In this document: positions 1-32,000 of the stretch, piece after piece
How the letters are laid out: the number at the start of each line of letters is the position of its first letter
Position numbering within the stretch: position 1 is the first letter of the stretch
From: Formosa sp. Hel1_33_131
Lineage (GTDB): Bacteria > Bacteroidota > Bacteroidia > Flavobacteriales > Flavobacteriaceae
Reading direction: 5' to 3'
DNA length: 32,000 nucleotides
Assembly (NCBI RefSeq): GCF_001735745.1
Contig: NZ_CP017260.1
Coordinates: 1,800,001 to 1,832,000, forward strand
The notes under the pieces: generated by a model
What the model saw: only the letters and a program-made list of their open reading frames with translations
Told to the model about the DNA's origin: nothing
The model's database searches: none
Position numbers and translations under genes: made by a program

Positions 1-28
1 ACTTTTACAAGATGAAGAAACTGCAACA

Positions 29-487
29 ATGATTATCCCTGACACTAATTCTATAATACAATACCCTGATCCAATTAGTTATAAAAATATTGCTAATTCA
101 AGTGAGTTTGATTTTGTAATTCTACCAACTGTATTATCTGAATTAGATAAGCTTAAAATTTCTCACAGAAATGAAGATTTTCGTAAAAAGGTAAAGTCAG
201 TTATAAAGAGGCTTAAAGGTTATAGAAAACAAGGAGATGTCCTAAAGGGCGTGACTGTAAATAAAACAGTCACTTTAAAAATGATAGCTACAGAACCTAA
301 TTTTGAAAAAACATTGAATTGGCTAGATCCAAATAATAATGATGATAGAATAATTGCTAATGCTCTTGAATTGCAGATTAATAAACCATCAAACAATTTA
401 ATATTTGTCTCTTCTGATATGAATTTTCAAAATAAAGCTCAACTAGCCAACTTGACGATATTTGACACCGATGATTTAAATAGTTAG
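29..487 (+). CDS. PIN-domain protein (PhoH/YlaK N-terminal PIN type) without an ATPase domain; possibly 5'-truncated by the window edge
   Basis: Motifs 'IIPDTNSII', 'VILPTVLSELDKLK', 'NDDRIIANALEL' and 'FVSSDMNFQNKA' match the acidic-residue pattern of PIN nucleases. The frame stays open from nt 2 to the ATG at 29. The gene converges on and overlaps the methyltransferase gene by 12 nt. Confidence 0.6.
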   Translation: MIIPDTNSIIQYPDPISYKNIANSSEFDFVILPTVLSELDKLKISHRNEDFRKKVKSVIKRLKGYRKQGDVLKGVTVNKTVTLKMIATEPNFEKTLNWLDPNNNDDRIIANALELQINKPSNNLIFVSSDMNFQNKAQLANLTIFDTDDLNS

Positions 488-1255
488 GCATTCTATTTCA
501 TTAAAGAATTCATTTATATCAGTAATGTGTGACAAATCAATTTCGTTTTTATAATGATTATCCTCTGTCAATTTCTCTATTACTATTATTTTAGTGTAAA
601 TTTTCGTTCCTGCTCTTTCAAAAACTACTGATGGCAATGATATTTCAGTTGATAAATAGAACTCTCTATTCTTTTTATCTTCAAAGAAAGCATCTAACCT
701 TTTCTGCATTGCAGTACCATTAGGAATGATAGCTATTAATTTTGAATTTTGATGATAAGATAAATGCTTTGTAGCTTTTTCAATGTGCTGCATAGCTGTT
801 TTTCCGCTTTTACCAAAAGGAGGATTCATTGCAATTCCTTCATACTTATTCCAAATAGTATGATTTTCAAACTGTTCAATTTTCACTTCACCATTTGCAT
901 TGATAGATAGTTTAGATGATAACTCGTAGCTTGGTTCAATAAATGTGTTATTTGTGTTTTCAGGAAAAAACCTACCTATGGCACCATGCCCTGCACTTGG
1001 TTCTAATGCTCTTTCTCCTGGTTGAAGATTTAACCATTCAACCATTTTAAGTCCTAATGGTTCAGGAGTAGCATAATAATCAAAGCCTTCTCTTGATTTG
1101 TTTTTTGATGTTTTCTTACCTGTGCCGAAATAGTATGTTTTTGCTTTTTCAAACTCTGTAATAACTTCTGCATTAGCTTCTGCTAAATGTATTCCTGTTG
1201 TGGTACCACCTGCACCGCAAAATAAATCTATCCAGTATATTGTTGGTTCGTTCAT
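476..1255 (-). CDS. Orphan N6-adenine DNA methyltransferase with a C5-methyltransferase-like N-terminal leader
   Basis: SAM motif 'LEPSAGHGAIG' and catalytic motif 'MNPPFG' indicate an N6A methyltransferase. The first ~30 aa, 'IYWIDLFCGAGGTTTGI', look like motif I of C5-cytosine methyltransferases. The ATG lies 3 nt after the upstream stop. Confidence 0.75.
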   Translation of the reverse strand: MNEPTIYWIDLFCGAGGTTTGIHLAEANAEVITEFEKAKTYYFGTGKKTSKNKSREGFDYYATPEPLGLKMVEWLNLQPGERALEPSAGHGAIGRFFPENTNNTFIEPSYELSSKLSINANGEVKIEQFENHTIWNKYEGIAMNPPFGKSGKTAMQHIEKATKHLSYHQNSKLIAIIPNGTAMQKRLDAFFEDKKNREFYLSTEISLPSVVFERAGTKIYTKIIVIEKLTEDNHYKNEIDLSHITDINEFFNEIECLTI

Positions 1256-1257
1256 AA

Positions 1258-3783
1258 TTAAACTGCTGTTTTTTCCAATACGTCAAATAATGTCGGCATT
1301 GTCATTTCGTTATTAATTGCCTTCACATAGAAAAGCCCGTCTTTGTAGTATTCTGTTTTTAATTCGCAAACAATAGCCTTGCGTTTCATTTTTAGAGATT
1401 GATAAGCTGTTGAGAATAAACCACCGAAAGGATCTGCTACTATATCTCCTTCATTTGAAAAGCGATTGATTATTCTTTCCAAAATATCTAACTGCAGAGG
1501 GCAAATGTGTTTCTCTTTTTTACTAGATACTTGCTTTGCATTTAGTGTTTTTGTTCTTGAGATATCATCCCAAACAAATTCGCTATTAGATACAGGCGGA
1601 ACGGTCATATATTTTCGACTTAATTTTCCATTTTCATCTAATGCCTTTGACAAATCTTTATGCAACTGAAAATCGTATAAGCCTTCTTTTTGGTATTGTT
1701 TCCAAACTTTATGAACTTGCTTCATGTTATGTTTTAGAAGTTCTGAAATTGACATCAATTTATTACCTGATGATTTCCAATAAGCATGCGCATCTAGTTG
1801 CCATAAATCAACTGAATAACCTTCTTTTGTTTTGGTTACAGGCTCATCAGCATAAGCATTATTCATATGCGTTGGTGGTTTTCTAAATAGCAAAACATAT
1901 TCAGGTAAACCAACTCCCATTTTTGTAGCATCCTTGCATTGTTCGCTCCAACCTAATCTGTATGTTTGATTATTTTCTGCAACAACATCGGTAGTAACTG
2001 TTACTTTTCCCATTAAGTAAAAACCATGCTTTTCAAAATGCGCTACGGTTTGTCCGCTAAAATCTTCAATGGTTGTAAAAGATGTTCCATTTTGATACGA
2101 ATAACGGATCCTATCTTTTACATGAATTGCAGCAACGTGTCCTGGTTTAAGTACTCTCAATAAATTTGGAGTCAAATAATCCATTTGTTTAAAAAAGGCT
2201 TGGTTACCATCATTGTGTCCGTAATCATTGTAGTTATCTGAATATTCGTAATGGTCTCCGAATGGAATTGAGGTAACTATCAACCCAACAGAATCATCAT
2301 CTATCTCTTTTTTATCTGCGAATATGATTGTGCTATCATTGTTATAACAAGTGGCATCGCCTATTTGTATTTTATCTCCGTTTTTAAATAATTGTCTTTC
2401 CATTTGTGATTTTATTTGATTAGTGTTTAAGCCATATTCACGTACTAAGGCAATCATTTCTTTTTGAAGTTCATTATGCTTTTTCCATTTCTTCATAAGA
2501 GCTCGTAATACGTGAGCCTCGTTTTGTGTATAAATGATATGAATAGCCACTTCTTTGTCTTGGCCATAGCGAAGTATTCTGTGCGTAGCTTGTATGAAGT
2601 CATTGAATTTATAATCAATACCAACAAAAACAGCTCTACTACAATGCTCTTGGAAATTACACCCTGAGCCTGCGATTTTAGGTTTTGTAGATAGTATTTG
2701 GTAGCGACCTTCACTAAAATCAATTAGTAGTTTTTCTTTTAATTGATTTTTTTGAGAGCCATATACCGATTTTAAGACGATATTATTATCTTCTTTAAAC
2801 TTGGTCTCAATTGCAGTTCTTTCAGCCTCTAAGTGATGCCATAATATCCAGTCAGAGTATTTTGCTTCCTGTTGAATAATGTCGAATGCTTTTTGCACTC
2901 GCACATCAATACTTTCACGTTTTTCTCTTGAGGTATCAATAAGACTTTTAGAATTATCCTTGAATAAAACTATTTTTCCGTGCTTATCAATTACAGGTCC
3001 ATCTTGAATATTATCTACTCGATGTTCAATGATGTTTAGTTTTGGTAAATCATAGCCAGTATCTTCATAACCTAAATCAGATGGTTTATTAATAAATACA
3101 GCCCAAGTAGATACCCATTGCCAAAACTCTTTCTTTTTAGATTCTAGTAATTGTAAATCTCCTGCTTTGGTTGAATTACGTTTGAAAAAGCGAGTTAATA
3201 AATGACCTCTATCTGCTACACCTAAATAATCAGCATAGTTTAATAACTCAATAAAATCATTTGGCGATGGAGTAGCAGTAGCGACAAAACGATATGGAAC
3301 TTTCTTGAAATATTGAAGAATGAAATCGGTAGTTTGTGTTTTTAAATTCCGAAGTATAGAAGCTTCATCAAATGATACTCCAGAGAATTTAGAAGGATCT
3401 ATATCACCTTTGCGGATGCGCTCATAATTGGTTAAATATATCTTGTTTTCGTAGTTTTCAATATTGTCTGTATCTGTAATGTACTCTATCTCATAGCCTG
3501 TATTTAATTTGCCATTATCACGCTTAAACTCACCAACCACACCTAGCGGACAAGCTATTAGAAATGGTTTGTTCTCCTTTTTTATACAGTTTACTGCATT
3601 GATTAGCTGCATAAATGTTTTACCTAAACCAAAAGATGCAAATATTGCTCTACGACCACCTCTCAAGGTCCAGTCGCAAATATCCTTTTGATGTGGCATT
3701 GCTATCTCTGGAATCCAAGTTGGTTCAAATCCAAATGATTCTGATATTATAATTTTACTTTTAAGAAACTTTTCGTAATTCAT
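1258..3783 (-). CDS. Helicase (SF2, DEAS-box) fused to an N4/N6 DNA methyltransferase domain
   Basis: Walker A 'SFGLGKTF', 'SFDEASILRN', 'ATATPSPND' and 'HRILRYGQ' are helicase motifs. The C-terminal part carries 'TSIPFG' (a DPPY-like motif IV) followed by 'DPFGGLFSTAY' (motif I), which is the beta-class order. Start taken at the internal ATG 'MNYEKF' (3783), because the longer 3858 start overlaps the upstream gene by ~100 nt. Confidence 0.75.
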   Translation of the reverse strand: MNYEKFLKSKIIISESFGFEPTWIPEIAMPHQKDICDWTLRGGRRAIFASFGLGKTFMQLINAVNCIKKENKPFLIACPLGVVGEFKRDNGKLNTGYEIEYITDTDNIENYENKIYLTNYERIRKGDIDPSKFSGVSFDEASILRNLKTQTTDFILQYFKKVPYRFVATATPSPNDFIELLNYADYLGVADRGHLLTRFFKRNSTKAGDLQLLESKKKEFWQWVSTWAVFINKPSDLGYEDTGYDLPKLNIIEHRVDNIQDGPVIDKHGKIVLFKDNSKSLIDTSREKRESIDVRVQKAFDIIQQEAKYSDWILWHHLEAERTAIETKFKEDNNIVLKSVYGSQKNQLKEKLLIDFSEGRYQILSTKPKIAGSGCNFQEHCSRAVFVGIDYKFNDFIQATHRILRYGQDKEVAIHIIYTQNEAHVLRALMKKWKKHNELQKEMIALVREYGLNTNQIKSQMERQLFKNGDKIQIGDATCYNNDSTIIFADKKEIDDDSVGLIVTSIPFGDHYEYSDNYNDYGHNDGNQAFFKQMDYLTPNLLRVLKPGHVAAIHVKDRIRYSYQNGTSFTTIEDFSGQTVAHFEKHGFYLMGKVTVTTDVVAENNQTYRLGWSEQCKDATKMGVGLPEYVLLFRKPPTHMNNAYADEPVTKTKEGYSVDLWQLDAHAYWKSSGNKLMSISELLKHNMKQVHKVWKQYQKEGLYDFQLHKDLSKALDENGKLSRKYMTVPPVSNSEFVWDDISRTKTLNAKQVSSKKEKHICPLQLDILERIINRFSNEGDIVADPFGGLFSTAYQSLKMKRKAIVCELKTEYYKDGLFYVKAINNEMTMPTLFDVLEKTAV

Positions 3784-4036
3784 TTTTTTCGCTGTTTGGT
3801 TGTATTTGTTTTTCGTAAAAGTGTTTGTACAATTCGTGTATTTTTTGCACCCATTCATTTCCTTTTGACTTATAGCGCTCTTTCCCTTTGATGATTTTCT
3901 TTATATCTTTAGGTAGAAACATTGAGGTCTTATTAAACTCTACTTCGAGATAGTAATCGCCATATTTTGGAATAGGATATATTCGTATTCCTGCTTTATG
4001 GCACTCAGACATATATTTTGCTTCTTCTCGTGTCAA
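3761..4036 (-). CDS. Hypothetical phage protein (91 aa)
   Basis: ORF in the operon frame; its start overlaps the upstream stop (4033-4036). No recognisable motif. Confidence 0.5.
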   Translation of the reverse strand: MTREEAKYMSECHKAGIRIYPIPKYGDYYLEVEFNKTSMFLPKDIKKIIKGKERYKSKGNEWVQKIHELYKHFYEKQIQPNSEKNELRKVS

Positions 4037-5811
4037 AATGGTAAATCATCGTATTCAAATTCTTCTATTTCAGGTTCAACAGATATTTGTGTTGCCTGAA
4101 TTTCTTTTCGCTTTTCATCAAATAAATTCAATCTATCAGGCACACCGTTTTTATCATAGTATCTGCCATTGGTATAATCATATTTGAAATATGCCGAACC
4201 AGTTATTTTACCTTGATTTTTGAATTTTGTTTTTAGATTTATAACCTCAGTAAATCCGTCTTTTGAACCATTATCAAAATATCTATACACACATAATCCA
4301 TTATGCGCTTGATCTCTGAAATCTCCTGAGCCTTTTACATCATAAAGTGTAGGTGCTGCATACAATCCAGTCTTATTATCCTTCTGCATTTTGACAGGAT
4401 GCGCTATTAAAAAGACATGAACATTATACGCCTGTGCGAACTGGCATAAATCTGAAAGGACATCATTGATTTCGCCAAGACTATCAGGCTTGTTTCTCTT
4501 AACCTTGTTAAATGCATCTATTACAAAAATGTCAATACCATAGCGGAATAACTGCTCTTTAAACTTGTCTAGTAACCATTTCCAGTTTACTGTTTCGCCT
4601 TTTTCAGGATATGTGATGTAAATTTTATCTTTAGACCATTTGATGTAAGTATCAATATCTTCTTTTGTCATTCTTGGATTATCTCTGAATGCATGCTCAA
4701 AAGGTTTTCCAATCACTTTTTCAGCCAATACTCCATGATGTAGTTTCATTGGAAAATGTTCAGGCGAATAGAAAGAAGCTTTGTATTTATAATCGTGGAT
4801 AATGTTTATTACATAATCTTCAATAAAGTTTGATTTCCCATGTGATGGTATTCCAGTAACAACTGTAAGTTGCCCCATCATAATTTTAAATACTTTGTTT
4901 AATTCAGCGAAGTTTGGAGATTTAGGAGCTGGACATTCCTCCATTCCATTATCGTAATAATCTAAAAGATCATCTTTAATATCTTCTGCAGTAAAAGTGC
5001 CATCTACTGGATAGTGATTTGGATTTTCAATAGCTTTTTGAAGACTTAGAATGCCTTTTTTTAGTAAATCATTAGCATCCTTTTCGCCATCAAATTCAAT
5101 TCTAGCAGATCGCCATTTTCCAAACCGTTTTATTAATTCACGTTCTAAATTTTTACCATCTTCATCAGTATCTACTGCTATAAATACTTTCTTTACGTCT
5201 TTTAAATACGCTTCGCATTCTTCAAAATAATCGCTTAAATCTTTAGCGCCATTAGGTACACTAACGCAATTTTTATATCCTGCTTCCCAAAAAGCAAGTT
5301 TATCCATTTCGCCTTCAACTATGTAAATCTCATCACATCCGATAATGTGGTTTAAACCAAATAATATTTTTCGAGTTCCTGCTGTTTGTGTGAATTTCTT
5401 ATTTCCAGATCGATATTTTTTATTGACCAGGACTGTACCTTCAAAGTAGTTGAAAACAATATTGTTTACTTTTTTAGATAATGCAGGTTGATAATACTCT
5501 TCTTCGGTTATTTTACAATCAATAATCGTTTGTTGAGATATATTGCGTTCATCCTTGAACCATTTTACAAGCTTATCAGAAATTTTAGTATAGTTGGTCC
5601 ATTGTTGATTTGGAAGCTTGTAATCATCCTTCTTTTTTAAATCACGGACAGATACTTCACCACAATTCCAGCAATTTGCCAAACCTTGGTCTATGCTTAC
5701 AGACAAACAAGGGTCTTTCTTGTTTTTTCTATTGTGAGAACATGCAGGACAAACTGTTTTTACTTTGCCGTTAGATCTGTTCTTAAGGTTTATGTCGTTC
5801 CAATTGATCAT
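4033..5811 (-). CDS. Bifunctional primase-helicase (T7 gp4/Twinkle-like): zinc finger + TOPRIM + RecA/DnaB-type ATPase
   Basis: Zinc ribbon 'CPACSHN...CWNCG'; TOPRIM '[11 protein letters not shown]' and '[10 protein letters not shown]'; Walker A '[10 protein letters not shown]'; Walker B 'IFVIDAF'. The acidic C-terminus ends '[10 protein letters not shown]'. Confidence 0.85.
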
Positions 5812-6455
5812 ACTGAAATTCTAGGTCTTTGAGGTGTTGATTGATTATTTAATGGATTTGGATATTCTTTTTTAAGCCATTTTATTGCCGTTTGATAAAG
5901 AGATTTGTAGTTTGTGTTTTTCTTCCAGTTTTCAACAGAATCTAGTATGCCATCTATTTGCTCTTTGGAATAGGTTTTTCTTAATTTTTCAAATTCAATT
6001 TCAGACAAAGACAGATGGGCAAATTTTCTATATACTTTCTCTTTATTTTCTTTTTCTCTTTCTCTTTTAGTTTCTCTTTGCTTCGGTGTAGGCTTTGGTA
6101 AAGGCTTAACAATAGGCTTCGGTGTAGGCTTTACTGTAGGCTTACTTTTACTACCACCTTTTCTACCTCCACGCACTAATTTTAAACGATTTTCACAGCT
6201 TGGAATAAATAATTTATCATTAGTTATTTTTATCAATTTTAATTTTGAAAGTTTGTCTAAAATCACATTTAAGTCCGTTTTAGAGATATTAAATTTTCTA
6301 CTCCAAACAGATATTTTAACATCGGTTTTATTATCATTGAACATTGCTAAATCTATAAGCTCTCTGTACAATCCTCTTTCAGATAGGTTCAACTCAAAAA
6401 CACTTTCAGAATTACCCCAATCTTTTGGGTACCATGTATATCCTAATTTTGCCAT
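5808..6455 (-). CDS. Phage replication-associated protein (DUF1376/YdaU-like N-terminus)
   Basis: '[11 protein letters not shown]...[13 protein letters not shown]' resembles DUF1376. A basic proline-lysine repeat linker '[21 protein letters not shown]' follows. ATGA overlap with the primase-helicase gene. Confidence 0.5.
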
Positions 6456-6456
6456 C

Positions 6457-8106
6457 TTATTTAATTTTAAATATGTCTAATACACCATCAACAAAACTCA
6501 TTTCCATCTTATCAGAAGCTCCAGTTATTGTATTAGCCGTATGTCTTTTGTTTTGAATCATTTTGTATAAATCCTCATCAATTGTTCTGTTACCTAAAAA
6601 GTAAGTACACATCACATTATTAGTTTGCCCTATACGATGCGCTCTATCTTCACATTGTACACAATCGGCATAAGTCCATGGATATTCTACAAAGGCAACT
6701 CTAGATGAAGCTGTAAGTGTTATGCCAACTCCTGCAGCTTTAATATTGCAGATGATGAGTTTTGTATTAGGGTTATTTTGAAAGGCATCAATAGAAGCTT
6801 GTTTTTGGTCCTGATTATCTCTACCAGTTACAGTAACAGCATTTGGAAATTCCTTTTTTAATTCATCTACAATTGAATGAAGTACACAGAATACAATTAG
6901 TTTTTCGCCACTATCTGTAACTTCATGTATAAACTCATTTACTTCATTAAGTTTTCCAAGTGCTGAAATACGCTTTAGCGCTCCCATTTTTACCATAATC
7001 TCACCTCGTAGTTTTCTAGCAATATCTTTATCGCTACAACCTTGGCTCTTTAGATAACTTTCAAATTCATGGAATGCTTTATTGTATTCTTTGCGAGTAG
7101 TTATATCACAAAGTATAGTTTGTCTTTGCTTTTCTGGAAGGTCCTTTGCAACATCCTTTTTTTCACGTCTAAAGAAGCAATACTTATTTAGTTTGTAATT
7201 GAGTTCTTTTAGATTATCTGCTCCAGAGCCACCTTCACAATATCGAGATAGAAACCCTTTACGACCTCCAAAATTTGCATGTTGGTTCATTATGGCCAAC
7301 TGCGGAAATAAATCAATAGGCTTATTTACTACTGGTGTTCCAGTAAGCAAATACACATATTCTTTACCTTGGCAAATTCTTAATACTAATTTTGATTGTT
7401 GAGTACTTGTATCTTTACATCTATGGGATTCATCTACAATTACAGATTTGAACAAATTAATTTTATCGTTCATTTTAATATCTGTACTTTTTCTCAATTT
7501 GCCTTTTGGTGGCATAAAATCAACAAAGAACTTTTTAAGGCTTTCATAGTTTGTAATAAAAACATCAGCAACACCCATTTGATAATAGTTATGCCAACTG
7601 TTTTTGTTTTTATCATCTAAAATCATTGCCTTTTTATTACTGAACTTTTCCCACTCTCTTTGCCAATTAACCTTTGTAGAAGATGGAGCAATAACCAAAC
7701 AAGGAAAGGCATCTACACCTATGACAGTTGATAGACTAATTAATGTCTTTCCTAAGCCTTGTTCGTCACCAATTATGCAGCGTTTAAGTTTCATTGCTTG
7801 TGCAATACCATTTTCTTGATATGGTCTTAAAGTGGCTGTAATTGGCAACTTAATTTCTAATTCAGGAAGTGGTGCTATTTCTCCAACTTCTTCGGCAATA
7901 GAAGTATCTATTTTGATGAATTCAGCACGGCACATTTTAGCCAACTGTAAAACCTCAATTCTTTTATTAATTGGAACAATCCATACTTTTTTTATAGGAT
8001 CCCATCTACGGTAAGAAAGAGCCTTAACTTGGGCTAGATTTCTTTTAGCCCAGTTATTGAAAGGAATAGTTATGTGAAACTCTGTATTTCGTTCTAAAAT
8101 TTGCAT
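6457..8106 (-). CDS. SNF2-family helicase
   Basis: 'DEQGLGKT' (motif I), 'VDESHRCK' (DExH), 'LTGTPVVNK' and '[10 protein letters not shown]' (motif VI). Confidence 0.85.
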
Positions 8107-8121
8107 GAATTATCCTTTTTT

Positions 8122-8673
8122 TTAAGCTGACTTTGATGTTATTACTTCTGCTTCTACCTCATAGCCTTCGAACATGTCAACTTGATTGTCTGGAGCGTGC
8201 TTTCCATTTAGATATTCGTTCACTTCAATTTTGCATTGTTCGATAGCTTCGGATAATTCATCTATAAATGCATAATCTTCATCCCAACGTAATTTTGGAG
8301 TAGTGATATTTACAGCTTTACCAATTTTTAAGAGCTTAGTACCTGAAATTGCTACGCCTTCACTGTCTCCGTTGCCAGTAATTTTAAAGGCGTGAACATT
8401 AAATTTTTCTTTGATAGGATGCTCACTATCTCCTTCTTCAATTTCAGGAAACCCATTATCTATTACGTTTTTAACTTCCTTTTTAGTTACTTCTTCACAG
8501 ATCATTGCTAAATGAGGAATAAGGTTTTCAAAGGCAGTTTTTAAGTCTTCGTGAATTGGAGCATTGCACGACATTTTTACATTGTTTTCGCCAACGTCTG
8601 TTTTTTGAACATAGGAGTAGTCTAATGAGTAAGCTCCTTTAAGTGTTCCGGATGTAATTGTGATTGTGTTCAT
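8122..8673 (-). CDS. Hypothetical phage protein (183 aa)
   Basis: ORF in the operon with an ATG start; no recognisable motif. Confidence 0.5.
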   Translation of the reverse strand: MNTITITSGTLKGAYSLDYSYVQKTDVGENNVKMSCNAPIHEDLKTAFENLIPHLAMICEEVTKKEVKNVIDNGFPEIEEGDSEHPIKEKFNVHAFKITGNGDSEGVAISGTKLLKIGKAVNITTPKLRWDEDYAFIDELSEAIEQCKIEVNEYLNGKHAPDNQVDMFEGYEVEAEVITSKSA

Positions 8674-8676
8674 TAT

Positions 8677-9063
8677 TTATTGATTTAAATTGTTAATTCT
8701 TATTTTCTTAATTGCATTTGCATATTTTCTAGCTTCCTGTAAATGATACAAGTACTTACCTCTTACAATTCGCTCATCTTTGTTTATGAAGTCAGAAACT
8801 TGAGTGCTGCATTGATTATATTTTTCAGCAAAACATTTATCTGTTTTTAAAAGATCTTTTGTGGTTTTTACATGATGAACAATTGAGCAATGAGTTCTGT
8901 CTATTACATCTCCTATATTGCAATAGGTTTCTGATGTTAGTTTTACAGATAGGGCAGAGAATATTCTCCTAGCATCCATTACGTTTCTAACCCTAGTGGT
9001 TTTTGATAAATCTACCTTGCATGATCCTTCAACTATTTCTTTTATGCTTTCAAGAATATTCAT
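8677..9063 (-). CDS. Stand-alone DnaA C-terminal (domain IV)-like HTH protein
   Basis: 'ARRIFSALSVKLTSETYCNIGDVIDRTHCSIVHHVK' parallels the DnaA domain IV pattern (aR.iamyL.r.lt..s...IG..f.rdHsTV.ha..k). Confidence 0.5.
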   Translation of the reverse strand: MNILESIKEIVEGSCKVDLSKTTRVRNVMDARRIFSALSVKLTSETYCNIGDVIDRTHCSIVHHVKTTKDLLKTDKCFAEKYNQCSTQVSDFINKDERIVRGKYLYHLQEARKYANAIKKIRINNLNQ

Positions 9064-9314
9064 AGCCTTTCTACTTTTTCTGCTACAACATTGTTGTAAT
9101 AATTGTTATGATTGTCAATCTTAAAATCGTTATAGCAAGTAACTTTTATGTAATCACCAGGACGTAGCGTTTTTGCAGTTTCTGCTAGTTGCTTTCTAAA
9201 TTCAACACCCCATTTATTCTTTTTGTTTATGGAATCAGAAACGATAGCAACTCGCTTCTTAAAAGGCGGTTTGCTTTTATCCAATATTTGTTCTATTATT
9301 CCTATTATTTCCAT
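9060..9314 (-). CDS. Hypothetical phage protein (84 aa)
   Basis: ATGA overlap with the downstream gene; ATG start at 9314. No firm motif. Confidence 0.45.
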   Translation of the reverse strand: MEIIGIIEQILDKSKPPFKKRVAIVSDSINKKNKWGVEFRKQLAETAKTLRPGDYIKVTCYNDFKIDNHNNYYNNVVAEKVERL

Positions 9315-9324
9315 TTATTCAGTT

Positions 9325-9348
9325 TAAAAAAGCTCGTTTTTCCGAGCT
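9325..9348 (-). terminator. Rho-independent terminator inside the early operon
   Basis: The minus-strand RNA reads AGCUCG-GAAAAA-CGAGCU followed by UUUUUU. It closes the 206-nt noncoding gap 9315-9520. Confidence 0.6.
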
Positions 9349-9520
9349 GTCATTCTTTCAACACTTTTGCAGTATGAAACTTTCCTGCGCCTCTGCTTTA
9401 ATCTGCCAGCAATCCAAATAATCACTCTAATAAGCTGTTAGGGATAAATTGCTTTCGACAAGTGATGCTTCGAACTCGAAGAAATCCGAGTTTATGTCAG
9501 GCACACCCTCATTTAATATC

Positions 9521-9886
9521 TTAGAATGGTAAATCGTCTGGTACTTCGCCTTCCTCTATTTGTGCATTTTGTGGCTCAGGTTCTGAACGCCCCCATACAA
9601 TGTGATTACCTAAAATTGGCATCGCCTTTTTATCTTCCTCATTCATTTTATCAAACAACTCTTTTGGCAAACTTTGCTTAACCAAATGTGTGTCTTTGCT
9701 GTCTTCAATCTTATTATCAAAACCGAAGCCTATTAAATCTAAATACACGCCTTTTTCACTTTTAAATAAATGGTTCGATTCAATAGGAATGATTAAGCAT
9801 TCTACTTCTGAACCATCTTTACGCTTCATTGTTTTTACAATGTTTTTTAATTGTCTTAAATTGATTTTTGTTGAAATGTTACCCAT
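9521..9886 (-). CDS. Putative ssDNA-binding/replisome-associated protein with an SSB-like acidic C-terminal tip
   Basis: The 121-aa protein ends 'EEGEVPDDLPF' (compare E. coli SSB 'DDDIPF'). It sits between the recombination and replication genes. Confidence 0.4.
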   Translation of the reverse strand: MGNISTKINLRQLKNIVKTMKRKDGSEVECLIIPIESNHLFKSEKGVYLDLIGFGFDNKIEDSKDTHLVKQSLPKELFDKMNEEDKKAMPILGNHIVWGRSEPEPQNAQIEEGEVPDDLPF

Positions 9887-9905
9887 GGATTTTATTTTTA
9901 AATTA

Positions 9906-10319
9906 TTAGTAATACTGTTCTACGTTGTCTATAATGTCTTGTTTATCGAAATTGAAGTATTGTACTATGACATCAATTACTTTTGAATAGAGGTCGCTAA
10001 AATCATCTTCTGTCATACTTGCAAAACTGATGCTCTTGGCTTCTCTTTGAATTACACCTTGAAAGTCTACCCACTCATCATAAAATCCAGCCTCAATAAT
10101 TAGATCCTTACGCATACGGTCTGAATTACTGTATCGCTCCTGGTTATCAAAAAGCATATTGATTAGTGAAAAGAACTTTCTATGAAATTTTAAGTTTCTA
10201 GGTTGCTTTACCTCACATTGGTATTCTTCGCCAACTTTAAGTTTCTTGATTTTGTCATAATCAGAATTGTAGGCAACCTTTAATGTGTTATTAAGCTGTT
10301 TTACAAGGAATAGTTTCAT
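9906..10319 (-). CDS. Hypothetical phage protein (137 aa; weak DUF1367-like pattern)
   Basis: 'PRNLKFHRKFFSLINMLF' is reminiscent of DUF1367 phage proteins. ATGA overlap with the upstream gene. Confidence 0.4.
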   Translation of the reverse strand: MKLFLVKQLNNTLKVAYNSDYDKIKKLKVGEEYQCEVKQPRNLKFHRKFFSLINMLFDNQERYSNSDRMRKDLIIEAGFYDEWVDFQGVIQREAKSISFASMTEDDFSDLYSKVIDVIVQYFNFDKQDIIDNVEQYY

Positions 10320-11608
10320 ACTAAATAGGCGTTTTTCTTTTTTAGCATGACAACAAACTCAGAGATGACTGCATCTTGAAACCTTCGTGTTTCATCTCCA
10401 ACTTCATACTGCAGATGAACGTATTCCTCAATAATTGTTTCTATAACAGATTGAGTGCCTTTTGAAACACATAATTCAGATAGAATAATTTTCTTTTCCT
10501 CTAAATTTGCTAATCCTAAAACCTCTTTATTTTCAAATACAGCATAGCTAATTGGATAAGATATTGGTTCATCATAGTTACATTCTTTAAAAAAGTCTTT
10601 AGCCTTATTTAAAGTGCTAATTTGAAGTTCATTCATTGGAATTTCACGATACAACTCATTTTGATAAATCTTGAATTTAGATGCTAGATTATCATTGCTA
10701 ACTTTAGTTTTAGCTTGATTAAAGACTAAACTTGGAAGCACAGTAGTATTTCCTACTTCATCAATATTTAAAAGCCCACTTAGTCCCTTAGGGGCTATTT
10801 TTATCTCATTCAAGATTTCTATGTATTCATCTGACATTAGTTCAGAGTTCAATACAGCAAAGTCTGATGATATGCACTCTATATATTCGGAATCAGAACA
10901 ATTAAAGAGTATATTTTTAATGATTTCCTTATCTGTACATTGATAAATGACATTCCATATTTTTGATGGAACTTCCCAACCATATTTCACCAGTCTATTT
11001 TCATCAATATCAATATTGACTAGATCATAATCATAGACAGAATTTTTATTGGAATTAAAGCATTTGATGCCTCTTCTAAATAAGTTGAATCCTTCTGTAG
11101 CTTTCTCTAAAATCTTTCCATGCTTACATTCAAATAGAACTTTTCTGTTTTCGGAAAAATATTTGTCAAAGTCTCCAACAAATGATGCTATCTCCTTTCT
11201 GTTTCTGATATAAAAATGAGTTTCATCTTCAACTGGACCTATATCACTTACATATTCTAAAGATGGATGTCCTTCATCTATTGCATTACAGTATAACTCT
11301 CTTATTGCTTGCCAAAGCTTCCAATCCTTACCAAATTCAGTAGTAATGCTTGTTTTAGTGCTATTAATTGTAATTACCTCAAAATCATTATCTCTAAATT
11401 GTGCTTTTTCTGTACCAATTTCAATTTTTTCATTCCCTGCATAGATTGAAACCTCGAAACCATTTCTTAATAAAAATGCTAGAGCGTATTTATTTCCACT
11501 ACCAAACATTCCTATTTTACCGTTTAATCCTCTTTTAGTAGAAGCACCTAAAAGTGTAAGTGCTTCTACATTGATTATTCCTTTGTTAGAAATTCTTAAA
11601 TATTTCAT
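10316..11608 (-). CDS. Hypothetical phage protein (430 aa)
   Basis: Long ORF in the operon; contains 'IGMFGSGNKYALAF' and 'ELYCNAIDEG' (see rejected notes). Confidence 0.5.
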   Translation of the reverse strand: MKYLRISNKGIINVEALTLLGASTKRGLNGKIGMFGSGNKYALAFLLRNGFEVSIYAGNEKIEIGTEKAQFRDNDFEVITINSTKTSITTEFGKDWKLWQAIRELYCNAIDEGHPSLEYVSDIGPVEDETHFYIRNRKEIASFVGDFDKYFSENRKVLFECKHGKILEKATEGFNLFRRGIKCFNSNKNSVYDYDLVNIDIDENRLVKYGWEVPSKIWNVIYQCTDKEIIKNILFNCSDSEYIECISSDFAVLNSELMSDEYIEILNEIKIAPKGLSGLLNIDEVGNTTVLPSLVFNQAKTKVSNDNLASKFKIYQNELYREIPMNELQISTLNKAKDFFKECNYDEPISYPISYAVFENKEVLGLANLEEKKIILSELCVSKGTQSVIETIIEEYVHLQYEVGDETRRFQDAVISEFVVMLKKKNAYLV

Positions 11609-12051
11609 TACCTTTTTTCTTTTAGAATTACTGATGATTTTCTATATGTGATTTCAGGCAATTCAATTTCTTCGCCATCTTCTGTAGCCGTTAGTAATCC
11701 TTTTTCTTTTGATATAAAAGCTTGTTTAGATTTTTCTTCAATAGCTTTTTTTGATGCTTCGGCTTCTTGCCATTCTTTAATGTGGTTGTATTTAAAGGTT
11801 CTGCCACCATTTCTAACTTCAATCATAAAGCCCTTGTAACCATCTTTATAATCAGAAGCTTCATTAGAGATATTTTCTAGATGTTCATCTTTGAAGGACT
11901 TAACAATAGCTAATGAGTTTTCTAAATTTTTACGTTCCTTTTCTAGATAGATAAGCGCATCTAGTGTAGTTATTTCGCCTTCTTTTGCACGATGAATTGC
12001 ATTCATCATTTCATCCTGCATTTTTATATGTAATTCTGACATTGCTCCCAT
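11608..12051 (-). CDS. Hypothetical phage protein (147 aa, charged, probably coiled-coil)
   Basis: ORF in the operon; K/E-rich. Confidence 0.45.
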   Translation of the reverse strand: MGAMSELHIKMQDEMMNAIHRAKEGEITTLDALIYLEKERKNLENSLAIVKSFKDEHLENISNEASDYKDGYKGFMIEVRNGGRTFKYNHIKEWQEAEASKKAIEEKSKQAFISKEKGLLTATEDGEEIELPEITYRKSSVILKEKR

Positions 12052-12053
12052 GA

Positions 12054-12827
12054 TTATGCGTTTTGAAAGTTTAATAATTCATTAATTTTTGTTTCAACAG
12101 ATTTGCTTACTGCATAGTGTTTTCTAACATCTTGTATGCTGGATATTTTGCCTTTATTAATGGCATCAGTAACATTCAGCCACTCTTTAGTAAAGTTTTT
12201 TGCCTTATCTGTAATATTTAACCAAGACTTATCAGTTTGTGTAGAACCTTGAGTACTTGTACTTGAATTATTACTAGTAGAAGTTGAAGATGGTGTTTGG
12301 GTTTTACTTGAAGAATCAAATCTTAATCTTCCATTTTCATCCTTTGCAGTAAGTTTTATTACTTTTCCATTTTTAAATTCCGAATACCAAATCCAATCTT
12401 TAAGTTTTAAATTCCAAGTTTGTTTTGCTTTATTGCCTTCAAGTTTAAACTCATTAGAGTTTAATTTTAATTGTATTAAAGGATAGTCATAAAGCTCACG
12501 ACCAATTCCCCAACGAAACCCTGCACGTTTAAATGCATCAGATGCACGCCCTTTGGTTTTTTCAGTCATGCTTTCGGTACCAACATCTTGTCTCCAAATC
12601 CATTCATCATCAATCTTAATTCCAATAGAACAGAATAATTGACCATCAATCAACTCATATTTGTCCTGCCAATTAGGTCCACAAACTTCATCAAGTCTGT
12701 TCATATCCACTCTAGCATCTTTATAGGCTAGGATTGTAGCATAACCGCCTTTATTTATAGATTGTACACGAAAGTCTACATCTTCTATTTTTAAAGGTTC
12801 TTTTAGCTTTTCTAATAAATCTTTCAT
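12054..12827 (-). CDS. Rad52/Sak-type single-strand annealing protein
   Basis: 'ILAYKDARVDMNRLDEVCGPNWQDKY' and 'KGRASDAFKRAGFRWGIGRELY' match conserved Rad52_Rad22 blocks. S/T-rich linker and C-terminal domain follow. Confidence 0.8.
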   Translation of the reverse strand: MKDLLEKLKEPLKIEDVDFRVQSINKGGYATILAYKDARVDMNRLDEVCGPNWQDKYELIDGQLFCSIGIKIDDEWIWRQDVGTESMTEKTKGRASDAFKRAGFRWGIGRELYDYPLIQLKLNSNEFKLEGNKAKQTWNLKLKDWIWYSEFKNGKVIKLTAKDENGRLRFDSSSKTQTPSSTSTSNNSSTSTQGSTQTDKSWLNITDKAKNFTKEWLNVTDAINKGKISSIQDVRKHYAVSKSVETKINELLNFQNA

Positions 12828-12867
12828 AATTTTACATTGTTATAATTAAACTTCGGTTTAGATAATT

Positions 12868-12887
12868 GCCACTATTAGCGTAGTGGC
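12868..12887. terminator. Stem-loop between the small ORF and the annealase gene (orientation ambiguous)
   Basis: GCCACTA-ttagcg-TAGTGGC. The T-run lies on the plus-strand side and an A-run on the other, so it may block antisense read-through or act as an RNA stability element. Confidence 0.3.
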
Positions 12888-12890
12888 TTT

Positions 12891-13040
12891 TTATTTTTCT
12901 TGATAATCTTTTTTGAATTGTTTGTTTTCTTGTTTGTAACATTGAAGTCTCAACCATAAATAGCACACCAAGCCTGTTAGCGCAGATATTATCAAAGTCA
13001 CTTCTTCATTGTTATCCATAAATTCAAATAAAGCATTCAT
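12891..13040 (-). CDS. Small predicted membrane protein (49 aa), below the ORF-track cutoff
   Basis: Hand translation gives 'MNALFEFMDNNEEVTLIISALTGLVCYLWLRLQCYKQENKQFKKDYQEK'. ATGA overlap with the stop of 13037..13222; one hydrophobic helix. Confidence 0.4.
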   Translation of the reverse strand: MNALFEFMDNNEEVTLIISALTGLVCYLWLRLQCYKQENKQFKKDYQEK

Positions 13041-13222
13041 CGTTTTTTCTTTTTTAGTTTTTTTAATAGGTATTCTGTAGCTTCAGCATCCGTGATTAAT
13101 GGCTTTTTAGTTGGTGTTTCAACTTCCTCTTTAGGAACATTAACACCAAGCATTTTAAATAGCCTTGGCATTTCCTTTTTAGGTAAAGCCTGTATCACAT
13201 GATATGCTGTTTCAGCAGTCAT
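13037..13222 (-). CDS. Hypothetical phage protein (61 aa)
   Basis: ORF coupled to its neighbours by overlapping start/stop codons. Confidence 0.4.
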   Translation of the reverse strand: MTAETAYHVIQALPKKEMPRLFKMLGVNVPKEEVETPTKKPLITDAEATEYLLKKLKKKKR

Positions 13223-13509
13223 TATCCTACTTTAGATATTTTGGTGTTATAAACTTTGATTGTGCTTTTAAGTCCTTCATAGGTGCTTATTAGATCATCG
13301 CATTTTGATACGGAATGGCGAACCAACTCAACAACTGTGTCTACACTTTTTTCGCTTTTTATTGTAACACCAGCAAGTAAATCTCTAATTGTAGATTCTG
13401 ATGCCATGCCATCTTTTACTGAAATAATTGAATAATCTCTTTTTTCAAGAACATCATTCATTGCATCTCTTAAATCTTTAGGTATCGGTTCTGATATTTT
13501 AAAATTCAT
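13222..13509 (-). CDS. Hypothetical phage protein (95 aa)
   Basis: The ORF-track start at 13512 is a GTG; the adjacent ATG at 13509 is preferred. Confidence 0.45.
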   Translation of the reverse strand: MNFKISEPIPKDLRDAMNDVLEKRDYSIISVKDGMASESTIRDLLAGVTIKSEKSVDTVVELVRHSVSKCDDLISTYEGLKSTIKVYNTKISKVG

Positions 13510-13521
13510 CACTTATTGATT

Positions 13522-13797
13522 TTAGTTATTATTGAACTCGTTTATTAATGCTTCTAATCCCTTACTTTCAAATGATTTTCCAGTTAATAGGGTGTATAAA
13601 TATTGTGCTACAGATTGATGAGCATGAGCCCTTGTAGTGTTATCTGTTCTTTCAGCTTCGTTAAACCATTTATGCATTAGGTTTATTAAATCTTCGGCTG
13701 AATTGGCTTTTTCGTAATCGCTCTTTAACCAAATACCTATTAATGGCATTGCAGCGAAATAGATTGTTAAATCGGGTTTCATAAAAATTAATTTCAT
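13522..13797 (-). CDS. Hypothetical phage protein (91 aa)
   Basis: ORF in the operon with an ATG start. Confidence 0.4.
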   Translation of the reverse strand: MKLIFMKPDLTIYFAAMPLIGIWLKSDYEKANSAEDLINLMHKWFNEAERTDNTTRAHAHQSVAQYLYTLLTGKSFESKGLEALINEFNNN

Positions 13798-13860
13798 ACT
13801 TTTGTTTTTTAATTCAATTCATTGTTTTTCGTAGAATAGTGGGTTGTTTTGATTTACACC

Positions 13861-13883
13861 GCCCTCTTTTGAGGGCTTTTTTT
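13861..13883. terminator. GC-rich stem-loop directly after the first early gene
   Basis: GCCCTC-tttt-GAGGGC followed by T7 on the plus strand (A7 precedes it on the minus strand). It overlaps the stop codon of 13882..14247. Confidence 0.35.
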
Positions 13884-14247
13884 AATCCAAACTTCCACAA
13901 CCCCTAACAGCATTTGCAAAGGCTATTAATTCAGCTTCCTTTTTTACTTTAGGAGTTAATCTTAACCATGCATAGTCAAGTTCAACCTCATAGACTACAT
14001 CTCTGTTTTCTACTTTAGTTTTTAAAGTTTCTAAATCAATTCTTTGTGAAGAATGCCCCCAATCATCAGTTAAATAGGCGTAGTTTCTGTAAACAGCTCC
14101 ATTCCCTTTGTAGTTTCTAGCATGTATTTGCTCTAATTGTTCAAAGGTGTAATCCTGTACATCAGTTTGAACTGTTTTGAAAGATGAGTTGGTTTCTGTT
14201 ACTCTTAATAACTCAGTCCACTTAAATTTTACTTTGATTGTGTGCAT
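13882..14247 (-). CDS. First gene of the early leftward operon, unknown function (121 aa)
   Basis: The ORF-track start at 14301 is a TTG inside the A-rich intergenic region; the ATG at 14247 ('MHTIKVKF') is preferred. No HTH is recognisable. Confidence 0.45.
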   Translation of the reverse strand: MHTIKVKFKWTELLRVTETNSSFKTVQTDVQDYTFEQLEQIHARNYKGNGAVYRNYAYLTDDWGHSSQRIDLETLKTKVENRDVVYEVELDYAWLRLTPKVKKEAELIAFANAVRGCGSLD

Positions 14248-14373
14248 AATTTCGTAGATTTGTGTAATTGTTTTGATTTTACAATACAAAAATACATACA
14301 AAGTTTGTTTTTACAAAATAAAAACACACAAAAAACACACGTATTGATTAATTAAAACAATATTCAACTGATT
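14248..14373. promoter_or_regulatory. Divergent immunity/early promoter region
   Basis: A 126-nt A/C-rich spacer between the divergent early operon and the repressor gene. The minus strand carries a -7 box TATTTTTG (plus coordinates 14287-14294). ACA-rich repeats include ACAAAAAACACAC at 14328-14340. Confidence 0.5.
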
Positions 14374-15048
14374 ATGAAAGCTTTAGAGATTAGAAATATT
14401 AGAAAAGAGTTAGGTAAAACACAAGCTGAGTTTGCTAAATTATTAGGAGTTTCTAAAAACTCTGTTCAATTATGGGAGACAGAAAAGAGAAATCCAAGCC
14501 CTAGTATGGTTTTTTTAATAAAAGAAACATACAAAAAACACACAGAAAATTTAAAAGAAAACGAATTTGAAAATAAAAATGGAAATAAATTCACTGAACT
14601 TCCAGATGGATCTTTAATGATTCAAGTGCCATTAGTTCCATTTAATGCTTATGCATCTTTTCTAGAAGTCTATGAAGATGAATATAAAGTAAAAAGCAAA
14701 TTTGAAACAACATACTTTACAGTAGATAAAATTGGTAAAGGCAATTATATAGCGTTTACTGTAAAGAATGATAGTATGAATGGTGGAATGTTAGATGATA
14801 CTCCTTCAGGTGCACAAGTTTTAGCTAGAGAACTTGGAAAGCAACATTGGAGAGATGGCTTTAATTCAACTCAATATGGTTGGATTATAATTTGTGAAAC
14901 TGGAATCTTTCATAAAGACATTAAAGGTCCAGATGAAAAAGGGGATATAACTTGTGTTTCAAGAAACAAATCTCCAGAGTTTCCAGAATTCCCTATAAGT
15001 TTAAATGAGGTGCATTCGATTTACAAAGTAATTAAAAGAACATTTTAA
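14374..15048 (+). CDS. cI/LexA-like phage repressor (XRE HTH + S24 peptidase-like C-terminal domain)
   Basis: HTH 'LGKTQAEFAKLLGVSKNSVQLWETEKRNPS'. The C-terminal 'FTVKNDSMNGG' resembles the GDSM serine motif of S24 autopeptidases. Confidence 0.75.
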   Translation: MKALEIRNIRKELGKTQAEFAKLLGVSKNSVQLWETEKRNPSPSMVFLIKETYKKHTENLKENEFENKNGNKFTELPDGSLMIQVPLVPFNAYASFLEVYEDEYKVKSKFETTYFTVDKIGKGNYIAFTVKNDSMNGGMLDDTPSGAQVLARELGKQHWRDGFNSTQYGWIIICETGIFHKDIKGPDEKGDITCVSRNKSPEFPEFPISLNEVHSIYKVIKRTF

Positions 15049-15057
15049 TCAAATAAT

Positions 15058-15591
15058 ATGAGAAGACTAATATTGACTTTTTCATTTATAGTGTTTTGTG
15101 TTGGTTCTATTTTTTCACAAGAATTAATAAAAGAAACTGATGAATTTACAGGAAGAAGTATTGAAAGAACAAAATGGGAGAAGCTTATCTCTAAAGGACT
15201 ACAGCCTACTATTTTAAAATATAGCATTTTAAAAGAAAAGGATTCTGTTTTTTTTATTGGTAGAATTAGAGTAAATGCAGGTAAGACAGTATTTGCAATA
15301 GGCAAGGGGTTTAGAGTAATTTTTAAACTTGATAATGGAGATACTGTAGTGGTAAAGTCAAATAAGCATGTTGTATCAAGGCAAGGTGGTGCAAATGATG
15401 GTGTTTTTGGTTCAAGTATTTATGGTGCAGAAGTGACCTATGTTTTTGATAGTAATGATGATATTGAAAAATTAATAACAAATAAAGTATCTAAAGTGAG
15501 AGTTTACACAGATGAAGGTTATTTTGAAAAAAAGGTTAAGAGTAAAGCTGCTGTTGGTCTTGTTAAGAATTTAAAGTTAATAGTTAAATAA
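15058..15591 (+). CDS. Secreted protein or lipoprotein of unknown function (prophage moron candidate)
   Basis: Signal peptide 'MRRLILTFSFIVFCVGSIFSQ'. Located between the repressor gene and attR. Confidence 0.55.
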   Translation: MRRLILTFSFIVFCVGSIFSQELIKETDEFTGRSIERTKWEKLISKGLQPTILKYSILKEKDSVFFIGRIRVNAGKTVFAIGKGFRVIFKLDNGDTVVVKSNKHVVSRQGGANDGVFGSSIYGAEVTYVFDSNDDIEKLITNKVSKVRVYTDEGYFEKKVKSKAAVGLVKNLKLIVK

Positions 15592-15699
15592 TAATTAGTA
15601 CAGAAATCGGTACACGATTTTTGATTTGATGGGCTTTTTTAAAAGCGGTAATGGTTGATTTTACTGGTTTTTTGATTTTTGAAATAGCGATATTTTAAA

Positions 15700-15741
15700 C
15701 TCATAACCCGAAGGTCACTGGTTCGAGTCCAGTTCCCGCTA
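15700..15741 (+). other. attR: displaced 3' half of an initiator-type tRNA-Met(CAU) gene (fragment, not a functional tRNA)
   Basis: CTCATAA (anticodon loop), CCCGA, AGGTC, ACTGG-TTCGAGT-CCAGT (T arm), TCCCGCT-A. 'CTCATAACCCGAAGGTC' is identical to the E. coli tRNA-fMet anticodon arm as I recall it. The upstream sequence cannot form the anticodon stem, D arm or acceptor 5' strand. Confidence 0.75.
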
Positions 15742-15750
15742 CTAAATAGA

Positions 15751-15781
15751 AAGTCAAAGCTTAATTGTTTTGACTTTTTTT
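15751..15781 (+). terminator. Rho-independent terminator after the tRNA fragment (module Z)
   Basis: AAGTCAAA-gcttaattgt-TTTGACTT followed by a T-run. Confidence 0.6.
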
Positions 15782-15837
15782 GTTAAAAACACTAAGGTTT
15801 TAAAGGACGAGAAGTTTACACTGAGCGGAGTCGAAAT

Positions 15838-15904
15838 GAGTCCAGTTCCCGCTACTAAAACAATAAAACGGTTATACTTTTATAAAGTGTAGCCGTTTTT
15901 TTAT
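15838..15904 (+). repeat. att-like junction J2: second copy of the tRNA 3' end (22 bp) + core CTACTA + module X (terminator)
   Basis: GAGTCCAGTTCCCGCTACTAAA at 15838-15859 equals 15725-15746. The 53 bp at 15852-15904 is identical to 16341-16393 and contains the hairpin ACGGTTATAC/GTGTAGCCGT followed by T7. Confidence 0.8.
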
Positions 15905-15912
15905 ATTTGAGC

Positions 15913-16182
15913 ATGTCAAAAAGAATTTTTTATCCTCTTTTTTTGTTATTAATTCCTTTAATTGGAATGACTATCACTGATGAAATTAACTGGAGTCCAT
16001 TTGATTTCATTATTATGGGTTCTCTACTAATTCTCCTTAGTATTGGAATTAATTTTGCGAGTAATCGTGCAAAGAATTTAAAAAATCGAGTCCTATACAT
16101 TGGAATATTGGTTATAATATTTATGTTAATATGGGCAGAGTTGGCAGTAGGTCTTTTTGGAACTCCTTTTGCAGGTAGTTAA
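15913..16182 (+). CDS. Small integral membrane protein (89 aa, ~3 TM)
   Basis: Hydrophobic segments 'IFYPLFLLLIPLIG', 'FIIMGSLLILLSIGINF' and 'LYIGILVIIFMLIWAELAV'. The ORF-track start at 15907 is a TTG; the ATG at 15913 is preferred. Confidence 0.5.
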   Translation: MSKRIFYPLFLLLIPLIGMTITDEINWSPFDFIIMGSLLILLSIGINFASNRAKNLKNRVLYIGILVIIFMLIWAELAVGLFGTPFAGS

Positions 16183-16314
16183 GTAAACAATCGCTTCAGT
16201 TTTGCTCCAGCTTTGAATAATAGGGTGAGGGGAAATAAAAATCATATTAGTTCAACTTTTCATAATAAGAGTCATTATGTGATGAGTGTTGATTAAGTCT
16301 TTTGGAGTTAGACT

Positions 16315-16393
16315 AATGTTCGATATTTCAATAGAGTTATCTACTAAAACAATAAAACGGTTATACTTTTATAAAGTGTAGCCGTTTTTTTAT
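16315..16393 (+). repeat. att-like junction J3: module B + core CTACTA + module X
   Basis: AATGTTCGATATTTCAATAGAGTTAT-CTACTA; B recurs at 17235-17260 with 3 mismatches. The right side is the exact 53-bp copy of 15852-15904. Confidence 0.8.
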
Positions 16394-16486
16394 CAAAACA
16401 TATTTTTTGTAAATAAAACTTTACATTTTAATTTATTTTGACTACTTTTGTCAAATAAACTTTACATAAATTTAAATAAAACTAAT

Positions 16487-16600
16487 ATGGAAGCTTTGGG
16501 AATTATGGGATTTATCTTTGGATTAGCAGCGTTAGCTCAAGTACTTAAATTAAAAAAAATTGTAGAAACCTTAAAAGATGAGGTTAATGAATTAAAATAA
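16487..16600 (+). CDS. Small TM peptide (37 aa), below the ORF-track cutoff
   Basis: Hand translation gives 'MEALGIMGFIFGLAALAQVLKLKKIVETLKDEVNELK'. Its stop is 1 nt before the ATG of the next gene. Confidence 0.4.
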   Translation: MEALGIMGFIFGLAALAQVLKLKKIVETLKDEVNELK

Positions 16601-16601
16601 T

Positions 16602-16997
16602 ATGATGAAAGAAGAAAGAAAAAAAAGAACGATTCGATTAGCAATTTGGACCTGGACTTGGGTCGCCACATTGGCCGTTGCTACATTTGGACCAAAATTC
16701 ATTTGGGAAAACAGTACACTATGGACAACTTTGGCAATATGCATTAATCTTCTTAATGGAGTTTTAATGATTTTGGCAAACAGATCATTATTTAACCATT
16801 ATGATGAACTTGAACGCAAAATTCACCTTGAATCAATGGGTTTAACTCTTGGCGCAACAGTTGTAGTAGGCTTGAGTTATTCACTTTTGGATCAAACCAA
16901 CCTAATCACATCAAATGCTGAGATCAGTTACCTTATCATGTTCATGTCTGTTACCTACTTCATAACCTTGTTGATTAATAGAAAAAGATATCTATGA
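16602..16997 (+). CDS. Membrane protein (131 aa, ~4 TM) partnered with a small XRE regulator
   Basis: Four hydrophobic helices. ATGA overlap with the downstream HTH gene. Confidence 0.55.
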   Translation: MMKEERKKRTIRLAIWTWTWVATLAVATFGPKFIWENSTLWTTLAICINLLNGVLMILANRSLFNHYDELERKIHLESMGLTLGATVVVGLSYSLLDQTNLITSNAEISYLIMFMSVTYFITLLINRKRYL

Positions 16998-17194
16998 AGA
17001 ATATAGTTCGTGACCTCAGAAAACAAAGAGAACTTACGCAGGAGCAGTTGGGAGAAATAATAGGCGTTTCAAGACAAACAATAAATGCTATTGAGAAAGA
17101 GAAATTTGACCCAAGTTTACCTACTGCATTCAAAATGTCAAAATTGTTTGAAATACCTATTGAGGAATTCTTCTTTTTTGAGAGGTCTAAATAA
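16994..17194 (+). CDS. Small XRE-family HTH transcriptional regulator (66 aa)
   Basis: 'LTQEQLGEIIGVSRQTINAIEKEKFDPSLPTAFKMSKLF' is a canonical HTH_3 pattern. Confidence 0.8.
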   Translation: MKNIVRDLRKQRELTQEQLGEIIGVSRQTINAIEKEKFDPSLPTAFKMSKLFEIPIEEFFFFERSK

Positions 17195-17234
17195 TTAATT
17201 TATATAGGTCAAAAAAATTTCTTGGGATAAAACG

Positions 17235-17266
17235 AATGTTCGATATTTCAGTGGAGTTATCTACTA
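17235..17266 (+). repeat. att-like junction J4: module B + core CTACTA, followed by module Y
   Basis: AATGTTCGATATTTCAGTGGAGTTAT-CTACTA, then unique sequence carrying a terminator. Confidence 0.75.
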
Positions 17267-17270
17267 GTAA

Positions 17271-17299
17271 AACCTCTTGAGAAATCAAGAGGTTTTTTT
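17271..17299 (+). terminator. Rho-independent terminator (module Y; inferred native tRNA-downstream terminator)
   Basis: AACCTCTTGA-gaaa-TCAAGAGGTT followed by T5+. Confidence 0.7.
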
Positions 17300-17406
17300 A
17301 GGTCCAAAATTTTAGAATGTGTTTTGTCCGTTTCTTTAGAAATAATTGATTTTGCAAATGTTAGGTAAAATTTTGGGAAATGGATTATTTCTATTTTGTT
17401 GAAATC

Positions 17407-17697
17407 TCACCGTTTTTTCCAAATGGAAGGATTCCTGCTCGTGTGTAAAATTGCAATAACAACAATTTTTTCACCATAAATCTTATAGTACACACCAAAC
17501 GGAAATTTTTTAAGAAAAGCAGCTCGGATATTGCCTAATCGCTTATGGTAACCTTCGGGGACTTGCTTTATTTTGTTGTAACATTGCTCTAGTTCAGCTA
17601 AAAAAGAATCGGCAAGTTTTGGATTTAACTCATCATAATAATCGACAACTTCTTGAATATCTTGTTAGGCAAGGGGACGAGTATAAAAATTAGCCAT
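17407..17697 (-). pseudogene. parE: ParE/RelE-family toxin gene interrupted by an in-frame TAA at codon 11
   Basis: Hand translation: 'MANFYTRPLA*QDIQEVVDYYDELNPKLADSFLAELEQCYNKIKQVPEGYHKRLGNIRAAFLKKFPFGVYYKIYGEKIVVIAILHTSRNPSIWKKR'. The stop is at 17665-17667. The ATG overlaps the antitoxin stop (ATGGCTAA). Confidence 0.7.
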
Positions 17698-17911
17698 TTT
17701 TACGACGAATACTGGCTTTTAATTCTTCAAATGTGAAACCATCATCAGTCGCATTATCTGCTTCTGCTTCTCGTTCTTTTAAAACTCGGATATGTTCAGG
17801 AGAAAGTTCTGAACGCTCATTCATCAACAAAATTTCCATTTGTAATTCCTCAATATTTCTAAAATGAGTTTTAGAAAAATTTAAATCCTTATCAATAATT
17901 ATTGTTGTCAT
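17690..17911 (-). CDS. Putative antitoxin (73 aa) of the ParE-like pair
   Basis: Small acidic protein immediately upstream of, and overlapping, the toxin ORF. A -7 box TATATTTG on the minus strand (plus coordinates 17929-17936) lies 18 nt upstream of the ATG. Confidence 0.5.
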   Translation of the reverse strand: MTTIIIDKDLNFSKTHFRNIEELQMEILLMNERSELSPEHIRVLKEREAEADNATDDGFTFEELKASIRRKNG

Positions 17912-18147
17912 AGCAATGATAGTATATTCAAATATACAAAAAAATCAATAAATTTTTGTGTAATAACTAGTGCTGTCATCGGTTTTAATTTTTTCTCAAA
18001 GAGGTTATTTCTTGCGTTAGGGATTGAATCGGAAAGCCCGACCTTTTGGGAATCATCCTGAAAATTAAGATGTTTTGAATTGTTGGGCGTTTAAAGTTAT
18101 CTATAAAGCCTTATATATCTTTTACGAATAAAATGGGATAGCCGCTA

Positions 18148-18582
18148 CTAACTATCTCTCAACGTTTCAACAAACTTAAGATAGTTCGTTTTTCGTTTTC
18201 TTTCGAAAGCCTTGCGATTGTTAGTGACCTGCTTTTTAATTTTAATTTGAGAGGCATTTAAGACAGACTCCTCAATGGAGTCAATAGAAAACAAATATAA
18301 TTCCATGATAATAGGCAGTGCCGAAAGCCCTCTATCCGTTGCGATATATTGCTTGTTTTTTTTGAAGCCTTCAGGATCTAAGAGTTCCAGAAACCCTTCC
18401 TCAACCAAAAACTTTAATCTGTTGGTAAGAATGTTGGTCGCAATTTTTTCTTTAGAATCTAGGAACTCCTTAAACTTAGATTTTTTGTGTAAAATGACAT
18501 CCCTTAATATCAAAAGAGACCATTTGTCTCCTAAAAGATTAATTGAATACGCAATGGCACATGTACGTTCTATTGTTTTCAT
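18148..18582 (-). CDS. HxlR-family winged-helix transcriptional regulator
   Basis: 'CAIAYSINLLGDKWSLLILRDVILHKKSKFKEFL...IATNILTNRLKFLVEEGFL' is a typical HxlR pattern. A -7 box TACCTTTG on the minus strand (18591-18598) lies just upstream of the ATG. Confidence 0.8.
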   Translation of the reverse strand: MKTIERTCAIAYSINLLGDKWSLLILRDVILHKKSKFKEFLDSKEKIATNILTNRLKFLVEEGFLELLDPEGFKKNKQYIATDRGLSALPIIMELYLFSIDSIEESVLNASQIKIKKQVTNNRKAFERKRKTNYLKFVETLRDS

Positions 18583-18715
18583 AGTTTTTGCAAAGGTACT
18601 GTGAATAATTTTTGTTTTAACAGAATGGTATTGTTTATTTCACAATTGTAATATATCTAAACTATTGTGCCACTGTGTGTTCCCTACACTATTGATTACA
18701 TTTTTTTTCACTCCG

Positions 18716-21700
18716 TCAACAACTCTCAACGATTGCAATTTCCGCTTCCGTTAATCCATAGAGTGCATACACCATCGCATCTATTTCTTTGTCTGTTTGG
18801 TCAATTTGTGTTTTAAGCGCCACGGCTTTTTGCTGTTCTTCTAAAAAGTAAGCTTCCAACTCTGCTTTTTTGGATAAGGACAATACCACTTTTTTCTTTT
18901 GCAGCTCCTTTAAAAAGTCTGCATAGGAGAGTGCAAACCAAGTTTCTAGTTTTTTAGAGAGCTTATCGAGGGATTCATATTCTCTGAGCAAAGTTCTTTG
19001 GAATTTTTGAGACAGCTCTTGCAAGTCTTTGTTTAGTGACAGCATTTGGTTTGTACGATCAATAATAAGGTTTGGGTTCTCTGGAATTTCGGGTAGTGGG
19101 AATGGTTTTAAGTAATTAGTTTTAAACCTGAAATAACCACCTCTTAATTCTGTTCCTGTATTTTTTAGAAAAAACCACATTACTTTAGAATTTAAAATCC
19201 CTAAATAAAACTTTTCATCTACTTTAAATTTTTTATTTTTTACAAATGAATAGATTGTAGTTGGATGATAGAATTCTCCTTTTTCATCATAAGTCATATT
19301 ACATCCTAATGAAATTTCTTGGGTCATTATTTTTGGATGAGGGAATTTCTCATGATTTTTTTGATATATATATAAATACCATCCTTTTTCAACATTCATC
19401 TTACCATTTTCTCTACCTTTTATTTCTTTTTCAAAGTGTTTAAGGTATAAATATGTTTTTGGTAAATTTGATTTTATATATTCTTCACTAATTCCAGTTC
19501 CATTTTCCCCATAAGGGAATAGTACATAATAATTGTTACTAAGCTTTTTGTATTTTGAAATTTCATTCCCTTTAATAAACGGTTTTACTAATTCTTTTTC
19601 TATTTCAAAATGATAATCATATTTAGGATTGTAGGCTTCAATAGAACTCCCTTTATCAATGCCTTCAAAAACATACACAGCATCTAAACTTGTTTGCATC
19701 CCAACAAATATTCTATAAAACACATCATTTATAGTAAATGGTTGTTGCTTTAATTTATCAATAGTATCAAATGTTTTTTGGCTTTGCAAATCCCAATTGT
19801 CCTCATTTAGATTTTCACTCAGGATATAATCCCAATCAAATGGATTATTAATCTCCATAGGTTTTATTTTTTTAAACCGTACTTTATCTTTTTCAGACTT
19901 ATCTAAATTTATAATACATGTATAAGTGGATGCATCCGTAAAAACCATTTCAGAACCAAAATGTAAGATGCTTTCAACAGCAGAATTCTCTTTAAAAAAC
20001 TGTCTTATCCCAGCACCAAAATCGGTAACCAAAAATTTATGAGGCAAAATATAAGAGACAACTCCTTTGGCATGAATTAAATCAAAACTCCTTTGCATAA
20101 AAAGCGCATAAATATCATAATTAGCAGTCGCAGATTGATATTTTTCTTCATAATAATCGCACATTTCAGGGTAATGTTTTATCAATCCCTGTTTTCTCAC
20201 ATACGGCGGATTCCCAATCACCACATCAAACCCACCAGCATATTCGGTACGGAAGGCGTGTGCTTCTGAGCAACAGAGCGCGTTAATGGTATTTTGTAAG
20301 GCTTTGGGATGCGGCGGCAATTCGTGCTTATTTCTGTTCGTCTGAATGTATTTTAGGGTATTCAATAACTGTTCCGTACTGCTAACTTCTTTTGGGGGAC
20401 TGTATTTTTGTTGCCACAACGGTTTGTTTTTCCCATCTACTTTCTCAAGGGGCTTAAGCCCCTTGTAAGGCCCCTTGTAACCCCTCTTGTGAAAATACGA
20501 AGTCCGTCCTTTTATCTTTTGCATAATCGCAGGAATCTCCTCTATAGCGCACACCAATAACAAATGGATATGGTCCCCACAAATGTTATAGGCAAGTATA
20601 TTGAGTTGGTTCTCTTTTGCAACATCCGCAATGATTTGGGTCATCTGCACATCATCTTCAGGAGTAAAATAAATCACATGAGGTTTTGTGCTTCCTTCCC
20701 GTCGTTCTCTAACTTTGTACTTCTCCATTCTTTTTGAAGTCCGACTGTCGTGGATCGTTGTTGTAATATGGTATGGTTTTTTATGTTTTTCTTTAAAAAT
20801 ACTTGGAAATTCCTCTTCCCATTTAAAAGCTTTGTCGCCCGCAACTTTGGGATCGTCAATCAAAGAATTGCCACATTTTATATTGTGATTCAGGCTGTTA
20901 AGTTTACGGTTGGGTTGCGCCGTTCGCAACCACAACGAGAGTTTGGCAATCTCTACAGATTCTTCATTCAGATCCACTCCAAATAAATTATTTTCTAGGA
21001 TGCTATTTTCTACATCACTGAGCATTAAGGTGTCATTATTGTACTTAGCAGACAGTTCATCCACATACCGATGTTCTGCAATCAGAAAATTAAGGGCTTC
21101 GTTTAGAAATGCTCCCGAGCCACAAGCAGGATCACAAATGGTCAGTTGTAACAACCACGTCCTGTAATCGTTCAGTGTTTCCAGTCGTTTTCTACTTCGT
21201 TGTTTGGCGTGTTGATAGGTCTCATCGCTAATGTCCAGCTCTATTTTTTTCTCCGTACAAAGTTTGCCTACCGTGTTTTCTACAATGTATTTGGTGATGT
21301 ATTTTGGGGTATAAAACACACCGTCTTTTTTGCGTTTGGTGGTCGTTTTATCAACCGATTGCCCTTCTAATTGGGCTTTCACTTCATCCAGTTCATTGAG
21401 GGAATTTTCAAAAATATGACCTAAAATATTGACGTCCACTTCACTTTCAAAATCATATTCTGAGAGTTTTAGAGTATGGTTGTAAAGCAACGCATCATCA
21501 ATCGTAATATTGGCTAAAATTGTATCGGGTTTAAAAAGCCCGCCGTTGTATGCAAACACATCGTATTGTTTCCCTTTAAAGCCCGTGTTTAGATACCCAA
21601 AGTATTTTTTAAAACGATCGTATAAAGGTGTGTAGGCATCTAAATCTTTTAACTTTTTCCATTGCTCTAAAATAAGTCTTACAGAATTTGGAGGCAGTAA

Positions 21701-22435
21701 ATTCCGGTCTTCAGAAAAGAATAAAAACAAAAATCGATCTAATAATTTTTGAGATTTTTTAAATAATTCTAAGGCTTCAAATTGGGGATTGAGGTGAGTT
21801 AAATTTTGAAACAACTCTCGTTTAAACAGAGAGTAATCTTTATACAACTGTTTGGTGATGTTTTCTTCTTGACTTAAAGACTCTTCTTTTAATTTTTTAG
21901 GAAGGTTGTTTTTAATATTCTCAAAAGCGATGCATACATACAAGAGTTGAAACACTTCTTCGCTAAGCGTAAACAGATTAAACTCTATATGTTCAATCGC
22001 ATTATCGATGTAAAATCGGAGTTTCTCAAAGTTAGAAGTTATGACATACACACAATCTTGCTGATTGTTTTTATACCCAAACGCTTGGGGTTCTACTTTT
22101 GCTAAATCCGTGGTGTTGGTGCCTTTGAGTTCGATAACACCCACAACGGTGCCATCAATAATAATTCCACCATCTGCTTTTTTGCTGTCTTTGGCATTTT
22201 TAAGTTCAGTGGTAAGATTGAAATTGGTTTCGGGGTTTAGGGTGTATCCAAAAATAGTGACAAACAGATCTCTTAAAAAACCTTCTTGGTACTGTTCCTC
22301 TTTAGCATTCCGAATATTTTCTTGGATTTCAGGATTAAAAAAATGGGCTTTATAAGCGATCCATTTTTCTGAAATGAGGGTCTTATTTTGAGTCTTGAGC
22401 TGTCTAGTGACAACCGTATTTTGAAATAGGGGCAT
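18716..22435 (-). CDS. Single-chain type IIG (MmeI/Eco57I-like) restriction-modification enzyme with an embedded HUH/Y1 transposase-like domain
   Basis: N-terminal PD-ExK ('ADGGIIIDG...VIELKG'). N6A methyltransferase motif I 'ICDPACGSGAFL' (aa 433-444) and motif IV 'VVIGNPPYV' (aa 738-746). TaqI_C-like specificity region ('FVGMQTSLDAVYVF', 'LRGGYFRFKTNYLKPFPLP') and C-terminal 'VYALYGLTEAEIAIVE'. The HUH insert occupies aa 551-733. Confidence 0.85.
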   Translation of the reverse strand: MPLFQNTVVTRQLKTQNKTLISEKWIAYKAHFFNPEIQENIRNAKEEQYQEGFLRDLFVTIFGYTLNPETNFNLTTELKNAKDSKKADGGIIIDGTVVGVIELKGTNTTDLAKVEPQAFGYKNNQQDCVYVITSNFEKLRFYIDNAIEHIEFNLFTLSEEVFQLLYVCIAFENIKNNLPKKLKEESLSQEENITKQLYKDYSLFKRELFQNLTHLNPQFEALELFKKSQKLLDRFLFLFFSEDRNLLPPNSVRLILEQWKKLKDLDAYTPLYDRFKKYFGYLNTGFKGKQYDVFAYNGGLFKPDTILANITIDDALLYNHTLKLSEYDFESEVDVNILGHIFENSLNELDEVKAQLEGQSVDKTTTKRKKDGVFYTPKYITKYIVENTVGKLCTEKKIELDISDETYQHAKQRSRKRLETLNDYRTWLLQLTICDPACGSGAFLNEALNFLIAEHRYVDELSAKYNNDTLMLSDVENSILENNLFGVDLNEESVEIAKLSLWLRTAQPNRKLNSLNHNIKCGNSLIDDPKVAGDKAFKWEEEFPSIFKEKHKKPYHITTTIHDSRTSKRMEKYKVRERREGSTKPHVIYFTPEDDVQMTQIIADVAKENQLNILAYNICGDHIHLLLVCAIEEIPAIMQKIKGRTSYFHKRGYKGPYKGLKPLEKVDGKNKPLWQQKYSPPKEVSSTEQLLNTLKYIQTNRNKHELPPHPKALQNTINALCCSEAHAFRTEYAGGFDVVIGNPPYVRKQGLIKHYPEMCDYYEEKYQSATANYDIYALFMQRSFDLIHAKGVVSYILPHKFLVTDFGAGIRQFFKENSAVESILHFGSEMVFTDASTYTCIINLDKSEKDKVRFKKIKPMEINNPFDWDYILSENLNEDNWDLQSQKTFDTIDKLKQQPFTINDVFYRIFVGMQTSLDAVYVFEGIDKGSSIEAYNPKYDYHFEIEKELVKPFIKGNEISKYKKLSNNYYVLFPYGENGTGISEEYIKSNLPKTYLYLKHFEKEIKGRENGKMNVEKGWYLYIYQKNHEKFPHPKIMTQEISLGCNMTYDEKGEFYHPTTIYSFVKNKKFKVDEKFYLGILNSKVMWFFLKNTGTELRGGYFRFKTNYLKPFPLPEIPENPNLIIDRTNQMLSLNKDLQELSQKFQRTLLREYESLDKLSKKLETWFALSYADFLKELQKKKVVLSLSKKAELEAYFLEEQQKAVALKTQIDQTDKEIDAMVYALYGLTEAEIAIVESC
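20237..20785 (-). other. In-frame IS200/IS605-type Y1 (HUH) transposase-like domain inside the methyltransferase core
   Basis: 'YHITTT', 'LAYNICGDHIHLLLV' (HUH = H622-I-H624, nt 20564-20572), 'IMQKIKGRTSYF', 'LWQQKY' and 'LKYIQTNRNKH' (Tyr696, nt 20348-20350) occur in the canonical order of Y1 transposases. Confidence 0.75.
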
Positions 22436-22461
22436 AGTAGGTTATTAGCAATCTGGGTATT

Positions 22462-22469
22462 CAAATTTA
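22462..22469 (-). promoter_or_regulatory. Candidate Bacteroidota -7 promoter box for the R-M gene
   Basis: The minus strand reads TAAATTTG (TAnnTTTG consensus), 27 nt upstream of the ATG at 22435. Confidence 0.35.
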
Positions 22470-22671
22470 AAAAAAGAACTGGACTTATCGTTTTTTCTTC
22501 TAATAAAAATGAAATTATTTTCATCCAACCTACTGTCAGTGTGTGCGGTACTCTCTACAGATACTGTATTTTTCTCTCAAAATTAAAAATCAAACCAGAG
22601 TTTGATACAGCGTTTAGTTGAATTGTTTTTGTGTTCAATTGCCTTTTAAACAATTCCAAGGAAACTTTAGT

Positions 22672-22679
22672 TACCTTTG
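22672..22679 (+). promoter_or_regulatory. Candidate -7 promoter box for the FAD oxidoreductase gene (near-leaderless)
   Basis: TACCTTTG ends 6 nt before the ATG at 22685. Confidence 0.35.
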
Positions 22680-22684
22680 CCACA

Positions 22685-24244
22685 ATGAGTGTATTCGTAC
22701 AAATTACCATAAAACCAGCACAACAAAAAGACACCGATTTTATACTAAAATCGAGTCTTTTTAAGGCCAAACTGCGTTCAGCAGATATTGTCGATTGGCG
22801 CATCCGAAAACGTTCGATTGATGCCCGAAAGGCAACGATTAAACTCAACTTACAAATCGAATTTTGGTTGCTTGGTGAAACCCGAACACAACCCCAATCT
22901 TTTGTACCACAAGCGGTGCACTCAAAACCCCAAATTGCGATCATAGGTGCAGGGCCTGCAGGGCTCTATGCCGCTTTGCGTGCTATCGAAGCAGGCTTGA
23001 AACCCATAGTATTTGAGCGCGGAAAAGATGTGCGTGCCAGACGTCGCGATTTAGCAGCGATCAACAAAGAACAGATTGTCAACCCCGAATCAAACTATTG
23101 TTTTGGAGAAGGTGGCGCAGGGACTTACTCTGACGGAAAATTATATACACGCTCCAAAAAACGGGGCAATGTCCTCAAAGCCCTCGAATGGTTTGTGCAT
23201 TTTGGAGCGTCGGAAGACATTTTGGTGGAAGCCCATCCACATATAGGAACCAATAAATTACCGGCCATTATTACCGCCATGCGGGAAGCGATTATCGAAG
23301 CAGGCGGGGAGGTACATTTCAACGCCAAACTGACCGATATTCAAATTGAAGACAACGCCATCAAAGATCTAAAAATTAATGACACTGAATGGAAACCCTT
23401 TGAAAATGTCGTCTTAGCGACGGGGCATTCTGCCAGAGATATATTTTATTTACTCCATAAAAAAGGGGTGCACTTACAAGCGAAAGCATTTGCGTTGGGC
23501 GTTCGGGTGGAGCATCCTCAACATTTAATTGATAAAATTCAATACCACGGGGATGTTGAAAATCCGTATTTGCCTCCAGCCTCTTACAGTCTGGTCGATC
23601 AAATTGACGGGAAGGGCGTCTATTCGTTTTGTATGTGTCCGGGTGGAATTATTGCGCCTTGTGCCACGGCTCAAGAAGAAGTAGTCACCAACGGATGGAG
23701 CCCAAGCAAGCGAAATAATCCCTATGCAAATTCGGGGATTGTGGTGAGTGTAGAACCTAAAGATTTACCCAACTATTCAGAAAAAGATCCTTTTGTATGT
23801 CTTGATTTTCAGAAAAAAGTGGAACGTGATTGTTGGGAAGTGGCTGGAAAAACACAGCAAGTACCTGCACAACGCATGATCGATTTTGTGGAAGGAAAAT
23901 TATCGAAAGACTTCCCAAAAACGTCTTACCAACCCGGCATCGTTTCGGTAGACCTTAATACAGTTTTACCTCCAATGATTTCTAAACGGTTGCGAAAAGC
24001 ATTTTCTGTATATGGAAAAAAAATGAAAGGCTATTTCACTAATGAAGCCGTATTGCATGCGCCAGAAAGTCGGACATCCTCACCCATATCCATTCCTAGA
24101 AATTTAGAAACCTTAGAGCATGTCAACGTCAAAGGCTTGTATCCGTGTGGCGAAGGCGCAGGGTATGCAGGTGGTATTATTTCTGCCGCTATTGATGGGA
24201 TTAATTGCGTAGATGCGATAAGTGCGAAACTCACCAGACTCTAA
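22685..24244 (+). CDS. FAD-dependent oxidoreductase (COG2509-like uncharacterised FAD dehydrogenase)
   Basis: Dinucleotide-binding motif 'IAIIGAGPAGLYAALRAIEAGLKPIVFERG'; 'GEGGAGTYSDGKL'; C-terminal 'CGEGAGYAGGI'. The ORF-track start at 22631 is a GTG; the ATG at 22685 ('MSVFVQITIKP') is preferred. Confidence 0.8.
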   Translation: MSVFVQITIKPAQQKDTDFILKSSLFKAKLRSADIVDWRIRKRSIDARKATIKLNLQIEFWLLGETRTQPQSFVPQAVHSKPQIAIIGAGPAGLYAALRAIEAGLKPIVFERGKDVRARRRDLAAINKEQIVNPESNYCFGEGGAGTYSDGKLYTRSKKRGNVLKALEWFVHFGASEDILVEAHPHIGTNKLPAIITAMREAIIEAGGEVHFNAKLTDIQIEDNAIKDLKINDTEWKPFENVVLATGHSARDIFYLLHKKGVHLQAKAFALGVRVEHPQHLIDKIQYHGDVENPYLPPASYSLVDQIDGKGVYSFCMCPGGIIAPCATAQEEVVTNGWSPSKRNNPYANSGIVVSVEPKDLPNYSEKDPFVCLDFQKKVERDCWEVAGKTQQVPAQRMIDFVEGKLSKDFPKTSYQPGIVSVDLNTVLPPMISKRLRKAFSVYGKKMKGYFTNEAVLHAPESRTSSPISIPRNLETLEHVNVKGLYPCGEGAGYAGGIISAAIDGINCVDAISAKLTRL

Positions 24245-24263
24245 ACATTCACTTTATACCAAT

Positions 24264-24294
24264 AAAAAAGACCGTCTTTTCAGACCGTCTTTTT
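24264..24294 (+). terminator. Probable bidirectional terminator between convergent genes
   Basis: A6-GACCGTCT-tttc-AGACCGTC-T5: an 8-bp stem with one C/C mismatch, flanked by an A-run and a T-run. Confidence 0.5.
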
Positions 24295-24344
24295 GATATT
24301 ATTTAGCGATACTAGTTGCTAAGAGTATTTTTTTGGAAATATTA

Positions 24345-25046
24345 TTATTTGAATAGCACGAAGCCATCGTCACTGCCTTCGAAAAACAGGAGCATCGCAT
24401 TTCCCTGTACGGCATAATATGCATTGTTAGTTTCATTGCTTATTTCATCTACGAATGATAGCGTACCACTAAGAGTGCCACTATTTCTAGTAAAAGTCCC
24501 TCCAACGTTGGTCACCTCGTTTTCACAATCCATGTTAGTTACAATAGAGCTATAGGTGTTTGAATTTGTAAAGCTGACTTGAACAGTACTAATACAATTC
24601 TCTGTATCGGTCCCTTCCCAATCGCCAATAAGTGATGTTTCATACGCGTCAACTCTAGTGAGGTTCAATGTTTCGCCGTCGGTCCTAGAAATAGAAATGG
24701 AATCTTGGTTGTTTATTGTCAATGTATCCGTGTCAGTTTCATCTTCCAGAGTATCCGTCGTCGTAAATTGATCGCCGTCTAGCGTCCAAGTTTTCCCCTC
24801 AACAGAAGAAATTGTCTCATCACTTCCCGTTGGGGTTACTTGTATACATATAGACATTTCACCCGATTCAATAAAAGTAATTCGACCGGTAGTAGTTCCT
24901 TCAGACTCTGTAAATTGTGTAGTCCAGTTGCCAATAATGGTTTCTGCAGCTGTTGGCGGTGTAGTCGTGTCAGCAGAAGAATCATCGTCCGAAGACGTAC
25001 AAGCTGTAAGGCTGAAAATTGTAAATAATAATAGTAAATTTTTCAT
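24345..25046 (-). CDS. Lipoprotein, unknown function (paralog of 25259..26200)
   Basis: Lipobox 'FSLTAC' followed by an S/D-rich linker. Shares blocks 'IIGNWT', 'ESGEMS' and 'WTL.G.QFTTTD' with its neighbour. Confidence 0.7.
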   Translation of the reverse strand: MKNLLLLFTIFSLTACTSSDDDSSADTTTPPTAAETIIGNWTTQFTESEGTTTGRITFIESGEMSICIQVTPTGSDETISSVEGKTWTLDGDQFTTTDTLEDETDTDTLTINNQDSISISRTDGETLNLTRVDAYETSLIGDWEGTDTENCISTVQVSFTNSNTYSSIVTNMDCENEVTNVGGTFTRNSGTLSGTLSFVDEISNETNNAYYAVQGNAMLLFFEGSDDGFVLFK

Positions 25047-25182
25047 GGTTAAATTGGTTTTAAATGCAAAACTAATTAAAATTAATGGTAAAATACAACT
25101 TATTTATTTTTAATTGCAAGTCATATCAAACCTGAAGTGTTTTCTTAAAACCAAAAAAAAGCTGGGTTAAAAGTATAAAATC

Positions 25183-25226
25183 TGTCAATCTGAATTTCCC
25201 TGTCGGTAGGCAGGTTCAAATCGACA
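25183..25226 (+). repeat. REP-like nested hairpin element (family shared with 31469-31532)
   Basis: Outer arms TGTCAATCTGAA / TTCAAATCGACA. Inner hairpin CCTGTC-ggta-GGCAGG. The 19-nt core matches 31478-31496 in inverted orientation with 1 mismatch. Confidence 0.6.
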
Positions 25227-25258
25227 AAGTAAAGTTTTTTCAAGCCGCCTCTTTTGTA

Positions 25259-26200
25259 TTATTGTTTAGTAAACACATTACCATTATTTCCTTCTTCAAC
25301 ATAAAGATAAAACTTATCTCCTTGAACTGCAAAGTAAGTTTGTTCAGAGTCAGGCTCTTCATCTCCAGCATAGATCGCACCGCTAAGAATACCAGTCGTC
25401 GTATAGGGACCTGAAACAGTTGTCGCGTCGTCGTTGCAATCGTTTATGTTAGATCCTGTAAACTCGTTTGAGTTTGAAAAATCGTATTCAATAGTATATT
25501 GACATCCGTTTTCCAAAAACACATCTAGCCAGGTTCCAACGATTGTAGATTCATAGTCTGAATCTCTATTAAGCGTTAAGGTTTCACCATTGTCACTCAA
25601 AAAAGAAAAGGAGTTTTGATTGATGACCGTAATTGTCGCCGTATCTACTACATCATCATCGTCATCATTATAAAAAAAGGTGTCCGTTGTTGTAAATTGA
25701 TTCCCATTCAGAGTCCAAGTCATCCCTTCCACAGATTGCATTACGGTACCCGTTGTGAGTGTGATTTCTACATATACAGACATTTCTCCGGATTCAATAA
25801 TAGTAACTCGACTGTTATAAGACCCTTCAGAATCTGTAGATGTTGAAGTCCAGTTGCCAATAATTAGTTGTTCAGCTGAAGTAACATTCACTGTGCGTGT
25901 TACTTCCGTTGCGGCGTTTCCACTTGCATCCGATACATTATAGGTTACGGAGTAAGTTCCCGCAGTAGAAGTGTCAACAGAATTAACGGTTTCTATACTG
26001 GCTGTCATATTTCCATCTTCAGCATCAGTAGCCGAAGCTCCAGCATCTGTATAAGTTTCTCCAACAAAAGCAGTCTCAGGATTTGTTCCAAGTAATGTAA
26101 TTATTGGTGCAGTCGTGTCAGCAGTAGTCGCAGCATCGTCGTCTGAAGACGTACAGGCTGTTAGACTGAAAATTGTAAATACAATCAGTAAATTTTTCAT
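25259..26200 (-). CDS. Lipoprotein with an extra Ig-like (DUF5011/HYR-like) domain; paralog of 24345..25046
   Basis: Near-identical signal/lipobox '[22 protein letters not shown]'. '[33 protein letters not shown]...[17 protein letters not shown]' resembles DUF5011 Ig-like repeats. Confidence 0.7.
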
Positions 26201-26279
26201 AATTAAATTGGTTTCCTGTTAAGTTAGTGATTAATATGCAAACATTATTAGTGAAACCGTTTTTTTTGAAACACTACAT

Positions 26280-26693
26280 TTAATGCGGCAGCTTATCCTT
26301 TAACAGTCCATATAGGAAGGTTCCTAAAAGTGATGCCACAATAACCACAAGAATGGGCGCATATCCTGCTCCTGCTAAAGTAAACATAGGACCTGGGCAC
26401 GCACCTGCTAAGGCCCAGCCTAATCCAAATATAATACCCCCAATCAAGTACCGACGGATGCTTTTTTCTTTAGGAAAAAATGTAATGGGTTCGCCGTAAA
26501 AAGACTTTATTTTGTAACGTTTGATCACTTGTACCACCAACAGACCCACCGCTAAAGCAGTGCCAATAATGCCATACATATGGAAGGATTCAAATTTAAA
26601 CATTTCATAAATACGAAACCAAGAGGCCGCTTCTGATTTAAACATAGTAATGCCCAAAAGGATGCCGATAAAAAGATATATAAGTGTTCTCAT
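26280..26693 (-). CDS. YeeE/YedE-family (sulfur transport-like) membrane protein, small subunit type
   Basis: 'GLGWALAGACPGP' motif, 4 TM, adjacent to the partner gene. Confidence 0.7.
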   Translation of the reverse strand: MRTLIYLFIGILLGITMFKSEAASWFRIYEMFKFESFHMYGIIGTALAVGLLVVQVIKRYKIKSFYGEPITFFPKEKSIRRYLIGGIIFGLGWALAGACPGPMFTLAGAGYAPILVVIVASLLGTFLYGLLKDKLPH

Positions 26694-26696
26694 AGT

Positions 26697-27254
26697 TTAA
26701 AAAATTAAAGGGAAAATTAAATGAATCATGGTGAGTCCTCCAATAAAAAAACCAATCACGGCAATTAATGAAGGGAGTTGAAGGTTACTCAAACCAGAAA
26801 TTGCATGCCCAGAAGTGCAGCCTCCTGCATATCGAGCACCAAAACCAACGAATAGCCCTCCAATAGATAAAACAAGGAGTGATTTAATATTGGTCAGAGC
26901 CGTGAGTCCAAACAGTTCGTTTGGGAGGTAAGCACTTCCAGCACTTTCAAAGCCCATTGCTTTTAGATCTTTGACGGTTTCTGGATGCATCGCAACTGTC
27001 AACTCTGAGGACAGAAAGTGGGCGCCTATATAGCCGCCAATTACAGCTCCCAAAATGACAACTAAATTCCACTTTTGCGTTTTCCAATCAAATTTAAAAA
27101 AATCAGAAGCGTTACCGGCACCACAAAGGGTGCAGAGTGTTCGAAGGTTGGAAGACATCCCGAAGTTTTTGCCGACCATTAAAAGTAAAAACATTACAAG
27201 GGCAATCATAAGGCCAGAAACATACCACGGCCAGGGTTCGTAAATTGAAATCAT
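26697..27254 (-). CDS. YeeE/YedE-family (thiosulfate/sulfur transport-like) membrane protein
   Basis: Signature 'ARYAGGCTSGHAISG' and 'LCTLCGAG'. Confidence 0.75.
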   Translation of the reverse strand: MISIYEPWPWYVSGLMIALVMFLLLMVGKNFGMSSNLRTLCTLCGAGNASDFFKFDWKTQKWNLVVILGAVIGGYIGAHFLSSELTVAMHPETVKDLKAMGFESAGSAYLPNELFGLTALTNIKSLLVLSIGGLFVGFGARYAGGCTSGHAISGLSNLQLPSLIAVIGFFIGGLTMIHLIFPLIF

Positions 27255-27337
27255 ATTTAATATCTTATTTAAGTGAAGGCTGGAATTCAGCCATTTTTAT
27301 TTAGTTATGTTTTGAGGGGCATTTTTTCTGTTAGATA

Positions 27338-28747
27338 CTACAGGGTTGTGGGACACACAAAGTCTGAGACTTGAACACCAGCTTTTTTAATCGCTACAAA
27401 CCCTCCTTTGATATTAATTAAATTATGAATCCCACGACTTTTAAGAATCGAAGCTGCAATCATGCTTCTGTAGCCTCCAGCACAATGGATATAAAAGGGT
27501 TGATTTCTCTTGAATTCCGCAAGATGGTCGTTTATAAAATTCAGTGGAGTATTATGAGCTTCTAGGATATGTTCCGATAAAAACTCAGATTCCCTGCGCA
27601 TATCAAATACGTTGGTTTTTTGATTTTCATAAGTTGTTTTAAACGCCTCAGCTGTGATGGAGCTAACCGTATCGTATTCCATAGATGCATTTTTCCATGC
27701 TTCAAAACCACCCTCGAGATATCCAAGTGTTTGGTCAAAACCAACGCGTGATAAACGTGTGATGGCTTCTTCTTCCTGGCCTTTTTCTGTGACTAATAAC
27801 AGCGGTTGTTTCACATCGGCAATTAGTGCGCCTACCCAAGGAGCAAACTCCCCGTCCAGCCCAATAAAAATGGAACTGGGAATGTGACCTTTTTCATAAG
27901 CATCTTGCTGCCGAACATCTAAAACAATGGCTGAGGTTTCATTCGCTGCGGCTTCAAAAGCGCGAGGCGATAAGGCTTGAGTGCCCCTTTTTAGAACCGT
28001 ATCAAAATCATCATAGCCTTCTATATTTAATTTTACATTTGCTGGGAAATAGTCTGGAGGTGGCAAAAGTCCTTGTGTGACTTCAGAAATAAATTCTTTT
28101 TTGGTCATATCAGCACGGAGCGCATAATTCATCTTTTTTTGATTTCCCAAGCTGTCCACAGTTTCTTTCATCATATTTTTACCACAAGCAGAGCCGGCTC
28201 CATGTGCGGGATACACCACAACATCATCTGCAAGAATCATAATTTTTTGGCGTAAACTGTCAAAAAGAAAGCCTGCCAAGTCTTCGATGGTTAAATCTCC
28301 AATTTTTTGTGCCAAATCGGGCCTTCCAACATCTCCTAAAAAAAGGGTGTCTCCACTAAAAATTGCATGGTCTTTTCCGTTTTCATCTCTTAAAAGATAG
28401 GTCGTACTCTCCATCGTATGGCCTGGTGTATGAAGGGCTATAATTGTAAGATTCCCTAATTTAAATTCTTGTCCATCGGTTGCGATGGTAGCTTCAAATT
28501 TTGGGTTTGCGTTTGGACCGTAAATGATGGGTGCGTTCGTTTCTTTTGAAAGCGTCACATGACCGCTTACAAAATCGGCATGGAAGTGTGTTTCAAATAT
28601 ATATTTTATTGTTGCATTGTCTTGTTTCGCTCGGTTGAGGTAAGGTTTCACTTCTCTTAAAGGGTCAATGATTGCAACTTCTCCGTTGCTTTCAATATAA
28701 TAAGCGCCTTGAGAAAGGCAGCCTGTATAAATTTGTTCTATTTTCAT
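27338..28747 (-). CDS. Persulfide dioxygenase (MBL fold, ETHE1/CstB-like) fused to two rhodanese domains
   Basis: 'ETHFHADFVSGH', 'HTPGHT' and 'GDTLFLGDVGRPDL' are MBL/ETHE1 motifs. The C-terminal rhodanese active-site loop is 'IHCAGGYRS'. Confidence 0.8.
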   Translation of the reverse strand: MKIEQIYTGCLSQGAYYIESNGEVAIIDPLREVKPYLNRAKQDNATIKYIFETHFHADFVSGHVTLSKETNAPIIYGPNANPKFEATIATDGQEFKLGNLTIIALHTPGHTMESTTYLLRDENGKDHAIFSGDTLFLGDVGRPDLAQKIGDLTIEDLAGFLFDSLRQKIMILADDVVVYPAHGAGSACGKNMMKETVDSLGNQKKMNYALRADMTKKEFISEVTQGLLPPPDYFPANVKLNIEGYDDFDTVLKRGTQALSPRAFEAAANETSAIVLDVRQQDAYEKGHIPSSIFIGLDGEFAPWVGALIADVKQPLLLVTEKGQEEEAITRLSRVGFDQTLGYLEGGFEAWKNASMEYDTVSSITAEAFKTTYENQKTNVFDMRRESEFLSEHILEAHNTPLNFINDHLAEFKRNQPFYIHCAGGYRSMIAASILKSRGIHNLINIKGGFVAIKKAGVQVSDFVCPTTL

Positions 28748-28800
28748 GGTGGCATCTTTTGTTTGATGCTGTAAATTTATGAAGGGAGAACAAGCCGTAC

Positions 28801-28816
28801 AGTAACCTATGTTACA
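28801..28816. promoter_or_regulatory. Palindromic operator AGTAAC-CTAT-GTTACA upstream of the dioxygenase gene
   Basis: 15/16 identical (as reverse complement) to 30375-30390. Its centre is 33 nt upstream of the centre of a -7-like box TAAATTTA (28772-28779, minus strand). Confidence 0.6.
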
Positions 28817-28835
28817 TTGAAGACTGTTTTTTAGA

Positions 28836-29645
28836 TCAGTTCAAAAGGAACTCCATATAAAAGATAAATAAGGCCATTATAAAAATGAAATACCCAAATG
28901 CTTTTTTGAGTTTTCCTCCATCTATAAAATTACTCAAATAGCTGCCAATATAAATTCCTACAATAGCAATCCCTGTAAAAGTGAATAGAAATTCCCAATC
29001 GATTTCCATCTTTGTCGCGTCGCCAATAAAGAAGCCTAGAAGGGACTTAAAAGCAATGATAACTAAAGAGGTTCCAATGGCGACTTTCATTTCTATATTT
29101 GCTAAAATTACCAATGCGGGTATGATTAAAAAACCACCGCCGGCTCCAATGAGACCTGTAATTCCTCCAACGAGTAATCCCTCTATTAAAATTAAGGGGT
29201 AATTGTAGGAGACTGTTTCTTTCTTTTCTAATGTGGTTACTTTTTGTTGTTTCAACATAGAAAATGCAGCGGGAAACATGAGGATTGCAAAGAGTCCAAA
29301 CATGCCCATTCGACGGGTGAAAATAAACGTACCAATATGAAACAATTCATCCGGAAGAATTGGCACTAAAAAATGCCGCACCAGACTCACGCCTACAATA
29401 GCAGGCAAACCAAAAATGATGGCCGTTTTCCAATCGACATACCCTTTAAAATGTTGTTTCAGTCCACCGATTAAAGCACTCATTCCAACTATAAACAAGG
29501 AATAGGAGGTTGCTATGCGTTCATCAAACGAAAATAAATATGCCAAAACAGGGACGGCCAATATAGAGCCCCCACCACCAATCAGCCCTAGTGAAATTCC
29601 GATAATCAACGCGCAAATGAATCCAAAAAGTTCTAAGAGTTCCAT
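28836..29645 (-). CDS. TauE/SafE (TSUP) family sulfite exporter-like membrane protein
   Basis: Two 'GGGGS/GAGGGF' repeat motifs ('LIGGGGSILAVPVL', 'GLIGAGGGFLIIPAL') and ~8 TM. Starts 14 nt downstream of the regulator gene. Confidence 0.75.
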   Translation of the reverse strand: MELLELFGFICALIIGISLGLIGGGGSILAVPVLAYLFSFDERIATSYSLFIVGMSALIGGLKQHFKGYVDWKTAIIFGLPAIVGVSLVRHFLVPILPDELFHIGTFIFTRRMGMFGLFAILMFPAAFSMLKQQKVTTLEKKETVSYNYPLILIEGLLVGGITGLIGAGGGFLIIPALVILANIEMKVAIGTSLVIIAFKSLLGFFIGDATKMEIDWEFLFTFTGIAIVGIYIGSYLSNFIDGGKLKKAFGYFIFIMALFIFYMEFLLN

Positions 29646-29659
29646 AATAAAGGTTGTTT

Positions 29660-30295
29660 TTAATTTAAATCAATGATTTGAATGTGGTTTCGTTTCAACT
29701 CAATTTTTCCTAAATTCTCTAATTTTTTTAGAAGTCTTGAAATCACCACCCTTGAGCTGTGAAGTTCGTAAGCAATTTCTTGGTGTGTGTTATATATGGA
29801 AGTGTTGTTAGTGATGCGGGCTTTTTCTTTTAAAAAATTCAATACCCGTTCGTCCATTTTTGTGAATGCAATGGCGTCCACTGTTTGTAGCAATTCGTTG
29901 AGGCGTTTATGGTAGCTTTCAAACACAAAGTTTCTCCAAGACTTGTATTTTGCAGCCCATTCTTCCATCTTTATAACGGGAACCATGATGAGTTTTGTGT
30001 CCATTTCAGCAATCGCTCTGATTTCACTTTTGGCTTGTCCCAGACAACAACTCATGGTCATGGAACAGGTATCTCCTTTTTCCAGATAATAGAGCAGTAA
30101 CTCGTCACCGTCAGAATCGTCTCTTAAGACTTTAATAGCACCGGATAGTAATAAAGGCATCCCTTTGATGTAGTCTCCGATTTCTATCATCTTATAGCCA
30201 GCCGGAACGTCCTTAAAAGTGCCTACTTGTGAAATTTCTTCAAGTAATGCCTCTTCAAATTGATGTCCGTAACTTGCTTTTAACTCTTGAATCAT
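29660..30295 (-). CDS. Crp/Fnr-family transcriptional regulator with a cysteine cluster in the effector domain
   Basis: cNMP-binding-like beta-roll ('LLLSGAIKVLRDDSDGDELLLYYLEKGD'). C-terminal HTH 'HQEIAYELHSSRVVISRLLKKLENLGKI'. Cys cluster 'TCSMTMSCC'. Confidence 0.8.
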   Translation of the reverse strand: MIQELKASYGHQFEEALLEEISQVGTFKDVPAGYKMIEIGDYIKGMPLLLSGAIKVLRDDSDGDELLLYYLEKGDTCSMTMSCCLGQAKSEIRAIAEMDTKLIMVPVIKMEEWAAKYKSWRNFVFESYHKRLNELLQTVDAIAFTKMDERVLNFLKEKARITNNTSIYNTHQEIAYELHSSRVVISRLLKKLENLGKIELKRNHIQIIDLN

Positions 30296-30374
30296 GTTTT
30301 TTAACTTTTGTATATAATAACTAAATCAGTGCTTTTTATTTTTTACAAAACTAGAACTTAAAAACCTTCTTTGT

Positions 30375-30390
30375 TGTAACATAGGTTACA
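30375..30390. promoter_or_regulatory. Perfect palindrome TGTAAC-ATAG-GTTACA upstream of the Crp/Fnr-like gene
   Basis: A 16-bp perfect inverted repeat. Its centre is 33 nt upstream of the centre of the -7 box TAGTTTTG (30346-30353, minus strand). It lies in the divergent region shared with 30545..31438. Confidence 0.6.
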
Positions 30391-30544
30391 TTTAGGACTT
30401 CTTAAATCGTCTGGTCCAATTGTTTTAAAACTAACCCATTTTTATGAAAACCACAATATAATGAAGCAGATTCTACGAAAGCTCATTTGTTTTTCGTAAA
30501 TTTAGTATCCTTTCTACACTTAACCAATTTTAAATCAACTAGTC

Positions 30545-31438
30545 ATGATCTCAAAATTAAATGCACTTTTTTACAATTCAGTGCTGTCTGAAACTGTAAA
30601 AAATAAGGTAGAACAGTTTATTCTTATTATTGCTATCCTCAGTTTTTTAGCACACCTTATCACTATTTATTTGGTGCAAAACCAGCTGATTGTGATTCCT
30701 GAAGGGCTCAATTTTTTTGATTCTCCAATCGCAGCGATTTACACCCCCTTTTCTTTTATCCTGATCTATGAAGTTTATCTGTTAATTTTCTATTTGCCGC
30801 GGTCGATCACCACCTATATTGGCAAGCAATATGAGATTATTACACTGATTGTCATCCGACGTATTTTCAAAGATTTGGCCAATTTAGAGCTCAATTCAGA
30901 TTGGTTTGACATCAAAAACGATCTTAATTTCACCTATGATATTATCACCGCATTATTGCTGTTTTTTATGATCTATTTGTTCTCATTAGAACGTCAAAAA
31001 TTACACATATCAAATAAAGTAAATACGCTAGAACCTGCTCAAATTGAACAATTTATAGCCATCAAAAAGTTTATGGCAACAATTTTAGTGCCCATTTTTA
31101 TTGGGATTGGACTGGTCACCTTTGGAAGTTGGGTTTTTCAAAATACACCCGAAAATTTGTCCCTCGCCTTAAAAGATGTCAACAGTATTTTCTTTGATGA
31201 ATTTTTCGCGATTCTAATAATTGTCGATGTATTCCTGTTGCTCTTTTCATTTTTCTATACCGATCAATTTCATAAAGTCATAAGAAACTCAGGGTTTATC
31301 ATTTCAACCATTCTTATTCGTTTGTCCTTCTCTGTAGATGGACTACTGAATAATTGTTTGATTATTGGATCGATCGGGTTTGGACTCCTGATTTTATGGA
31401 TACACAACCGCTTTGAAAAAAACATTAAACCTGTATAA
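30545..31438 (+). CDS. Multi-pass membrane protein, unknown function (297 aa)
   Basis: About 6-7 hydrophobic helices; no recognisable catalytic motif. Confidence 0.55.
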   Translation: MISKLNALFYNSVLSETVKNKVEQFILIIAILSFLAHLITIYLVQNQLIVIPEGLNFFDSPIAAIYTPFSFILIYEVYLLIFYLPRSITTYIGKQYEIITLIVIRRIFKDLANLELNSDWFDIKNDLNFTYDIITALLLFFMIYLFSLERQKLHISNKVNTLEPAQIEQFIAIKKFMATILVPIFIGIGLVTFGSWVFQNTPENLSLALKDVNSIFFDEFFAILIIVDVFLLLFSFFYTDQFHKVIRNSGFIISTILIRLSFSVDGLLNNCLIIGSIGFGLLILWIHNRFEKNIKPV

Positions 31439-31468
31439 CTAAAAAAGCCGTTCAAAAAGTCTTTTTCT

Positions 31469-31532
31469 TGTCAAGCTGAACCTGCCTACCGTCAGGCAAG
31501 TTTACCTACCGAAAGTAGGCTTGTTTCAGCTT
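31469..31532 (+). repeat. REP-like nested hairpin element (two inner hairpins within an outer stem)
   Basis: Outer arms TGTCAAGCTGAA ... TTCAGCTT. Inner segments CCTGCCTACCGTCAGG and CCTAC-cgaaa-GTAGG. The left arm matches 25183-25194 at 11/12 positions. Confidence 0.6.
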
Positions 31533-31562
31533 CTCATAGTTATTGATTTTCAATTCTTCGAG

Positions 31563-31600
31563 ATTCTGAAATAAATTCAGAATGACATGTTTATTTGTTT
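31563..31600 (+). terminator. Candidate terminator hairpin
   Basis: ATTCTGAA-ataaa-TTCAGAAT followed by the T-rich tract gacatgTTTaTTTgTTTTTT. Confidence 0.35.
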
Positions 31601-31619
31601 TTTAGACAGCCTCTTTTTC

Positions 31620-32000
31620 TTATTTCGGGTCTAAAATTAAATTGATCCGTTCCACAGCATCCCTCAAGTGAATTTTATTCATGCCATTCGAAGTTTTTGA
31701 AATGCTCGAGCTGATCAGGTTTCTCAAGGTTTTCAATTCTGCTCTTACTATCGCACGAATATCAGATTGACTGGTATTGACAGCCGTCGATTTCACATAA
31801 TCACTGCCCCGTCGTTTGCTCTGATTTTCGACAGTCATCAAATATGCCAATCGATCCATATGAGCCCGTTGTAAATTCCGTCGGTACGTGTCTATTTTTC
31901 GTCCTGAGTACAACTCACTCCAAATGCCTGTTCTCAAATCCCGCGTCATACTTCGGAGGGTATATGCATCAGAACCATTCATGGTTTCATTTTCAATCAT
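31620..32000 (-). CDS. 3' end of a larger gene (probably the C-terminal region of a zinc-metalloprotease-like protein, DUF4953-type); N-terminus outside the window
   Basis: The ORF runs to the window edge. 'YRRNLQRAHMDRLAYLM' recalls the C-terminal region of flavobacterial zinc-dependent metalloproteases. Assignment is from memory only. Confidence 0.4.
   Translation of the reverse strand: MIENETMNGSDAYTLRSMTRDLRTGIWSELYSGRKIDTYRRNLQRAHMDRLAYLMTVENQSKRRGSDYVKSTAVNTSQSDIRAIVRAELKTLRNLISSSISKTSNGMNKIHLRDAVERINLILDPK

Follow-up and report, generated by a model that had tools for sequence, protein, structure and literature searches.

Downstream of a truncated tRNA-Met gene, the hexamer CTACTA recurs at four junctions whose flanks are exchanged from one copy to the next. 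How did this mosaic arise? In the 32,000 nt of marine flavobacterial DNA analysed here (the window), positions 15700-17302 probably represent the distal part of a four-unit stack, left by site-specific insertions at the 3′ end of the tRNA gene; the recombinase that inserted the two cassettes among them would have been supplied in trans.

The junctions and their target gene

All four junctions reported in the first-pass annotation are present in the sequence exactly as described, in the following setting.

1-15699, no strand assigned: right-hand part of a prophage (PHROG and Pfam matches), the left end of which lies outside the window
14374-15048: HTH repressor of the prophage (PHROG/Pfam)
15058-15591: prophage ORF of unknown kind, 177 aa
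15700-15744, + strand: junction J1, the prophage attR, an exact 45-nt copy of tRNA-fMet positions 32-73 plus the trailer CTA; core CTACTA at 15739-15744
15745-15857, + strand: Z unit, 113 bp, cargo-less; hairpin Z (about 15748-15779), a spacer and a conserved right arm ending in J2
15838-15857, + strand: junction J2, GAGTCCAGTTCCCG + CTACTA (core 15852-15857), then X
15858-16346, + strand: cassette E1, 489 bp; X arm 15858-15904, B arm about 16290-16340, core 16341-16346 (J3)
15967-16182: E1 ORF, 71-aa membrane protein
16315-16346, + strand: junction J3, B (16315-16340) and CTACTA (16341-16346), then X
16347-17266, + strand: cassette E2, 920 bp; X arm 16347-16393, B arm about 17210-17260, core 17261-17266 (J4)
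16487-16600: E2 ORF, 37 aa
16602-16997: E2 ORF, 131-aa membrane protein
16994-17194: E2 ORF, 66-aa XRE-type HTH protein (HTH_3, E = 6.6e-17)
17235-17266, + strand: junction J4, B (17235-17260) and CTACTA (17261-17266), then hairpin Y
17267-17302, + strand: Y, intrinsic-terminator hairpin (z −4.6)

The hexamer by itself is unremarkable, with 16 copies in the window against 9.5 ± 3.4 expected; the signal is in the long repeats that flank it. At J1, the copy begins at the first base of the anticodon loop and ends with CTACTA, after which hairpin Z follows. The copy matches the final 45 nt of the intact gene in a close relative (L002) at 100 %, in agreement with the suggestion that the prophage used a longer identity block starting in the anticodon loop. 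The right arm of the Z unit ends in the 14-nt tRNA 3′ end (15838-15851) followed by the core, and J2 is identical to J1 over 22 nt. An exact 53-nt repeat (15852-15904 and 16341-16393) connects J2 and J3. The B copies at J3 and J4 differ at two of 32 nt, where three mismatches had been counted, and are 81 % identical over 52 nt. The conserved part of this left arm reaches about 50-55 nt and is longer than first drawn. Z, X and Y all form strong hairpins with U runs behind them (z −4.5 to −6.7, −5.8 for Z; none of 200 shuffles reached this), but the fold of the B arms does not stand out from that of shuffled sequences (z −1.0 and −1.5). The proposal that B is a diverged T-arm and acceptor end of a tRNA lacks statistical support, as its alignments to tRNA do not exceed those of shuffles (P about 0.1-0.5; local and anchored alignments, P = 0.52 and 0.11).

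ARAGORN finds no intact tRNA within the window, in which only the last 45 nt of tRNA-Met are present. At the homologous place in prophage-free relatives (L001-L006 and L008-L010), it reports a complete tRNA-Met(cat) of 74 nt. Initiator tRNA-Met is distinguished by three G:C pairs closing the anticodon stem, a 1:72 mismatch and A11:U24. Direct reading of the intact gene in L002 (9181-9254) gives GGG/CCC around the loop CTCATAA, C1 opposite T72 and an A11:T24 pair. Judged by its sequence, the target gene is an initiator tRNA-Met on both counts, the CAT-anticodon cloverleaf and the initiator-specific pairs. CTACTA comprises tRNA positions 71-73 and three trailer bases, so that the core does span the tRNA 3′ terminus, as previously suggested. 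Where tRNAs end in CTACAA, direct joining to X is seen in 0/5 vs 17/143, although the sample is small.

The prophage genes in the window include helicases, a primase/helicase and an Erf-like annealing protein (PHROG, Pfam). Relatives whose right-hand flank is 99.3-99.9 % identical lack this segment; its right end is marked by the displaced 45-nt tRNA 3′ fragment, and prophage-free relatives carry the intact tRNA at that spot. The tRNA 5′ half and the attL of the prophage would be located to the left of the window. No integrase ORF was found anywhere in the 32,000-nt window, including 15.6 kb of the prophage, E1, E2 and the Z unit. This differs from nine other loci with partial tRNA copies of 44-47 nt, where an integrase of about 430 aa and of one family lies directly beside the copy; none lies beside the 45-nt copy of this prophage. 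No phage in INPHARED matches this prophage, and IMG/VR has no relative of its 177-aa protein; two distant relatives of the 430-aa protein in IMG/VR are without a tRNA fragment. Exact-protein look-ups for three prophage proteins returned no identical record.

Occupancy of the locus in close relatives

Insertion polymorphism among related genomes had been named as a check on the first-pass reading, and it was found at exactly the B, X and Y modules. The relatives compared are 97.6-99.9 % identical in the flanks. Strains L001-L006 and L008-L013 (99.3-99.8 % flank identity in L002, L005 and L013, those measured) have neither prophage nor Z unit and show an intact tRNA-CTACTA-X-E1-B-CTACTA-X-E2-B-CTACTA-Y. 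In L014 and L017, the tRNA is followed by the Z unit without the prophage junction (the tRNA is whole in L014, and L017 begins inside it). Units of 110 and 116 nt homologous to the Z unit are present in L035 and L130.

The two cassettes sit apart in L007 and L157. In L007, E1 is found as tRNA-end-core-X-E1-B-core-Y. In both L007 and L157 (99.8 % and 99.6 % identical stretches), E2 is preceded by the 14-nt tRNA end and core rather than by B, and is followed by B-core-Y. These are the single-insert junctions predicted for serial integration, tRNA-end-core-X and B-core-Y, for E1 in L007 and for E2 in L007 and L157. Strain L015 has an additional B-core-X upstream of E1, and L016 has a different cassette after E1. 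The contiguous tRNA-core-Y state is represented in other genera (L120, L082 and L054), in which a Y-type terminator stands directly 3′ of an intact tRNA-fMet; Y would be the sequence that was next to the tRNA before E2 arrived. As near-identical strains show each predicted occupancy state, the reading of the locus as serial tandem integration at the tRNA 3′ end is supported.

In the most likely order of events, E2 would be the oldest arrival, entering tRNA-CTACTA-Y, followed by E1 into the regenerated tRNA-CTACTA-X, then by the cargo-less 113-bp Z unit and finally by the prophage, through the 45-nt identity block that it shares with the tRNA. Every newcomer would insert at the tRNA 3′ end, pushing the older units outward. 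B-CTACTA-X would be the attP-like site of a family of cassettes that would be exchanged by way of circular intermediates, with strand exchange inside CTACTA, and the recombinase would act in trans on the integrase-less E1 and E2. Once a cassette had inserted, its arm X, an intrinsic terminator, would end the tRNA transcript.

A cassette family and a candidate integrase

A search with the 29-nt pattern B-CTACTA matched at least 120 marine metagenome contigs. Among the matches listed there are at least 69 complete cassettes (489-3874 bp) with at least 39 cargo clusters, and the longest arrays among them have four complete cassettes between five sites. Each cassette has terminator arm X (47 nt) at its start and arm B (about 55 nt) at its end, after which comes either X or one of the terminators that sit behind an intact tRNA-fMet in other genera. 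Cassette genes are on both strands, and many cassettes consist of a regulator (HxlR, XRE or TetR) and a target gene; the 71-aa protein of E1 has no protein-family match. Among the matches listed, no integrase is present in the complete cassettes (0/69), and genes for recombinases or replication are lacking from all 39 cassette types. The B pattern has zero matches in IMG/VR viral contigs, no circular cassette or free attP was observed, and no autonomous element carrying B-CTACTA-X as its attP came to light. The family, with integron-like arrays at tRNA-fMet in many marine Flavobacteriaceae, is apparently undescribed.

The alignment of more copies, also named earlier as a check, confirms the module boundary: it falls at CTACTA in an alignment of 165 unique B junctions, and CTACTA precedes X in 133 of the 148 unique contexts. 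The exchange of partners is exactly at this hexamer, even when one flank is non-homologous. CTACTA had been put forward as the common core of the junctions. This holds for the B-type junctions, the only ones at which it is the necessary crossover region; where the identity block is 45 nt or 20 nt long, the hexamer may be no more than the point at which identity ends on the 3′ side. The cassettes are also reshuffled as units. C5 (574 bp) recurs in four distinct junction contexts at 99.6-100 % identity, C4, a type related to E2, recurs in four at 96.9-99.4 %, and E1 is a discrete unit in at least five (the window, L007/L157, L015, L174 and L185).

High conservation over about 105 nt, with a strong terminator at the end, might suggest that B-CTACTA-X is a functional RNA or regulatory element, such as a small RNA and its terminator, kept for itself while the mosaic is incidental. 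However, B-core-X matches no Rfam family at the gathering threshold, nor at E <= 10, and each of its halves also occurs without the other, with the core as the precise point of attachment to a different partner. In the alifold consensus of 100 unique B-core-X sites there is support for the terminator stem alone, without covariation in B, which like its shuffles lacks a distinctive fold. An attC-like folded site or RNA gene was therefore ruled out, and an RNA element of any such kind is highly improbable. An arm B without significant fold or covariation fits what may be a protein-binding DNA site.

The best candidate recombinase for the cassettes may be a divergent tyrosine integrase of about 350 aa, encoded for example at 1300-2382 of L207, its link to B-core-X being one of co-location. 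It always adjoins a tRNA-fMet copy and forms the tRNA-proximal edge of several arrays; in 11 contigs it is on the minus strand and directly adjoins a long tRNA-fMet copy, behind which comes X, either at once or after a T2 unit. It has a Pfam match to PF00589 only, an archaeal XerC-like protein as its sole solved-structure match (E = 1.4e-4), and 3202 homologues at E <= 1e-20. When three integrase contexts were picked irrespective of B, all three adjoined a tRNA-fMet copy and one had a B array. Intact integrase elements lie between direct repeats that are perfect over 106 bp and 280 bp, and the integrase-bearing elements seen contain nothing but cargo, with genes for DUF285 proteins and for type I restriction-modification. 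In L259 and L260 the integrase has no array and behaves like that of an ordinary cargo island between direct repeats. Most arrays, among them those of the window species, follow the tRNA directly with no integrase within 10 kb. Two further ideas were discarded: L077, considered as a model element between two tRNA copies, contains housekeeping genes, and B, considered as a remnant of the integrase gene end, gave only chance matches of 12-17 nt and has no homology to the ends of integrase elements.

A fragmented integrase and stubs like the 3′ end of the integrase gene are found near arrays. Together with the lack of any integrase in the cassettes listed, they would suit an origin of E1, E2 and the Z unit as dead remnants (CIMEs) of integrase-bearing islands, immobile as units by now and rearranged by RecA-dependent homologous recombination, for which the shared arms and the 106/280-bp perfect repeats are long enough. 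Independent decay, however, is not expected to leave at least 39 unrelated cargoes with the same two highly identical arms across genera. Cassettes that are near-identical in four contexts also speak against dead remnants. In addition, the switch is at CTACTA despite a non-homologous flank (tRNA end vs B; X vs native terminators), a position at which homologous recombination cannot set breakpoints. Such an origin is unlikely, although homologous recombination over the shared arms (about 50-100 bp) or the 280-bp repeats may add to the reshuffling.

It is conceivable, if doubtful, that the arrays are a capture platform analogous to an integron, run by a resident integrase beside a tRNA-fMet copy, with that of the window elsewhere or lost. 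Six contigs (L007, L161, L255, L227, L179 and L258) have the order expected: minus-strand integrase, tRNA-like copy and core, repeats of X-cassette-B-core, native terminator. The cassettes are small, diverse and numerous, and the integrase family is abundant. Against this, an integrase is missing near most arrays and occurs without arrays elsewhere, and the cassettes bring their own regulators, in both orientations. Site-specific insertion at the tRNA 3′ end by a trans-acting recombinase remains the preferred reading of the window. Tentatively, it could form part of an independent, integron-like tRNA-fMet cassette system, in which a dedicated trans integrase captures and shuffles cassettes at B-CTACTA-X sites of about 105 nt and the cassette terminators keep the tRNA functional.

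Relationship to known systems

In integrons, IntI is encoded beside attI, attC is conserved as an imperfect-palindrome structure, and cassettes are mostly promoterless, in the same orientation and expressed from Pc. The tRNA-fMet arrays likewise have a primary site with many small, diverse cassettes, each with a recombination site of about 100 nt, and the same cassette in different positions; the array head of some contigs has a divergently oriented tyrosine recombinase gene. Unlike in integrons, B-core-X is conserved in sequence and not in fold, the anchor is a tRNA gene, and the integrase is usually absent from the locus, with none at the array head in the window's species. The cassettes also differ in having their own regulators, a starting terminator and both orientations.

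Tandem accretion of CIMEs at the 3′ end of a target gene is known from ICESt1/ICESt3 of Streptococcus thermophilus (reviewed in PMC5704250). The likeness lies in att-bounded units that lack an integrase and stand in tandem with integrase-bearing elements, in a target that is regenerated and entered by newcomers, and in mosaic att sites that can be read; E1 and E2 have core-containing junctions at both ends, as CIMEs do, and have no coding capacity beyond small membrane proteins and one HTH protein. CIMEs are decay products of particular ICEs or IMEs, however, and few are found per site (PMC5704250), whereas a single conserved two-arm site is common to at least 39 cargo types in the present family. 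Its units measure 0.5-4 kb, in arrays of up to four complete cassettes and five sites among the matches listed, and their right arm, B, does not reproduce any part of the target gene.

Tandem arrays are recorded by Islander, a catalogue of islands and prophages at tRNA and tmRNA genes, with 125 cases of two or more and four of three or more (PMC4383910). As in these islands, a displaced 3′ tRNA fragment is at the end of the units: the 45-nt block starts in the anticodon loop, which is class A among the sublocation classes of Williams (2002), cited in PMC4383910, and the start of the 20-nt block is in the T loop. B-type exchange differs in taking place at the extreme 3′ end and trailer, 3′ of the three subsites listed. 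Islander demands an integrase gene and a tDNA fragment for each array member (PMC4383910), and B-bounded cassettes would therefore not be called. Within the window, no unit has a tyrosine integrase of its own; that of the prophage may lie outside.

Additive flexible genomic islands at tRNA genes of Alteromonas (PMC4898812) and tycheposons of Prochlorococcus (bioRxiv 10.1101/2020.12.28.424599) are similar in setting, with marine hosts, hot spots beside tRNA genes (tRNA-Met included), strain-variable cassettes that are near-identical across species, and partial tRNA repeats marking successive integrations. The reports describe integrase-carrying elements or undefined 'illegitimate' insertion, and no conserved, non-tRNA, attP-like site on integrase-less cassettes. 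The tyrosine recombinase and replication module by which a tycheposon at a tRNA gene is recognized are lacking in the cassette types listed.

Tandem islands at tRNA genes are already well known; arrays of integrase-less cassettes with one conserved non-tRNA site apparently are not. Standard island finders would miss such arrays because they require an integrase for each unit. For annotation, the junctions in the window give a readable order of four insertions and precise borders of the prophage and cassettes. With a 6-bp crossover and candidate recombinases, the system is directly testable by plasmid recombination assays. If the cassettes are actively exchanged, they would provide a compact route of gene flow among abundant marine Flavobacteriaceae, and a second, independently evolved cassette-array architecture besides integrons.

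Junctions in the window and in related strains

Four junctions sharing a CTACTA core, read in the first-pass annotation as a record of serial integration at the 3′ end of an initiator tRNA-Met gene, are all present on direct reading of 15400-17600 and in a repeat scan. To the left of the core is the 3′ part of tRNA-fMet, its very end, or an arm called B; to the right is one of the terminator hairpins X, Y or Z.

Features of the stack and its surroundings in the window
1-15600: prophage part, coding for phage proteins of replication and recombination plus an HTH repressor
15700-15744: J1, CTCATAACCCGAAGGTCACTGGTTCGAGTCCAGTTCCCG + CTACTA, then hairpin Z
15838-15857: J2, the final 20 nt of J1 repeated (22 nt counting the next AA), then X
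15858-16346: cassette E1 (cargo cluster C25), single ORF for a small membrane protein
16315-16346: J3, B + CTACTA, then a second, exact X copy
16347-17266: cassette E2 (cargo cluster C22), 37-aa ORF, 131-aa membrane protein and 66-aa XRE-type HTH protein
17235-17266: J4, B + CTACTA, then a different hairpin, Y
17407-17493 (-): short ORF, its end resembling the C-terminus of a RelE/ParE-type toxin
17690-17911 (-): neighbouring 73-aa ORF
18716-22435 (-): type IIG restriction-modification enzyme (PADLOC REase_MTase_IIG, 1e-283)

The exact repeat spans 53 nt (15852-15904 = 16341-16393). Arm B at J4 agrees with that at J3 in all but 2 of 32 nt (81 % over 52 nt); three mismatches were counted previously. 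In a window this rich in AT, CTACTA alone is unremarkable (16 copies versus 9.5 ± 3.4 expected); the signal is carried by the long flanking repeats, not by the hexamer. Z, X and Y each form a strong hairpin with a U run after it (z of -5.8, -6.7 and -4.6; 0 of 200 shuffles as stable). The B arms show no strong fold compared with shuffles (z of -1.0 and -1.5). No complete tRNA was found in the window by ARAGORN or Rfam, and among the E1 and E2 proteins only the HTH protein of E2 has a family match.

To the right of the stack are toxin-antitoxin-like stubs, an HxlR regulator and the type IIG gene. The ORFs at 17407-17493 and 17690-17911, neither of which has a family match, could be what is left of a toxin-antitoxin pair immediately past Y. 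In the type IIG enzyme, residues 589-698, which separate the two protein halves, match an IS200-like Y1 transposase domain, and the match is kept in relatives; gene length ranges from 1215 to 1494 aa across strains.

Searching for exact matches to the proteins of E2 and E1 retrieved 17 contigs; their flanks, where measured, share 97.6-99.9 % identity with the window. In L001-L006 and L008-L013, housekeeping genes (GldLMN, ABC-F) lie upstream of an intact tRNA-Met(cat), which is directly followed by CTACTA-X-E1-B-CTACTA-X-E2-B-CTACTA-Y. These strains have neither the prophage nor the Z unit (113 bp, cargo-less, 15745-15857), therefore both are insertions relative to them. Two other contigs, L014, which shows the whole tRNA, and L017, which begins inside it, run from the tRNA through Z, a spacer and a 20-nt tRNA end to X with no prophage junction, and a homologous 110-nt unit follows the intact tRNA in a Winogradskyella genome (L035). 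Thus the 113-bp unit is an independent layer and not part of the prophage.

E1 and E2 are found apart in two contigs, L007 (97.6 % identical core flanks) and L157 (99.6 %). L007 reads partial tRNA-CTACTA-X [E1] B-CTACTA-Y, and two islands follow: first a Fic island, closed by a 17-nt tRNA end, CTACTA and another terminator, W, and then an island that finishes with 14 nt of tRNA end + CTACTA-X [E2] B-CTACTA-Y. L157 has the same series, starting at the terminal B-CTACTA-Y of E1. The attachment sites proposed earlier, attP as B-core-X and attB as tRNA-core-Y, predict single-insert junctions exactly as seen in these two contigs. There is an additional B-CTACTA-X upstream of E1 in L015, and in L016 E1 is followed by a different cassette. 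E1 is known from at least five junction contexts.

The cassette family and its CTACTA core

A metagenome scan with GTTCGATATTTCARTRGAGTTATCTACTA, a pattern that contained CTACTA and hence sampled CTACTA-core B sites only, returned at least 120 contigs. B-CTACTA is followed in most cases by X and otherwise by any of numerous terminators found after intact tRNA-fMet in other genera.

Array maps
A13-X<2299>B-X<550>B-X<1039>B-X<1290>B-X
A72-X<1722>B-X<739>B-X<664>B-X
A76-X<2066>B-X<1170>B-terminator

The contigs listed contain at least 69 complete X...B units, which are 489-3874 bp long (median about 900) and fall into at least 39 cargo clusters; none of the 69 contains an integrase. The cargo includes membrane protein + XRE pairs, HxlR + enzyme pairs, lipoproteins, hydrolases, and a TetR + methyltransferase pair. 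Identical or near-identical cassettes recur in different surroundings: C5 (574 bp) is 99.6-100 % identical and C4 96.9-99.4 % identical across four junction contexts each, and C1 appears seven times among the contigs listed, heading an array, inside it or at its end. Two units look like eroded or empty cassettes from their sequence: L116 at about 1560-1680 (minus-strand reading) has tRNA-X, different cargo and a ~65-nt E1-typical tail with no B-core, and L064 at 6134-6290 has tRNA-X, 75 nt and a degenerate B-like segment, then a terminator.

Conservation extends about 50-55 nt to the left of the core (165 unique B sites among the contigs listed) and, where X is present, about 47 nt to the right. 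CTACTA stands directly before X in 133 of 148 unique contexts among the contigs listed. The partners flanking it are often non-homologous: to its left stands either a tRNA end or B, to its right X or any of numerous terminators. This constant breakpoint argues for conservative site-specific exchange within the six bases, rather than homologous recombination.

The first-pass annotation suggested that B is a decayed tRNA T-arm. This is unproven, as the similarity to tRNA is not significant (P = 0.52 in local and 0.11 in anchored alignment). B has neither an Rfam match nor a covariation-supported fold, and is not homologous to integrase-element ends; it behaves as a sequence-specific DNA site.

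The initiator tRNA gene and candidate recombinases

Initiator tRNAs are marked by a GGG/CCC anticodon stem, a 1x72 mismatch and A11:U24. The intact tRNA gene, as read, has the GGG/CCC stem, a C1xU72 mismatch and A11:U24. Scanning species-representative genomes with its last 20 nt identified at least 120 loci. Among those listed, an identical 76 nt including CTACTA is common to many genera, and many loci have partial copies, attR-type remnants of several element classes, in which the identical stretch is 44-47, 54-60, 34-37, 29 or 17-24 nt long. The intact tRNA is followed by a Y-like terminator in Lacinutrix, Polaribacter and Ulvibacter (L120, L082, L054) and by X in L064 and L116. In Subsaximicrobium wynnwilliamsii (L022, 892-2319), five tRNA-fMet 3′ fragments (46, 29, 24, 29 and 29 nt) at ~352 bp spacing, four of the five followed by the same terminator, form a probable array of cargo-less units.

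In L007, the sequence immediately upstream of the partial tRNA contains a fragmented tyrosine integrase. The full-length relatives of this integrase (347-375 aa) match only PF00589 and are present, some as fragments, in at least 11 B-array contigs among those listed, plus L082 and L091. In all but the fragmentary L167 and L194, the integrase is on the minus strand adjoining a long tRNA-fMet copy, after which comes X, a 172-nt cargo-less unit then X, or a native terminator. Contexts picked from the integrase side were beside a tRNA-fMet copy in 3/3; one, L258, heads a B array and has a 3.55-kb integrase unit between 280-bp perfect repeats. In a Ulvibacter genome, a 6.9-kb integrase element with DUF285 protein genes downstream of the integrase lies between 106-bp perfect repeats. 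The family is abundant, with 3202 homologues (E <= 1e-20) that carry no annotation beyond 'site-specific integrase', and its sole solved-structure match is an archaeal XerC-like protein (E = 1.4e-4). Given its consistent position beside tRNA-fMet copies, the family is taken to be specific for tRNA-fMet, which makes it the best candidate for acting on the cassettes in trans, its link to them being one of position.

Convergent with the L258 integrase is a 425-aa gene with a 75-bp tandem repeat run (11370-12160) and no Pfam family match. Where the tRNA-fMet copy ends in CTACAA, not CTACTA (L207, L229, L258, L130, L072), X arrays are never directly joined to it, an association that is not significant with n=5 contexts. 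A 172-173-nt cargo-less unit ending ...CCCGCTACTA stands adapter-like between tRNA copy and X in L207, L229 and L258, and similar 105-116-nt units follow the tRNA copy in L130 and L072.

A second integrase family (~430 aa, L078-like) is present at nine of the loci listed with 44-47-nt partial tRNA copies (L078, L079, L018, L109, L022, L049, L081, L038, L134), adjoining the partial copy where checked (L078, L049, L081). Despite equal identity length (44-47-nt class), the window prophage has no integrase at its J1 end (15592-15699).

Known systems and the proposed order of insertion

The stack exemplifies both tandem accretion in which some members lack an integrase, as in CIMEs (PMC5704250), and marine additive islands at tRNA genes (PMC4898812; tycheposons, bioRxiv 10.1101/2020.12.28.424599). 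Three features set it apart from both: a conserved two-arm site, distinct from a tRNA copy, that is shared by many cargoes; numerous small units; and, in some contigs, an integron-like layout. The defining features of integrons are absent: there is no IntI next to attI and no structure-conserved attC, and the cassettes are neither promoterless nor co-oriented. A full-text literature search found no description of the B-CTACTA-X cassette family.

In Islander classes, exchange takes place in the anticodon loop or T loop (PMC4383910). The 45-nt identity block of the prophage starts at the first base of the anticodon loop, and for this and the 20-nt block the exchange point may likewise be in the anticodon loop or T loop; CTACTA would then only mark the end of identity.

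For the cassettes, a circular form with B-CTACTA-X would recombine with tRNA-CTACTA-terminator, giving tRNA-CTACTA-X-cargo-B-CTACTA-terminator. The following unit would insert at the regenerated tRNA end, which gives E2, E1, the Z unit and then the prophage as the proposed order in the window. The tRNA would be kept intact through such insertion, its transcript now being ended by X.

What the first reader, a model, noticed from the sequence alone, without database searches (positions are those of the whole stretch)
20237..20785. Complete HUH (Y1, IS200/IS605-type) transposase domain inserted in-frame inside the methyltransferase core of a single-chain type IIG restriction-modification enzyme
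The 1239-aa ORF (18716-22435, minus) has every expected part of an MmeI/Eco57I-like R-M-S fusion. These are a PD-ExK nuclease (D89...E102-L-K104), N6A methyltransferase motif I (DPACGSGAFL) and motif IV (NPPY), a TaqI_C-like specificity region and the usual C-terminal helix. From my recollection of this family, the block 'F-W-E-E-FP-x-F' is followed within about ten residues by 'GGFDVVIGNPPY'. Here 183 aa (aa 551-733) intervene. They read as a full Y1 transposase fold in canonical order: YHITTT, GDHIHLLLV (HUH), KGRTSYF, LWQQKY and the catalytic-tyrosine helix LKYIQTN. There are no stops or frameshifts across either junction, and I see no IS-end hairpins flanking the insert. It therefore looks like a selected domain fusion rather than a recent IS hit. 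One polypeptide would carry three nucleic-acid-processing active sites: a dsDNA nuclease, an adenine methyltransferase and an ssDNA HUH nuclease. I am not aware of a described R-M or defence enzyme with this architecture. Speculative roles include targeting ssDNA invaders (conjugative transfer strands, ssDNA phage, rolling-circle plasmids), covalent 5'-phosphotyrosine tethering to DNA, or a domesticated REP-associated (RAYT-like) activity. The gene sits in a small islet with a toxin-antitoxin remnant next to a tRNA integration hotspot.
Basis: partly seen in the sequence, partly recalled or inferred. Interest (0 to 1): 0.85.

Follow-up and report, generated by a model that had tools for sequence, protein, structure and literature searches.

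The report
Transposase domain nested inside restriction enzyme
An intact single-chain restriction-modification enzyme carries, in frame in a loop of its methyltransferase core, a complete and conserved HUH tyrosine "transposase" domain with its own DNA palindrome; the same layout occurs in hundreds of Bacteroidota-group species and I found no description of it.

Summary
ORF 18716-22435 (-) is an intact type IIG R-M enzyme (PADLOC REase_MTase_IIG, E=1e-283). Residues 549-733 form a complete Y1 HUH domain (Pfam Y1_Tnp 41 bits; the top 30 fold matches are all Y1 transposases).

It is not an IS hit or a pseudogene. A genome scan found relatives of the domain in 324 places. Of the best 80, 77 lie in the same loop of the same enzyme family. 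HUH and Tyr are invariant and dN/dS is about 0.19.

- The domain belongs to a RAYT-like lineage with free-standing relatives 59-62% identical. Those relatives are flanked by a 20-26 nt perfect palindrome, (A)CAAGGG...CCCTTG(T).
- The same palindrome sits in frame inside the insert in 79/80 loci (window 20446-20465, coding KGLKPL). Size-matched control segments have one in 1/135 cases.
- Signatures of extra copies in the host protein occur only when the insert is present (7/42 against 0/78).

Presence is patchy. Alleles 93-99% identical at the same chromosomal locus differ by one codon-exact 648-nt indel.

My best reading is a captured palindrome-tnpA-palindrome element that persists as an exchangeable, probably catalytically active nested module. 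What it does for the enzyme is unproven. The tRNA-hotspot claim is wrong and the toxin-antitoxin claim is unsupported.

The parts
18716..22435 (-). Intact 1239-aa single-chain type IIG (MmeI/Eco57I-like) restriction-modification-specificity gene that hosts the insert
   Evidence: ORF. Pfam Eco57I, N6_Mtase, MmeI_Mtase and TaqI_C. PADLOC REase_MTase_IIG E=1.1e-283. Fold matches to CamA, PglX/BrxX, MmeI 5hr4, BpuSI and DrdV.
22121..22183 (-). PD-ExK nuclease motif (D88 ... E102-L-K104)
   Evidence: Positions. The motif is present in every homologue whose sequence reaches this region, with or without the insert (one is N-terminally truncated).
21104..21133 (-). MTase motif I, DPACGSGAFL (aa 435-444)
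   Evidence: Invariant columns in alignment A2.
20792..20884 (-). MTase motif III (NIKCGNSL, aa 518-525) and the short helix FKWEEEFPSIFK (aa 537-548) just upstream of the insertion point
   Evidence: Insert-free homologues run ...EFPxxF-x-[K/N]-GGFDVV.
20237..20791 (-). Nested Y1 HUH (RAYT-like) domain, aa 549-733
   Evidence: Pfam Y1_Tnp 41.4 bits. NCBIfam REP_Tyr_transpos 4e-11, below its cutoff. Y1 fold. Boundaries from 42 insert-bearing and 78 insert-free homologues.
20552..20578 (-). HUH motif GDHIHLLLV (D621, H622, H624)
   Evidence: DHxH is present in all 38 distinct inserts that were found without using this motif.
20324..20356 (-). Catalytic-tyrosine helix LKYIQTNRNKH (Y696, N700, K703, H704)
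   Evidence: Y is present in 110/111 fused inserts; the exception is cut by a contig end.
20446..20465 (.). Perfect 20-nt palindrome CAAGGGGCTTAAGCCCCTTG, read in frame as KGLKPL, in the low-confidence loop between helix alpha-2 and strand beta-4 of the Y1 fold
   Evidence: Present in 79/80 related loci against 1/135 control segments. The loop has pLDDT below 50.
20466..20489 (.). Two partial tandem copies of one palindrome arm (on the coding strand TTACAAGGGGC / TTACAAGAGGGG), coding HKRGYKGPY
   Evidence: Read directly from the sequence.
20201..20236 (-). MTase motif IV strand GGFDVVIGNPPY (aa 734-745), immediately after the insert
   Evidence: Invariant in alignment A2.
19049..20197 (-). 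Exchangeable specificity cassette (MTase C-terminal half plus TaqI_C-type target-recognition region, aa 747-1129)
   Evidence: The window and the syntenic strains L212 and L213 are 97-100% identical on both sides but only 50-60% identical here. GC is 0.27-0.28 against about 0.40 upstream.
18716..19048 (-). Conserved C-terminal helical tail (from QMLSLNKDL) and stop codon

Best explanation
The gene encodes a working-looking MmeI/Eco57I-type type IIG enzyme: a PD-ExK nuclease, a gamma-class N6-adenine methyltransferase, a TaqI_C-type specificity region and a C-terminal helical tail. A complete RAYT-like Y1 HUH endonuclease is nested in the surface loop just before strand beta-4 / motif IV (NPPY).

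The nested module descends from small "palindrome - tnpA - palindrome" elements of the REPtron / IS200-like kind. These still exist free-standing in related genomes. An element of this kind landed in frame in this loop, and today it behaves as a discrete, exchangeable module of the gene.

Shown here:
- The fold and the catalytic residues are intact and under purifying selection.
- The module always brings a cognate 20-26 nt perfect palindrome inside its own coding sequence.
- Signatures of extra in-frame copies of that palindrome appear in permissive loops of the host protein only when the module is present.
- Closely related alleles differ by codon-exact presence or absence of the module.

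Inferred:
- The Y1 domain binds the palindrome when it is extruded as a single-stranded DNA hairpin, and cleaves and rejoins next to it through a 5'-phosphotyrosine link. This is what solved TnpA_REP and IS608 enzymes do.
- That activity copies the palindrome locally, and may mediate precise gain and loss of the module.
- The host enzyme keeps methylating and cutting. The argument is that an active nuclease without methylation would be lethal, and the nuclease motif is kept.

On this reading the module is a long-term, semi-selfish resident or a domesticated RAYT. It is not a third defence nuclease designed for the enzyme.
For: Identity
-.

Spread and fixed position
- 42 of the top 120 homologues carry the insert with identical boundaries.
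- A genome scan found 324 places encoding a relative. Of the best 80, 76 lie in a long (about 1160-1380 aa) reading frame, and L079 makes 77 once TGA is read as Gly.
- All 10 mid-length library representatives tested have the same Eco57I / MmeI_Mtase host, and 8 of them also match TaqI_C.

Selection
- DHxH is present in 38/38 independently found inserts. Tyr is present in 110/111.
- dN/dS is 0.19, against 0.075-0.094 for the host domains.

Free-standing relatives
- They are 59-62% identical and colinear from start to stop.
- They sit between housekeeping genes and are flanked by the palindrome.

A cassette caught in the act
- L116 reads host - KGLKPL palindrome - Y1 - KGLKPL palindrome - host, all in frame.

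The palindrome
- It is present in 79/80 inserts and 1/135 controls.
- 15 centre variants all remain palindromic, and two reading frames are used.
- Density is 1.64/kb in the insert, 0.15/kb in the rest of the gene and 0.027/kb outside.
- Peptides coded by the palindrome occur outside the insert in 7/42 insert-bearing proteins and 0/78 insert-free proteins.

Modularity
- Explaining the insert's distribution needs 22 changes on the host N-terminal tree.
- The syntenic pair L082 / L083 is 93-99% identical with one clean 648-nt in-frame indel.
- Host and insert identities correlate weakly: Mantel r=0.31, Spearman 0.17.
- In L018 / L077 the host N-terminal part is 93% identical and the insert 45%, with the break at the left junction.
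- In the Y1 tree, free-standing and fused forms interleave.

Precedent
- In-frame REPs inside tnpA_REP genes of subclass 2.4 are described in PMC6006769.
Against: - No biochemical or in vivo activity is shown. Everything about cleavage, palindrome copying and excision is inferred.
- In the window copy, and in the main fused clade generally, there are no palindromes at the two junctions. The canonical IS200/IS605 end architecture is therefore missing, and it is unclear what would be excised.
- Patchy presence and precise "indels" can also arise by ordinary homologous recombination between insert-bearing and insert-free alleles. This gene family visibly recombines.
- The window holds only one copy of the palindrome in 32 kb, so there is no genome-wide REP family here.
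- The trees are neighbour-joining without support values.
- dS is near saturation.
- The 80 loci were fished with a peptide pattern that contains DH[IVM]H, so HUH invariance among them is partly circular.
- Many sequences come from MAGs.
- Strong conservation over hundreds of species fits a host-beneficial role as well as it fits selfish persistence.
Confidence: 0.6

Rival explanations
1. Exapted third catalytic activity for defence. The HUH domain gives the R-M enzyme an ssDNA nicking or covalent-tethering function directed at invaders such as conjugative transfer strands, ssDNA phages or rolling-circle plasmids.
For: - Catalytic residues are invariant and dN/dS is about 0.19.
- In every fused case examined the domain sits in one enzyme family at one position.
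- The nuclease and methyltransferase motifs are kept alongside it.
- The architecture spans several phyla, including a TGA-recoded CPR genome.
Against: - Near-identical alleles at the same locus do without the insert. The distribution needs 22 state changes.
- The domain comes with a specific self-encoded palindrome and has free-standing, palindrome-flanked relatives. That is typical of REPtron elements and not of defence modules.
- Palindrome signatures in the host protein occur only where the insert is present, which points to action on its own DNA.
- No plasmid or phage copies were found, and the gene has no defence-system partners beside it.
Confidence: 0.2
2. Built-in recombination initiator. 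The Y1 domain nicks its own gene at the internal palindrome, as a rolling-circle Rep protein does at its origin. This stimulates exchange of the specificity cassette that starts 12 codons downstream of the insert, and so diversifies target recognition.
For: - The swapped 1.18-kb cassette begins right after GNPPYV, just downstream of the insert. Co-occurring strains that are otherwise 97-100% identical carry unrelated cassettes.
- At least four C-terminal modules are joined to a nearly identical N-terminus-plus-Y1.
- In 14 palindrome occurrences among 62 genes, further palindromes lie downstream of the cassette at aa 1155-1182.
Against: - Insert-free relatives show the same cassette variability.
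- No palindrome sits at either cassette edge in the window, L212 or L213.
- The edges coincide with highly conserved DNA (the NPPY region and the C-terminal tail), which is enough for homologous recombination.
- The downstream palindromes are 20-45 aa beyond the cassette edge and are present in a minority of loci.
Confidence: 0.12
3. Inert passenger. A dead transposase remnant is tolerated in a permissive loop, and only folding is under constraint.
For: - The loop tolerates other insertions: a 75-aa unrelated filler in P0083 and +8 aa in P0045 and P0081.
- The insert evolves about twice as fast as the host domains.
Against: - HUH, Tyr and six further motif residues are invariant or nearly so across inserts only 30-60% identical.
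- dN/dS of 0.19 is far below 1.
- The palindrome is kept in 79/80 loci with compensatory changes.
Confidence: 0.05
4. IS-disrupted pseudogene or assembly artefact.
For: A few related loci have shortened reading frames (L002, L013, L015, L020, L039, L049).
Against: - The window ORF is uninterrupted.
- A 100% identical protein is on record independently (P0001).
- The same in-frame architecture is found in dozens of isolates and MAGs from independent projects.
Confidence: 0.02

Closest known systems
MmeI / Eco57I-family type IIG (IIL) single-chain restriction-modification enzymes (e.g. MmeI, PDB 5HR4; BpuSI 3S1S; DrdV 7LO5)
   Same: - N-terminal PD-ExK nuclease, helical spacer, gamma-class N6A methyltransferase (motifs I and IV), TaqI_C-type specificity region and C-terminal helices.
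- A solitary gene.
- An exchangeable specificity cassette.
   Different: - No characterised member that I could find has a Y1 HUH domain between motifs III and IV.
- The best stretch of the PADLOC type IIG match (aa 1-548) stops at position 554 of a 1066-position profile, just before the insert.
- The host protein is only 13-14% identical to MmeI in the structural alignment.
REP-associated tyrosine transposases (RAYT / TnpA_REP, E. coli structure 4ER8) and their REPtrons, especially subclass 2.4 of Quentin et al. 2018 (PMC6006769), which has REPs inserted in frame in the tnpA_REP gene
   Same: - Y1 HUH fold, with Asn at Y+4 as in class 2.
- Single-copy behaviour.
- Free-standing relatives flanked by a cognate palindrome.
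[quoted passage not shown]
   Different: - The motifs are DH[IVMA]H / LWxQK / YIxxNRxKH, not NH[IFV]H / WQ / YIxNNP.
- The NCBIfam REP_Tyr_transpos score of 43 is below its cutoff of 80.
- The palindrome is a short perfect palindrome without a GTAG-type foot, and it is not dispersed in this window.
- Above all, the protein is nested inside another enzyme.
IS200/IS605 transposase TnpA (IS608, ISDra2)
   Same: - These are the best sequence and fold matches among solved structures.
- The chemistry suggested, ssDNA hairpin recognition with precise excision and insertion without target duplication, would fit the codon-exact indel.
   Different: - Y+4 is Asn, not Gln.
- There are no subterminal hairpins at the ends of the window copy.
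- There is no tnpB partner and no multicopy behaviour.
In-frame selfish insertions in proteins: inteins with homing endonucleases, and Rickettsia palindromic elements (from my own knowledge, not tested here)
   Same: A mobile-element-derived sequence sits in frame in a host protein. It has a patchy distribution among close alleles and precise boundaries. Short palindromic elements are translated as loop peptides.
   Different: - There is no protein splicing: the insert ends ...EYA|GG, and I saw no Cys/Ser/Thr nucleophile or His-Asn junction on reading it.
- The inserted unit is an HUH enzyme and stays in the mature protein.
BREX PglX / BrxX methyltransferase
   Same: Related methyltransferase and specificity architecture (NCBIfam BREX_1_MTaseX 5e-39; fold matches 8Q56, 8C45 and 9EWZ).
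   Different: - Scores are far below the NCBIfam cutoffs (134 against 500).
- The PD-ExK motif is present.
- No BREX partner genes lie beside it.

Membership tests
Type IIG (MmeI/Eco57I-like) R-M-S enzyme | N-terminal PD-(D/E)xK nuclease motif | tested here: met
   D88 ... E102-L-K104. Present in every homologue whose sequence covers the region. The Pfam MmeI_N match is weak (E=0.005, below its gathering score).
Type IIG (MmeI/Eco57I-like) R-M-S enzyme | Gamma-class N6-adenine methyltransferase with motif I (xPxCGxGxF) and motif IV (NPPY) | tested here: met
   DPACGSGAFL at 435-444 and NPPY at 742-745. Pfam Eco57I 5.5e-42, N6_Mtase and MmeI_Mtase.
Type IIG (MmeI/Eco57I-like) R-M-S enzyme | C-terminal target-recognition region in the same polypeptide, with no separate M or S gene | tested here: met
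   TaqI_C 2.2e-14 at aa 951-1114. The neighbours are an HxlR regulator and an FAD-dependent protein. PADLOC REase_MTase_IIG 1.1e-283.
Type IIG (MmeI/Eco57I-like) R-M-S enzyme | Demonstrated site-specific methylation and cleavage at a fixed distance | not testable with these tools
   Needs methylome data and enzyme assays.
Y1 HUH endonuclease superfamily (Pfam Y1_Tnp PF01797) | Profile match above the curated threshold | tested here: met
   41.4 bits against a gathering score of 23 for the insert alone.
Y1 HUH endonuclease superfamily (Pfam Y1_Tnp PF01797) | HUH metal-binding motif and a single catalytic Tyr on the C-terminal helix | tested here: met
   H622-I-H624 and Y696, invariant across homologues.
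Y1 HUH endonuclease superfamily (Pfam Y1_Tnp PF01797) | The beta-alpha-beta-beta-alpha-beta-alpha fold of TnpA | tested here: met
   Model with pLDDT 80.5. The top 30 PDB matches are all Y1 transposases, E from 9e-6 to 1e-3.
IS200/IS605 insertion sequence | Subterminal hairpins at both ends of the element | tested here: not met
   No hairpin or repeat at either junction in the window. Palindromes at both junctions were seen only in the distant relative L116.
IS200/IS605 insertion sequence | Y motif Y-x-x-x-Q, and several near-identical copies per genome | tested here: not met
   The Y motif is YIQTN, with Asn at Y+4. There is one copy in the 32-kb window. NCBIfam transpos_IS200 scores 34, below its cutoff of 55. 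Genome-wide copy number could not be tested.
RAYT / TnpA_REP (REPtron) | Curated family model (NCBIfam REP_Tyr_transpos) and the YIxxNP motif | tested here: not met
   It is the best NCBIfam family for the insert but scores 43 against a cutoff of 80. The motif is YIxxNR, with Pro replaced by Arg in 108/111.
RAYT / TnpA_REP (REPtron) | Gene flanked by cognate REP hairpins | tested here: inconclusive
   Met for the free-standing relatives (L001, L019, L084, L087, L089) and for the fused L116. In the window the palindrome is only inside the domain.
RAYT / TnpA_REP (REPtron) | Cognate REPs dispersed in many copies over the genome | tested here: inconclusive
   One copy in the 32-kb window, and 0.027/kb in 330 kb of flanking DNA at related loci. 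The identical palindrome is nonetheless dispersed, and in tandem arrays, in other organisms' contigs. Whole genomes could not be scanned.
Intein | Splicing junction residues (N-terminal Cys/Ser, C-terminal His-Asn followed by Cys/Ser/Thr) | tested here: not met
   The junctions read ...IFK|EKHKK... and ...TEYA|GGFD.... This was judged by reading the sequence only.

The most novel reading that the evidence does not exclude
The nested Y1 module may be an active, non-splicing, intein-like mobile element. On this reading it is a REPtron that uses HUH single-strand chemistry to insert itself into, and excise itself from, one specific loop of type IIG methyltransferase genes, exactly at codon boundaries. 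It would ride a horizontally mobile restriction gene while leaving that gene functional.

It may also nick its own gene at the internal palindrome and so drive exchange of the adjacent specificity cassette.

Either way, it would give the first functional handle on what RAYT-type domesticated transposases do.
Probability: 0.25. Interest if true: 0.9.

Novelty: new variant of a known kind. Interest (0 to 1): 0.72.

Why it matters
- What RAYT-like Y1 enzymes and their palindromes do for the cell is, to my knowledge, still unresolved; the main survey notes there is no formal evidence that they move on their own (PMC6006769). Here a RAYT-like enzyme is physically built into a restriction-modification enzyme in many lineages. 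This is a strong guilt-by-association link between REP/RAYT biology and DNA methylation or restriction, and it can be tested with cultured strains.
- It is a natural example of a nucleic-acid enzyme tolerated inside the catalytic core of a methyltransferase. It therefore marks a permissive insertion site for engineering MmeI-type enzymes.
- If the module moves by itself, it would be a new way for a transposon to hide: in frame, as a protein domain, without splicing.
- For annotation, these proteins are currently named only "Eco57I ... domain-containing protein" or given a double COG label. The palindrome-coded xGxxPL loops explain the odd low-complexity stretches in them.

Tried and rejected
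- tRNA integration hotspot: ARAGORN finds no tRNA or tmRNA in the window.
- Terminal hairpins, inverted repeats or target duplications at the insert ends in the window: none. The syntenic filled and empty pair shows at most 2 nt of microhomology.
- Known RNA families in 18000-23000: only two sub-threshold snoRNA chance hits.
- Dispersed REP family in this genome: only one copy of the palindrome pattern in 32 kb, which is not significant on its own (14/100 shuffles give at least one). The significance comes from the comparative data.
- Plasmid or phage carriage: plasmid hits cover only the methyltransferase flank (21% of the query), and there are no phage hits.
- BREX membership: scores are far below the cutoffs and there are no partner genes.
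- "Palindromes mark the cassette edges": they do not. They sit in the Y1 loops and 20-45 aa beyond the right edge.
- L079 first looked like a free-standing copy. It is a fused gene in a genome that reads TGA as Gly.
- Folding the palindrome region as ssDNA gave an ambiguous minimum-energy structure, because three left arms compete for one right arm (z = -2.05).
- Spatial position of the Y1 domain relative to the DNA cleft: the tools return no coordinates. The statement that it emerges at the N-terminal end of beta-4, away from the NPPY loop, rests on textbook topology only.
- Literature: eight searches, plus reading PMC6006769, found no description of the fusion. REBASE could not be consulted.


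Full report

Yes. The minus-strand ORF 18716-22435 is uninterrupted and encodes 1239 aa.

Pfam finds Eco57I (E=5.5e-42), N6_Mtase, MmeI_Mtase and TaqI_C. Between the two halves of the Eco57I match it finds Y1_Tnp at aa 589-698. The insert alone scores 41.4 bits against a gathering score of 23.

NCBIfam's best matches for the insert are REP_Tyr_transpos (4e-11) and transpos_IS200 (3e-8). Both are below their curated cutoffs.

The PADLOC model REase_MTase_IIG (PDLC03609) scores 1.1e-283. Its best stretch covers aa 1-548 and stops at position 554 of a 1066-position profile.

A profile of the insert family hits the solved Y1 transposases ISDra2, IS608 and TnpA_REP. An AlphaFold model of the insert (pLDDT 80.5, pTM 0.78) has Y1 HUH transposases as its top 30 PDB fold matches.

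A model of aa 40-1239 (pLDDT 82) shows the insert as a discrete beta-alpha-beta-beta-alpha-(beta)-alpha unit. The rest resembles CamA, PglX/BrxX, M.BseCI, MmeI, BpuSI and DrdV.

The nuclease Asp is D88, not D89.

**2. It is a family, not a singleton.**

Among the 120 best homologues of the whole protein, 42 carry the insert and 78 do not.

- The insert-free proteins have exactly 22 residues across this region. Three are exceptions: P0083 has a 75-aa unrelated filler, and P0045 and P0081 have 8 extra residues.
- The boundaries are the same everywhere. Filled alleles read ...EFPxxF-x | EKxKKxYHITT ... AFxxEY-x | GGFDVVIGNPPY. Empty alleles read ...EFPxxF-x-[K/N]-GGFDVV.
- The PD-ExK motif is kept in both groups.

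A scan of one genome per species (185,579 species) found 324 places that encode a relative of the insert. Of the best 80, 76 lie inside a long reading frame with 550-600 aa upstream and 430-530 aa downstream.

These loci come mostly from Flavobacteriaceae. Others come from Bacteroidales, Cytophagales, Chitinophagaceae, Ignavibacteria, Melioribacteraceae, Chlorobaculum and a Marinimicrobia MAG.

One apparent free-standing copy, in a Gracilibacteria MAG (L079), is in fact fused. The first Gly of GGFDV is a TGA codon, as expected for that lineage's genetic code.

An exhaustive profile search of 1.84 billion cluster representatives gives 197 clusters at E<=1e-30. About half are long proteins. All ten mid-length ones tested have the same Eco57I / MmeI_Mtase host, and eight of them also match TaqI_C.

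**3. Is it under selection?**

In the 38 distinct inserts found through the host protein, and so independently of the HUH motif, DHxH and the Tyr helix Y[IV]xxN[RKL]xKH are always present. Also conserved are HDSRTSxRM, KxKG and LWxQK.

Across 111 fused inserts, D621, H622 and H624 are 111/111 and Y696 is 110/111; the one exception is cut by a contig end. The 80 loci were retrieved with a peptide pattern that includes DH[IVM]H, so only the Tyr-helix count is independent for them.

Nei-Gojobori dN/dS over 54 pairs is 0.19 for the insert, against 0.094 and 0.075 for the two host N-terminal regions. dS is 1.2-1.7, close to saturation, so these are rough values.

An inert passenger and a pseudogene are therefore both unlikely.

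**4. Where the domain comes from.**

Searching with the insert alone finds free-standing proteins of 165-186 aa. They are 59-62% identical and colinear from the first to the last residue, for example P0123 of Polaribacter batillariae.

These are real separate genes sitting between housekeeping genes:

- ilvA and an aldehyde dehydrogenase (L001, with the same position in L019 and L029)
- Band_7 and a DUF3686 AAA protein (L084-86)
- upstream of Sua5 (L087)
- inside the nuo operon, between nuoD and nuoE (L089/90)

.

Each is flanked by a short perfect palindrome, and usually also interrupted by one. In L019, ACAAGGGGTTTAAACCCCTTGT lies 17 nt before the ATG, inside the gene, and 3 nt after the stop. 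L087 has six copies. This is the arrangement known for RAYT genes and their REPs.

Quentin et al. 2018 (PMC6006769) already described REPs inserted in frame within tnpA_REP genes of their subclass 2.4. That paper never mentions a methyltransferase or restriction fusion.

**5. The palindrome is part of the insert.**

In the window the coding strand reads ...CACAAGAGGGGTTACAAGGGGCCTTACAAGGGGCTTAAGCCCCTTGAGAAA... That is a perfect 20-nt palindrome (window 20446-20465, coding KGLKPL) preceded by two partial copies of one arm. It lies in the low-confidence loop between helix alpha-2 and strand beta-4 of the Y1 fold.

On its own this is not significant in one window. The comparative picture is striking:

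- 69/80 inserts hold a perfect palindrome of at least 18 nt, and 10 more have one mismatch. Size-matched flanking segments have one in 1/135 cases.
- Fifteen different centres occur (GCTTAAGC, GTTTAAAC, AGCATGCT, GATTAATC and others). All keep the symmetry, which means changes on both arms.
- The palindrome is read in two different frames (KGxKPL or RGxxPL). Selection therefore acts on the nucleic acid, not on the peptide.
- It occupies two alternative slots in the domain: window aa 650-665 in 40 of 62 aligned genes, and aa 710-711 in 18.
- Density is 1.64/kb in the insert, 0.15/kb in the rest of the gene and 0.027/kb outside.
- The extra copies sit in loops at window aa 93-95, 353-362, 411, 1155-1157 and 1182.
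- Peptide signatures of such copies outside the insert occur in 7/42 insert-bearing proteins and 0/78 insert-free proteins. A hand-computed Fisher test gives about 4.5e-4, not corrected for relatedness.

This dependence in cis is the best indirect sign that the Y1 domain acts on this palindrome in vivo.

The identical 20-mer is also a dispersed repeat, sometimes in tandem arrays, in unrelated metagenomic contigs without any nearby Y1 (137 of 144 copies).

One of those contigs, L116, holds a distant Eco57I-type gene (about 30% identical) in which the Y1 domain is bracketed by the palindrome at both junctions, all in frame. It reads ...EFPAIF-PKWN-KGLKPL-VDREIDADLWFVTF...HAERWGDDGSVN-KGLKPL-VPGKPQLVSDASPLVEYNS-GFDTVIGNPPY. 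This looks like a palindrome-tnpA-palindrome cassette caught inside the loop.

**6. The insert behaves as an exchangeable module.**

- On a neighbour-joining tree of the host N-terminal half, the insert's presence needs 22 changes of state.
- Several insert-bearing proteins are 88-98% identical to insert-free ones in the flanking regions.
- The clearest case is L082 against L083. They have the same neighbouring genes and gene DNA 93-99% identical near the indel. A single 648-nt indel falls exactly on codon boundaries, and no divergent tract lies next to it.
- That insert is only 31-35% identical to other fused inserts. It groups with free-standing proteins P0158, P0161 and P0162.
- In the Y1 tree the basal lineages are free-standing. 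One large clade is almost entirely fused, and a free-standing Polaribacter clade is nested within it. There have therefore been several transitions between the two states.
- Host and insert identities are only weakly correlated: Mantel r=0.31, Spearman 0.17.
- In L018 against L077 the host N-terminal part is 93% identical and the insert 45%. The break falls at the left junction.

Two mechanisms can give this pattern, and I cannot separate them:

- HUH-catalysed precise excision and insertion.
- Ordinary homologous recombination between alleles, which is clearly frequent in this gene (section 7).

**7. Context and other modules.**

The gene is solitary. It lies between an FAD-dependent protein and an HxlR regulator.

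Two co-occurring strains from one metagenome (L212, L213) have the same neighbourhood and 97-100% identical DNA. The exception is a 1.18-kb cassette (aa 747-1129) that is unrelated in sequence. Its left edge lies right after GNPPYV, 12 codons past the insert. Its right edge is at QMLSLNKDL. Insert-free relatives show the same cassette variability, so the Y1 domain is not required for it.

No copy of the fused gene was found in the plasmid or phage collections.

**8. What it most likely is and does.**

Settled:
- It is an intact type IIG enzyme with a nested, selected, complete Y1 HUH domain.
- The domain is of a RAYT-like lineage that carries its own palindrome.

Inferred:
- The domain recognises that palindrome as a single-stranded hairpin and cuts and rejoins next to it.
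- This explains the palindrome copies in the host gene, and possibly the precise gain and loss of the module.
- The host enzyme remains active.

Rival readings, all given with the results that would refute them:
- A true defence function.
- A role as a recombination initiator for the specificity cassette.
- An inert passenger.
- A pseudogene.

**9. Novelty.**

Every part belongs to a known family, and in-frame REPs in RAYT genes are published. The nesting of a RAYT-like enzyme in the methyltransferase core of a type IIG enzyme, its breadth, and the behaviour of the palindrome in the host gene were not found in the searchable literature. Automatic annotation has noticed both domains without comment (JGI names).

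I rate it a new variant of a known kind.

**Limits**
- REBASE was not searchable.
- The trees are distance-based without support values.
- Many sequences are from MAGs.
- No coordinates of the models were available.

Noticed in passing
window 19049-20197 (compare L212 10240-11410 and L213): The specificity cassette (MTase C-terminal half plus TaqI_C region) is swapped between strains that are otherwise 97-100% identical at this locus. Two of these strains come from the same metagenome sample. GC in the cassette is 0.27-0.28 against about 0.40 in the upstream part of the gene.
   Followed up: yes
L079 2685-3254 and flanks: In a Gracilibacteria MAG the fused gene is interrupted only by TGA codons, which that lineage reads as Gly (the first G of GGFDV is TGA). 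The architecture therefore also exists in a recoded CPR genome.
   Followed up: partly
L131 9344-9587; L171 11666-11890; L179 28-218; L117 8948-9039: The exact window palindrome CAAGGGGCTTAAGCCCCTTG forms tandem arrays with periods of 28, 41, 57 and 36 nt in metagenomic contigs that have no Y1 gene nearby. Some contigs look cyanobacterial (a HIP1 site is seen in L117). It is a widespread REP-like repeat outside this gene family.
   Followed up: partly
L089 5001-5525; L090 760-1284: A free-standing member of the Y1 family sits inside the NADH dehydrogenase (nuo) operon, between nuoD and nuoE. It is co-oriented with the operon and has the palindrome upstream and inside.
   Followed up: no
L087 472-1291: Six copies of the palindrome surround one free-standing Y1 gene. 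The 3' end of the gene plus its palindrome is also duplicated in tandem, with a unit of about 80 nt.
   Followed up: no
L211 1549-5472 (palindrome at 3485): A distant Eco57I-like protein without any Y1 domain carries an in-frame copy of the same palindrome (peptide TRGLSPL) in an expanded region upstream of the FNWQVEFPHIF helix.
   Followed up: no
P0083 (homologue), region aligned to window aa 549-733: A 75-aa filler with no detectable Y1 similarity occupies the same loop. P0045 and P0081 have 8 extra residues there. The loop is a general insertion-tolerant site.
   Followed up: no
window 14374-17194: Small HTH genes lie near the enzyme: a 224-aa HTH_3 protein with a weak, sub-threshold MqsA-antitoxin-like match (14374-15048), and a 66-aa HTH_3 protein (16994-17194) whose start overlaps the end of an unannotated 131-aa ORF (16602-16997). 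There is no recognisable toxin and no tRNA gene in the window.
   Followed up: partly
L002, L013, L015, L020, L039, L049: In these related loci the reading frame that carries the Y1 domain ends early (784-948 aa). Palindromes lie beyond the frame end in L013, L015 and L020 only. These are possible decaying copies or MAG sequencing errors.
   Followed up: no
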